Shown here: positions 1-32,000 of the stretch, piece by piece
How positions within the stretch are numbered: the stretch's first letter is position 1
Layout of the letters: each line of letters starts with the position of its first letter
Assembly (NCBI GenBank): GCA_964536865.1
Contig: CAZHYN010000001.1
Coordinates: 60,001-92,000, forward strand
Reading direction: 5' to 3'
Length of the DNA stretch: 32,000 nucleotides
From: an uncultured Planctomycetia bacterium
GTDB taxonomy: Bacteria > Omnitrophota > Gorgyraeia > Duberdicusellales > 4484-171
The notes under the pieces: model-generated
Databases searched by the model: none
The model's input: only the letters and a program-made list of their open reading frames with translations
What the model was told of the DNA's origin: nothing
Made by a program: the position numbers and the translations under genes

Positions 1-800
1 ATTTCTTCTATTTAGCTAAGGATCATGAGACAGCTCTAGTTAACACCCTAATTGAGTTAAGATTACGTCGAGGTTTAACAGTTGTTCTAGGAGACATTGG
101 CACAGGTAAAACTACTCTCTCAAGAAAGTTAATTCAGGAATTGAGAGAAAGAGAAGATTTTATTTTTCATATAATTTTAGATCCTTTCTTTGAAAATCAA
201 ACAGAGTTTCTTTATTATCTCATAAGTAGTTTTGAAATACCATTCTCTACCAATTTAACTACTCTCACTCTTAAGGAAAGTTTAGAGAAATTCCTTTTTC
301 AAAAAGGAGTGATAGAAAATAAAATAGTAGTGCTCATCATTGACGAAGCTCAAAAACTTAGCGATTTTACTTTAGAAATGTTAAGAATTCTTCTTAACTA
401 CGAAACTAACGAATTTAAACTTCTTCAATTAGTTCTTTTAGGACAACTGGAGCTTCACACCAAAATCATGAGTATTCCCAATTTTTTCGATAGGATAAGT
501 TTCAAATACACTCTTAATCCTTTAAGTTTTGAAGAAACCAAAGATATGATTGAATTTCGCATTCGTCAAGCAGGATATAAGGCGAGAATGCGTCTTTTTT
601 TAGATGAGGCAGTAGAAGAGATTTATGGATATACTAAAGGGTATCCTCGCCGAATAACTATGCTTTGTCATAGGGCCCTTAAAGAGTTGGTAATGAGAAA
701 TAAGGTAGTGGTAGATAGAAAGTTAATCAGAGGTATTGTGGAAGAGGAGATCAAAACAGGATGGTATCGGGATCCTCTACTCCCGAAAGGGAGTTATTGA
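1..800 (+). CDS. ExeA/GspA/MshM-like AAA+ secretion ATPase, copy 1 (5' partial, runs off the window edge)
   Basis: The frame of ORF 141..800 stays open back to base 3 and reads FFYLAKDHETALVNTLIELRLRRGLTVVLGDIGTGKTTLSRKL. Walker A is GDIGTGKTT and Walker B is VVLIIDEAQ. LLGQLEL and GYPRRIT motifs are typical of ExeA/MshM and the PEP-CTERM-locus secretion ATPase family. Confidence 0.8.
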   Translation, partial: FFYLAKDHETALVNTLIELRLRRGLTVVLGDIGTGKTTLSRKLIQELREREDFIFHIILDPFFENQTEFLYYLISSFEIPFSTNLTTLTLKESLEKFLFQKGVIENKIVVLIIDEAQKLSDFTLEMLRILLNYETNEFKLLQLVLLGQLELHTKIMSIPNFFDRISFKYTLNPLSFEETKDMIEFRIRQAGYKARMRLFLDEAVEEIYGYTKGYPRRITMLCHRALKELVMRNKVVVDRKLIRGIVEEEIKTGWYRDPLLPKGSY

Positions 801-1420
801 AACTCATTGAGGCAGAAAAGAAAAGTTCCTCTAGGGGAGGAGAGGTAAAAAAACGGTTACGTTTCTCTTTCCTAGGAGCTCTTAGAGGACGGTGGGCCTT
901 CTTTAAGGAGGCCTTTTCTACTAATCGTAAAGTGTTTGTAGGAGATATTAGCTTGATTAATCGAATTCTTATGGGAGTAGCTATCCTTCTCGGTTTTTAT
1001 GTAGTGGTAAACAACACTCTTTCTTTTCTCGCTCTACCTCGAAAGATAGAAAAGACTATGCAGGTAAAAACTAGGAATTTTAAGATTTCTTCTTTGAAGG
1101 AGTTATCTATTCTAAAAGAAGCTTCCTACTATTTAGATAAAGTAAAAAAGAGAGATATCTTTGCAATGGTGATAGAGAAGCCCAAAGTGAAAGAAAAGGA
1201 GGAGAAAAAGTTAATTAAAGAAGTAGAAGAGAAAACAAAAGATTTAAAATTGGTAGGGATTGCCTGGTCAGACAATCCTGATGCTATGATTGAGGATACC
1301 AAGGTAGAAAAGACCTATTTTGTCAAACAGGGAGATATTATAAATGGTGTAAGGATAGAGAGGATTTTTAGAGATAAAGTGGTGTTAACCTATAAAGGAG
1401 AAAAGATAGAGTTAAAATGA
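761..1420 (+). CDS. Bitopic inner-membrane protein with a GspB/ExeB- or PilP/GspC-HR-like C-terminal domain (secretin-interacting partner of ExeA)
   Basis: Single TM helix (INRILMGVAILLGFYVVV). The C-terminus LKLVGIAWSDNPDAMIEDTKVEKTYFVKQGDIINGVRIERIFRDKVVLTYKGEKIELK matches the L.L.GI...A.I.....y.v..GD.i.g..v..I....V.L pattern of T2SS-B/PilP domains. The stop overlaps the secretin ATG (ATGA). The start is uncertain: ATG 761 or TTG 797. Confidence 0.5.
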   Translation: MVSGSSTPERELLKLIEAEKKSSSRGGEVKKRLRFSFLGALRGRWAFFKEAFSTNRKVFVGDISLINRILMGVAILLGFYVVVNNTLSFLALPRKIEKTMQVKTRNFKISSLKELSILKEASYYLDKVKKRDIFAMVIEKPKVKEKEEKKLIKEVEEKTKDLKLVGIAWSDNPDAMIEDTKVEKTYFVKQGDIINGVRIERIFRDKVVLTYKGEKIELK

Positions 1421-3156
1421 GAAGCAAGTTTATTACTTTGTCTATCTTATTTCTCTTATCTATTAATTTTTCCTTTTTGTATGCGGATTTAGTTTCCTCA
1501 ACTAATGAGAAGATAAATAGAGATTCCTCTAGAGAAATGGAAGAGAGGATTTCTTTAGATCTGCGGAATATCGATATAGTAGATGCTCTTAAATTTTTAG
1601 CAGAGAAAGCAGGAATAAATATCGTTACTACTAAAAAAGTTAGCGGGAGAGTGACTCTCAAGGTAGACAACGTTCCTATAAAGGATATTTTTGATGTGAT
1701 GCTTCGTTCTAACAATTTAGCTTATGATAAGAAGGGGAATATTTACAATGTAATGACTGAAGAAGAATACAAAGCTCTATATGGGAAGAAGTTTTCCGAC
1801 CCCCGTCAAGTAAAGATAATTGATCTTAAGTATGCACTCCCTGAGCAGATATTTTCTTTATGTGATGTTTTAAAGAGCGATATAGGAAGAATATTGGTTA
1901 ATCCAGAGTCAGGTAAAGTGGTGATTATGGATTCTCCTGAGAAGATTAAGGAGATTGAGGAGGCTATCGAGCGATTTGAAAAAAAGAATGTAGTTAAAGT
2001 TTTTGATATAAACTATGGAGACGCTAAAGAGATTGCTGAACGTCTCAGGAGCCAACTGGAAGCTAAAAAAGTCGGTACAGTTCAGGCAGAGGAGGCTACC
2101 AATCAGATAATTATACAGACTCTTCCCGAGAGGATGAAGGAGATAGAGAGAATAATTAAGAAATTGGATAGGAAAACTAAAGAAGTTTTAATAGAGGGTA
2201 AAATTATAAAGGTAAAGTTCTCTAAGAGTCTAACAGAGAGTGTGGAATGGGAAGGGCTTTTTGATATTGCAAGAAAGCATGGACTAACTTATCTGGGTAC
2301 TTATCCTTTTAGCGCTGTTCAAGCTACTACCGATGCTTGGCGTTCACGAAAGCAGGTCTGGCAGGATACAGGGTATGTAGGTTCTTACCCTTTCAGTGGT
2401 ACCACTTCTAATTACTCAGCAGGGAAACCTAAAATGGGGTTAGAGGAAATGCATATAGGTATTATTGGTAAACATGATTTTGATGCTTTAATAAAATCCT
2501 TTAGGGAGATAGGGGAAACCCAGATTATTTCCACCCCTAAAATTATTATTACGGATAACCAGGAAGCTAATCTTCATGTAGGGGAAAGACAGGCATATGT
2601 TACTACCACTACAACTACTGGTCAGACTACTAGTACAGTTTCTGAAGAGGTCAACTTCGTAGATGTGGGAACAATTCTTTCTCTAACTCCTAAAATAAAC
2701 GAAGAAGGGTATATAACTTTAAAGATAAAGGCAGAGGTTAGTACGGTAATCTCAGAGTTGATTACTCCTACAGAGAACAAAATTCCTATAATTGATACAT
2801 CTACCGCTGAAACTACAGTGATGGTTAAAGATGGTACTCCTATTTTAATCGGAGGACTAAGGAAGGAGGAGAAAGGATTAACTTCTAAGAAAGTTCCCTT
2901 TCTAGGAGATATACCTCTTTTAGGGAAATTATTCACTTCTTATGAACCTACGCAAGGAAGGACAGAGCTGTTGATTGTTTTAACTCCTAGAATTATAAGG
3001 GGAGATATGTTTGTAGGATATACCAAAAAGAATGTGGGGCAGAAGCCTATAAAGGGAGAGAAGGTTTACTGGGAGGTAAAGCTTAAAGAGAAAAAGGAGC
3101 TGGAGAAAGAGCTCCCTTTAACTAAAGAAAGTAAATTTAAGGGGTTTAAATTCTAA
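1417..3156 (+). CDS. Secretin (GspD/PilQ/MshL family), paralog 1
   Basis: Signal peptide. N0/STN-like domain (ISLDLRNIDIVDALKFLAEKAGINIVTTKKVSGRVTLKVDNVPIKDIFDVMLRSNNLAY). C-terminal secretin core (IISTPKIIITDNQEANLHVGERQAY ... KIPIIDTSTAETTVMVKDGTPILIGGL ... KVPFLGDIPLLGKLF ... RTELLIVLTPRII). Ends in ...GFKF. Confidence 0.85.
   Translation: MRSKFITLSILFLLSINFSFLYADLVSSTNEKINRDSSREMEERISLDLRNIDIVDALKFLAEKAGINIVTTKKVSGRVTLKVDNVPIKDIFDVMLRSNNLAYDKKGNIYNVMTEEEYKALYGKKFSDPRQVKIIDLKYALPEQIFSLCDVLKSDIGRILVNPESGKVVIMDSPEKIKEIEEAIERFEKKNVVKVFDINYGDAKEIAERLRSQLEAKKVGTVQAEEATNQIIIQTLPERMKEIERIIKKLDRKTKEVLIEGKIIKVKFSKSLTESVEWEGLFDIARKHGLTYLGTYPFSAVQATTDAWRSRKQVWQDTGYVGSYPFSGTTSNYSAGKPKMGLEEMHIGIIGKHDFDALIKSFREIGETQIISTPKIIITDNQEANLHVGERQAYVTTTTTTGQTTSTVSEEVNFVDVGTILSLTPKINEEGYITLKIKAEVSTVISELITPTENKIPIIDTSTAETTVMVKDGTPILIGGLRKEEKGLTSKKVPFLGDIPLLGKLFTSYEPTQGRTELLIVLTPRIIRGDMFVGYTKKNVGQKPIKGEKVYWEVKLKEKKELEKELPLTKESKFKGFKF
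2337..2402 (+). repeat. 66-nt near-identical island shared with 5248..5313 (secretin paralogs)
   Basis: Direct comparison: 33 nt identical (2337-2369 = 5248-5280), then 10 nt with 4 mismatches, then 23 nt identical (2380-2402 = 5291-5313). Confidence 0.9.
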
Positions 3157-4355
3157 TGGGGAATTTTTTTAAGAGAGCTTCTTTCTTTCTTATCTTAAGT
3201 ATCTTAAGTATAAGTGTGGGGATTTTTGCTTTTTTAGGTTACCAAAGAGTTTCAATAAAGTCAAAGGCCAATACGGGATGTCTTCAGTTAGTTGAGGATT
3301 ACACTAATTTAGTCAAGGAATTAGCGAAGTTTAAGGCTAAGGCAGACTCTTTAGAAGTAGACAATAAGATGCTAGTTGAAGAAATGGATCGTTTGGAGAA
3401 GCAGTTAAAGGAAGTTAAGTCAGCAAAGGAAGAGGTCATTAAACAGCTTCTTGTTTTGAAAAAAGAGTGTTCCAGAAAAGAAAAGGAGTACCATTCTCTT
3501 AGAGAGAGAGTACAGATTTTAGAGAAAGAGAAAAAGAAATTATCTCAGGACAATGTAGCTTTAAATAATGTGGTGAAAAAATTAGAAAGAGACTTAACTC
3601 AGTATAAGAGCAGGTTAGAAGAGTATAAAAAAAAGGTGGCTAAAGAGAGTGAGCTTCCAGAGGATATTAAGGAACTTAAGAGTGTGCTAGAAGAAAAGAG
3701 AAGAAAGTTTTTCCAAGGATATACGGAGCTACAGAAGAGGGCACTTACTTTAGAAAAAGAAAATCAGCGGCTTACTAACCTTCTTAAGAAAACCCAGGAA
3801 GAGCTCGCTAAATTGGAGAAAGAAAACAAAGAGATTAATTCTTCCTTAAAGAGGCAAAAAGTCTTACTGGCTGAGATAGAAACTGATAGGGATTTTTACA
3901 AAATAGAGGGAGAAAAATCTAGAATAGAACTTAAAAAGTGTAATCAGACCCTTTTTCAACTCCAAAATAAATACAGTGCTGTTTTAAGAGAAAATCAGGA
4001 TCTTAAAGCAAAAATTGAGGTTATGCCCCGTAAGCTTATGGAGCTATCTCAATTAAATAAAGAACTTCTTAAGGAGAAAGCACGCCTCCACTATAACTTA
4101 GGGGTTTTTTACACCCAAAAAGGAGAGTACAAAAAAGCAATTAAAGAATTTCAAGAAGTTTTAAAGGTAGACCCTAACGATGCCGATACGCATTATAATT
4201 TAGGAGTAATATACTCTGAGTATGAGGTAGATAATGAAAAAGCAATAGACCATTTCAGAAAGTACTTAGGGTTAGCTCCTCAAGATATCTACGCTGACAA
4301 GGTAAGAGAATATCTTGTCTCTCAAGAAGTGGTTAAGGGGGATAAAGCTAAATGA
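3156..4355 (+). CDS. Membrane-anchored long coiled-coil protein with C-terminal TPR repeats (partner of secretin 1; MshN/pilotin-like role is possible)
   Basis: N-terminal TM (FFLILSILSISVGIFAFLGY), then about 260 aa of K/E/L heptad-like sequence. C-terminal TPRs (LHYNLGVFYTQKGEYKKAIKEFQEVLKVDPNDADTHYNLGVIY...). TAATG overlap with the upstream gene and ATGA overlap with the downstream gene. Confidence 0.7.
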   Translation: MGNFFKRASFFLILSILSISVGIFAFLGYQRVSIKSKANTGCLQLVEDYTNLVKELAKFKAKADSLEVDNKMLVEEMDRLEKQLKEVKSAKEEVIKQLLVLKKECSRKEKEYHSLRERVQILEKEKKKLSQDNVALNNVVKKLERDLTQYKSRLEEYKKKVAKESELPEDIKELKSVLEEKRRKFFQGYTELQKRALTLEKENQRLTNLLKKTQEELAKLEKENKEINSSLKRQKVLLAEIETDRDFYKIEGEKSRIELKKCNQTLFQLQNKYSAVLRENQDLKAKIEVMPRKLMELSQLNKELLKEKARLHYNLGVFYTQKGEYKKAIKEFQEVLKVDPNDADTHYNLGVIYSEYEVDNEKAIDHFRKYLGLAPQDIYADKVREYLVSQEVVKGDKAK

Positions 4356-6109
4356 GAAAAGTTATTATCTCTTTTATAATTTTATCGATTTTAATAGTCT
4401 ATCCAGGGTTTCCTTTTTCCTCCAGAGAGGAAAATGATAAATTATCTAAAAGAATTTCTCTAAATTTCCAAAATATTGATATTCTAGAAGCATTAAAGTA
4501 TATTGCTATAAAAGGAGGGATAAATATTATTCCTACCAGAAAAGTTTCAGGGAGGGTAACTCTTAAGGTAGATAACGCTCCTATAAAAGATATTTTTGAT
4601 ATTATGCTCCGCTCCAATAATTTAGCCTATGATAAGAAAGGGAGTATCTACAATGTGATGACTGAAGAAGAGTATAAAGCCCTCTATGGTAAAAGTTTTT
4701 CTGATACTAGGAAAGTGAAAGTATTCCATCTTACTTACGCTATACCAGAGCAGATTATGAAACTCTGTGAGAATATGAAAAGTGAGATTGGAAAGATATT
4801 TTTGGATTCTGAATCGGGTAGTTTAGTAGTAATTGATACTCCTCAGAATATAGAAGAGATAAGCAAAGCTATAGAAGATATAGAGAGCAAAAAAACGGTG
4901 ATTAAAGTATTTGATTTAAAGTACGCTAATGCTAAAGTTATAGCCGATAAGCTTAAGGAGCAAATTACTAAAAAAGGCATAGGATTTGTTCAAGCAGATG
5001 AAGCTACCAGTCAAGTAGTTGTACGAACCCTGCCAGAGAGGATGGAAGAAGTTGAAAAGATAGTTGAGGAGCTGGATAAGAAGACAAAAGAAGTGTTAAT
5101 AGATGCAAAAATCGTCAAAATTACCTTCTCTCGAGAGCTAACCCGAGGAATAGAGTGGGAAGGGCTTTTTGATGTAGCAAGAAAGTACGGTCTTACTTAT
5201 ATTGGTTCCTACCCTTTTAGTTTCGTAAGTCATACCACTACAGGCAGTTGGCGTTCACGAAAGCAGGTCTGGCAGGATACCGGATACGTTGGTTCTTACC
5301 CTTTCAGTGGTACAGCTTTTAATTATTCTAATAGCGGTAAAGTAGTAGGGGTTGAAAAGCTTCATGTAGGAGTGATAGGAAAGCATGATGTTGATGCTCT
5401 ATTTAAGTATCTCAACACTTTAGGGGAGACAAAAATTGTAGCTAATCCTAAACTAGCGGTAGTAAACAATCAGGAAGCACGCATTCACATTGGAGAAAAA
5501 CAAGCCTATATTACAAATACCACTACTCAGACAGCAAGTACCACTACGGTAGCGGAGGAAGTTACCTTTGTAGATACAGGAATTCAACTTTCCGTCACTC
5601 CAACCATAAATGAAGAGGGTTTTGTTACTATAAAGTTGAAACCGGAAATAAGCAGTGTAGCTTCTTATTTAGTTACTGCCTCCAATAATAAGATTCCCAT
5701 AATCACCACCTCCACCGCAGAAACAACAGTAATTGTAAAAAATGCCACCACCATTATTATTGGGGGCCTAAAAGAAGAGAAGGAGGAGAAAAGTTCCAAG
5801 GAAGTTCCTGTGTTAAGTAAGATTCCTATGATAGGAGCCTTTTTTTCCTCAAAAAATAAAACCAAAACTCGCTCAGAACTTCTTATCTTGGTCACTCCCC
5901 ATATAATTAAAGGGGATGAGCTTACTACTGGATATCAGAGAGATTTTGGGCATCGTCTGGATAAAGAGGATCAACCTTACGCTTCCTTCTCTCCCCAAAA
6001 AATAGAATTTGAGTGCAAACCTTATCAATCTTATCCTCGCTTAGATGAAAAGGAGTCTTTTAAATTAAAGCCAGCAAGGGTTTCTTATGAAGAAGATCCC
6101 AAAGGTTGA
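4352..6109 (+). CDS. Secretin (GspD/PilQ/MshL family), paralog 2
   Basis: Same domain layout as 1417..3156, with long identical peptide blocks (SGRVTLKVDN.PIKDIFD.MLRSNNLAYDKKG.IYNVMTEEEYKALYGK.FSD; WRSRKQVWQDTGYVGSYPFSGT). Secretin core: IVANPKLAVVNNQEARIHIGEKQAY ... KIPIITTSTAETTVIVKNATTIIIGGL ... EVPVLSKIPMIGAFF ... RSELLILVTPHII. The C-terminal tail is divergent. Confidence 0.85.
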   Translation: MRKVIISFIILSILIVYPGFPFSSREENDKLSKRISLNFQNIDILEALKYIAIKGGINIIPTRKVSGRVTLKVDNAPIKDIFDIMLRSNNLAYDKKGSIYNVMTEEEYKALYGKSFSDTRKVKVFHLTYAIPEQIMKLCENMKSEIGKIFLDSESGSLVVIDTPQNIEEISKAIEDIESKKTVIKVFDLKYANAKVIADKLKEQITKKGIGFVQADEATSQVVVRTLPERMEEVEKIVEELDKKTKEVLIDAKIVKITFSRELTRGIEWEGLFDVARKYGLTYIGSYPFSFVSHTTTGSWRSRKQVWQDTGYVGSYPFSGTAFNYSNSGKVVGVEKLHVGVIGKHDVDALFKYLNTLGETKIVANPKLAVVNNQEARIHIGEKQAYITNTTTQTASTTTVAEEVTFVDTGIQLSVTPTINEEGFVTIKLKPEISSVASYLVTASNNKIPIITTSTAETTVIVKNATTIIIGGLKEEKEEKSSKEVPVLSKIPMIGAFFSSKNKTKTRSELLILVTPHIIKGDELTTGYQRDFGHRLDKEDQPYASFSPQKIEFECKPYQSYPRLDEKESFKLKPARVSYEEDPKG

Positions 6110-7064
6110 GAAAGTTGACCTAAATAAGATATCTTTATCTTTGGTACTTTTTATTTCTTTTCTCTACTTTCCCTACGTTTATACCCAAGAGAAGAGTGTT
6201 TCTTTAAAGGAGGAATATCGGAAACTAAAGGAGGCATATGATCAGGTAGTTAAAGACAGAGATAATCTTTTATTTCAGGCAAAAAATCTCCTGAAGTATA
6301 AAAAGAAGGTTAGGGAGCTGGAGAAAGAGCTCCAAGATTTACTCAAAGAGAAAGAGAAGTTTGATTTAGAGATTAAAAAAAGGGAAGACTATATTAAAGA
6401 GCTTAAGAAGAAAATTAAGGAGCTTACCCAAGAAAATACTCAGCAGTTGGAGCAAATCGCGGCTTTAAAAAATTATATTGAAAAGATGGAGGTTGAATAT
6501 AAAATAATTAATGAGACAAGGAAGAAAATTAAGGAGTTAAAGGACGAAAAAAGAAAGTTAAAAGGTGAGATAAGGAAATTAACTGCTAAGATAAAGAAGC
6601 TAGAGGACGAAAAGATCGATTTAAAAGCAGAGACTTTGGTATATAAGAGGCAATTCTACGAAATAAGGAGAAAGTATGAGGAGGCATTAGCTAAGAATAG
6701 AAGATTGGAAAAAAAATTAGCTGAGGTTCCTAAAAAGTTTGCTGAGATTGCTAGAGAAAATAAAGCTCTTATAAAAGAAACTGCGTTGATGCATTATAAC
6801 TTAGGAGTTTTTTATACCCAACATAAGGAGTATAAGCGAGCAATTGCTGAATTTGAAAAAGCAATTGAGCTTAATCCTGACGACCCTTATGCTCATTTTA
6901 ATCTTGGTTATATTTATGCTGAGTATCTCCTAAATCGTCCCAAGGCTATAGAACATTTCAGGCATTACCTCCGGTTGGCAGATAAGAACGATAAAGATGT
7001 TGATTGGGTAAAAAAATATATTCTCACTTGGCAGGCTTGGGAAGGAAAGACCCCTCTTAAGTGA
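6087..7064 (+). CDS. Membrane-anchored coiled-coil + TPR protein (paralog of 3156..4355; partner of secretin 2)
   Basis: N-terminal hydrophobic segment (ISLSLVLFISFLYFPYVY), about 200 aa of coiled-coil-like sequence, then a TPR block (MHYNLGVFYTQHKEYKRAIAEFEKAIELNPDDPYAHFNLGYIY...AIEHFRHYL) colinear with the C-terminus of 3156..4355. Confidence 0.7.
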   Translation: MKKIPKVEKVDLNKISLSLVLFISFLYFPYVYTQEKSVSLKEEYRKLKEAYDQVVKDRDNLLFQAKNLLKYKKKVRELEKELQDLLKEKEKFDLEIKKREDYIKELKKKIKELTQENTQQLEQIAALKNYIEKMEVEYKIINETRKKIKELKDEKRKLKGEIRKLTAKIKKLEDEKIDLKAETLVYKRQFYEIRRKYEEALAKNRRLEKKLAEVPKKFAEIARENKALIKETALMHYNLGVFYTQHKEYKRAIAEFEKAIELNPDDPYAHFNLGYIYAEYLLNRPKAIEHFRHYLRLADKNDKDVDWVKKYILTWQAWEGKTPLK

Positions 7065-7079
7065 AAGAAAGGAGGATTT

Positions 7080-7658
7080 ATGAGAAGAACTATTTTTATT
7101 TTAATTAGTATTATACTTACTCTTTCTCTTATGGATAATATAGAGGCTTCCTCTGGGAGAGTTCCAAGGGAGGAAAAAGAAGGTGCTGGTCCTCCTCAAG
7201 TATCCAGAGAAACTGCCCCCTCCAAAAAAGAAGCAGTTAGATCTCTTTCTAAAGAAAGACAAAAGAAACTAGAGGCAAAGCGTCTTCAGAAAGAGAAGGA
7301 GCTTTTACAAAAGAAGAAAAAAGCATTAAATAACACTGAATGGGATATAGAAATTGTTCCTATAGGTAGAAAAGGTAGAAAGACCAAAGACACCTTAATT
7401 TTTAAAGATATGAAAGTTTTTTCTAAGAATCTAAAAAATAAAAAATTCTCCCCTACTAACTACTCCTTACATCTTAATCAGGATGGAACTTTAGTCTGGG
7501 AAACTATGCAGACAAATCAGGATGGAAAGATTGTGTTCTGGCGAGGAGAGGTTACCCCAGATATGAGGTTTATGAGAGGGATAATTACTTTTCCTGATGA
7601 GGAGAAAAATAAAGATTTTAGTTTTAAGAGTACAGCTAAAAGAATTTTGGCTCCTTAA
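7080..7658 (+). CDS. Secreted protein of unknown function (signal peptide, charged linker, beta-rich C-terminal domain)
   Basis: Strong SD (aaaggagg) 5-6 nt upstream of the ATG. Signal-peptide-like N-terminus MRRTIFILISIILTLSLMDNIEA. I recognise no family motif. Confidence 0.6.
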   Translation: MRRTIFILISIILTLSLMDNIEASSGRVPREEKEGAGPPQVSRETAPSKKEAVRSLSKERQKKLEAKRLQKEKELLQKKKKALNNTEWDIEIVPIGRKGRKTKDTLIFKDMKVFSKNLKNKKFSPTNYSLHLNQDGTLVWETMQTNQDGKIVFWRGEVTPDMRFMRGIITFPDEEKNKDFSFKSTAKRILAP

Positions 7659-7678
7659 AATAACGAGGGAGGTGATTT

Positions 7679-8494
7679 ATTTATACTGAATATTGGGGCC
7701 TAACCTGTAAGCCATTTGAAAATGTAGCTGATCCTAACTTTTTCTATTGTTCTTCCACTCATCGAGAGGCTTTAGCAAGGATGATTTATGCGGTAAGAGA
7801 GAGAAAGTTAGGATTTCTTCTATTGGGCAGATATGGTTTAGGCAAGACTTTTTTGAGCAAGGCCTTAGAGAAAGAGTGTTCCGATAGTAACTATAGGTTT
7901 GTATCTATCTCCAATCCTCGACTTACTCCTTTAGAACTAGTTAAAGAAATCAGCTATCAGCTGGGAGTAGTTCCAGTAGATCAAAGTTGGACTAAGGTTG
8001 ATTATCTTCATAAGATAAAAGAGACTTTGGAGAAAAATTACCAGGAAGGTTTCCATACTGTCATTATAATAGATGAAATGCAAAGTATTGAAAGTAACGA
8101 AGTACTTGAAGAAATAAGGCTATTTTTCAATTTGCAGAAAGAGGTTATCTTTTTTACTTTAATCCTTTTGGCCCAATTATCTTTTAAAGAAAATTTAGAG
8201 AAGTTTCCTCACTTCAAACAAAGGATACCTATAAGATATGAACTGTCTCCTTTGGATGAAGGAGAAACAAAAAAGTATATAGAGTTCCGCTTAAAAAAAG
8301 CAGGTGCAGCTAAAGAGATTTTCTCTTCCAAGGCATGTAAGCAGATTTATGCTCTAAGTAAAGGAGTTCCTCGCTTGATAAATAATATTTGTGACTTAGC
8401 TCTTTTAGCAGGGTACTTAGATAGTTTGGAAGTAATCAAAGAAGATACTATCCTTCAAATAGCTCAGGATCTGGGGGAGACACCAAATGATTGA
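7679..8494 (+). CDS. ExeA/GspA/MshM-like AAA+ secretion ATPase, copy 2 (proposed ATT start)
   Basis: Walker A GRYGLGKTF, Walker B VIIIDEMQ, KGVPRLIN motif. The first ATG (7781) truncates the family-typical N-terminus. The frame is open from 7676 and encodes YTEYWGLTCKPFENVADPNFFYCSSTHREALARM. The only start-like codon is ATT 7679, which sits 6 nt after a near-perfect SD GGGAGGTGA (7667-7675). Confidence 0.75.
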   Translation: MYTEYWGLTCKPFENVADPNFFYCSSTHREALARMIYAVRERKLGFLLLGRYGLGKTFLSKALEKECSDSNYRFVSISNPRLTPLELVKEISYQLGVVPVDQSWTKVDYLHKIKETLEKNYQEGFHTVIIIDEMQSIESNEVLEEIRLFFNLQKEVIFFTLILLAQLSFKENLEKFPHFKQRIPIRYELSPLDEGETKKYIEFRLKKAGAAKEIFSSKACKQIYALSKGVPRLINNICDLALLAGYLDSLEVIKEDTILQIAQDLGETPND

Positions 8495-9503
8495 TTTTTC
8501 AAAAATTTTTGGAAACGGTAAAGATAAAGAGAAACCTTCATCCCCCATTCATTTTGCTAAGGAACCACCCAAAGAGAAACTGCCTTCTAAGAAGGAAGCA
8601 AAGAAAATTTCCGAGAAAGAAAAAATGTTAGGTGGTATAGATGTGAAGCTTCTATATAAGGAATCTCTTGTCTTAGCAGATAAAATTTTCAGCTCTTCCC
8701 AACCTATTTTACCGGAAGATGTAAAAGAAGTTAAGGAAATAGTTGAGAAAATTGTAGATTGTATAACTAGAGAGGGCGAACGGTTGGTTGAAATCACCTT
8801 TAATAAGCTCCCCCAGGAGTACCACTTTATTTCTCTGAATATGGTTAACGTGTGTGTTCTATCTCTATATATAGGAATAGCCTTAGGTCTTTCTCGAGAT
8901 AAGCTTATAGATCTAGGAATAGCTGCTCTCCTTCATGATTTAGGGATGAAAAAATATCAAAGTATAATTGATCAACCTCGAAAATTAACTCCCCAAGAGT
9001 ATAAGGAAATAGAAAATCATCCTATTGTAACTGCCCAGATGCTTTCTCATCTTAAAGAGTTAAGCAGTAAAATCTTAGAGAGTATAAGTCAAGAACATGA
9101 ACGTATGGATGGCTCGGGTTATCCTAAAAATTTAAAGAAAGAAGAAATTGATGAGTTTGCACAAATAATGGCAGTAGTAGATGTTTATGAAGCTTTAACT
9201 CACTCTCGTCCCTATCGCGAGGCTTATAAACCCTCAGAGGCAATTAAAATTATGTTAGAGATGAAAGAAAGATTCAGCTATACAGTGATGAATGTTTTTT
9301 TAGAAAAAATAGGAATTTATCCTAAAGGAAGTTATGTAGAGCTTAACACAAGAGAGATAGCCCAGATAGTACGACAGAATCCTAAACTTCCTTGTTATCC
9401 GGTAATCAAAATAATTTACAATAGTAAAGGAGAAAAATTAGATGAGCCTAAAGAGGTAGATTTGAGCACTAACCCGACAGTTTATATTAGGAAGTGTCTA
9501 TAA
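8487..9503 (+). CDS. HD-GYP domain protein (putative c-di-GMP phosphodiesterase or sensor)
   Basis: AALLHDLGM (HD motif) and EHERMDGSGYPKNL (HHE..DG.GYP motif with the first His replaced by Glu). No receiver domain is seen. 8-nt overlap with the upstream gene. Confidence 0.85.
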   Translation: MIDFSKIFGNGKDKEKPSSPIHFAKEPPKEKLPSKKEAKKISEKEKMLGGIDVKLLYKESLVLADKIFSSSQPILPEDVKEVKEIVEKIVDCITREGERLVEITFNKLPQEYHFISLNMVNVCVLSLYIGIALGLSRDKLIDLGIAALLHDLGMKKYQSIIDQPRKLTPQEYKEIENHPIVTAQMLSHLKELSSKILESISQEHERMDGSGYPKNLKKEEIDEFAQIMAVVDVYEALTHSRPYREAYKPSEAIKIMLEMKERFSYTVMNVFLEKIGIYPKGSYVELNTREIAQIVRQNPKLPCYPVIKIIYNSKGEKLDEPKEVDLSTNPTVYIRKCL

Positions 9504-9522
9504 ATTAAAAATTTCCCTTTTT

Positions 9523-10875
9523 ATGAAGAAATTTTCAGTATATATTTTAACAGCATTAATACTTTTTTCTCTTTATAATTTTGTGAAACTAAGGGTAGAG
9601 TTTTCTAATGAGAAAAAAAAAGGAGAGATGCTTAGTCAAAGATTAAAAGAAGCCGAAAGAGAGTCTCAACACCTAAAAGAGCTAATAAATAGTAGGGAGA
9701 AGGAGATAGATAAATTAAAGAGAGAATTAGAGGAACTTAAGTTTCCTCAGCGTCTAAAGAACGCCCTTGCTCAAGCGCAGGACCTTATAAGAAAACTGAA
9801 CGATGATTTAAGTAACTTAAGAAGAGAAAAAACTCGCTTGGAGAAGGAAAATTTTTCCCTTAAAGAGAGAATAGAGCTTAGTAACAAACGAATTACTCAA
9901 TTACTTGCTCAACTGGAGGAGGTAAGAGACAAATTTGAAGTTAGCAAGAAAGAAAGAGGTAGAGTTATAGCAAGAGAAATTACCAGATTGAAGAAAGCGT
10001 TAGAGGAGAAAGACAAGGAAACAGAGGATTTAAGAAAGGATTTAGAGAGGTATAAAGAGAAAGCTTCAGATTTAGAAAGAAAGGCCAAGTTCTTAAGAGC
10101 TCAACTTACTAAAGTTAAAAGAGGATTTTCTAAAGATACTTCAGATAGAAAGAGAGTGAAGCAATTAATGGCTTCTTTGGAGAGGGTAAATAGAGAAAAA
10201 GATACACTTTCTGCGGAGGTTAGACAACTTAGGTTAGAGAGAGAACAGCTACAGAGAAAAATTGATGAATTGTCCAAACTTAATCAAGATTTACAGCATC
10301 AGGTGAGCCAACTTAAAAAGCAAATAGAGGAAAAAGAAGAGCAGATAGTTAGTCTAGAGAAGAAAATTAAGAAAGGTGTCTCTTCAGTTGATACAGAGAC
10401 AAGACTCCTAAGAGCTAGACTAGCTCTCCAGAAAGAGGAATTTCAAAAAGTAAATACTCTCTATCAAGAACTAAAAGAGCAACTGAAAGATTTAGCAAAG
10501 ATTATCTCTGATAAAGAACAAGAGATAGAAAGTAAAGATAAAGAGATAGCTAGATTAAATCAGGAAATTTCTTATTTAAAACTTAGATTAGTAGATTTAG
10601 AAGATAGGTTGAAGGAGACACAGAGTATTCAGGACGAAGTTTTAAGAAGGTTTTCTGAAGTAGTAGAATTAAATTCTGCTCTTCAAGAAAAGTTAGGGAC
10701 GATTTCTACTTTTTTAGGTAAGCCCAGGGTTAAGAAGAAAACAACCTTAAGAGAAGAATTAACTTTACCTGAAGAACCAGAAGTAGTAAGTTCTTCGGAA
10801 GGGGGGGAGAAGGAGCGAGTAGAAAGTTTAAAGAAGCAGGTAGAAGTTATCCTTCATGAAAGTTCACAGGAATAG
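9523..10875 (+). CDS. Membrane-anchored long coiled-coil protein (third of this kind, no TPR)
   Basis: N-terminal TM (VYILTALILFSLYNFV), then about 400 aa of E/K/L/R-rich heptad-like sequence. Tightly spaced in the operon. Confidence 0.65.
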   Translation: MKKFSVYILTALILFSLYNFVKLRVEFSNEKKKGEMLSQRLKEAERESQHLKELINSREKEIDKLKRELEELKFPQRLKNALAQAQDLIRKLNDDLSNLRREKTRLEKENFSLKERIELSNKRITQLLAQLEEVRDKFEVSKKERGRVIAREITRLKKALEEKDKETEDLRKDLERYKEKASDLERKAKFLRAQLTKVKRGFSKDTSDRKRVKQLMASLERVNREKDTLSAEVRQLRLEREQLQRKIDELSKLNQDLQHQVSQLKKQIEEKEEQIVSLEKKIKKGVSSVDTETRLLRARLALQKEEFQKVNTLYQELKEQLKDLAKIISDKEQEIESKDKEIARLNQEISYLKLRLVDLEDRLKETQSIQDEVLRRFSEVVELNSALQEKLGTISTFLGKPRVKKKTTLREELTLPEEPEVVSSSEGGEKERVESLKKQVEVILHESSQE

Positions 10876-11731
10876 TTTTCTCTGGATAAAAACTTTTTTA
10901 AAACTACCACTAAAGATTATCTTTCTTTTAAGTGTAGGGGGAATTTTACTTTTTTCCTATGCCAGCTATTCTAAAACTCCTCAAGAAGAGGCTAAGGAGC
11001 ATTATCGCTTAGGGGAGATTTATTACCAGCATGGTCTTTATAAGGAAGCAGAAAGAGAATTTAAGAAAGCCTTACAGTTGCTCAAAAGAGAAGTTCCTTT
11101 GGAAGAGGAAGGGTCATTTCAAAAAGAGGGGAAACCTCCCTCTCCTTCTGAGGAATCTCAGTATATTATCTCCCCGGGCGATGTTCTTTATATAAGTGTG
11201 TGGGAGAATCCTGATTTGACTGGGGAGGTTATCGTACGCCCCGATGGGATGATTTCTTTCCCTCTTATAGATGAGGTAAAAGCAGCTGGGTTAACTATAT
11301 CTGAGTTAGATAAAGAGATGACTGAAATGCTTAAGGAATATATTCGTTTCCCTGACGTTTCTATCTCTCTAAGAGCAATGGGGGGTCAAAGGGTAATTAT
11401 TCTCGGAGAAGTAAAAAGTCCTGGAGTTTACTCTTTAAAAGGGAGAAAAACTGTTTTAGAGGCAGTAGCTTTGGCAGGAGGATTTACTAAGGACGCAGTT
11501 TTAAACAGTGTAATAGTAATAAAAGGAGGGCTCAAAAACCCCCATCCTAAACGGGTAGATTTAGCCAGCGCTCTTAAAAAAGGAAAGATGAAAGAAGATA
11601 TTGTGTTAGACTCTCAAGATATAGTCTTTGTTCCAAAAAAGTTTATTGCTGATTTAAATTATTTTTTAACTCAGATTTTGGGTCCTATATCCCGAGGAGT
11701 TTATACTGCCAAGGAAATTCAACGCTGGTAA
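10856..11731 (+). CDS. Short outer-membrane polysaccharide export (OPX, Wza-like) protein with an N-terminal TM/TPR extension
   Basis: Poly_export (PES) motif YIISPGDVLYISVWENPDLTGEVIVRPDGMISFPLIDEVKAAGLTISEL, then one SLBB-like domain (VIILGEVKSPGVYSLKGRKTVLEAVALAGGF). One TPR-like repeat at the N-terminus (HYRLGEIYYQHGLYKEAEREFKKALQL). No lipobox and no long C-terminal amphipathic helix. Confidence 0.8.
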   Translation: MKVHRNSFLWIKTFLKLPLKIIFLLSVGGILLFSYASYSKTPQEEAKEHYRLGEIYYQHGLYKEAEREFKKALQLLKREVPLEEEGSFQKEGKPPSPSEESQYIISPGDVLYISVWENPDLTGEVIVRPDGMISFPLIDEVKAAGLTISELDKEMTEMLKEYIRFPDVSISLRAMGGQRVIILGEVKSPGVYSLKGRKTVLEAVALAGGFTKDAVLNSVIVIKGGLKNPHPKRVDLASALKKGKMKEDIVLDSQDIVFVPKKFIADLNYFLTQILGPISRGVYTAKEIQRW

Positions 11732-11764
11732 ATCGGGATAGGATCGCCTGATTCTGTAAAGATT

Positions 11765-12061
11765 GTGATGAGTTTTTGGCAGAAAAAATATAAAAAGAAT
11801 CCCAATATGGTATTTAGAAAGATTGCTGATGAGGTAATTTTAGTGCCCATAAGAAATAAAGTAGGTGATTTACAGAGTATCTATACCTTGAATGAAGTTG
11901 GTGCACGTATATGGAAGTTAATTAATGGAAAGAGAGAATTAGCCAAGATTAAGGAGATTCTTTTGGAGGAGTTCAGCGTCGATGTTCCTCGAGTTGAAGA
12001 AGATTTAAAAGCATTTGTACAGAAATTAGAAAGAATAGGAGCAGTAGAGGAAGTTAAGTAG
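11765..12061 (+). CDS. PqqD-family protein (RiPP recognition element)
   Basis: 98 aa. VFRKIADEVILVP...IYTLNEVGARIWKLINGKRELAKIKEILLEEFSVD...DLKAFVQKLERIGAV matches the PqqD/RRE pattern. The start may be GTG 11765 or ATG 11768. Confidence 0.8.
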   Translation: MMSFWQKKYKKNPNMVFRKIADEVILVPIRNKVGDLQSIYTLNEVGARIWKLINGKRELAKIKEILLEEFSVDVPRVEEDLKAFVQKLERIGAVEEVK

Positions 12062-12067
12062 CATAAT

Positions 12068-13189
12068 ATGGAGTGTATTTATATACCTAAGATTTCTTAT
12101 AGGGAGTTTAGTGAATCAATTCACAGGAAAGTAGGAGAAAAACGAATTCCCCTTAATGGATCTATAGAGGTTACTTTGCGTTGTAACTTAAGATGTCTAC
12201 ATTGTTACTGTAGTTACAACTCTCAAAAAAAAGAATTAAGTTATAAAGATTTCTGTCGTATTTTTGACGAGATTGCTGATATGGGGTGTTTGTGGCTGCT
12301 TATTACAGGAGGAGAGCCACTCTTAAGAGAGGATTTTTTAAAAATTTATACTTACGCTAAAAAGAAAGGATTTATTATAACACTTTTTACTAATGCAACC
12401 TTACTTACCCCTTCCATTGTGGATTGTTTAAAAGATTATCCTCCTTTTGCGGTGGAGGTTACTTTGTATGGAATAACTAAATCTACTTATGAGAAAATTA
12501 CTCGTATTCCTGGTTCATTTAACCGATGTATAGAAGGTATTCATCTTCTTTTAGAAAGAAAAATTCCTCTTAGGTTAAAAACAGTGGTGATGAATTTAAA
12601 TAAACACGAGCTTTTCAAGATAAAGAGATTTGCCGAAAATTTGGGAGTAGAGTTTAGATTTGACCCTCTTATTAACCCTAAATTAGATGGCTCTAAAGAA
12701 CCTTGCAAGTTGAGAATTTCGCCACAAGAAGTTATTGAGCTTGATTTAATGGATAAAAAAAGAAAAGAAGCATGGGAGGAGTTCTGTAAAAAATTTCCTT
12801 CGCCTATAAACTCAGAATGGCTTTACAGTTGTAGTGCAGGAAGAACTTCTTTCCACATAGATCCCTATGGAAATTTAAGTATTTGTATTATTGAAAGGTT
12901 CCATACCTACAATCTTTTAAAGGGCACATTTAAGGAAGGATGGGAAACTTTTATCCCTGAAAAAATACTCAGTCTTAAAAAAGATAATAGATACGAATGC
13001 AATCAGTGCCAGTTAAGAGACTTATGCGATCGTTGTCCTGGGTGGTCACAGCTTGAAGCAGGTAACCCTCAGGAAGTGGTAGATTATCTTTGTCAGATAG
13101 CTCATCTAAGAGCCAAAGTGTTTGGTTTTGGCAGAGAAAGAAAGGAGGGGGAGAAAGATGAAAAAGAGAGAAAAAAAATTCTACTCTAA
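12068..13189 (+). CDS. Radical SAM enzyme with a C-terminal SPASM domain (peptide-modifying maturase type)
   Basis: CxxxCxxC cluster CNLRCLHC near the N-terminus and a GGEPLL motif. The C-terminal Cys-rich SPASM pattern is CSAGRTSFHIDPYGNLSIC ... CNQCQLRDLCDRCPGW ... C. Confidence 0.85.
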   Translation: MECIYIPKISYREFSESIHRKVGEKRIPLNGSIEVTLRCNLRCLHCYCSYNSQKKELSYKDFCRIFDEIADMGCLWLLITGGEPLLREDFLKIYTYAKKKGFIITLFTNATLLTPSIVDCLKDYPPFAVEVTLYGITKSTYEKITRIPGSFNRCIEGIHLLLERKIPLRLKTVVMNLNKHELFKIKRFAENLGVEFRFDPLINPKLDGSKEPCKLRISPQEVIELDLMDKKRKEAWEEFCKKFPSPINSEWLYSCSAGRTSFHIDPYGNLSICIIERFHTYNLLKGTFKEGWETFIPEKILSLKKDNRYECNQCQLRDLCDRCPGWSQLEAGNPQEVVDYLCQIAHLRAKVFGFGRERKEGEKDEKERKKILL

Positions 13190-13331
13190 ACCTCAGATAA
13201 AAGAAGTTAATTTAGTGCCTCAAGAAGCAGTCCTTCTTGGTTGTAAAACTACAGCTGATCCCAGTGGGAGAACAGTTGGGCGGAATAATTGTGGTAACAG
13301 AGATAACTTTTGTCAAACCGCGGTAAGTTAG
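13158..13331 (+). CDS. Candidate RiPP precursor peptide (57 aa): MKKREKKFYSKPQIKEVNLVPQEAVLLGCKTTADPSGRTVGRNNCGNRDNFCQTAVS
   Basis: An internal ATG of track ORF 13122..13331 is preceded by GGAGG (13144-13148) at 9-nt spacing. It overlaps the last 32 nt of the rSAM gene. Basic N-terminus, a YSKPQI (YxxPx[LI]) leader-like motif, three Cys in the C-terminal half and a C-terminal Ser. Confidence 0.5.
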   Translation: MKKREKKFYSKPQIKEVNLVPQEAVLLGCKTTADPSGRTVGRNNCGNRDNFCQTAVS

Positions 13332-13360
13332 TTGTAATAAGTTAACTTTATTTAGTAAGG

Positions 13361-14233
13361 ATGCTAAAGGTAGAAATAGGGGGAGTGGCTATTTCTCTTT
13401 CTTTTGTAGATGGTAAAGGTTGGATACCTCAAGTTAGTAAAGCAATGCATTCTTTTCTTACTAGGAGAAAAAGGTTCGATTTAGCTCTTAAGGTTCACTG
13501 CGGTTTTCTTCCCCATCTGAATGTAAAGAGAGTTGTGTTTAATTCGGGAGGAAACTGGACTCTTTTTAAGGATAGAAATAATAGATTAGTTTTTTCTCTT
13601 ACTTCCCCTGCTACCGGTCCTCATCCTTATGCTTTGGCAGTTGTTGATTCTCAATTTAAAGTAGGGAATTTATACCTTAGAGAGCCAAATTACTTTCTTT
13701 CTAAAAAAGCTATTGTGAATCCTTTAGAGTACCCCTTAGATGAGGTTTTAGTAGTGCATCTTCTCTCAAGAAATAGAGGAATACTTCTTCATGGATGCGG
13801 AATTAAATACAAAGGAGAGGGGCTACTTTTTTTAGGAACTTCGGGAAGAGGAAAAAGCACCATTGCCAATCTTTGGAAGGAAGAGAAAGAAGTCGCCATT
13901 TTAAGTGACGATAGAATTGTTGTCCGCAAGAAAGGCTCCAATTTCTGGATATATGGTACTCCCTGGCACGGAGATGCAAAATTATGTTCTCCTCAGAAAG
14001 TAGTTCTAAAGAAGATATTTTTTCTTAAGCACGGCAAGAAAAATTCGCTTAAAAAGATGAAGTTAAGTGAAATAATTTCTCAGTTAGTTGTCTGTTCTTT
14101 CCCTCCTTTTTGGGATAAGAAAGGTATGAAGTTTATCTTAAGTTTTTGTTCTGATTTAGCAAAAGTTCCTTCTTATGAGCTAAATTTCCTACCTAACAGG
14201 AGTGTTTTGGATCTTATCAAACGTAAGGTGTGA
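13361..14233 (+). CDS. HPr-kinase-like (HprK-related) serine kinase family protein
   Basis: LHGCGIKYKGEGLLFLGTSGRGKSTIANLW ... LSDDRIVV ... GTPWHGD resembles the HprK C-terminal P-loop core (lHG..v...g.GvLi.G.SG.GKS ... DD.v). Confidence 0.75.
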   Translation: MLKVEIGGVAISLSFVDGKGWIPQVSKAMHSFLTRRKRFDLALKVHCGFLPHLNVKRVVFNSGGNWTLFKDRNNRLVFSLTSPATGPHPYALAVVDSQFKVGNLYLREPNYFLSKKAIVNPLEYPLDEVLVVHLLSRNRGILLHGCGIKYKGEGLLFLGTSGRGKSTIANLWKEEKEVAILSDDRIVVRKKGSNFWIYGTPWHGDAKLCSPQKVVLKKIFFLKHGKKNSLKKMKLSEIISQLVVCSFPPFWDKKGMKFILSFCSDLAKVPSYELNFLPNRSVLDLIKRKV

Positions 14234-14730
14234 AGTGCCAAAATTCTGAATTTTTAAAGTTAAGTAAGGATATATTAGAGAAAGGGTTTTCTCTTCGCTT
14301 TCAGGTAAGGGGGGCAAGTATGTACCCTTTTATCAAAAGCGGTGATACCGTGGAAATAGAGCCAAAGAATATCTCCAAAATAAACTATGCGGATATTATC
14401 CTTTACGCCAATTACGAAGGAAAAATTGTAATCCATCGAGTAGTAAAAAAAATCAAGAAGAATAATGAAACTATCCTAGCAACTAGAGGAGACTTTCTGC
14501 CACCTTCCTTAAGAGAGTTTGTTCCTTCAGAGAAAGTATTAGGTAAAGTTGTAGTTATTAGAAAGGCAAATAGGATGTTTAGAATAGATAGGGGATTTTT
14601 AAGGCTGTTGAATATTGTATATACCAAACTTTTACCTATTATTAGGTGGGGACATAGTTTTGGTGCCAAACTGCTAAAGTTTACCCCGAGCCACAGAAAG
14701 TTACCTGTGACATTACATCGGGGTGGATAA
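14230..14730 (+). CDS. S26-family signal-peptidase-like protease (archaeal/ER type, Ser-His)
   Basis: RGASMYPFIKSGDTVEI (Ser box), KIVIHRVV (His box), TRGDF (GDN-like box). GTGA start/stop overlap with the kinase gene. Hydrophobic C-terminal segment. Confidence 0.65.
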   Translation: MKCQNSEFLKLSKDILEKGFSLRFQVRGASMYPFIKSGDTVEIEPKNISKINYADIILYANYEGKIVIHRVVKKIKKNNETILATRGDFLPPSLREFVPSEKVLGKVVVIRKANRMFRIDRGFLRLLNIVYTKLLPIIRWGHSFGAKLLKFTPSHRKLPVTLHRGG

Positions 14731-14793
14731 ATGTCTATCCAAATACCTCCAAGCATAATTTCAAAGCAATATGCGATTGTTATATCGGGGTGG
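14717..14793 (+). repeat. 10-bp G-rich direct repeat ATCGGGGTGG (14717-14726 and 14784-14793)
   Basis: Read directly. Both copies are translated as (H/Y)-R-G-G in the reading frame of their own gene. Confidence 0.9.
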
Positions 14794-15925
14794 CCGGGGT
14801 TTACTAAAGCAAATTAAAAATATTATGAGGGGAGGGGATAACTTTATTACTGTATTGAGCTGTTCTATCTGGAATAAGGAGAAAAGTGGAGAGATAGAGG
14901 AAGTAATAAAGAATAATTTAGATTGGGATTATGTATTAAGGAAATCCCGTAAAGAGGGGGTTTCTTCTTTGATTTATTATTGCTTAAAGAAATTCGAGTT
15001 ACAAAAATATTTGCCTTTTAAGACCTTAAAAACCTTAGAGGAAGCCTATTATAAAAATTCTCTAAGGAATATTATTATGATTAGTGAAACAAAAAAGGTA
15101 TTAGAATCTTTTAAAAAAGAAGGTATAGAATCAATTATTCTTAAAGGAGTTTTCTTGGCAGAGAAAATTTATAGGAATATTGCTTTGAGAGAGATGACAG
15201 ATGTTGATATTCTAATAAGGAGAAAAAATGTCAAGAAAGCAAATAGAATTTTAAATTCTCTAGGATACCCAACTCCGAAATACTATGAAGATCTTTTGAA
15301 AATATCTTCTTCCCTTAATACTTTAATGTATAAAGGTAATATACGAGTCCATCTTCACTGGCATCTTATAAATTCAACTTGGCCTTTAAACTTTTTAATA
15401 GAAAAAATTAGTATAGAAAGAATCTTTGAATACGCCAAACCTATAAAGATTGATACTTTAGATACTCTAACTTTGTCCAATGAGCATCTTTTAATTTACC
15501 TTTGCTATCATCTTTTTAATCACTCTTTTGACAGGCTGATTCTTCTGGTAGATATTCTCGGCTTGTTAAATTCTTATAGTATTGACTGGAATTTTGTTAT
15601 AGAAGAGGCAGAACGTTTTAAGCTTTCATTTATTCTCTATTATGTTTTATCTTTTATATCTCAAAAAAAGGAAGAAAAGGTTCCTTACTTAGAAAGATTG
15701 AAACCATCTAAATCTTATCTCAAAAAACTTCCTCCTTCTTCTTTTACTTCTTATTTTATATACCTTCTTCTTCAAAAGGGATTTAAAAAGAAGATAAAGT
15801 TCCTTATAAATACCATTTTCCCTCCTCCCTGTGTAGTAGCTCATAGTTTCTCCATTTCTCCAAAGGAAGTAACCAGAGCTCATTATTTTTTTCGTCTTAT
15901 TAAACCTTTTCTTAAATTCTTCTAA
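14771..15925 (+). CDS. Nucleotidyltransferase-fold protein of the PF14907 (NTP_transf_5) type
   Basis: LDWDYVLRKSRKEGVSSLIYYCL at the N-terminus, then ILKGVFLAEKIY...MTDVDILIRRKNVKKANRILNSLGY and HLHWHL. This layout is typical of the uncharacterised nucleotidyltransferases found in lasso/RiPP clusters. The start is uncertain (ATG 14771 or 14826) and there is no clear SD. Confidence 0.6.
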   Translation: MRLLYRGGRGLLKQIKNIMRGGDNFITVLSCSIWNKEKSGEIEEVIKNNLDWDYVLRKSRKEGVSSLIYYCLKKFELQKYLPFKTLKTLEEAYYKNSLRNIIMISETKKVLESFKKEGIESIILKGVFLAEKIYRNIALREMTDVDILIRRKNVKKANRILNSLGYPTPKYYEDLLKISSSLNTLMYKGNIRVHLHWHLINSTWPLNFLIEKISIERIFEYAKPIKIDTLDTLTLSNEHLLIYLCYHLFNHSFDRLILLVDILGLLNSYSIDWNFVIEEAERFKLSFILYYVLSFISQKKEEKVPYLERLKPSKSYLKKLPPSSFTSYFIYLLLQKGFKKKIKFLINTIFPPPCVVAHSFSISPKEVTRAHYFFRLIKPFLKFF

Positions 15926-15948
15926 GATGTTATCAATTGTTTTTCTTT

Positions 15949-16761
15949 TTAGGAGTAAAGGAGACTGCCGTGTTTTTTAGCTTGCCTTAGAGCTAATTTA
16001 AAGGAAAGGAGAGCTATGGGAAGGAGGATAAGAAAGAAGAGAGTGAGGCAGGCTATTTCAACTTTTACTTCTTTTAGAGAAGCCCCCATAGCTATACTCT
16101 TCCTCATACCTCTTAAAGCATAGGTTATAGGTAGAAGGTAGGAAATTTTTTGTAACACTTGCGGTAATACCTTAATAGGAAAGTAAACTCCTCCTAAAAA
16201 TCTTGAAATCCCATTTAATACCCAATTAATAGGGTTTCCTCTCTTAAACACAAGAATGAAGCTTGCTGATAGAACTCCTAAGGCACTGAAAGAGAGAATG
16301 GTTAAGAGTAAAATTACTAGGGAGGAGATGAGATTTATCTTACTTAGATTGAATCCAAAAATAAGCCACCCTAAAAAAAGATACACCATTACCCTTAAAG
16401 ATACAAAGAAAAAGTTCCATACCGCTCCTAAAAGTAAAATAGTACCAATACTAGTAGGAGACATAAGAAGGATTTCTAATGTTCCTTCGGACTGTTCATA
16501 GTGGATGACTTGGCTGAAACTATTTAGGGCAGCGGAGAGATATCCACTGAAGGCAAGTCCAATTAAGACAAAGGAAAAGTAGTCCCCTCCAAATTCTTCT
16601 AAGTATTTAGAAGCTCCCTCTCCAAATAGCTTGGAGACGAAAAAGAAAGTAGCAACCGAGGCAAAAATAGAGATAAAATCTAAGAGGAAAGACAAACGGT
16701 AGCTTGAATTAATAAGAAAATCTCTCTTTAAAAAAGCAAGTAGCTTCCTAAGAAATATCAT
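15949..16761 (-). CDS. ABC-2 type transporter permease
   Basis: 270 aa with about 6 hydrophobic helices. 14-nt overlap with the upstream ATPase gene on the minus strand. Confidence 0.8.
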   Translation of the reverse strand: MIFLRKLLAFLKRDFLINSSYRLSFLLDFISIFASVATFFFVSKLFGEGASKYLEEFGGDYFSFVLIGLAFSGYLSAALNSFSQVIHYEQSEGTLEILLMSPTSIGTILLLGAVWNFFFVSLRVMVYLFLGWLIFGFNLSKINLISSLVILLLTILSFSALGVLSASFILVFKRGNPINWVLNGISRFLGGVYFPIKVLPQVLQKISYLLPITYALRGMRKSIAMGASLKEVKVEIACLTLFFLILLPIALLSFKLALRQAKKHGSLLYS

Positions 16762-17464
16762 TCTTTATTATTTCTCCATATAAGTCTTTTAAAGAAGTTT
16801 GAATCTCCTTTATATTTTTAATTAGGAGAATTTCTCCCCTATTCATAATAGCAATTCTGTCAGCGACAGTTTCTGCTTCTTCCAAAAAATGGGTAGCAAA
16901 GAGGATTGTTTTTTTGAACTCTTTCGCTAATCTCTGCATAAGCTTTCTAAATTCTTTAGCCGTTAAGGGATCCAAACTTTTGGTAGGCTCATCCATTATA
17001 ATTATTTCCTTTTCCAGAATAAGAGTTCTTAAAAGGGAAAGGCGATGTTTGGTTCCTGTAGAATATTGCCAGAAAGGTTTGTCTAAGTCCTCTACTTCTA
17101 AAATTTGTGAATAATTCTTTATTCTCTCTCTAATTTGATGGGAAGAAAGATTATAAATTGTAGCAAAGAATTCCAAATTCTGCTTTGCAGTAAGTTGAGG
17201 ATAAAATCCATAAGTTTCCCCAGAAAAATAAGCAACCCCCCCTTTAACCTTTATCATTCCTCTTTCAGGAAGAATTAATCCACAAATTATTTTTAGAAGA
17301 GTAGTTTTACCTGCACCGTTAGGACCTAATAGAGCAAGCGCCTCCCCTCTATTTACTTTAAGATGTACTGAATTTAGAGCATAGATCCTGCGTGGGAGAA
17401 GAAAAAAATGGAAGATATCTCTCTTTATAAGAAAAGACTTGCTTAGCCCCTCTACTTCAATCAT
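16748..17464 (-). CDS. ABC transporter ATP-binding protein (DrrA/CcmA-like, ABC-2 subfamily)
   Basis: Walker A GPNGAGKTT, signature-like YSTGTKHRLSL, Walker B IIIMDEPT, H-loop FATH. It lacks the Wzt-type motifs (NGaGKST, DE.laVGD). Confidence 0.9.
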   Translation of the reverse strand: MIEVEGLSKSFLIKRDIFHFFLLPRRIYALNSVHLKVNRGEALALLGPNGAGKTTLLKIICGLILPERGMIKVKGGVAYFSGETYGFYPQLTAKQNLEFFATIYNLSSHQIRERIKNYSQILEVEDLDKPFWQYSTGTKHRLSLLRTLILEKEIIIMDEPTKSLDPLTAKEFRKLMQRLAKEFKKTILFATHFLEEAETVADRIAIMNRGEILLIKNIKEIQTSLKDLYGEIIKNDIS

Positions 17465-17471
17465 TTTCTAA

Positions 17472-17500
17472 AACCATACCAGAGACCTTATATCTTGTCA
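17472..17500 (-). promoter_or_regulatory. Putative sigma70-type promoter for the ABC operon (possibly leaderless)
   Basis: Read on the minus strand: TTGACA (17500..17495), a 17-nt spacer, then TATGGT (17477..17472). The predicted TSS falls about on the ATG at 17464, and there is no SD upstream of that ATG. Confidence 0.4.
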
Positions 17501-17523
17501 ACGGTAAGAAAGTTGTGTTAAAA
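17494..17523 (+). promoter_or_regulatory. Putative sigma70-type promoter (extended -10) for 17541..20893
   Basis: TTGTCA (17494-17499), an 18-nt spacer, then TGtTAAAAT (17515-17523). The -35 overlaps the minus-strand -35. Confidence 0.3.
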
Positions 17524-17540
17524 TTTTAGAGAGTAAAAAG

Positions 17541-18938
17541 ATGAAAAAAAGAGTTTTACACCTTTCCTTATTACTAATCTCTATATCTGTAGTAGTCTTT
17601 CTACTAAGTTCTCCTTGCTTTCCCCAAGAAGAAAAAAGGTTCCAAATTGTAGGAGAGATTTTTGGTGTACCAGTACCTATTGGAAATTACTACTTTGCTA
17701 AAAGAGTAGTTTTAACTTTCAATGCCAAGTGGCGTCCTACACCTAAAGATGAGGAGGAATTGGAAGATTTGGTCTGGCAGGAACTTATTCTTTCTTATGA
17801 GGCTTATCGTCGGGGGATAGAAGCTAGTAGCAAGGAGATAGATGAGCATATAGATAAGATACTAAAAGCAGAGAAGGTAAATTTCGATTGGCGGAAAGAA
17901 AAAGAAAAGTTTGAAGAGTGGACAAAAAATAAATTGGGCGTATCTCCTCAGGTATTTAGAAATCAGATAGAACATCTAATAAAGCTAGAGAAGCTCCAGC
18001 AACAAGTAATAGAGAGTATTGAACCTGAAGTTACCGAGGAGGAAGCCTACCAGAAATTTCTCGATGAGTGTAATACTCTTTCTGTAGAGTTAGTACAGTT
18101 TGATGAATTAAAAGAGGCAGAAAAGTTTTATAAGGAAGTTTCAAAACCTCAGGAAGAAGGAGCGTTAGAGAAACTTATTTGGGAAGATCTTCTCCTTTCC
18201 TATGAAGCATTTAAAAGAAAAGTAGAGGTAACTAAAGAAGAAATAGAAAAAAATATTTATAGGTATTTGAGAGGAAGGGAGGTTAGATTTAACTGGAAGA
18301 AAGATGAGAGAAAATTTAAAACGTGGCTTAAAGGTAATTTAGGTTTATCTCAAGAGGAATTCAAGAAATTTATTATTCACTTTGCAAAGATTGATAAATT
18401 GAGGCAGTTAATCTATAGAAAAGAAGCTCCTCCTATTAGTGAGGAGAGATATACATATTTTCTCAGAGAGAAAAGAGATATCGAGAGAGCTTATCAAAGG
18501 TTCTCTAAAGAATTTGGCTTTCCTCAAAATGCAGTATTGATATTTCCTACTTTCCAAGATGCTGAGGTATTTTATAAACGATTTAAGAGAGAAGCTACTC
18601 CTTGGGAAGATAGAAAAAGAAAAAAGCCTGATAGATTTAAAAGGCCGGGTTTCGTAGCTTTAGATTTTCTAATTCATATGTGGGGATTCAAAAGAGAAGA
18701 TGCTTACAGGATGATAGAAAGAAAGGTTGGAGATATTTACCCTCCCGCCCCTATTTATAAAGGATATGGAGTATTTAAAATTCTTCGTGTTCGTAAAGCT
18801 AATCCTTCTGATTTTAGCAAGCGAAAAAAATACTATTTTGATAAGCTTAAGAGGATCAAAAAATATCAAAGATTTAAAGAATGGCTAAATTCTCTGAAGG
18901 AGGAAGCTAATATAAAAGTCTATAGTGATAAATTTTAA
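17541..18938 (+). CDS. Secreted SurA/PrsA-N-terminal-like chaperone repeat protein (tentative)
   Basis: Signal peptide. Two internal ~83-aa repeats (LEDLVWQELILSYEAYRRGIEASSKEIDEHI... and LEKLIWEDLLLSYEAFKRKVEVTKEEIEKNI...). The C-terminal GYGVFKILRV resembles the parvulin/SurA GyhIikv motif. The assignment is weak. Confidence 0.4.
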   Translation: MKKRVLHLSLLLISISVVVFLLSSPCFPQEEKRFQIVGEIFGVPVPIGNYYFAKRVVLTFNAKWRPTPKDEEELEDLVWQELILSYEAYRRGIEASSKEIDEHIDKILKAEKVNFDWRKEKEKFEEWTKNKLGVSPQVFRNQIEHLIKLEKLQQQVIESIEPEVTEEEAYQKFLDECNTLSVELVQFDELKEAEKFYKEVSKPQEEGALEKLIWEDLLLSYEAFKRKVEVTKEEIEKNIYRYLRGREVRFNWKKDERKFKTWLKGNLGLSQEEFKKFIIHFAKIDKLRQLIYRKEAPPISEERYTYFLREKRDIERAYQRFSKEFGFPQNAVLIFPTFQDAEVFYKRFKREATPWEDRKRKKPDRFKRPGFVALDFLIHMWGFKREDAYRMIERKVGDIYPPAPIYKGYGVFKILRVRKANPSDFSKRKKYYFDKLKRIKKYQRFKEWLNSLKEEANIKVYSDKF

Positions 18939-18988
18939 ATTATATAAGGGTTTTACTTTTTCCTAGATATGATATAATTTTAAAAGAA

Positions 18989-20893
18989 ATGAATCATCGC
19001 GAATTATCTTTAAGAGATTATCTAAGAATAATTCGCAAGAGAAAGTTTATTATAATTTCCTCTTTTATCGTCTTTATTGGTTTTTCTCTGTTTTACACCT
19101 CAGGACAACTTCCCATTTACGAAGCTACCACGACTGTAAAGATTGAGGAAAGAAAGACAATAGCTGGTCTCCTTACTGAATGGATTGTTTATACTCCTGG
19201 AGATATAATGGAGACACAAGTTAAAATTATAAAAGGTTTTCCTGTCCTAAAGAAGGTAGCTTTAAAACTAGGTTTAGTAAAGGAGGAAGATCCTGTTTCT
19301 AAAATTTATGAGATAGTAGGAAGGCTTCAGTCTCAAATCTCTACCGAAAGGGTTGGAAAAACTAACATTATCAAGATCACTGCTATCTCTCATGATCCCG
19401 AAGAGGCAATGAAATTAGCAAATACAGTAGCTGGTGTTTACATTGAAGAGAATCTTTATGAAAAGAATAAGCAGGCAAGAACAGTAAGGCTATTTATTGA
19501 GGAACAGTTAACTACGCTTAAAGAGAGACTCCATAGAGCGGAAGAGAAGATAAAAAAATTTAGTGAGGAGGAGGAAAATATTCAGATTGCTGAGGAGGTT
19601 CAGAAAAAACTAAACGATCTTGAGTTCCAGTTAGCTTCTCTTCTTCAAAAATATACAGAAAAACATCCAAAAGTAATTCAAATAAAGGAACAGATAAGAG
19701 AGTTGAGAGAGCAATCAAAGAAATTTTCTGCTAAAGCGTTAGAGTACGCACGTCTTAAGAGGGAAGTAGAAGTAAATAAAAAATTATATGCGATGTTGAG
19801 AGAAAAATTAGAAGAAGCAAGAATTACCGAGGCAGAAAAGGTTCCCGATGTAAGTGTTGTAGATCCAGCTGTTCTTCCTAAAACTCCCATATCTTCCTCA
19901 GGAAAGTTAGGGGTTTTTGTAGGAGGAGTGTTAGGGTTAGTGGTAGGGATAATTTTAGCTTTTATTGCTGAAAATTTAGATACATCTATTGGGACAATTG
20001 AAGATGTGGAAAGTATTGTGGGTTTGCCTGTTTTAGGAGTTGTTCCTTCTATAATCAGAGAAGTTGAAATAAAGAGAAGTTTCTTTAAAAAAATTAGAGA
20101 TACAATCTTTCCTCCCAAGATAGATGAATCTACAGAAAGGTACGTAAGATTAATTGTTTGTTATAAACCTACTTCCTCAGCAGCAGAAAGCTATAAAAGT
20201 ATACGGACAAATTTAAAATTGGATTCTTCTAAGAAAACAATTCTTATTACTAGTGCTAATCCTCAAGAAGGAAAATCTGCCCTTTTAATAAACTTAGGTT
20301 TAGCCTTCTCTGAAGAAGGTAGAAAGACTCTTTTGTTTGCTTCCGATTTAAGAAGGCCAGTTTTAGCTAAGACCTTTGGGATTTCTAAAAAACCTGGAAT
20401 AGTTGATGTTCTTACGGGGAAAGTAAAATTAGAAGAGGCAATTAAGGGAGTTTCTGATATCTTATTAGGAGATATGAAATTTGAGAAGGTGGTGACTGCT
20501 CCCTCTATGAGGAATGTATGGATATTGCCATGTGGTTCCATTCCTTCTAACCCTACAGTTCTATTGAGTTCAGTAATGATGGATGAGTTGATAAGAGAAG
20601 TTAGGGAAAAGTTCGATGTAATTCTATTTGACTCCCCTCCAGTTTTAGCAGTAGCAGACACAAGTATATTAGCCCCTAAAGTAGATACAGTAGTGGTATG
20701 TTATGAAATCGGTAGAACTTCTAAAAGTGCGTTGGTACGTGCAAAGACCCAACTAGAGACAGTGGGAACTCATATAGAAGGGATTGTACTTAATCATATA
20801 AGACCACAGACAGAAAGTCTTTATACCTATCCCTACTATTATAAATATCGGTATTACGGACGAGAGGAAGGTTCCGAATTAGAGAAGAGTTAA
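18989..20893 (+). CDS. Polysaccharide co-polymerase fused to a BY-tyrosine kinase (Wzc/GumC/EpsG-like, PCP-2a)
   Basis: Wzz-like N-terminus with TM1 (FIIISSFIVFIGFSLFY), a periplasmic coiled-coil and TM2 (LGVFVGGVLGLVVGIILAFIA). Kinase Walker A ANPQEGKS, A' LLFASDLRRP, Walker B VILFDSPP. Tyr-rich tail YTYPYYYKYRYYG. Confidence 0.85.
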   Translation: MNHRELSLRDYLRIIRKRKFIIISSFIVFIGFSLFYTSGQLPIYEATTTVKIEERKTIAGLLTEWIVYTPGDIMETQVKIIKGFPVLKKVALKLGLVKEEDPVSKIYEIVGRLQSQISTERVGKTNIIKITAISHDPEEAMKLANTVAGVYIEENLYEKNKQARTVRLFIEEQLTTLKERLHRAEEKIKKFSEEEENIQIAEEVQKKLNDLEFQLASLLQKYTEKHPKVIQIKEQIRELREQSKKFSAKALEYARLKREVEVNKKLYAMLREKLEEARITEAEKVPDVSVVDPAVLPKTPISSSGKLGVFVGGVLGLVVGIILAFIAENLDTSIGTIEDVESIVGLPVLGVVPSIIREVEIKRSFFKKIRDTIFPPKIDESTERYVRLIVCYKPTSSAAESYKSIRTNLKLDSSKKTILITSANPQEGKSALLINLGLAFSEEGRKTLLFASDLRRPVLAKTFGISKKPGIVDVLTGKVKLEEAIKGVSDILLGDMKFEKVVTAPSMRNVWILPCGSIPSNPTVLLSSVMMDELIREVREKFDVILFDSPPVLAVADTSILAPKVDTVVVCYEIGRTSKSALVRAKTQLETVGTHIEGIVLNHIRPQTESLYTYPYYYKYRYYGREEGSELEKS

Positions 20894-20922
20894 TCGTAAC
20901 CGGTAAAATTAGTCTTCTAAAG

Positions 20923-20951
20923 ATGAGGGGTTTTGACCCCTCGTTTGTTTA
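20923..20951 (+). terminator. Rho-independent terminator-like hairpin (or attenuator / 5' stabiliser)
   Basis: An 8-bp stem atGAGGGG/CCCCTCgt (20923-20930 pairs with 20937-20944) with the 6-nt loop ttttga, followed by ttgtttat. It is the only GC-rich hairpin I found in an intergenic spacer. It ends 3 nt before the ATG at 20955. Confidence 0.55.
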
Positions 20952-20954
20952 TCT

Positions 20955-22304
20955 ATGAAGGTAAGAAAAGGACAAATTGAAATTATTCTTATAGGTATAC
21001 TTTTGAGTTTGCTTATAGTAGGAATAGTTTTTCTAAAACTCCCTTTCCTTATTTTATCTGTGACTATCTTGGCACTAGGTTTAGTTTTAATTACCTTCCT
21101 GAGTACAGATTTGGCCTTGATTATCTTAATTTTCTCTATGCTTTTATCGCCAGAACTTAAGTTAGCAGAGGTTCCAGCAAGGGCAGTAGTTGTGCGTATC
21201 GATGATATTTTGCTAATTGTAGTATTTTTTACTTGGTTAGCTAAGATGGCAATAAATAAAGAGTTGGGACTTTTTAGAAGGACTCCAATTAACGGATTAA
21301 TAGTTACTTATATCCTTATTTGTATTATTTCAACCATCATAGGTATATTAACTGGTGGGGTCCATCCCCTAAAAAGCTTTTTTTATATCCTAAAGTATGT
21401 TGAATACTTTATGCTTTATTTTTTAGTGACTAACAACATCCGAGATGAAAGGCAGATAAAAGTTTTTCTCGTAGTCTTTCTGATCACTTGTGCTATAACT
21501 TGTACCTATGCATTAGTAACTATTGAGAAAATGGGAGGAAGAGCTACTGCTCCGTTTGAAGGGCCGAAAGGTGAACCTAATACATTGGGAGGGTATTTGG
21601 TCTTGTTATTTGCAATCTCAACAGGCATTTTCTTATACAGTTCTTTAAGAGGGTGGCGGATTTTTTGTGGAATTTTAGCGTGTCTTATATTTATAACCCT
21701 TCTCCAAACTCTTTCTCGAGGAAGTTACCTAGCATTTATAATTACATACCTTGTTCTTACTATATTAACTAAAAAGAAAAAACTTTTACTTATAGGGATA
21801 CTTCTGTTGGGTATGTGTACCTTTCCTTTTATCTTGCCAGAGAAGGTTATTGAGCGAATAGGATATACGTTTACTCCTCGCAGACCTCGAGTTTCTCTTT
21901 ATGGAAGACCTGTTCCTCTTGAGGAATCGGCATATGCTCGTATTGAAACTTGGAAGAGGGTTTTTAGAGAGTGGAAAAGGAGACCTCTTCTAGGTCGGGG
22001 AGTTACTGGTTTAGGTTTAGTAGATGCTCAGTATCCTCGTGTGTTAGGAGAGACGGGAATTTTGGGTTTTTCAATATTTATGTGGCTATTAATCTATATC
22101 TTTAGATATAGTTTATCCATCTTTAGAGCGGTGGAAGATGAATGGTTTAAGGGATTAACTTTAGGATTTTTAAGTGGCTTTGTAGGACTACTTTTTCATT
22201 CCTTTGCCGCAGCAACTTTTATTATTGTGCGTATTATGGAGCCTTTCTGGTTTTTAACCGGAGTAATATTAATGCTACCCAGTGTTAAGGGAACTTCAGT
22301 TTGA
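20955..22304 (+). CDS. O-antigen ligase / Wzy-like polysaccharide polymerase family membrane protein
   Basis: 449 aa with more than 10 hydrophobic helices. The TLSRGSYLAF loop motif is typical of the Wzy_C/O-antigen-ligase domain. Sits next to wzc-like and wzx-like genes. Confidence 0.7.
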   Translation: MKVRKGQIEIILIGILLSLLIVGIVFLKLPFLILSVTILALGLVLITFLSTDLALIILIFSMLLSPELKLAEVPARAVVVRIDDILLIVVFFTWLAKMAINKELGLFRRTPINGLIVTYILICIISTIIGILTGGVHPLKSFFYILKYVEYFMLYFLVTNNIRDERQIKVFLVVFLITCAITCTYALVTIEKMGGRATAPFEGPKGEPNTLGGYLVLLFAISTGIFLYSSLRGWRIFCGILACLIFITLLQTLSRGSYLAFIITYLVLTILTKKKKLLLIGILLLGMCTFPFILPEKVIERIGYTFTPRRPRVSLYGRPVPLEESAYARIETWKRVFREWKRRPLLGRGVTGLGLVDAQYPRVLGETGILGFSIFMWLLIYIFRYSLSIFRAVEDEWFKGLTLGFLSGFVGLLFHSFAAATFIIVRIMEPFWFLTGVILMLPSVKGTSV

Positions 22305-22409
22305 GTATAATCTAAAATACATAATTCTCTGATAGGGAAGAAATAACACATAAGTGTAGAGATACTCTGGCAACAGAACATTTAAACAATAATAACTCCT
22401 AATGGAATA

Positions 22410-23906
22410 ATGGATTTGGAGAATAAAGAGTTAACATTATCAGAACCTTTTTTGCTTCAACGAGCAGTCCATGGAGGATTTTGGGTATTTGCTCTTAGAA
22501 TATCTCAGCAACTTTTTAGATTAGGCCGACTCATAATCCTTGCTCGTATTCTTGCTCCTTATGATTTTGGTCTAATAGGAATAGCACTATTAATGGTTGC
22601 AGTTCTAGAAACTTTTTCTCAGACTGGTTTTCAGGCTGCTTTAATACAGAAAAAGGAGGAAATAACCCCTTATCTTGATATTGCCTGGACAGTTTTGGTT
22701 TTAAGAGGCTTTATTTTATTCATTATTCTTTATCTAGTTGCACCTTACGTGGAGTTGTTTTTTAAGGTATACGGAGCGAAAGTTATTATTCAAGTAATTG
22801 GATTTTCTTTTCTTCTACGGGCGTTTAGCAATATTGGGGTTGTTCATTTTCAAAAAGAGTTAGAGTTCAACAAACAATTTATATATCAATTTAGTGGAAC
22901 TTTGGTTGATTTTATCGTGTCTATTTCCGCTGCATTTATACTTAAAAGTGTATGGGCACTTGTTTTTGGATTATTGGCTGGAGAATTCACAAGATTTATT
23001 GTGAGTTATTGGATAAGTTCTTGGAGACCACGGTTTAGATTGGAGCTTGAAAAGTTAGGTGAGCTTTTTAACTTTGGAAAGTGGATTTTAGGTTCGAGTG
23101 TATTGATTTTTCTGATTACACAAGGAGATGATGCTTTTGTAGGAAAACTGCTGGGGGTTACTATGTTAGGATTTTATCAGATGGCTTATAGAATATCGAA
23201 TCTGCCAGCAACGGAGATTACTCATGTTATCTCACAAGTGGCTTTCCCTACATATTCAAAATTGCAAAATAATATTTTAGAGCTAAGAAGAACATACTTA
23301 AAAGTTTTACTTGTTACTACCTTTTTATCTTTTCCTATAGCGGGGTTAATATTTATATTAGCTCCAGATTTTACAAGAGTATTTCTGGGAGAAAAATGGA
23401 TTCCTATGATTTCTGCAATGCAAGTGTTAGCACTTGCGGGTTTAGTAAGGTCAATAGCAGCAACAACAGGCGTTTTATTTTATGCTATAGGTAAGCCAAA
23501 AATAGATACAAAATGGCAGGTAGTTCGTTTATTGATAATTATTACTTTTATATACCCTCTTAGTGTAAAGTTAGGTATTTTAGGTACATCAATTGCAGTA
23601 TTCGTGAGTATTCTTTTCTCAAATATGGGTTTTATGTTCGATTGTGTAAAAATTATAAAATGTAGTAAAAAAGAGTTAGCCAAGAAAATAAGCATTCCTT
23701 TTGTAAATGTAGTTATAATGTCATTACTGATACTAACTCTAAAGAGCTTTATAGAAGTTAATATGATGCAGATTGTCTTTCTTGCTTTCGTTGGTATCTT
23801 GATATATTTTGTTGGAATAGGGTTATCTAATATGATTTTTGATTATGGGATGAATGTAGTTATAAAAGAAAGTTTTCAAGGAATAATAAAAAAAGGTAAG
23901 ATATAA
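22410..23906 (+). CDS. Wzx-type (MOP/PST family) polysaccharide flippase
   Basis: 498 aa and polytopic. The N-terminus FRLGRLIILARILAPYDFGLIGIALLMVAVLETFSQTGFQAALIQKKE is typical of the Polysacc_synt_3/WzxC family. Confidence 0.8.
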   Translation: MDLENKELTLSEPFLLQRAVHGGFWVFALRISQQLFRLGRLIILARILAPYDFGLIGIALLMVAVLETFSQTGFQAALIQKKEEITPYLDIAWTVLVLRGFILFIILYLVAPYVELFFKVYGAKVIIQVIGFSFLLRAFSNIGVVHFQKELEFNKQFIYQFSGTLVDFIVSISAAFILKSVWALVFGLLAGEFTRFIVSYWISSWRPRFRLELEKLGELFNFGKWILGSSVLIFLITQGDDAFVGKLLGVTMLGFYQMAYRISNLPATEITHVISQVAFPTYSKLQNNILELRRTYLKVLLVTTFLSFPIAGLIFILAPDFTRVFLGEKWIPMISAMQVLALAGLVRSIAATTGVLFYAIGKPKIDTKWQVVRLLIIITFIYPLSVKLGILGTSIAVFVSILFSNMGFMFDCVKIIKCSKKELAKKISIPFVNVVIMSLLILTLKSFIEVNMMQIVFLAFVGILIYFVGIGLSNMIFDYGMNVVIKESFQGIIKKGKI

Positions 23907-23918
23907 AAGGTATAAAGT

Positions 23919-24542
23919 ATGGAGGATCCAACAAAGAAGTTTTTTCCTTACTTTGATAAGTCTTATAATTCCAAGGAGCGTTTTTGTAGTTACTGGCATC
24001 AGATTCATGAAATAGTTAACTTGAATCCTAAGAGTGTTCTTGAGATTGGAATTGGGAATAGATTTGTCTCCGATTATCTTAAAAAAATAGGCATAGATAT
24101 TACAGCCTTAGATATCGAAAAAAATTTAAAGCCAGATGTAGTAGGAAACGTTGTAAGCATTCCTTTTAAGAGTAATGTGTTCGATGTAGTAGCCTGTTAT
24201 GAGATTTTAGAACATTTATCCTACGCCGATTTCAAATTGGCTCTTTTAGAGATATTTCGAGTATCGAAGAAATTCGCAATTTTATCTTTACCTGATATAA
24301 ATAGAGTTTACCCGCTCATTATTAAAATTCCGAAAATTAAAGAGATAAAAAAACTTATCCCTTTACCAAGGATTAAAAAACCTAGTTATAATTTTAGTCC
24401 AGATCACTACTGGGAAATCGGTATGAAAAATTTTCCCTTGGGAAAGATTACCAAAGATATACAAGAGGCAGGATTTATTATTAAAAGAACTTATAGAGTC
24501 TTTGAACATCCTTATCATAGATTCTTTATACTGAAGAAATGA
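23919..24542 (+). CDS. Class I SAM-dependent methyltransferase
   Basis: Motif I VLEIGIGNRF, acidic loop LDIE and motif IV-like VACYEILEHL. Confidence 0.65.
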   Translation: MEDPTKKFFPYFDKSYNSKERFCSYWHQIHEIVNLNPKSVLEIGIGNRFVSDYLKKIGIDITALDIEKNLKPDVVGNVVSIPFKSNVFDVVACYEILEHLSYADFKLALLEIFRVSKKFAILSLPDINRVYPLIIKIPKIKEIKKLIPLPRIKKPSYNFSPDHYWEIGMKNFPLGKITKDIQEAGFIIKRTYRVFEHPYHRFFILKK

Positions 24543-24563
24543 AGTAAATGATTATAGTGAGAT

Positions 24564-25427
24564 ATGCCAACCGTTAGTGTCATTATTCCTACCTATAATC
24601 GAGCGCATCTAGTTGGGAGAGCAATTGAGAGTGTTTTGGATCAGACGTTTCAAGATTTTGAAATTCTCGTAGTTGATGATCATTCAGTCGATAATACCGA
24701 AGAGGTAGTTAATGATTTTAATGACGCCAGAATTAGATATATTAAGCATCAAATAAATATGGGAGGGAATGCGACAAGGAATACGGGAGTAAAAAACTCA
24801 AAAGGAGAATATATTGCTTTTTTAGACTCAGATGACGAATGGCTACCGGAGAAGTTGAAGAAACAGATAGATATATTTCAGAGAGCACCAGATAAAGTTG
24901 GTTTAGTTTATAGCTGGGCAGAGATGATAGATGAGAAGGGTGAATTATTTAGAAAACTAAATTTTGTAGTAAAGGGTAGGGTCCTACAGAATATCCTAAG
25001 AGGTAATTTTATACCTTCTTCAACAGTAGTTGTAAAGAAAAAGTGCTTTGATGAAGTAGGATTATTTGATGAAAGCTTTGCGAGTTGCCAAGACCGAGAG
25101 ATGTGGACACGAATTGCTACCAAGTATGAAATAGAGGTGGTGCCCGAATATCTTGCTCGAATGTATAGAGATAAAAAAATTTCTATCAGTGCTTCCCCTA
25201 AAAAAGTAGTTTATGGATATTATCAGTATTTTATTAAGTTTCAGGAGTTATACTTATCAGAGGGTATGAGAGAAGAATTATCGCAAAATTTAAGTTGGGT
25301 TGCTTATGAGTTAATTAAGGAAGGATATAAAAAAAAGGCTAGAGAGTGTTTCAGACTATCATTTAAATATAGTAAGACTAACTGGAAAAATTATGCTAGA
25401 TTTTTCCTTTCCTTAATAAAGAGATAA
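24564..25427 (+). CDS. Family 2 glycosyltransferase
   Basis: VSVIIPTYNRAHLVGRAIESVLDQTFQDFEILVVDDHSVDNT and the DxD motif FLDSDDEW. Confidence 0.85.
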   Translation: MPTVSVIIPTYNRAHLVGRAIESVLDQTFQDFEILVVDDHSVDNTEEVVNDFNDARIRYIKHQINMGGNATRNTGVKNSKGEYIAFLDSDDEWLPEKLKKQIDIFQRAPDKVGLVYSWAEMIDEKGELFRKLNFVVKGRVLQNILRGNFIPSSTVVVKKKCFDEVGLFDESFASCQDREMWTRIATKYEIEVVPEYLARMYRDKKISISASPKKVVYGYYQYFIKFQELYLSEGMREELSQNLSWVAYELIKEGYKKKARECFRLSFKYSKTNWKNYARFFLSLIKR

Positions 25428-25459
25428 TTCTAGTCTTCTAAATAAATACGTGTAAGTAA

Positions 25460-26149
25460 GTGAGGGAAGTAAATATAAAAAACGATAGTGAATTATGGGA
25501 TGAAGTTTGGAAAAGGGTAAGGAGCGATTTCCATGAAGATAAGATTATCCTTTACCATGAGATTTCTTCTCTCCGCTGGAGAAAGATTGAAAAGAGAATT
25601 CTCAAGAATTACCGTTCTTTTAAAGTATTAGATGTTATAGAAATCAGAGTGGGTCGTGGAGAGAATGCTCTATTGATGGGGTTGAAGGGTGCTAATATAA
25701 CAATTTTAGATTATAGTGAGGTTGCTTTAGATAAAGCAAGATTACTATTCTCTCATTTTAATTGTAAAGCACGTTTTATAAAAGCTGATGTTTTTGACCT
25801 TCCTAAATATTTAATGAATAGTTTTGATATTTCTATGTCTTTTGGGCTAGCTGAACATTTTAAACACCCTCAACGACAACAAATTTTTAATTTTCACTTT
25901 ATTTTGTTAAAAGAAAAGGGCATATCTTTTATAAGTGTCCCTAATGCATTCTGTTTTCCTTATAGAATTGCTCATCTATTTTTAAAATTATTTAATAAAT
26001 TTCCTCTTTTAGAGATTCCCTTTACCCATGCTGAATTAAAAAAGAATGCTTATCTAGCTGGATATAAATCTTGTGAGATAGTGAGCAGTTGTTTTATTAA
26101 TGCTTTTGATGAGTTCTTGATAAAAAAATACATTGTATTTCTTTGCTAA
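25460..26149 (+). CDS. SAM-methyltransferase-like protein with a degenerate motif I; possibly truncated by an in-frame stop
   Basis: GTG start. VLDVIEIRVGRGENA replaces the canonical VLDvGcG.G. Also ILDYS, ADVFDL and FGLAEHF. A TAA at 26147-26149 is followed in frame by 35 sense codons (see findings). Confidence 0.5.
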   Translation: MREVNIKNDSELWDEVWKRVRSDFHEDKIILYHEISSLRWRKIEKRILKNYRSFKVLDVIEIRVGRGENALLMGLKGANITILDYSEVALDKARLLFSHFNCKARFIKADVFDLPKYLMNSFDISMSFGLAEHFKHPQRQQIFNFHFILLKEKGISFISVPNAFCFPYRIAHLFLKLFNKFPLLEIPFTHAELKKNAYLAGYKSCEIVSSCFINAFDEFLIKKYIVFLC

Positions 26150-26268
26150 GAGATTGGGTATGAGAAATTTTTTAAAAAAGAAAAGACTAAGAAAGAAATA
26201 CCAACTATACTTGATGATTACTTAGGATATTCTCTAACTTTAATTGGTTATAAATAGAAAAAATACTT

Positions 26269-27585
26269 ATGGAGAATAAAATTCTAATCATCGGTGCAGG
26301 ACCGACAGGGCTAGGCGCAGCCTACCATCTTAAAGAATTAGGATATAAAAATTGGCAAATTTTTGAAAGGAATGATTATGTAGGAGGATTATCTGCAAGT
26401 TTTAAAGATAGTAAAGGCTTTACTTGGGATATAGGGGGACATGTCCTTTTTTCTCATTATGAGTACTTTGATCGACTTTTGGATAATATTTTAGGTAAGA
26501 ATTATATAGAACATAAGCGTAAAGCTTTTATCTGGATAATGAATAGATGGGTGCCCTACCCTTTTCAGAATAATATTCGCTATTTACCTAGAGATAAAAT
26601 TTTTCATTGTCTCTTAGGATTGCTAAAAGAAAAGGTTAAAAAAAGTAACCCTAAGAATTTTAAAGAATGGATCTTTTCTAAATTTGGCTATGGTATTGCT
26701 AAATATTTTATGCTTCCTCATAATTACAAAATTTGGAGTCATCCTTTGGAGAAGATGTCTTACAATTGGATTGCAGAGAGAATAAGTATTATAGATATTA
26801 AAAAAATTTTAAGAAATGTTATTTTTCAATACGATGATACTGGATGGGGACCAAATAAGTGGTTTAAATTTCCTTCCTCTGGTGGGACAGGAGAGATTTT
26901 TAGAAGATTTATCCCTTACATTAAAGATCACCTTTTTATTAAAAAAGAAGTAATAAAGATTGATACAACACATAAGGAAGTTGTTTTTTCTGATGGAGAT
27001 AGGAGAAATTACGATATCCTTATTAATACTACACCTTTAGATGAGTTTATAAGAAGAACGGATTTAGTACAATTTTTTTCTCTGATAAACGAGCTAAAAC
27101 ATAATAGTGTAATTGTTATAGGAGTAGGTATAAAAAAACCATGTCCTAGTGATAAGTGCTGGATATATTTTCCTGAGAATAACTGCCCTTTCTATCGTGT
27201 AACTTATTTTTCTAATTACTCTCCTTATAATACTCCTCAAGGGGATTATTATTCCTTAATATGTGAGATTGCTTACTCTAAGTATAAACCGGTTAATAAG
27301 GATAAAATTATTGATGAGACAATTCAAGGATTGATTAATGTTAAGATGTTGAGTGAGGAGGATAGAGATTCTATTGTCTCTATAAATCTTATCGATGCTG
27401 AGTATGCCTATCCTATTCCCACGCTTAACAGAGATAAGACATTGAGAGATATTCACTCTTATTTAGAGCAGATAAATATTTATTCTCGAGGTCGCTTTGG
27501 AGCATGGAGGTATGAGATTGGCAATATGGATCATTGTGTTATGCAAGGAAAGGAGGTTGTAGATAAGGTTTTGGAGGTAAAATGA
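26269..27585 (+). CDS. glf: UDP-galactopyranose mutase, long (eukaryotic-type) form
   Basis: FAD Rossmann motif ILIIGAGPTGLGAA...GGL. Colinear blocks as I recall them from fungal/kinetoplastid UGM: GGHV.FSHY.YFD, RWVPYPFQNNI, F.EWI...G.GIA..FM.P.N.K.W, NWGPN..F.FP..GGTG.I, DKCW.YFPE.NCPFYR.T.FSNYSPYN, SRGRFG.WRYE.GN.DH. It does not resemble the short E. coli-type Glf. Confidence 0.7.
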   Translation: MENKILIIGAGPTGLGAAYHLKELGYKNWQIFERNDYVGGLSASFKDSKGFTWDIGGHVLFSHYEYFDRLLDNILGKNYIEHKRKAFIWIMNRWVPYPFQNNIRYLPRDKIFHCLLGLLKEKVKKSNPKNFKEWIFSKFGYGIAKYFMLPHNYKIWSHPLEKMSYNWIAERISIIDIKKILRNVIFQYDDTGWGPNKWFKFPSSGGTGEIFRRFIPYIKDHLFIKKEVIKIDTTHKEVVFSDGDRRNYDILINTTPLDEFIRRTDLVQFFSLINELKHNSVIVIGVGIKKPCPSDKCWIYFPENNCPFYRVTYFSNYSPYNTPQGDYYSLICEIAYSKYKPVNKDKIIDETIQGLINVKMLSEEDRDSIVSINLIDAEYAYPIPTLNRDKTLRDIHSYLEQINIYSRGRFGAWRYEIGNMDHCVMQGKEVVDKVLEVK

Positions 27586-28529
27586 AGGACCTTTCTATAA
27601 GTATTGTTAATTTTAATACAAGAGAGCCGCTTAGACTCTGTTTAAAATCAATTAAGGAGAACATTAAAGGAATAGATTATGAGGTTATAGTAGCAGATAA
27701 TAACTCTAAAGATGGCAGTGTAGAAATGGTAAAGAATGAATTTAGTTTTGTTAAACTCATCATCAATAAGGAGAATAAAGGCGCAACTATTGCAAAAAAT
27801 CAAATTTTTAGAGAAGCGAGAGGTAATTATATTTTGATTCTTGATAGCGATATCGAAATTTTACCAGGTACAGTCAAGGAGATGATTAAATTTATGAAGG
27901 AGAATCCCAAGATAGGGATTCTAGGACCAAAGATATTTTTCCCTAACGGTAGACAGCAACATTCTTGCAATAAGTTTGTACCCACTCTTTGGAGTGTCCT
28001 TGTCAATAAAATTTTCTTTTTTGCTGATTTGAGATATAGATTTTATCGGAGTAAAATTGGAGATTTATATCTAAGAAGAAGGTATAATCGACCTGAGGAA
28101 TTTACATGGTTAGGGGGAATGTGTCTTTTGGTTCGGAAAGAAGTTGTACAGCAGATCGGTGGGATGGATGAGAATTTCTTTATCTATTATGACGATACAG
28201 ATTTCTGCTTACGAGCAAAAAATATTGGTTGGAAAATATATTATCTTCCTTTCGTTTCAGTTATTCATCATATGAGTAAAGGAGTGAGGCAATTTAGTAA
28301 TTTTCTCTATCCTAAAATTTTCGAAAGTGAACTCTACTTTTTTGAGAAACATTACGGAAAATTTCAATCAAAAGTTTGTGCTGCACTTATTCAAGCAAAT
28401 ATGCTTCTCCGTATGAGTTTCTTTTCTTTTCTATCTCTTTTGGGGAAAGATTATTTCAAGAAAAGAATGAAAGCTTATTGGCAGGTATTTTGTTTAGCAG
28501 GAAAATATTTCTATGAAAAAACCCATTAA
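27582..28529 (+). CDS. Family 2 glycosyltransferase (rhamnosyl/galactofuranosyl-transferase-like subgroup)
   Basis: LSISIVNFNTREPLRLCLKSI...YEVIVADNNSKDGS, DxD motif LDSDIEI and YYDDTDFCLRA. ATGA overlap with the mutase gene. Confidence 0.8.
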   Translation: MKDLSISIVNFNTREPLRLCLKSIKENIKGIDYEVIVADNNSKDGSVEMVKNEFSFVKLIINKENKGATIAKNQIFREARGNYILILDSDIEILPGTVKEMIKFMKENPKIGILGPKIFFPNGRQQHSCNKFVPTLWSVLVNKIFFFADLRYRFYRSKIGDLYLRRRYNRPEEFTWLGGMCLLVRKEVVQQIGGMDENFFIYYDDTDFCLRAKNIGWKIYYLPFVSVIHHMSKGVRQFSNFLYPKIFESELYFFEKHYGKFQSKVCAALIQANMLLRMSFFSFLSLLGKDYFKKRMKAYWQVFCLAGKYFYEKTH

Positions 28530-29634
28530 ATCTTTATTTGTTTTCCCTATTTCTCAAATATACGGAGGAGAACAAGTCTGGCTTAAGTTTTTAGAGAGAG
28601 TAGATAGACGAAGAATTTTGCCTTTTGCCCTTCTTTTTGGTAAAGGTAAACTTTCAAAGAGATTGGATGAGATAAATATCCCTTATTATCTTTTGCCAGA
28701 AACAAGAATAAGGAAGATTCTTACTTTTCTAAAGAATCTTTTTCACATGATGTCTTTTTTAAAAGAAGAGAAATTTGATATTGTTAACTCTTTAGGTGTT
28801 CATTTGCTTACTACGCTTTCCACTTCTATTTTGAACGTCCCTTACGTTTTACATATTCATACTATCCATCCTCTGTCCTTAGTGGATAGATGGTGTGTAA
28901 GGAAAGCGAAGCACATAGTGACGGTAAGTAATTTTTCAAAAAATTTCCTTATCGGATATGAAGTGAAATCAGAGTATATTGAAGTAGTGTATAATGGGAT
29001 AGATATAGAAGAGTTAGAAAGAAGAAGTAAAGGAGTAAACCTGAGAGAAGAATTAGGTTTAGGGGAAGATACTTACATTGTCTGTTATATTGGTCGAATT
29101 GTTAAATGGAAGAATTTGGATGTACTTATTAAAGTTATACCCAATATAAAACAGGAATTTCAGGGAAAAGTAAAATTTTTATTCGTAGGAGATATACCAA
29201 GAATAGATACAGAAAATTTTGACTACAAGGATACTTTATTAAAATTAGCAGAGGATTTAGGCGTACAGGGTGAAGTTATTTTTACGGGGAGAAGAGAGGA
29301 TATACCCGATATTCTAAAAAATATAGATATATTTGTTCTCCCTAGTCATTTAGAAACATTTCCAATGTGTATTTTAGAAGCGATGGCCTTTAGTAAACCA
29401 GTGGTAGCAGTAGAAGTAGGAGGAATTCCTGAGTTAATTACAGAAGATACAGGAATACTGGTGAGGCCTAATGATTTGGATGGGTTAACGAGAGCAATCA
29501 CAGAATTATTAAAGGATGAAGGAAAGAGAAAGGAAATGGGCGAAGCTGGTTATAGAAGAGTAAGGGAATTTTTTGATATAGAAAATAATGTGACTAAGTT
29601 AGAAAGTATAATAGAGTGTTTATTGCAAAAATAG
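28513..29634 (+). CDS. Family 4 (GT-B) glycosyltransferase
   Basis: C-terminal E-x7-E region DIFVLPSHLETFPMCILEAMAFSKPVVAVEVGGIPELI. Confidence 0.85.
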   Translation: MKKPIKSLFVFPISQIYGGEQVWLKFLERVDRRRILPFALLFGKGKLSKRLDEINIPYYLLPETRIRKILTFLKNLFHMMSFLKEEKFDIVNSLGVHLLTTLSTSILNVPYVLHIHTIHPLSLVDRWCVRKAKHIVTVSNFSKNFLIGYEVKSEYIEVVYNGIDIEELERRSKGVNLREELGLGEDTYIVCYIGRIVKWKNLDVLIKVIPNIKQEFQGKVKFLFVGDIPRIDTENFDYKDTLLKLAEDLGVQGEVIFTGRREDIPDILKNIDIFVLPSHLETFPMCILEAMAFSKPVVAVEVGGIPELITEDTGILVRPNDLDGLTRAITELLKDEGKRKEMGEAGYRRVREFFDIENNVTKLESIIECLLQK

Positions 29635-30818
29635 GACGTCGCATAAAGAACAGATTTACTAAAAAGATAGTACGAGTCTTAAAGAATGGTTACTTTATTG
29701 CTATAGATCTTTTAGGTGAGTTTATATTTTGGTTAGCAAGAACGATAGGATTAATTTCATCAAAGGAAGAATTTTCTAAGGATAAAGTTAAGAAGATACT
29801 AGTAATTAGAACAGATAGGATTGGAGATGTGATACTTTCTATGCCAACTGTAAGAGCGTTAAGGGAGAATTTTCCAAAAAGCTTCCTTGGATTTTTAACC
29901 ACTACCTATACTAAGGAATTGGTTCTCGAAAGTAGAGATATCGACGAGGTAATGGTATACGAGCGAAAGGCTTCTTTGATTAGAAAGCTTAATTTTGTAA
30001 AAAAACTTAAAAGGTACAAATTCGATTTAGCTGTAGTTCTTTCTCCCTACTTTGAATCTGCTCTTCTTGGTTATCTATCTGGAGCAAGCTTCAGAATAGG
30101 ATACCCTCTGAATGGATCGGGATTTTTGTTCACTATTAAAGTAGATGTAAAAAATCGTTACAAACATGAAATTGAAAGTTGTTTAGATGTTGTGAGGACG
30201 ATTGGCATAGACACCATTAATAAAAAACCTCAGTTAATTTTGAGTCAAGAAGCTGAGAAGTTTGCTGAGGAATTTTTTGCTCAGCACAAGATTTTACCTT
30301 CCGATTTAAAAATTTGTATTCATCCTGGTGGACATGAAGAGCATACTCGTTGGATGCCAGATAGATACGCTCAGGTGGCAGATGTGTTAATAAAAGATTA
30401 TGGAGCAAAAGTTATTTTATTAGGAGCGAAAGCAGATAAAGATGTATTAGATAAAGTTTTGAGTTTTATGTCAGAGAAGCCAATCGTACCAGAATTACAC
30501 AATTCTTTACAAAAGTTAGGAGCAATTATAAAAAGATGTGATATATTTTTAGGTAACAATAGTGGGCCGATGCATGTAGCTTCGGCAGTGGAAACCCCTG
30601 TGGTAGCAATTTTCGGTGCTATTCATCCTTTAGAGCACGAGAATAAATGGGCACCTTTTGGAGAAGACCATATTATTGTAAGAAGAAAAATGGATTGTAT
30701 CGATTGTCATCCTGGCCATTGCGTAAACCTTAAGTGTCTTCGAATGATTACTGTAGATGAGGTGTTGAGAGCAATTTTTAAACAGATTGAAAGAATTAAT
30801 AAGAAGATTAATAAATAA
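29616..30818 (+). CDS. Family 9 glycosyltransferase (heptosyltransferase-like)
   Basis: ILVIRTDRIGDVILSMPTVRALRENFP, CDIFLGNNSGPMHVASAVETPVVAIFG and a terminal Cys cluster CIDCHPGHCVNLKCL. GTG start with a 19-nt overlap. Confidence 0.8.
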   Translation: MFIAKIGRRIKNRFTKKIVRVLKNGYFIAIDLLGEFIFWLARTIGLISSKEEFSKDKVKKILVIRTDRIGDVILSMPTVRALRENFPKSFLGFLTTTYTKELVLESRDIDEVMVYERKASLIRKLNFVKKLKRYKFDLAVVLSPYFESALLGYLSGASFRIGYPLNGSGFLFTIKVDVKNRYKHEIESCLDVVRTIGIDTINKKPQLILSQEAEKFAEEFFAQHKILPSDLKICIHPGGHEEHTRWMPDRYAQVADVLIKDYGAKVILLGAKADKDVLDKVLSFMSEKPIVPELHNSLQKLGAIIKRCDIFLGNNSGPMHVASAVETPVVAIFGAIHPLEHENKWAPFGEDHIIVRRKMDCIDCHPGHCVNLKCLRMITVDEVLRAIFKQIERINKKINK

Positions 30819-31669
30819 TGGAGAAAACAATTAAAGATAGAAGGATAAAAGAGGCAAATAAGATTATTTTTGATAGAGAGAGTAGATTTTATTCTAAAAG
30901 ACGACGAATAAAGTTTGATAGGAAAACCTCTTTAAAGTTGATGCGTGATTATGAAAACGTGATGGAAGATAAATTTCAACCTATTGATAGATTCTTAGAC
31001 ATAGGTTGTGGTGATGGCCTGATATTATTAAACTTAAAACCTCTTGGTTTTATCTCAAAAGCCTATGGAGTCGATCTTTCATTTGGCATGCTTAAGGAAT
31101 GCAAAAGTAATGCTAATAAGTTAAATATTAATGTTCTATTAGTGCAAAGTGATGTTGAACAATTACCATTTAAAGATAATAGTTTCGATTTAATTGTGGG
31201 TCATGCTATTCTACATCATCTACCAACTGCAAGAGAAGCTTTTAAAGAAGTCTATAGGTTACTTAAACTTAGAGGTAGATGTATTTTTATTGAACCCAGT
31301 AAGATAGGAAGTAAGATTATAGCCACTTTGAGATGGTTTATATGGTCCCTCCCTTTTCTTATAAGACAAATTACTAAAAGTCCTATGGAAAGATTGATTG
31401 AAGTTAATACTTTTACACCCCAAGAGTTAGAGAAAGAAGCTAGAATTTCGGGATTTAAAATAGTCTACACTAAACCTTTCGCTGGTTTTATATCAAGGAT
31501 ATTTTACTGGATTTTAGACCCTATTAGCCAAAGAACTTCAAATAGATATTATCACTTGATAGTAGATAAAATAATTAATATCCTTTCCATCTTAGATGAA
31601 CGACTTTTTCGCAAGTTCATACCTAAGGGATGGTTTGATGAGATATTTATTTTTATGCAGAAAATTTAG
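30818..31669 (+). CDS. Class I SAM-dependent methyltransferase (type 11-like)
   Basis: Motif I FLDIGCGDGLILL, YGVDLS, SDVEQLPF and FDLIVGHAILHHL. TAATG overlap with the upstream gene. Confidence 0.75.
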   Translation: MEKTIKDRRIKEANKIIFDRESRFYSKRRRIKFDRKTSLKLMRDYENVMEDKFQPIDRFLDIGCGDGLILLNLKPLGFISKAYGVDLSFGMLKECKSNANKLNINVLLVQSDVEQLPFKDNSFDLIVGHAILHHLPTAREAFKEVYRLLKLRGRCIFIEPSKIGSKIIATLRWFIWSLPFLIRQITKSPMERLIEVNTFTPQELEKEARISGFKIVYTKPFAGFISRIFYWILDPISQRTSNRYYHLIVDKIINILSILDERLFRKFIPKGWFDEIFIFMQKI

Positions 31670-31699
31670 GTCAAAAGATGATAGGAAAAGTTTAGTAAG

Positions 31700-32000
31700 A
31701 TGTTTCGAAAATTGAATATATTAATGGTTAATGATATTATTTTTCCTGACGTAAAGGGTGGTAGTGGAAGGGTAGTTAGAGAGCTCAGTAAAAGTTTGAT
31801 TAGAAAGGGCCACAACATTTCTGTTTTAGTCAGGAGAGCAAGTGAAATTTTACCTTTAAGAGAAAAAAAGGAAATTGAAATTTGTCGTTATAGTGTCAAT
31901 TATAGAAATAATTTAACTTTTTTTATTTCATCTTTAAAAAATGTTTATGTAACGTTCAACCATATATCTAAAGGAAGAAAATTTGACTTAATAATTTTTC
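31700..32000 (+). CDS. Family 4 glycosyltransferase, N-terminal part (3' partial, runs off the window)
   Basis: ATG 31700 opens a frame that stays open to the window end: MFRKLNILMVNDIIFPDVKGGSGRVVRELSKSLIRKGHNISVLV. This is the typical GT4 N-terminal G-rich loop. Confidence 0.6.
   Translation, partial: MFRKLNILMVNDIIFPDVKGGSGRVVRELSKSLIRKGHNISVLVRRASEILPLREKKEIEICRYSVNYRNNLTFFISSLKNVYVTFNHISKGRKFDLIIF

Follow-up and report, generated by a model that had tools for sequence, protein, structure and literature searches.

A conserved Omnitrophota operon joining two secretins to a class-3 OPX protein: the probable outer-membrane half of a split T2SS-like machine

The 32-kb stretch of DNA from an uncultured Omnitrophota bacterium analyzed here (the window) opens with a real, conserved 11-gene operon that joins two secretins and their partners to a class-3 OPX protein. 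Comparison with related loci suggests most readily that the operon supplies the outer-membrane half of a T2SS-like machine whose genes are split between loci, and we consider, with modest confidence, that co-regulation of type II secretion and EPS export is the most likely reading of the arrangement. T2SS-like loci were already known in Omnitrophota; what appears to be new is the union of a secretin unit and a class-3 OPX in one operon. Our literature search found no published description of the two-secretin form of the module (type A).

The operon forms a compact run on the + strand (nt 1-11731), and the gene order, identities and single strand given in an initial annotation were confirmed by ORF, Pfam and NCBIfam analysis. 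It begins with an ExeA/GspA-like AAA_22 ATPase (ExeA1, 1..800, 5' end cut by the window; 286 aa at full length; AAA_22 77 bits, TIGR03015 148 bits, below the cutoff of 324.5) and a bitopic GspC/GspB-like protein with a C-terminal HR-type domain (761..1420; T2SSC 24.6 and T2SSB 21.8 bits, both below cutoff). Secretin 1 (1417..3156; Secretin 153 bits) and secretin 2 (4352..6109; 158 bits) each carry an STN/N0 and two Secretin_N domains, and each is followed by a membrane-anchored coiled-coil-TPR protein, the first with a long coiled coil and a C-terminal TPR (3156..4355; TPR_1 53 bits, residues 309-342), the second at 6087..7064 (TPR_11 41 bits). Next come U192, a secreted protein of unknown family without a Pfam, NCBIfam or PDB match (7080..7658); a second ExeA-like AAA_22 ATPase (ExeA-like 2, 7679..8494; AAA_22 55 bits, TIGR03015 137 bits, below cutoff); a predicted HD-GYP c-di-GMP phosphodiesterase (8487..9503; HD_5 119 bits, HD and HERMDGSGYP motifs in the translation); a membrane-anchored 450-aa coiled-coil protein that matches coiled-coil families only (9523..10875); and the OPX protein (10856..11731), made of a signal/anchor, one TPR hairpin, Poly_export (87 bits) and one SLBB (44-46 bits). 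The successive junctions measure -40, -4, -1, -4, -23, +15, +122, -8, +19 and -20 nt. The lone gap of 122 nt, between U192 and the first ATG of ExeA-like 2 (7781), probably shrinks to 20 nt through an ATT start at 7679: a conserved ExeA N-terminus (YTEYWGLTCKPF...) lies in frame 5' of the ATG, preceded by GGAGG and the ATT codon.

Beyond the OPX gene, the + strand run extends through an adjoining cassette (11765..15925) that encodes PqqD, a radical SAM protein, a Cys-rich precursor (13158-13331), an HprK/ScmC-like protein, a SipW-type signal peptidase and NTP_transf_5, and that accompanies OPX in many loci. On the - strand, two ABC transporter genes (15949-17464) separate this cassette from a SurA/PrsA-like chaperone gene (17541..18938, +; SurA_N weak, PPIase PRK00059 41 bits) and from Wzc, at 18989, in a + strand Wzx/Wzy-type EPS locus (18989..31669; Wzc, Wzy-like, Wzx, methyltransferases, GT2, GT4, GT9, amine oxidase). 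Because these genes intervene, the secretins are co-operonic with OPX and on a separate transcript from Wzc. The view that they share an operon with Wza/Wzc-type export, in a run continuing into the EPS locus, thus stands for OPX, not for Wzc.

Dozens of Omnitrophota contigs show the same gene order, with protein identities of 50-60%, which is far beyond chance. OPX is the fixed last gene of the two-secretin module wherever the sequence reaches far enough (12 of 12 loci). When shorter contigs are counted too, it closes 18 of 27 modules, and the remaining nine contigs stop no more than 2.3 kb past HD-GYP. It keeps this place whether the module is followed by PGI and a sigma factor, by DNA polymerase I or by a two-partner secretion pair, and in locus L091, where a rearrangement moved it upstream, it is still attached to the module. 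The coiled-coil gene sits directly 5' of OPX in type-A loci, overlapped by 20 nt in the window, and a coiled-coil protein also adjoins OPX in the complete genome CP070807.1. Since OPX marks the module end in every adequately long locus, even without EPS genes downstream, it is no chance neighbor.

The initial annotation had raised the possibility of a T2SS or T4P gene set immediately upstream. Contigs that share three module proteins with the window (ExeA1, the GspC-like protein and secretin 1, all at 100% identity) extend it by 8 kb; this sequence holds the housekeeping genes carA and carB and a small MerR_1 gene, and no such gene set adjoins. The MerR_1 gene lies directly 5' of the full-length ExeA1 gene in locus L001. 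An ordinary pilus or T2SS operon abutting an unrelated EPS locus by chance, which would fit the EPS biosynthesis locus that does follow, is thus very improbable: it is already contradicted by the 8 kb without pilus or T2SS core genes, by the overlap of OPX with the preceding module gene and by a junction kept in 12/12 loci across about 50% protein divergence.

Within the window itself, neither Pfam searches of all 30 ORFs of at least 80 aa nor a six-frame motif scan found a pilin or pseudopilin, GspE/PilB, GspF/PilC or prepilin peptidase, as first observed. This absence does not by itself set the module apart from a T2SS. In loci L068/L069, only 15 nt separate an orthologous block of ExeA1, GspC-like, secretin and coiled-coil-TPR genes (secretin 57%, ExeA1 68% identical to the window's) from a complete inner-membrane set downstream: GspE (T2SSE 428 bits, with MshEN and PilZ domains), GspF, GspG (113 bits), another pseudopilin, GspJ, GspK, a PilM-PilN fusion and a GspM-like protein. 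The GspE family is phylum-wide in Omnitrophota (60-66% identity). In both further loci inspected, L100 and L101, GspE and GspF lie beside an F-type ATPase operon, with no secretin and no GspC; L100 additionally holds pseudopilins, GspK, PilM/N and GspM, and L101 has sensor-kinase and response-regulator genes after GspF. As these inner sets have no secretin or GspC, the two halves are complementary. The block being fused to a Gsp set in L068/L069 and split in L100/L101, the absence of T2SS genes from the 32 kb of the window plus the 8 kb upstream, the part of this genome that was read, is weaker evidence than first thought.

Conserved T2SS-like loci with gspD, gspE, gspF and a PPIase have been described in Omnitrophota (West-Roberts et al., bioRxiv 10.1101/2023.11.21.568195), and clusters adjacent to an F-type ATPase have been classed as type-4a pili (Seymour et al., PMC10066038); phylum, secretin family and conserved PPIase are shared with the window. 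The loci that we call type B, which have giant ORFs downstream, agree with the published T2SS-like loci next to giant genes (bioRxiv 10.1101/2023.11.21.568195), whereas the window has a two-secretin type A module with ExeA-like 2, HD-GYP, coiled-coil and OPX genes and no giant gene.

The secretin side resembles the T2SS outer-membrane subcomplex (ExeA/ExeB-ExeD of Aeromonas, PulD-PulC). It shares with it a secretin with N0 and ring-building domains, a bitopic HR-domain protein encoded just 5' of the secretin, and an ExeA-like P-loop ATPase gene overlapping the HR-protein gene. Among PDB entries, secretin 1 is closest in sequence to P. aeruginosa GspD (5wln). Secretin 2, 58% identical to secretin 1, is modeled by AF2 with N0, two ring-building domains and a barrel, and its best whole-chain fold match is PulD (6hcg), followed by further GspDs. 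The GspC-like protein matches the GspC HR domain (3oss_C, E=0.02), and in every locus covering that position its gene is found 5' of the first secretin; no second GspC-like gene accompanies secretin 2. In most loci ExeA1, conserved at 62-72% identity, comes before the GspC-like gene. Differences are also clear. All subfamily models score below cutoff for the window proteins. Unlike GspA/ExeA, the window ATPase is a short soluble protein in which neither a transmembrane nor a peptidoglycan-binding domain was found. GspD has three ring-building domains after N0 (N1-N3), whereas the window secretin has two, together with a clade-specific 50-residue insertion and no recognizable S domain. Finally, the secretin is duplicated, with one coiled-coil-TPR partner per copy, and the unit is usually unlinked from inner-membrane genes.

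A coiled-coil-TPR gene lies 3' of every secretin, with protein lengths from about 300 to 1431 aa, and the TPR ends of the window's two copies are 44% identical. In both module types the last TPR gene is followed by U192, which can be present in up to three copies, and no relationship to the GspC HR domain was found for it. ExeA-like 2 is always paired with the HD-GYP gene. In other loci, SurA/PrsA-like homologues occur within the secretin module, either separating ExeA1 from the GspC-like gene or following U192 or OPX.

Secretin, ExeA-like ATPase and TPR protein are also encoded together as the MshL/MshM/MshN triad of Vibrio MSHA pili, and the secretins might accordingly gate a type IVa or MSHA-like surface pilus for attachment to hosts or surfaces. 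The secretin 1 score is marginally higher with the PilQ than with the GspD model (249 vs 243 bits), the MshL model gives 156-160 bits, the partner ATPase GspE carries a c-di-GMP-binding MshEN domain as in MSHA, and ATPase-adjacent clusters bear the type-4a label (PMC10066038). We nevertheless find a pilus quite unlikely. Every subfamily score is below cutoff, including that of MshL (cutoff 250); the linked filament genes match T2SSG, T2SSJ, T2SSK and T2SSM_b; a GspC-type HR protein takes the place of PilP and PilO; T2SS secretins are the top full-length fold matches; and the fused locus L068 yielded no PilT-type retraction ATPase. Moreover, no MshI/J/K genes or MSHA pilins were found, and the window TPR proteins differ from MSHA in their long coiled coils and membrane anchor.

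The OPX protein belongs to class 3 and has no outer-membrane-spanning part. A domain search found neither Wza_C nor GfcC; the AF2 model (pLDDT 83.8) ends in short helices only, and Foldseek matches are to Wza D1-D2 and class-3 WzaB (9n9a). It thus resembles the WzaB-WzpB-WzcB system of Myxococcus xanthus (PMC9603273, PMC12819527) in its short Poly_export-SLBB form and in the nearby Wzc, Wzy and Wzx pathway, but, unlike WzaB, has no lipobox and bears an N-terminal TPR hairpin, and its gene lies within a secretin operon. Class-3 OPX proteins require an outer-membrane partner (PMC9603273, PMC12819527), and no Wzp-like porin gene was seen in three versions of the EPS locus (window, L102 and L103).

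The secretins, especially the lineage-specific secretin 2, could themselves be that exit for Wzx/Wzy polysaccharide: a Wzc-fed periplasmic OPX ring would dock under the secretin, replacing the Wzp-type beta-barrel porin, with the coiled-coil/TPR proteins as scaffolds. In favor of this route, secretin clade A-s2 (secretin 2) is confined to OPX-containing modules; in the tree, it and A-s1 (secretin 1) each receive 58/60 bootstraps. The persistence of OPX through varied neighbors and the L091 rearrangement, its want of a membrane-spanning helix and the absent porin gene all argue in the same direction. There is also a precedent, as the PilQ nozzles of filamentous cyanobacteria and the GspD nozzles of M. 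xanthus are required for slime secretion (PMC12475490), tying this secretin family to the release of a non-protein polymer, here by gene linkage only. That link is experimental, unlike ours, and concerns secretins of complete T4P or T2SS, for which no genetic fusion with an OPX protein is reported (PMC12475490).

Several observations make us doubt this exit route, which we rate as possible but rather unlikely. The OPX is a single orthologous Omnitrophota family, found elsewhere directly 5' of Wzc-Wzy. A type-B genome, whose secretins are of clade B, has a stand-alone MerR_1-OPX-Wzc locus with the same OPX family and conserved C-terminal segment, followed by an EPS gene set like the window's, which weakens the case. 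In CP070807.1, secretin 2 is truncated before the barrel, while intact OPX, Wzc and Wzy genes lie 840 kb from it. What speaks for the route is synteny, and the porin gene may lie elsewhere in the genome, as it does for about 29% of class-3 OPX genes in myxobacteria (PMC9603273).

XrtA/PEP-CTERM EPS loci (TIGR03015 ATPase, TIGR03027 OPX, EpsD-type PPIase, chain-length determinant/tyrosine kinase) supply the best NCBIfam models for both ATPases, OPX and parts of Wzc, and a PPIase-like chaperone is present in the window. Unlike in those loci, every PEP-CTERM-model score is below cutoff, and the window has no exosortase or PEP-CTERM protein. PEP-CTERM loci are not known to contain secretins.

We favor co-regulated secretion and EPS export. 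The block would be the outer-membrane and periplasmic half of a T2SS-like (type IV filament) machine pervading Candidatus Omnitrophota. The GspA/ExeA-like ATPase would be its cytoplasmic component; the HR-type domain of the GspC/GspB-like protein would bind secretin N0, tying the secretin to the inner-membrane platform; and each GspD-type secretin would have a membrane-anchored coiled-coil-TPR partner, probably aiding ring assembly or positioning. The inner-membrane half (GspE with MshEN and PilZ, GspF, pseudopilins G/J/K, a GspL-like PilM-PilN fusion and GspM) would be encoded at another locus, and the secretins would carry T2SS substrates rather than polysaccharide. One large sub-lineage, including the window, would have duplicated the secretin unit, added the ExeA-like/HD-GYP pair and joined the unit, in a single operon, to a coiled-coil protein and to the class-3 OPX of a Wzx/Wzy EPS pathway. 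Co-regulation alone does not easily explain why OPX is retained beside PGI/sigma factor, DNA polymerase I or two-partner secretion genes, nor its attachment after the L091 rearrangement; the missing porin-like partner and the lack of a GspC-like gene for secretin 2 also count against this reading, as does the absence of inner-membrane T2SS genes from the 32 kb plus 8 kb read of this genome.

Small HTH proteins, 55% identical, head both the secretin module and the type-B OPX-Wzc operon; an HD-GYP gene lies within the module, and GspE bears c-di-GMP-binding MshEN/PilZ domains. A protein-secretion gate and a periplasmic EPS exporter may thus be produced jointly, controlled by a small BldC/MerR-like regulator and by c-di-GMP. 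Such joint production would fit surface attachment or biofilm building.

The series of genes at positions 1-11731 is exactly the one listed in the initial annotation, in a window of about 34% G+C whose 30 assignable ORFs of at least 80 aa lie on the + strand in all but two cases. The series, all on the + strand, comprises an AAA_22 ExeA-like ATPase (ExeA1) whose 5' end is lost at the window edge; a 219-aa bitopic GspC-like protein with weak C-terminal matches to T2SSC/T2SSB and the GspC HR domain; secretin 1; a first protein with a coiled coil, a membrane anchor and terminal TPRs (CC-TPR 1); secretin 2 (4352-6109), 58% identical to secretin 1; a second coiled-coil-TPR protein (CC-TPR 2); a secreted protein of 192 aa with no family match (U192); a second ExeA-like ATPase (ExeA2); an HD-GYP protein with both motifs intact; an anchored coiled-coil protein of 450 aa; and, directly after the latter, a 291-aa polysaccharide-export protein (OPX) consisting of one TPR hairpin, Poly_export and one SLBB. 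The tight packing ascribed to this series holds, with overlaps or gaps of at most 19 nt, except for 122 nt before ExeA2. This gap is probably an annotation artefact, because a conserved ExeA N-terminus is encoded in frame 5' of the first ATG at 7781 (region 7661-7781). A GGAGG motif stands 8 nt before an ATT codon at 7679, and from its sequence ExeA2 probably starts there, which would reduce the spacer to 20 nt.

Downstream of OPX, the + strand series continues to 15925 with genes for PqqD, a radical-SAM enzyme, a Cys-rich precursor, an HprK/ScmC-like protein, a SipW-type signal peptidase and an NTP_transf_5 protein, a set that resembles SynChlorMet-type cassettes. Two ABC transporter genes follow on the - strand (15949-17464), and 3' of these lie a SurA-like gene and then genes for Wzc, a Wzy-like protein, Wzx and glycosyltransferases. 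The proposed operon shared with polysaccharide export therefore stands for OPX but not for Wzc, as the - strand ABC genes intervene; likewise, the run into the EPS locus extends past OPX to 15925 and is not unbroken up to Wzc. Within the cassette, a small conserved ORF after the radical-SAM gene (13158-13331, + strand) looks like a RiPP precursor, whose leader follows the pattern KK.Y.KP.IKEV.L.PQEAVL.GCK and whose core contains Cys. Counterparts are present in four related loci (L027 8067-8237, L047 10144-10302, L102 12305-12463 and L103 4429-4605), and several versions of the locus keep the cassette together with OPX. Apart from a tRNA, Rfam models detected neither riboswitches nor other RNAs in the window and the upstream contig. 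A promoter scan gave no excess of sites (46, against 48.6 in shuffled sequences), and terminator-like sites provided no usable transcript ends.

Both secretins belong to the secretin superfamily (PF00263), with Secretin scores of 152.8 and 158.5 bits (cutoff 27.5), Secretin_N scores of 72 bits and STN scores of 30-31 bits. Neither reaches the curated cutoff of a specialized family: GspD (TIGR02517; 242.7 and 243.3 bits, cutoff 351), PilQ (TIGR02515; 248.6 and 246.8 bits, cutoff 284) or MshL (TIGR02519; 156.2 and 160.2 bits, cutoff 250). The AF2 model of secretin 2 (pLDDT 66) comprises N0, two ring-building domains, the barrel and a disordered tail; at full length it most closely resembles PulD and other GspDs. 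Between the last ring-building domain and the barrel, an insertion specific to the clade is present (residues ~286-335 of secretin 2, and the same place in secretin 1); it contains invariant or near-invariant W300, S302, R303 and G314, followed by YPFSGT, and is modelled with very low confidence. The GspC-like protein scores 24.6 bits against T2SSC, under the cutoff of 27, and its weak match to a GspC HR domain (3oss_C, E=0.02) gives a plausible alignment; its gene adjoins the secretin in all loci compared. ExeA1 and ExeA2 have readable Walker A and DEAQ/DEMQ motifs and fall below the cutoff of the XrtA/PEP-CTERM ATPase family (TIGR03015; 148.1 and 137.4 bits, cutoff 324.5). The HD-GYP protein (HD_5, 118.9 bits) carries LHD and HERMDGSGYP in its translation and is a predicted c-di-GMP phosphodiesterase. 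For U192, neither a PDB sequence match nor an assigned family was obtained, and kinship with the GspC-like protein was rejected on a profile-profile alignment probability of 0.7%. The CC-TPR partner of the first secretin ranges from ~400 to 1431 aa across loci (L061 5469-9764 and others) with a conserved TPR end, a spread of lengths that does not fit easily with a simple ruler across the periplasm.

Pilin, GspE, GspF and prepilin peptidase genes are indeed absent from the window, as judged by Pfam and a six-frame motif scan, and GspE, GspF, pseudopilins, GspL and GspM were found neither in the 32 kb nor in 8 kb of upstream sequence. The latter was covered with contigs that share three module proteins with the window, all at 100% identity. 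It reads Mut7-C, FMN reductase, carA and carB (housekeeping genes, plus a tRNA), then a 78-aa MerR_1/BldC-like HTH gene and the full-length ExeA1 of 286 aa. Hence a pilus or T2SS gene set directly upstream, the arrangement that had been named as counting against a role of the secretins as, or coupled to, an outer-membrane conduit for polysaccharide, is absent.

Comparison with other loci qualifies what the missing genes say about the module and a T2SS. In L068/L069, a block of ExeA1, GspC-like protein, secretin and CC-TPR, orthologous to that of the window, stands 15 nt ahead of a complete inner set: GspE with MshEN and PilZ domains, GspF, GspG, another pseudopilin, GspJ, GspK, a PilM-PilN fusion and a GspM-like protein. 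Among the matches listed, this GspE family is as widespread and conserved across Omnitrophota as the secretin. Both GspE loci inspected (L100 and L101) adjoin an F-type ATPase operon and a giant ORF and carry GspE and GspF; L100 also has pseudopilins, GspK, PilM/N and GspM, and L101 has sensor-kinase and response-regulator genes after GspF. Neither contains a secretin or GspC, so the secretin module and these loci appear as complementary halves. Given such fused and split arrangements, lack of T2SS core genes in the window does not imply T2SS independence, and the secretin module would supply GspA, GspC and GspD to a T2SS-like machine. Published work agrees with this view. West-Roberts et al. 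(bioRxiv 10.1101/2023.11.21.568195) reported T2SS-like loci beside giant genes that are conserved and contain gspD, gspE, gspF and a PPIase; the ATPase-adjacent Omnitrophota clusters were called type-4a pili by Seymour et al. (PMC10066038). A pilus instead of a pseudopilus function for the secretins is, in our estimation, quite improbable.

Giant ORFs of at least 1456 to at least 3298 aa, which run off the loci, lie downstream of secretin modules of the form lacking HD-GYP and OPX (L061 17184-21551, L084 14859-21635, L097 14888-19581) and upstream of the F-ATPase/GspE loci (L100 1-4600, L101 1-4441). Those of L084 and L100 have Kre9_KNH and Reelin_subrepeat-B matches. Their products are possible substrates of the T2SS-like machine.

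Mapping 99 loci with the window's proteins separates two forms of the module. Type A, the form of the window, has the order (MerR_1), ExeA1 and/or SurA-like, GspC-like, secretin 1, CC-TPR, secretin 2, CC-TPR2, U192, (ExeA2), HD-GYP, coiled coil, OPX. In type B, a single secretin or an independently duplicated pair is followed by CC-TPR, U192 copies, a SurA-like protein and often giant ORFs, without HD-GYP or OPX. A secretin phylogeny had been suggested as a check; in a bootstrapped NJ tree of 120 secretins, the first and second type-A secretins are each supported at 58/60 and clade B, which includes the secretin of the L068/L069 block, at 34/60. Among the matches listed, homologues at 55-69% identity come nearly all from Candidatus Omnitrophota MAGs, and the closest (94-97%) is from a Guaymas Basin MAG. 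One locus (L014 1764-6196) carries two tandem ExeA2/HD-GYP pairs upstream of ExeA1, which shows that ATPase and phosphodiesterase move as a pair. The SurA/PrsA-like chaperone gene that adjoins Wzc in the window (17541-18938) has homologues inside the secretin module elsewhere, either between ExeA1 and the GspC-like gene, after U192 or right after OPX, so that secretion-module and EPS genes are interleaved.

A count across loci points to OPX as a part of the module. OPX is present in 18 of the 27 loci with HD-GYP after the last secretin; the remaining nine contigs stop no more than 2.3 kb after HD-GYP, and every locus with at least 5.4 kb of sequence has the gene (12/12). Where the HD-GYP/OPX block is missing (type B and the T2SS-fused L068), OPX is absent from all 14 loci with at least 7 kb downstream. 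The genes 3' of OPX differ by locus: the PqqD cassette; Wzc and Wzy; PGI with an ECF sigma factor and an anti-sigma factor; a TPR protein with DNA polymerase I; or a TpsB/TpsA pair. The last of these, in a type-A locus (L051 16960-20844), consists of a TpsB of the ShlB/FhaC type and a TpsA carrying a TPS domain, immediately 3' of OPX. In L091, OPX has been relocated to the front of the module. Since downstream genes vary and this rearrangement retains OPX, the gene travels with the secretins and not with EPS biosynthesis genes; chance adjacency of module and EPS locus is effectively excluded. Our searches of the literature on Omnitrophota and secretins, secretins and OPX, and PEP-CTERM and secretins turned up no account of the type-A module with its secretins and OPX, which as far as those searches extend is a previously undescribed form.

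The OPX protein is a clear member of PF02563 (Poly_export 87.1 bits, cutoff 28; SLBB_2 45.6, SLBB 43.6; Foldseek to Wza, E 1e-17) and scores below the XrtA/PEP-CTERM OPX family (TIGR03027; 128.5 bits, curated cutoff 180). Matching neither Wza_C nor GfcC, it falls into class 3 of Saidi et al. (2022), defined as Poly_export-SLBB(n) only, without the Wza_C outer-membrane helix and without GfcC. Its fold matches Wza D1-D2 and the crystal structure of the class-3 protein WzaB (9n9a) by Foldseek. The C-terminal helices in its AF2 model (pLDDT 83.8) have only 13 and 6 residues at pLDDT ~55, in a conserved tail interrupted by a conserved proline. Class-3 OPX proteins require an outer-membrane partner (PMC9603273, PMC12819527). 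A Wzp/PgaA-like beta-barrel porin was not found in the window, where no large enough ORF is free of another assignment, nor was a porin-like gene flagged in the EPS loci of L102 and L103; the rest of the genome may encode one.

The secretins could fill this gap: a Wzx/Wzy polysaccharide would pass through them across the outer membrane, with the periplasmic class-3 OPX ring docked to a secretin. The secretin would then replace the Wzp porin or the Wza helix barrel, and a T2SS-like pseudopilus would possibly push the polymer. Secretin slime nozzles of the PilQ/GspD type provide a published precedent (PMC12475490). However, the evidence for such a conduit is synteny, and two counter-examples from nature argue against strict dependence. 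In a type-B contig (L103), OPX has its own operon (MerR_1-OPX-Wzc-Wzy-Wzx-GTs), with the PqqD cassette and ABC genes immediately 5' of it and the secretin module ~15 kb away. The complete genome CP070807.1 keeps secretin 1 and has a secretin 2 gene (L005 14084-15304) cut near residue 385, before the barrel, in a locus without U192, ExeA2 and HD-GYP; its coiled-coil/OPX/PqqD cassette/Wzc/Wzy locus is intact and 840 kb distant. The secretin 2 remnant is directly followed by pth and ribosomal protein genes, in what looks like a rearrangement scar. Moreover, the OPX proteins form one orthologous family among the matches listed, and their conserved C-terminal segment is the same with or without secretin linkage, which argues for an OPX partner common to all these genomes and not for secretin 2 specifically. 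We consider the conduit unlikely. That OPX is a repurposed paralogue with no function beyond that of an adaptor for the secretin ring was rejected as the main reading: in-module and EPS-locus proteins are of one family, at similar distances and with the same tail.

We moderately favor another reading, in which this block encodes the outer-membrane half, now duplicated, of the T2SS-like machine of Omnitrophota. It would be expressed jointly with the EPS pathway's class-3 OPX, with a BldC/MerR-like regulator and c-di-GMP in control. The secretin module is headed by a MerR_1/BldC-like HTH gene of 70-80 aa (L001 8079-8315, immediately 5' of the window), and an additional copy lies between the CC-TPR gene and secretin 2 in L006. 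The HTH proteins heading the secretin module and the type-B OPX-Wzc operon (L103 9606-9818) are 55% identical. Links to c-di-GMP are found in the HD-GYP enzyme of the module and in the MshEN and PilZ domains, both c-di-GMP-binding, of the partner GspE; MshEN-type ATPases are described as c-di-GMP receptors (PMC4624772). With related HTH heads, an HD-GYP enzyme and c-di-GMP-binding domains on GspE, a shared regulatory logic is the simplest reason why secretin and OPX operons would have merged. The MshEN domain is N-terminal and PilZ C-terminal in GspE (L068 6481-8625; L100 9538-12154), and a small stand-alone MshEN protein precedes GspE in L100 and L101, giving three c-di-GMP-type modules per secretion ATPase unit.

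How polysaccharide crosses the outer membrane without a Wzp porin is an open question for class 3, the commonest OPX class, and passage of non-protein polymers through secretins has been proposed only recently, from cyanobacteria and myxobacteria. This operon gives both questions a clean genetic entry point. Throughout one lineage of a phylum that is uncultured and often host-dependent, the sole OPX gene observed is firmly joined to a secretin pair, a c-di-GMP phosphodiesterase and assembly factors. Were the conduit real, it would constitute a fourth kind of outer-membrane polysaccharide translocon and bring genetic support, from an independent phylum, to the contested idea that secretins export non-protein polymers. 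Under the conservative reading, the Omnitrophota T2SS-like machine would be split into two complementary loci, its outer-membrane half duplicated and its expression tied to EPS export, all of which bears on how these nanobacteria attach to surfaces or hosts.

Follow-up and report, generated by a model that had tools for sequence, protein, structure and literature searches.

A probable RiPP cassette pairing a radical SAM enzyme with LPP-like genes in an exopolysaccharide locus of Omnitrophota

Positions 11765-17464 of the window (the whole stretch of DNA analysed, 32,000 nucleotides of a contig from an uncultured Omnitrophota bacterium) probably constitute a cassette for a RiPP (ribosomally synthesised and post-translationally modified peptide), a radical SAM (rSAM)-containing relative of the LPP (linear polyphosphorylated peptide) systems that would act through the pathway proposed below. 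By analogy with characterised systems we infer thioethers and C-terminal phospho-glycosylation as the modifications, and the cassette probably works jointly with the XrtA/PEP-CTERM-like exopolysaccharide (EPS) locus that surrounds it. The interpretation offered by the first-pass annotation is thereby partly supported. The features of the locus are as follows.

11765..12061, + strand: PqqD-family RRE (98 aa; PF05402)
12068..13189, + strand: radical SAM / SPASM-type peptide maturase (373 aa; PF04055, CNLRCLHC)
13158..13331, + strand: precursor peptide (57 aa; ATG at 13158; Shine-Dalgarno, homologous ORFs)
13361..14233, + strand: HprK-like P-loop kinase (290 aa; GTSGRGKST, PF27840 'ScmC' family)
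14230..14730, + strand: S26/SpI-like putative leader peptidase (166 aa; TIGR02228)
14771..15925, + strand: NTP_transf_5 nucleotidyltransferase-fold (NTase) putative tailoring enzyme (384 aa; PF14907)
15949..16761, - strand: ABC-2 type permease, DrrB-like, convergent (PF01061)
16748..17464, - strand: ABC ATPase, DrrA-like (PF00005)
7781..9503, + strand, context: AAA_22 ATPase (XrtA/PEP-CTERM-associated-ATPase-like) and HD-GYP-type HD_5 protein
10856..11731, + strand, context: outer-membrane polysaccharide export protein, OPX (PF02563)
18989..20893, + strand, context: polysaccharide co-polymerase / tyrosine autokinase, PCP (Wzz, GNVR, AAA_31)

Organization and conservation of the cassette

The first-pass annotation had listed seven features in order between 11765 and 17464, and all seven are present at its coordinates, each backed by profile, fold and motif evidence; the profile assignments it had put forward for checking (HprK-like, PF14907, SPASM and others) hold, with the Pfam SPASM match itself sub-threshold. 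The six rightwards genes are tightly spaced or overlapping, as described there, with gaps of 6 nt (PqqD to rSAM), 29 nt (small ORF to HprK-like gene) and 40 nt (S26 to NTase), and overlaps of 32 nt (rSAM and small ORF) and 4 nt (HprK-like and S26 genes). Neither an Asn-synthetase-like cyclase nor a transglutaminase-like B2 protein is found by profile searches among window ORFs of at least 90 aa, in agreement with the earlier reading.

The set of PqqD-RRE, rSAM/SPASM enzyme, small ORF, HprK-like kinase and ABC-2 exporter, with the S26 and NTase genes as less constant members, recurs in 86 related loci (counts out of 87 below include the window), and an arrangement repeated in 86 independent loci reflects more than chance. 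The same synteny is kept in Pfam-annotated contigs of Omnitrophota and Aminicenantia and in 80 species-representative genomes of at least 17 lineages, so that the co-conservation on which the first-pass annotation had staked its proposal extends across phyla. Carriers number at least 370 species genomes in at least 17 lineages (Omnitrophota, Aminicenantes, Chloroflexota, Desulfobacterota, Acidobacteriota, Myxococcota and others), every one of them a MAG. The RRE gene is directly 5' of the rSAM gene in 73 of the 87 loci, and some loci are without the S26 and NTase genes, partly owing to truncated contigs.

The precursor peptide

Judged from its sequence and conservation, the small ORF is the precursor peptide of the cassette. 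It encodes 57 aa (MKKREKKFYSKPQIKEVNLVPQEAVLLGCKTTADPSGRTVGRNNCGNRDNFCQTAVS), and a strong Shine-Dalgarno sequence, AGGAGG at 13144-13149, is positioned 8-9 nt before its ATG. A homologous ORF is present in 82 of the 87 loci, which bears out the earlier expectation that a conserved small ORF accompanies the cassette, and a precursor profile search retrieves 371 database clusters, none of them named. The leader contains a lasso-type YxxPx[ILV] motif (Y9-x-x-P12-x-I14 in the window) exactly 20 residues ahead of an invariant Cys-Lys, a distance shared by all of the best 120 clusters. The core follows the pattern AVL-x-x-C-K...C-x4-6-C-x3-4-G-S and has exactly three Cys in 174 of 181 precursors, its length and all three Cys spacings being kept across about 28-33 residues. 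After Cys-Lys the best-conserved part of the core is the C-terminal Gly-Ser; in about 180 precursors the last residue is always Ser (96%) or Thr (4%), mostly as Gly-Ser, and it is the only conserved hydroxyl residue.

The cassette enzymes

The RRE (PF05402, E 4.5e-16) is a discrete protein, and the rSAM enzyme is without an N-terminal RRE domain. The RRE has a near-full-length, sub-threshold match to lasso_PqqD_Bac (NF033536), and its best match among solved structures is the lasso RRE TbiB1 (5v1u, E 2.9e-7).

The rSAM enzyme (PF04055, E 2.7e-20) carries its CX3CX2C motif as CNLRCLHC (C39/C43/C46) and a SPASM part in which C255, C273, C311, C314, C320, C323 and C342 are 96-100% conserved among 75 homologs, the Pfam SPASM score of 16.2 bits falling short of the 21.5 cut-off. 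It aligns full-length and sub-threshold to MftC and NirJ2, MftC being its best full-length NCBIfam match (105 bits; cut-off 265); StsB and AlbA are further sub-threshold matches, as is PapB for one homolog, and among PDB entries the enzyme best matches SkfB and PqqE. None of the NCBIfam equivalog thresholds is reached, every match being far below its cut-off. By these comparisons the enzyme is not near any characterised maturase, and we count this against the pathway proposed below.

The kinase has a P-loop (GTSGRGKST) and a weak PF07475 match (E 7.6e-4); this weak resemblance to HPrK profiles at the sequence level is likewise counted against the proposed pathway. Its profile nonetheless aligns with the HPrK/P catalytic core, and the AF2 model (pLDDT 93) has HPrK/P and PEPCK as its top Foldseek matches (probability 1.0). 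There are 2386 homologs, with PF27840 'ScmC' precomputed on the best 120, and H144, K165, D183 and D184 are invariant, as are GxSGxGKST, LSDDR and YGTPWHGD. This His-Lys-Asp-Asp catalytic set is that of the lasso-tailoring kinases, which phosphorylate their linear precursor at a conserved C-terminal Ser (PMC9266682, PMC6993621). LppK targets Ser3 of the core and not the C-terminus (PMC13381572), and HprK-like kinases thus vary in site preference; here the motifs together with the precursor conservation point to C-terminal Ser/Thr phosphorylation. The earlier proposal that C-terminal Ser is tailored by the HprK-like and NTase enzymes gains strong circumstantial support, since the C-terminal Ser/Thr is the sole conserved hydroxyl. 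We note that LppK does not accept Thr (PMC13381572), against which 4% of the precursors here end in Thr.

The S26 protein (TIGR02228, 57.4 bits, exceeding the cut-off of 51.85) is a putative soluble, archaeal/SipW-type signal-peptidase-I-like leader peptidase, with G28-x-S30-M-x-P33, H69-R70 and G87-D88 invariant among 57 homologs. S30/H69/D88 parallel the catalytic residues S29/H68/D93 of LppS, an experimentally shown RRE-dependent leader peptidase that cuts 16 residues past the leader Tyr (PMC13381572). The NTase (PF14907, E 1.5e-53) has invariant D144-x-D146 and D261 (45 homologs), the former paralleling D134/D136 of PsmN, a likewise uncharacterised NTase-family protein in which these residues are required to add hexose onto phosphate (PMC6993621). 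LppN belongs to the same family but was inactive in heterologous expression (PMC13381572), so that NTase function is established for PsmN only. S26-NTase fusions in 10 loci appear to tie the NTase to peptide processing, and S26-GNAT and S26-GNAT-NTase fusions are also found, the GNAT fusions suggesting acetylation of the new peptide N-terminus.

Exporter and exopolysaccharide context

The permease (PF01061, E 5.5e-18) has the same convergent position in 26 of the 87 loci; a homolog of the ATPase (PF00005, E 9e-24; TIGR01188, 158.6 bits, sub-threshold) is present in 35, in many of them convergent and adjoining the permease. In NCBIfam the pair comes closest to DrrB and DrrA, without reaching either cut-off. 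The OPX gene (PF02563, E 9.3e-25; best NCBIfam match pepcterm_export, sub-threshold) ends 34 nt 5' of the RRE gene, and the PCP matches TIGR01007 with 152.5 bits, exceeding the cut-off of 108; the cassette is placed between OPX and PCP genes, as the first-pass annotation had it. Counting the window, about 14-15 of the 87 loci (in Omnitrophota, Aminicenantes and Desulfobacterota) have a pair homologous to the AAA_22 and HD_5 genes beside the cassette, variously arranged, and EPS markers are no more than 8 kb away in 15 of 33 long loci. The association with EPS loci, from which the first-pass annotation suggested a product tied to EPS or the envelope, is recurrent.

A proposed pathway and its alternatives

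A plausible scenario is that the discrete PqqD-type RRE, by its homology, binds the precursor through Y9-x-x-P12-x-I14 and that the rSAM/SPASM enzyme modifies the three-Cys core, most likely forming Cys-derived thioether crosslinks, the least certain step. The HprK-like kinase would then add one or more phosphates to the invariant C-terminal Ser/Thr at its side chain, by analogy with the lasso-pathway kinases PadeK and PsmK, and the NTP_transf_5 enzyme may place a hexose or other group on the phosphate in the manner of PsmN. The soluble SpI-like Ser/His/Asp peptidase would remove the leader in an RRE-dependent, LppS-like reaction, likely near the conserved E-E-A|V-L, 16 residues past the Tyr, and the convergent ABC-2 transporter would export the product.

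Doubt attaches chiefly to the radical chemistry. MftC is not a thioether synthase, and works on the C-terminal residues of its precursor with a PqqD-type partner; that it is the best full-length match favours a linear phosphopeptide of LPP type in which the rSAM enzyme carries out epimerisation, MftC-like C-terminal oxidation or dehydrogenation, and the Cys residues form a disulfide or bind metal. The standing of Gly-Ser, second only to Cys-Lys in core conservation, and a C2-C3 spacing of just 4-6 residues, which fits a small disulfide loop, point the same way. We consider this unlikely given how far the MftC score falls below its cut-off, and because the odd count of strictly conserved Cys and the invariant Cys-Lys better fit enzyme-recognised sites; the combination of a Cys-rich core and a SPASM enzyme typifies sacti- and ranthipeptides, to which the sub-threshold StsB, AlbA and PapB matches also lead.

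The likeness to MftC could be carried further, as the mycofactocin pathway also combines a discrete PqqD-type RRE and an rSAM/SPASM enzyme with a peptidase, sugar-type tailoring and a dipeptide conserved at the C-terminus, and the peptide might be a sacrificial precursor of a small PQQ- or mycofactocin-like cofactor or other molecule, trimmed by the S26 enzyme, glycosylated by the NTase and used by the EPS pathway. This is the least probable reading of all: the conserved core length and three Cys spacings point to a product the size of a peptide, the LppS-type leader peptidase would act beside an RRE-bound leader, the S26-GNAT fusions suggest that a newly formed peptide N-terminus is acetylated, a dedicated exporter is conserved alongside, and conserved redox-enzyme partners are missing. 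Hardly more probable is that an independent rSAM/RRE peptide pair lies next to polysaccharide machinery to which the HprK-like protein, the NTase and the ABC-2 transporter belong (for phosphorylation of sugars or lipid carriers, transfer of nucleotidyl or sugar-phosphate groups, and glycan export). Glycan export by ABC-2 transporters is known in other systems, so the exporter could be EPS machinery, and both the position between OPX and PCP genes and the unproven function of the NTase in LPP agree with this; however, about 80 loci have the kinase gene immediately 3' of that for the precursor, including some where no EPS marker is detected (e.g. L005 and L028), the peptidase-NTase fusions bind the NTase to peptide processing, and the invariant C-terminal Ser/Thr corresponds to what such kinases are known to phosphorylate.

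Comparison with known systems

With sacti- and ranthipeptide-like RRE-dependent rSAM pathways the cassette shares CX3CX2C, a seven-Cys SPASM-type C-terminal domain and a Cys-containing core, and its discrete PqqD-type RRE recalls MftB/MftC and PqqD/PqqE; its rSAM enzyme reaches no equivalog threshold. The SynChlorMet cassette (TIGR04248-TIGR04251: ScmC, ScmD, ScmE, ScmF), computationally defined and with no precursor reported, also pairs rSAM/SPASM and PqqD homologs with a ScmC-type (HprK-like) protein. This resemblance, noted in the first-pass annotation, stands at the superfamily level (PF27840 'ScmC' on homologs), but membership is wrong since all four equivalog cut-offs are missed (ScmC 17 against 125 bits, ScmD 27 against 100, ScmE 71 against 400, ScmF 73 against 400), as they are in the related loci; the cassette moreover has one rSAM enzyme rather than two, and includes S26 peptidase and NTase genes as well as a precursor that can be identified.

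Paeninodin/pseudomycoidin-type lasso tailoring (kinases PadeK, ThcoK and PsmK; PsmN) has in common with the cassette the HprK-like His-Lys-Asp-Asp kinase, a strictly conserved precursor C-terminal Ser, a D-x-D NTase-family partner, a lasso-B1-like RRE and a YxxPxL-type leader. In contrast, the window and annotated homologous loci are without the lasso cyclase (C) and B2 cysteine protease, and the core-modifying enzyme is an rSAM/SPASM protein.

The closest known system is LPP of Bacillota (Popov et al., Nat Commun 2026, PMC13381572), which shares the discrete PqqD RRE, HprK-like kinase, NTP_transf_5 enzyme, ABC exporter, archaeal-type SpI/S26 (TIGR02228) peptidase with its Ser/His/Asp triad at nearly identical positions, Tyr-x-x-Pro leader motif and setting inside capsule/EPS loci; LPP and paeninodin clusters are both located in capsule loci (PMC13381572). 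As the RRE, SpI/S26, HprK and NTP_transf_5 set in capsule loci was already published in 2026 (PMC13381572), the earlier designation of a distinct RiPP class is overstated. On present sequence comparisons the cassette is an rSAM-containing relative of LPP, a combination not found described in the literature searched, where neither HprK-kinase/NTase tailoring nor an S26 leader peptidase was found joined with an rSAM enzyme. The LPP description mentions no rSAM/SPASM enzyme, and beyond YxxPx[ILV] the precursors are unrelated, those of LPP having 35-200 aa, variable C-termini and phospho-Ser3, whereas those of the cassette have a three-Cys core and C-terminal Ser/Thr. The exporter is MsbA-like in LPP and ABC-2/DrrAB-type here, and LPP is described as Bacillota-restricted (PMC13381572), whereas the cassette is distributed among Omnitrophota, Aminicenantes and other lineages.

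Gene organization of the cassette

All of the cassette genes listed in the first-pass annotation are found where it placed them, both in an ORF listing and in profile scans. Six genes are on the plus strand and face a convergent exporter, with an OPX gene and a PCP/tyrosine-kinase gene on either side.

Genes of the cassette and its immediate flanks
10856-11731, OPX gene (Poly_export), flank
11765-12061, plus strand, PqqD-family RRE (PF05402, E 4.5e-16)
12068-13189, plus strand, radical SAM (rSAM) enzyme (PF04055, E 2.7e-20; CNLRCLHC)
13158-13331, plus strand, 57-aa ORF, putative precursor (AGGAGG 8-9 nt 5' of the start)
13361-14233, plus strand, P-loop HprK-like protein, putative kinase (GTSGRGKST)
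14230-14730, plus strand, S26-type peptidase (TIGR02228, 57.4 bits against a cut-off of 51.85)
14771-15925, plus strand, NTP_transf_5 protein, putative NTase (PF14907, E 1.5e-53)
15949-17464, minus strand, convergent ABC-2 permease and ABC ATPase (best matches DrrB/DrrA, below cut-off)
18989-20893, PCP/tyrosine-kinase gene, flank

The six plus-strand genes are spaced by +6, -32, +29, -4 and +40 nt. Neither a lasso cyclase (Asn-synthetase homolog) nor a B2 protease is present among window ORFs of at least 90 aa, as the annotation had reported, and neither was found in three annotated loci from other genomes (L001, L003 and L005). Scanning the window with Rfam at gathering thresholds gives no RNA family, and the promoter scan gives a count not above the shuffled expectation; terminator-like sites number 15, against a shuffle mean of 6.3. 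We note that the 76-nt gap at 17465-17540, between the ABC ATPase gene (minus strand) and a SurA_N-like gene (plus strand), has promoter-like hexamers back-to-back on its two strands (TTGACA-17-TATGGT and TTGTCA-18-TAAAAT, both with TG), in a region where the count of such hexamers is not above chance.

Conservation and distribution

The cassette is real, conserved and widespread. The annotation described it from a single stretch of DNA, and the same gene order recurs in three independently annotated contigs (from Omnitrophota, an ENA bin and Aminicenantia), which include a called gene of 53-57 aa between the rSAM and kinase genes. When one genome per species is scanned, a kinase relative is present in 370 species genomes. 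The 80 loci that were fetched are all from MAGs and derive from Omnitrophota, Aminicenantes, WOR-3, Desantisbacteria, Aerophobetes, KSB1, Nitrospinae, Nitrospirota, Chloroflexota (Anaerolineae and Dehalococcoidia), Desulfobacterota, Acidobacteriota, Myxococcota, Planctomycetes, Actinomycetes, Bdellovibrio and others. Components were counted by means of HMMs built iteratively on the window proteins in 87 loci (the window and 86 relatives), many of them ended by contig ends. The kinase is present in all 87, the rSAM enzyme in 79, the RRE in 73, the S26 peptidase in 58, the NTase in 45, the ABC ATPase in 35 and the ABC permease in 26; the small ORF, included in the cassette at first pass, accompanies it in 82 of the 87.

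The precursor peptide

By its conservation, this ORF is confidently identified as a member of a predicted precursor family. The 75 unique locus peptides align as KKxYxKPx[ILV]xxVxLxPEEAVLxxCK, a Gly/Ser/Thr/Ala-rich stretch, two further Cys and, at the C-terminus, Gly-Ser; Cys29 and Lys30 do not vary, and the last residue is Ser or Thr in 75 of 75. A profile search recovers 371 clusters, all annotated as 'hypothetical', and neither Pfam nor NCBIfam holds a model matching the precursor. Each of the best 120 of these clusters has Y..P.h exactly 20 residues ahead of Cys-Lys, three Cys and a Ser end. Among 181 unique cores, 174 contain exactly three Cys, with 12-15 residues between the first and second, 4-6 between the second and third, and the third 5-7 residues from the end; the cores terminate in Ser (96%) or Thr (4%), and no other conserved hydroxyl residue is found across these cores.

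In its leader the precursor has the [Y/W]xxPx[L/V/I/F/A] motif that discrete lasso-type RREs read (PMC13381572). An AXA signal-peptidase site directly ahead of Cys-Lys was considered and rejected, position -1 often being N, F or P. In the linear polyphosphorylated peptide (LPP) clusters of Bacillota, cleavage occurs 16 residues after the leader Tyr, with F-E-T ahead of the site (Popov et al. 2026, PMC13381572). Cleavage at that distance, as for the LPP peptidase LppS, fits better here than an AXA site. By analogy, the same spacing would place the cut at E-E-A | V-L-x-x-C-K, with Glu again at position -2, and the predicted core of the window peptide would be VLLGCKTTADPSGRTVGRNNCGNRDNFCQTAVS.

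The modifying enzymes

The closest solved structure to the RRE is that of the lasso RRE TbiB1 (E 2.9e-7). In the rSAM enzyme the three Cys of the CX3CX2C motif (C39, C43 and C46) are 100% conserved in 75 homologs, and seven more (C255, C273, C311, C314, C320, C323 and C342) are 96-100% conserved in the same set. The SAM motif begins at residue 39, and the enzyme therefore lacks an RRE domain of its own. Its auxiliary Cys follow the pattern CX12GX4C ... CX2CX5CX2C ... C, as compared with CX9-15GX4C ... CX2CX5CX3C ... C for the SPASM 7-Cys motif, and the Pfam SPASM profile (PF13186) scores 16.2 bits against a cut-off of 21.5 in an alignment that spans the full profile. The weaker assignments, SPASM among them, appear to hold up under closer testing. 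The enzyme aligns full-length to the MftC and NirJ2 models, both sub-threshold, its nearest solved relatives are SkfB and PqqE, and its similarity to the StsB and AlbA models, like that of a homolog to PapB, is sub-threshold only. Assignment as the mycofactocin enzyme MftC is rejected (TIGR03962, 105.2 bits against a cut-off of 265), and the NCBIfam cut-offs for mycofactocin, PQQ, GeoRSP and other rSAM equivalogs are all missed; judged by sequence, the enzyme is not close to any that has been characterised. Variant layouts occur in two other genomes. In a Desantisbacteria locus (L017:5565-7817) two rSAM genes, the first very divergent, stand in tandem 5' of the precursor, resembling the SynChlorMet arrangement with its two rSAM genes, yet the locus misses the Scm cut-offs; in a Deltaproteobacteria locus (L019:2059-4022) about 2 kb with a PIN-domain gene separates the RRE and rSAM genes and may be a toxin-antitoxin insertion.

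The kinase matches PF07475 only weakly (E 7.6e-4). It has 2386 homologs, the best 120 of which carry a precomputed PF27840 'ScmC' assignment, among them P0001, a protein 98% identical to the window kinase; PF27840 is marked 'weak' in some annotated loci. An alignment of 24 diverse members shows H144, C146, K165, D183, D184, GxSGxGK(S)T, LSDDR and YGTPWHGD to be invariant, and the profile lines up with the catalytic core of HPrK/P (His, P-loop and (A/S)DDR). The AlphaFold2 model (pLDDT 93) matches structures of HPrK/P and of PEP carboxykinase with a probability of 1.0. H144, K165, D183 and D184 constitute the His-Lys-Asp-Asp motif of lasso-tailoring kinases (PMC9266682), and D183 and D184 correspond to D158 and D159 of the pseudomycoidin kinase PsmK, mutation of which kills that enzyme (PMC6993621).

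All 57 homologs of the peptidase keep G-x-S30-M-x-P, H69-R70 and G87-D88, and no N-terminal membrane anchor precedes Ser30. In the NTase, D144-x-D146 and D261 do not vary among 45 homologs. PDB sequence searches with either protein gave no meaningful match. Peptidase and NTase form a single polypeptide in 10 loci, and such fusions tie the two into one pathway. Further loci carry fusions of the S26-GNAT or the S26-GNAT-NTase type, or a PRMT-like methyltransferase as an insertion 3' of the kinase, a variation of accessory enzymes that is usual in RiPP clusters.

Fusions of the S26-GNAT, S26-NTase and S26-GNAT-NTase types are seen at L046:8758-9789, L048:8860-9894, L018:3892-5973 and L036:3845-6070, and also in L001, L007, L009, L012, L013, L022 and L035. 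These arrangements suggest that the N-terminus freed by leader removal may be acetylated, and that late steps may be physically coupled. The PRMT-like (protein arginine methyltransferase-type) genes 3' of the kinase are at L005:2620-3837, L017:8855-10006 and L050:8828-9964; the L005 precursor has an unusually Arg-rich core, CKTCGRRAPTRPPCGRGRRFRQLGT. Among the various other neighbours, a Peptidase_C25 (gingipain family) domain ends large proteins of 760-2140 aa beside the cassette in 14 loci (for example L033:9387-12341, L049:9629-13135, L066:9368-15802, L074:8835-11831 and L086:9127-11415), several directly 3' of the kinase or S26 gene. These loci, from Chloroflexota, Acidobacteriota, Myxococcota and Desulfatiglandales, for the most part show no NTase, and may represent a second sub-type with a different processing or attachment enzyme.

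The polysaccharide locus

The window at large is a Wzx/Wzy-type EPS locus, with genes for two secretins, for TPR proteins, for an AAA_22 ATPase and an HD-GYP-type protein, and for a Wzy_C protein, a flippase, methyltransferases and glycosyltransferases. The best NCBIfam matches of this context are to the XrtA/PEP-CTERM-associated ATPase, exporter, chain-length determinant and tyrosine kinase, and none of these matches reaches its cut-off. Flanking genes of other loci were scanned by targeted searches, six-frame ORFs of high-GC loci being too noisy for a broad Pfam census. Of the 33 loci that reach 14 kb or more, 15 have markers taken from the window (Poly_export, Wzz/tyrosine kinase, Wzy_C, AAA_22 and HD_5) no farther than 8 kb from the cassette, and these loci come from several phyla. 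This is an underestimate: L001 scored none in spite of its surrounding glycosyltransferases, aminotransferase and formyltransferase. Such markers presumably take up no more than a few per cent of the average genome, so the enrichment would be large. The AAA_22 and HD-GYP pair is beside the cassette in about 14-15 loci from several phyla, in varying arrangements and on either strand.

Several other features of the locus are of note. The AAA_22 gene (best match the XrtA/PEP-CTERM system-associated ATPase, sub-threshold) and the HD-GYP-type HD_5 gene occupy 7781-9503 of the window, and a second AAA_22 gene is at 141-800. A tandem-duplicated module (1417-4355 and 4352-7064) lies 5' of the EPS genes, each copy a secretin (STN, Secretin_N and Secretin; 579 and 585 aa) and, next to it, a TPR protein that has a coiled-coil region (399 and 325 aa). 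It is unusual for a Wzx/Wzy-type locus to have secretins as partners. Positions 9523-10875, between the HD-GYP and OPX genes, encode a 450-aa, near-wholly coiled-coil protein with an N-terminal hydrophobic segment, homologs of which are in the same position in L021 and L035. A 465-aa SurA_N-like protein, with a putative internal repeat of about 100 aa seen by eye, is encoded 3' of the ABC genes in the window (17541-18938) and in Omnitrophota loci (L001:14848-16236, L007:7281-8669 and L018:7775-9217). In these last three a second rSAM gene follows it, which in L001 has a SPASM domain and a pilin-like (N_methyl) gene directly ahead.

A proposed pathway and role

The gene set, catalytic motifs, kinase fold, leader motif, precursor conservation, fusions and synteny are the observed ground on which a pathway can be proposed. 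The RRE would bind the YxxPxI leader and the rSAM/SPASM enzyme would modify the Cys-containing core, most likely as thioethers, a step weakened by the distance of this enzyme from those of established function. The kinase would then phosphorylate the C-terminal Ser or Thr. In paeninodin and pseudomycoidin biosynthesis the kinase acts on the linear precursor, phosphorylating its strictly conserved C-terminal Ser (PMC9266682, PMC6993621); against this, the LPP kinase LppK polyphosphorylates core Ser3, not the C-terminus, and rejects Thr (PMC13381572). The NTase would decorate the phosphate, as PsmN puts one or two hexoses onto that of pseudomycoidin (PMC6993621), although its LPP counterpart LppN showed no detectable activity in heterologous expression (PMC13381572). 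The S26 peptidase would take off the leader and the ABC-2 pump would export the product.

A more far-reaching interpretation, which we regard as unlikely, is that the cassette defines an undescribed and phylogenetically very broad RiPP class, the product being an rSAM-crosslinked three-Cys peptide with a phosphate-linked sugar on its C-terminal Ser, integral to Wzx/Wzy-type (XrtA/PEP-CTERM-like) EPS systems and not an antibiotic. Such a peptide could be joined to the glycan, as its primer, anchor or cap, by a phosphodiester that the kinase and NTase make; alternatively, it could be an exported signal gating capsule assembly with the AAA_22 ATPase and HD-GYP protein. Were the peptide an EPS component, this would also explain the presence of LPP and paeninodin clusters in capsule loci of Bacilli. 

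Kinase/NTase-tailored peptides recur in company with capsule or EPS loci in unrelated phyla, and the small, synthesizable gene set makes a role of these peptides in the cell envelope directly testable.

Comparison with known systems

The kinship with the SynChlorMet cassette raised in the first-pass annotation survives at the superfamily level and fails as membership. The Scm models (TIGR04248-04251) match the window but miss their cut-offs by wide margins (ScmC 17.1 against 125, ScmD 26.7 against 100, ScmE 70.9 against 400 and ScmF 73.1 against 400 bits), and the relationship is therefore at the superfamily level only; the cut-offs are likewise missed in the related loci L017 and L056. The literature searched gave nothing on SynChlorMet, and a precursor for it is not known to be reported in the TIGRFAMs description. 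For a ScmC-type cassette there is now a precursor family, marked by three Cys, an invariant Cys-Lys and a Ser or Thr at the C-terminus. Paeninodin-type lasso systems share the His-Lys-Asp-Asp kinase set and a precursor with a conserved C-terminal Ser, but differ in having a lasso cyclase and B2 protease.

The closest parallel is with LPP, four of whose five core components are present here together with the capsule context. LPP clusters are embedded in capsular polysaccharide loci, an association shared by the paeninodin clusters of Bacilli, and the LPP co-occurrence table lists PqqD, NTP_transf_5 and TIGR02228 (PMC13381572). As in LPP, a discrete RRE, a kinase resembling HprK and an NTP_transf_5 protein are co-localised, and the peptidase is of the archaeal SpI type, above the TIGR02228 cut-off, with S30/H69/D88 corresponding to the catalytic S29, H68 and D93 of LppS, a leader peptidase that needs the RRE (PMC13381572); likenesses to LppK, LppS, PsmK and the paeninodin kinase PadeK are drawn through published descriptions rather than direct sequence comparison. 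The precursor, however, shares only YxxPx[ILV] with the LPP consensus YxxPxVLxHQxIxFETxxS, having KKxYxKPxIxxVxLxPEEAVLxxCK instead, and has no conserved Ser near the leader/core junction, where LPP carries phospho-Ser3. The exporter is an ABC-2 permease (PF01061) with a separate DrrA-like ATPase rather than MsbA-like. LPP is a linear product with no further core-modifying enzyme, whereas the rSAM/SPASM gene is a regular member of the present cassette; radical SAM is not mentioned in the LPP paper or in the supplements searched (PMC13381572). LPP and paeninodins are stated to be restricted to Bacillota and of unknown role (PMC13381572), whereas the cassette occurs outside that phylum.

The searched literature does not describe this cassette and contains no work joining an rSAM enzyme and an HprK kinase with an NTase or a precursor peptide; searches on Omnitrophota RiPPs with radical SAM returned general BGC surveys only, and those on PF14907 unrelated phosphonate work only. 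The cassette is best filed with the HprK/NTase-tailored, SpI-processed RiPP systems, as an rSAM-containing variant whose precursor family is newly recognisable. The LPP logic of RRE-guided, signal-peptidase-like leader removal with HprK/NTase tailoring is thereby extended beyond Bacillota to at least 17 lineages, most of them uncultured, and can combine with a radical-SAM core enzyme.

Follow-up and report, generated by a model that had tools for sequence, protein, structure and literature searches.

A widely conserved candidate RiPP precursor beside radical SAM, HprK-like kinase and NTP_transf_5 genes in an uncultured bacterium

Described systems and the cluster in the window

The pathway to linear polyphosphorylated peptides (LPP; lppA-K-B-S-D-N), in which phosphorylation is the primary modification, has been reported only in Bacillota (Popov et al., Nat Commun 2026, PMC13381572). 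Its leader peptides follow the consensus YxxPxVLxHQxIxFETxxS, the kinase LppK phosphorylates Ser3 of the core only, and no activity of LppN could be detected in the heterologous system of that study (PMC13381572). LppS is a demonstrated leader peptidase and depends on the recognition protein. Crystal structures show a YxxP-type leader motif bound by LppB and by lasso B1 proteins, and in LppB the leader Tyr and Pro are held by an Asp and a Phe. In the pseudomycoidin and paeninodin pathways, an HprK-like kinase phosphorylates a C-terminal Ser, and in the former the addition of a hexose to the phospho-Ser requires PsmN, an NTP transferase described as uncharacterised.

The window, which is the whole stretch of 32,000 nucleotides analyzed here, carries a cluster for which LPP is, judged by gene content, the closest known system: the core genes match save for the radical SAM enzyme and the type of exporter. 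On the forward strand, a discrete PqqD-family recognition protein of 98 amino acids (11765..12061; Pfam PqqD, 59 bits) is followed by a radical SAM/SPASM peptide maturase of 373 amino acids (12068..13189; Pfam Radical_SAM), the small gene considered here as a precursor (13158..13331; 57 amino acids plus stop), an HprK-like P-loop kinase of 290 amino acids (13361..14233), a SipW/archaeal-type signal-peptidase-I-like protein of 166 amino acids (14230..14730; TIGR02228, 57.4 bits against a cut-off of 51.85) and an NTP_transf_5 protein of 384 amino acids (14771..15925; PF14907, 182 bits), a Pfam family that also includes LppN. A probable exporter lies on the reverse strand (15949..17464) and consists of an ABC-2 permease (15949-16761) and an ATPase (16748-17464), matched by Pfam ABC2_membrane and ABC_tran.

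The likeness to LPP extends to the discrete PqqD protein, the TIGR02228 SipW-type peptidase with its Ser/His/Asp triad, the HprK-like kinase (a weak match), the NTP_transf_5 protein, and a YxxPx[VIL] leader with a Glu 14 residues past the Tyr; both clusters are embedded in a polysaccharide locus, and both are without a macrolactam cyclase. The window cluster differs, however, in having an integral SPASM radical SAM gene, an enzyme of which there is no mention in the paper of Popov et al. or in the consulted portion of its supplement (PMC13381572). In place of a Ser3 site, its core carries three invariant Cys and a terminal Ser that is conserved, and a Ser at the position equivalent to LPP core Ser3 is not conserved among 190 sequences with Y-type leaders. 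The window family lacks the remaining positions of the LPP consensus (HQ, F, T and S), the exporter is of the ABC-2 type and not MsbA-like, and the hosts are Omnitrophota, Desulfobacterota, Aminicenantes and others, whereas those of LPP are Bacillota.

Other systems resemble parts of the cluster. Like paeninodin and pseudomycoidin, it combines a [Y/W]xxP leader with a B1-type PqqD protein, and their HprK-like kinase, acting on the C-terminal Ser, and the NTP transferase PsmN have counterpart genes in the window; the putative leader peptidase of the window is a serine peptidase, however, and the cluster also has a radical SAM enzyme and a peptide core rich in Cys. The SPASM radical SAM maturase, the PqqD-type leader recognition and the Cys-bearing core recall the sactipeptides and ranthipeptides (SkfA/SkfB), but the maturase shares only 16-21% identity with the solved maturases and reaches no NCBIfam cut-off, and a thioether is here a prediction. 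To our knowledge, the sactipeptide and ranthipeptide classes have no kinase, NTP_transf_5 protein or SipW-type peptidase. Among the curated but uncharacterized NCBIfam systems, the PqqD protein, radical SAM enzyme and kinase match ScmD (27 bits against a cut-off of 100), ScmE/ScmF (71-73 against 400) and ScmC (17 against 125) of SynChlorMet, all below cut-off. For the window PqqD protein, the best NCBIfam match is the GeoRSP PqqD model, also below its cut-off (35 against 100 bits), and the GeoRSP radical SAM model scores 65 bits against 400; five distant homologues of the radical SAM enzyme likewise fall below the GeoRSP and SynChlorMet cut-offs. A literature search found no publication on SynChlorMet or GeoRSP, and no description of a radical-SAM-bearing variant in the literature on HprK/radical SAM RiPPs, SynChlorMet, GeoRSP and PF14907.

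A conserved small gene under purifying selection

The original prediction, made from the DNA letters without database searches, placed an ATG at 13158, 9 nt after a GGAGG and inside the 3'-terminal 32 nt of the radical SAM gene. Re-reading of the sequence agrees on each count: the Shine-Dalgarno-like GGAGG occupies 13144..13148 on the forward strand, and the start of the precursor overlaps the radical SAM gene (end at 13189) by 32 nt. The translation of 13158..13331 is MKKREKKFYSKPQIKEVNLVPQEAVLLGCKTTADPSGRTVGRNNCGNRDNFCQTAVS, followed by the stop. The predicted features of the peptide are likewise present. Residues 1-28 (13158..13241), which would be the leader at its greatest extent, are basic and without Cys, and include the motif YSKPQI at residues 9-14 (13182..13199); the three Cys are found within the last 29 residues at positions 29 (13242..13244), 45 (13290..13292) and 52 (13311..13313), and the peptide ends in Ser57 (13326..13328). 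No terminator or stable hairpin was found 3' of the gene (fold z-score -0.27).

Is this a real gene? Being short and starting within the 3' end of the gene upstream, the ORF has features that might be expected of a chance ORF without a product. However, an HMM built from 19 ORFs of this kind picks out a homologous small ORF, on the same strand and next to the radical SAM gene, at more than 50 of the 80 related metagenome loci, and in the six frames of the window 13158..13331 is the sole match to this HMM. The leader DNA of the homologous ORFs spans 35 to 71% GC, and Pro12, Cys29, Cys45 and Cys52 are invariant in an alignment of 38 sequences. Comparison with one related locus (L002) gives 17 synonymous and 19 non-synonymous codon differences, distributed 12/11/30 over the three codon positions, and a dN/dS of about 0.05, showing purifying selection. 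In near-identical relatives, all amino-acid changes fall after residue 34, that is, in the core only, and in two near-identical contigs the ORF had independently been annotated by gene callers. With thousands of homologous sequences over a broad range of GC content, substitutions biased to the third codon position and residues that never vary, the chance-ORF explanation is already refuted and retains a negligible probability. The gene at 13158..13331 is a genuine, widely conserved one under purifying selection.

The size of the family becomes apparent only with profiles. A word-index search with the peptide alone returned two near-identical sequences only, so that profiles were needed; the same type of search with a profile gave 114 unnamed homologues, and an exhaustive profile search gave 3,862 cluster representatives, none of them named. 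The family matches no Pfam or NCBIfam model, and the sources searched give it no informative name, the entries being almost all unnamed or "hypothetical protein". As a check, the original prediction proposed aligning the small ORFs that follow homologous radical SAM genes, to look for conservation of YxxPxI, the Cys spacing and the terminal Ser, for a codon-level signature, and for a different conserved small ORF that might be the partner. The alignments bear out the first point strongly, the comparison with L002 supplies the signature, and no other conserved small ORF competes for the role. A small gene beside modifying enzymes, with a conserved leader and a core that is variable except for the Cys and the terminal Ser, has the general character of a RiPP precursor.

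A predicted pathway and its alternatives

With a probability of roughly 0.6, 13158..13331 encodes a RiPP precursor that is processed by the enzymes of its own cluster in a series of steps, each of which is predicted. The basic leader would dock via Y9-x-x-P12-x-I14 onto the discrete PqqD protein, and the complex would present the peptide to the radical SAM/SPASM enzyme, most likely for the formation of thioether-type cross-links by Cys 29, 45 and 52, and also to the HprK-like kinase, most likely for phosphorylation of Ser57. The NTP_transf_5 protein may then decorate the phosphate, the soluble SipW-type serine peptidase would cut off the leader after Ala24 or Gly28, and the product would be exported by the ABC-2 transporter.

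Lasso leaders carry a YxxPxL motif that is bound by PqqD-type RREs. In the window family, the Tyr and Pro of the [Y/W]xxPx[LIV] motif are present in 190 of 190 Y-type sequences, followed by L, I or V in 187; the distance from the Tyr to the first Cys is 20 in all 190, and a conserved acidic pair lies 6-7 residues ahead of that Cys (Glu in 168). Among PDB structures, the PqqD protein best matches the lasso B1 protein TbiB1 (E 2.9e-7) and LppB, and it keeps an Asp and a Phe equivalent to the LppB residues that bind the leader Tyr and Pro. The assignment of YSKPQI as the handle for this protein, made in the original prediction, is thus supported by homology. The Asp, in the segment VEEDLKAF, is invariant among PqqD homologues from the loci; covariation of this residue with Y-type and W-type leaders was considered and rejected, since it is invariant in both.

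How far does the resemblance to lasso peptides go? The original description of the motif as lasso-like holds for the leader and the recognition protein, and an HprK-like kinase together with NTP_transf_5 is a typical accessory set of paeninodin-type lasso clusters. The likeness ends there: no lasso cyclase (asparagine-synthase-like) or transglutaminase-like B2 protease is found among the 30 large ORFs of the window (searched against Pfam, and 10 of them also against NCBIfam), which argues against a lasso fold. Related loci, searched with the window's own proteins, carry the same gene set, and counting from either candidate cleavage site there is no conserved Asp or Glu at core positions 7-9. 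That the gene encodes a lasso precursor is therefore extremely unlikely. A small secreted lipoprotein or signal-peptide-bearing peptide, with L-x-G-C as a lipobox and the S26 protein as an ordinary signal peptidase, is hardly more probable. The V-L-L-G-C sequence leading up to Cys29 does look like a lipobox or a site for signal peptidase I, and the family has L or A at -3, G, S or A at -1 and an N-terminus rich in Lys and Arg, but a hydrophobic core region is absent, the acidic pair ahead of the Cys is conserved, the [Y/W]xxP motif is invariant, and the gene is strictly linked to the PqqD and radical SAM genes. The peptidase itself appears, on reading of its sequence rather than by topology prediction, to be without an N-terminal membrane anchor. 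Its Ser30, His69 and Asp88 are invariant in 18 homologues and match LppS Ser29, His68 and Asp93, with the triad spacing as in LppS. The protein at 14230..14730, whose role the original prediction left unnamed, is thus probably the leader peptidase of the RiPP pathway. The predicted cleavage site is ambiguous: positional homology to LPP, with Tyr at -16 and Glu at -2, would place it after Ala24, and the -1 and -3 positions, small or aliphatic as is typical for signal peptidase I, would place it after Gly28.

Two further alternatives accept the precursor but alter what is done to it. Three invariant Cys, a SPASM enzyme and a discrete recognition protein are the usual signature of sactipeptides and ranthipeptides, and it is most likely that the radical SAM enzyme uses Cys29, Cys45 and Cys52 for thioether-type cross-links. 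The enzyme has an invariant CxxxCxxC motif (Cys39, Cys43 and Cys46), seven invariant SPASM Cys (255, 273, 311, 314, 320, 323 and 342) and 4,272 homologues at E<1e-20. A scan of genome contigs with the protein as single query gave one irrelevant 26% match only. The best folds for its model (pLDDT 82.6) are SkfB, PqqE, SuiB and anSME, with EpeE also similar, and the closest solved match by sequence and fold is the thioether-forming SkfB; because SkfB, PqqE, SuiB and anSME score alike, fold and sequence searches cannot separate thioether formation from a carbon-carbon cross-link, epimerization or Cys oxidation. A different chemistry, be it a carbon-carbon cross-link, epimerization, an anSME-type Cys oxidation or an MftC-type C-terminal reaction, with the three Cys serving as disulfides, metal ligands or recognition points, is unlikely but carries some weight. 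The best full-length NCBIfam peptide-maturase match is the mycofactocin maturase (105 bits), and the 190 Y-type sequences have no conserved acceptor residue in the core. In the same set, the first Cys is directly followed by Lys in 170 sequences (as in the window peptide), the spacing between the first and second Cys is 13-16 residues, and the third Cys sits five residues before the C-terminus in 154, in a fixed C-x3-G-S end that would be compatible with chemistry at the C-terminus. Against this stand the sactipeptide-like signature and the proximity of SkfB, and many of the hosts are anaerobes by organism name, which would make disulfides unlikely.

The kinase raises a similar question. Its matches to HprK_rel_B, Hpr_kinase_C and ScmC fall below the Pfam and NCBIfam cut-offs and are weak but consistent; among PDB entries, a family profile matches both HPr kinase (E 1.5e-4) and PEP carboxykinase, and His144, the GxSGxGK165 motif and Asp183 are invariant. 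A single-sequence AlphaFold model has a pLDDT of 38. Phosphorylation most likely occurs on the C-terminal Ser57, as the original prediction had it. Ser is the terminal residue in 93/114, 52/60 and 131/139 members of three sequence sets, and Ser or Thr in 99/114, 55/60 and 139/139 (the last set being new top matches), and the HprK-like kinases of paeninodin and pseudomycoidin act on a C-terminal Ser. On the other hand, LppK phosphorylates core Ser3 only, and a sub-family without the terminal Ser (L031, L033-L035 and L027) keeps the P-loop kinase in four of five loci and has a conserved C-[NH]-[QS]-S-P segment. As in LPP, the kinase could thus target a Ser or Thr inside the peptide, early in the core; the window peptide has Thr31 and Thr32 right after Cys29-Lys30. 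The terminal Ser would then be kept for another reason, such as being recognized by the exporter, the NTP_transf_5 protein or the radical SAM enzyme. This is decidedly improbable, as the main family conserves no Ser or Thr position in the interior of the peptide.

The family and its polysaccharide setting

The precursor defines a large peptide family without a name, in which a phosphopeptide pathway known since 2026 most likely gains a radical SAM enzyme. The family has thousands of members across many phyla, and with it the LPP peptidase, kinase and NTP_transf_5 genes are extended beyond Bacillota and joined to radical SAM chemistry. A broader proposal is tentative and rather doubtful: that these genes define an unrecognized class of modified peptides (at least 3,800 clusters at 50% identity, mostly from uncultivated anaerobes) in which one peptide is both cross-linked by a radical SAM enzyme and phosphorylated or phosphoglycosylated on its C-terminal Ser, and that it acts with polysaccharide machinery and not as an antibiotic. 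If so, the product might, for example, bear a phospho-sugar and serve exopolysaccharide assembly or export as primer, anchor or regulator. The fixed 20-residue spacing from Tyr to first Cys, the three invariant Cys and the C-x3-G-S end offer handles for experiment, which could help to work out the function of NTP_transf_5 and why such clusters occupy polysaccharide loci.

The window cluster sits inside an exopolysaccharide locus and probably works together with it. A gene for a Wza-like polysaccharide export protein (10856..11731, forward strand; Pfam Poly_export and SLBB), taken here as context, lies directly upstream. Such a gene also adjoins the cluster in L002, L005 and L014 and is found within 6 kb of it in L009, L019, L020, L022, L023 and L054; a polysaccharide link is seen in only 9 of 29 long loci. 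The ABC-2 genes have the same position and orientation in L002, L006 and L009, and the full order of PqqD, radical SAM, peptide, kinase, peptidase, NTP_transf_5 and reversed ABC-2 genes recurs in L002, L005, L006 and L014.

A conserved small gene behind the radical SAM gene

The small ORF at 13158..13331 on the forward strand is confirmed as a genuine gene. As originally predicted, its ATG at 13158 has a GGAGG 9 nt upstream (13144-13148), and it shares the final 32 nt of the radical SAM gene (12068..13189). The 57-residue product, MKKREKKFYSKPQIKEVNLVPQEAVLLGCKTTADPSGRTVGRNNCGNRDNFCQTAVS, also has the predicted composition, with a basic, Cys-free first half (residues 1-28), three Cys in the C-terminal part (Cys29, Cys45 and Cys52) and Ser57 as the last residue. 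The overlap falls on the radical SAM tail, which is unconserved past about residue 352 in an alignment of 32 homologues (A1). With this alignment, 80 metagenome loci were retrieved, and tblastn with the window proteins revealed a recurring gene order: PqqD, radical SAM, small ORF, HprK-like kinase, S26 peptidase, NTP_transf_5 and a reversed ABC-2 pair, demonstrating that the enzyme set is co-conserved. Between the radical SAM and kinase genes, about 30 loci have a single ORF that is 50-70 codons long and shows the same pattern. An HMM built from 19 of these and run against six frames of every locus found a match in more than 50 of the 80 loci; the window gave a single match. Pro12 and the three Cys are invariant in a 38-sequence alignment, and the ORF was gene-called independently in two near-identical contigs. 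Comparing small ORFs beside homologous radical SAM genes had been proposed as a check on the precursor interpretation, which passes it: motif, Cys and terminal Ser are all conserved.

Selection on the peptide is demonstrated as well. Compared with that of the related locus L002, the window peptide is 67% identical; the codon differences are 17 synonymous and 19 non-synonymous, distributed 12/11/30 over the codon positions, with a dN/dS of 0.05, which is the expected synonymous-biased signature. Among 22 leaders encoded by DNA of 35 to 71% GC, differences are most numerous at third positions, and the median dN/dS is 0.27 (63 pairs with unsaturated dS). Amino-acid changes in the two near-identical contigs are confined to residues 35-53; there, the leader is constant while the core drifts. 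The radical SAM protein itself is 373 residues long in the window vs 380 in loci L082 and L083 (contigs 96-98% identical), due to an indel in a purine run that includes the ribosome binding site of the peptide (13140-13189; GGAGGGGGAGAAAGA vs GGAGGTGGGAAAAA).

A very large unnamed peptide family

The small ORF represents a very large peptide family that has no name. A profile search of a 5.8-billion-protein index gave 114 members, nearly all of them unnamed or "hypothetical protein" and none with a Pfam domain; the precursors matched no NCBIfam model either. Ser is the C-terminal residue in 93 members and Thr in 6, and there are three Cys in 80 and four in 32. Searching 1.84 billion cluster representatives exhaustively with HMMER yielded 3,862 matches at E≤1e-3. 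The C-terminal residue of the new top matches (n=139) is Ser in 131 and Thr in the other 8; 111 have a leader motif [Y/W]xxP that opens with Tyr (Y-type) and 28 one that opens with Trp (W-type).

The spacing rules are strict. Tyr is followed by the first Cys at 20 residues in all 190 Y-type three-Cys sequences, suggesting that the bound leader measures out the position of the first Cys. Within the same set, Glu is found 14 residues after the Tyr in 168, Lys immediately follows the first Cys in 170, and 154 end in C-x3-G-S, with the third Cys 5 residues from the C-terminus; the first and second Cys are 13-16 residues apart, and the second and third 5-7.

Variants occur. In locus L047 (231-4858), W-type precursor genes (WxKPELVVLVRxxPEE...CK...) form a tandem array of about ten, mostly with four or five Cys and all except one with a terminal Ser. 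The array adjoins genes for PqqD, S26 and NTP_transf_5 proteins as well as two for radical SAM enzymes; no kinase match was found within the 13 kb examined. A sub-family that lacks the terminal Ser (loci L027, L031, L033, L034 and L035; sequences P0152 and P0157-P0159, among others) has the leader ...KVKLEIKNAILAxC[NH][QS]SP... and a core ending in ...CYNP...; one member is annotated from Brevefilum.

Neighboring enzymes and a putative pathway

What might the neighboring enzymes do to the peptide? Among solved structures, the PqqD protein (11765..12061; Pfam PqqD, 59 bits) is closest to TbiB1, a lasso B1 protein (E 2.9e-7), and to chain 9x8z_B, identified as LppB of the linear polyphosphorylated peptides (LPPs; PMC13381572). 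In LppB, Asp70 hydrogen-bonds the leader Tyr and Phe74 stacks on the leader Pro (PMC13381572). VEEDLKAF in the window protein aligns with VEEDIEAF in LppB, and counting along the alignment suggests that counterparts of both residues are kept; all PqqD homologues from the loci have this Asp. Thus Y9-x-x-P12-x-I14, predicted to be the handle for the recognition domain, would dock on this protein.

The radical SAM enzyme has CxxxCxxC and seven invariant C-terminal Cys, the full SPASM set. Its homologues number 4,272 at E<1e-20 (54-69% identity) and come from Omnitrophota, Desulfobacterales, Aminicenantes, WOR-3, Nitrospinae and others. Its AlphaFold model (pLDDT 82.6) matches SkfB, PqqE, SuiB and anSME best, with similar scores, and neither it nor five distant relatives reached curated family cut-offs. 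Its presumed targets are the three Cys, with thioethers as the most likely product. In loci L042, L048, L054, L055, L058 and L074, a single kinase is surrounded by two or three radical SAM paralogues, and a second pair of PqqD and radical SAM genes, more divergent, is present in L010 (4105-5333) and, with a second S26 peptidase, after the first cluster in L009 (6481-8246).

For the HprK-like kinase (13361..14233), single-sequence matches were weak; a 26-sequence profile matches HPr kinase/phosphorylase (E 1.5e-4) and also PEP carboxykinase, and His144, GxSGxGK165 and Asp183 are invariant. The kinase most likely phosphorylates Ser57, and the NTP_transf_5 protein (14771..15925; Pfam, 182 bits) may decorate the phosphate.

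The SipW-type peptidase (14230..14730) scores above the TIGR02228 cut-off; all 18 homologues compared retain Ser30, His69 and Asp88, and the protein appears to have no N-terminal membrane anchor. It would remove the leader, and the ABC-2 permease and ATPase (Pfam), encoded on the strand opposite to the cluster, would export the product. One candidate cleavage site is after Ala24, which corresponds in position to the LPP site (Tyr at -16, Glu at -2); the other is after Gly28, where the residues at -3 (L/A) and -1 (G/S/A) are of the kind that signal peptidase I usually prefers. The segment [VLI]-[LA]-x-[GSA]-C-K at the first Cys (13215-13244, and across the family) resembles a signal peptidase I site or a lipobox, but the leader lacks a hydrophobic core.

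Related systems and the surrounding locus

In Bacillota, LPP clusters are embedded in loci for capsular polysaccharide (Popov et al. 2026, PMC13381572) and combine the SipW-type peptidase LppS, the discrete recognition protein LppB, the HprK-like kinase LppK, the NTP transferase LppN and an MsbA-like exporter. LppK polyphosphorylates core Ser3, and LppS (catalytic Ser29, His68 and Asp93) cuts after Thr-1 and requires LppB (PMC13381572). Domain names in the LPP supplement include PqqD, NTP_transf_5, TIGR02228 and TIGR02203 (PMC13381572), the first three of which are common to the window. However, the window leader departs from the full LPP consensus, YxxPxVLxHQxIxFETxxS (PMC13381572), its exporter is ABC-2 type rather than MsbA-like, and its cluster has a radical SAM enzyme, which the LPP paper does not mention (PMC13381572); strict membership is ruled out on these three grounds. 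LPP and paeninodins are also stated to be restricted to Bacillota (PMC13381572). A lasso peptide was rejected as well; no lasso cyclase or B2 protease was found among the scanned window ORFs. In pseudomycoidin, the C-terminal Ser is phosphorylated by PsmK, and hexose addition to the phosphate requires the NTP transferase PsmN. We found no paper on SynChlorMet or GeoRSP, or on HprK, radical SAM and RiPP in combination.

Most likely, then, the system acts like an LPP or paeninodin-type phosphopeptide with radical SAM cross-linking added. Several points count against this pathway: the radical SAM chemistry is unreadable from sequence or fold; the LPP kinase targets an internal Ser; the sub-family without the terminal Ser still has a kinase, its P-loop retained and LGEDQ replacing LSDDR; and only 9 of the 29 long loci, most of them closely related to the window, have polysaccharide-type neighbors.

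The remainder of the window is an exopolysaccharide locus, with Wza, a Wzz/tyrosine kinase, Wzy, a flippase, glycosyltransferases and methyltransferases, together with duplicated secretins, ExeA-like ATPases, TPR proteins and an HD_5 protein. The secretion-type module (141-8494) occurs as a tandem duplication. Identity is 58% between the secretins (1417-3156 and 4352-6109), 44% (TPR end) between the coiled-coil/TPR proteins that follow them, one after each, and 39% between the ExeA-like AAA ATPases (141-800 and 7781-8494). The HD_5 (HD-GYP-like) protein (8487-9503) lies upstream of the cluster, and its recurrence near the cluster in five related loci (L002, L019, L020, L022 and L023) hints at a signaling link. 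Downstream, the cluster is flanked by a SurA-like chaperone-domain protein (17541-18938), whose homologue in L002 (2945-3883) is located upstream, with the Wza gene on one side and the PqqD gene on the other.
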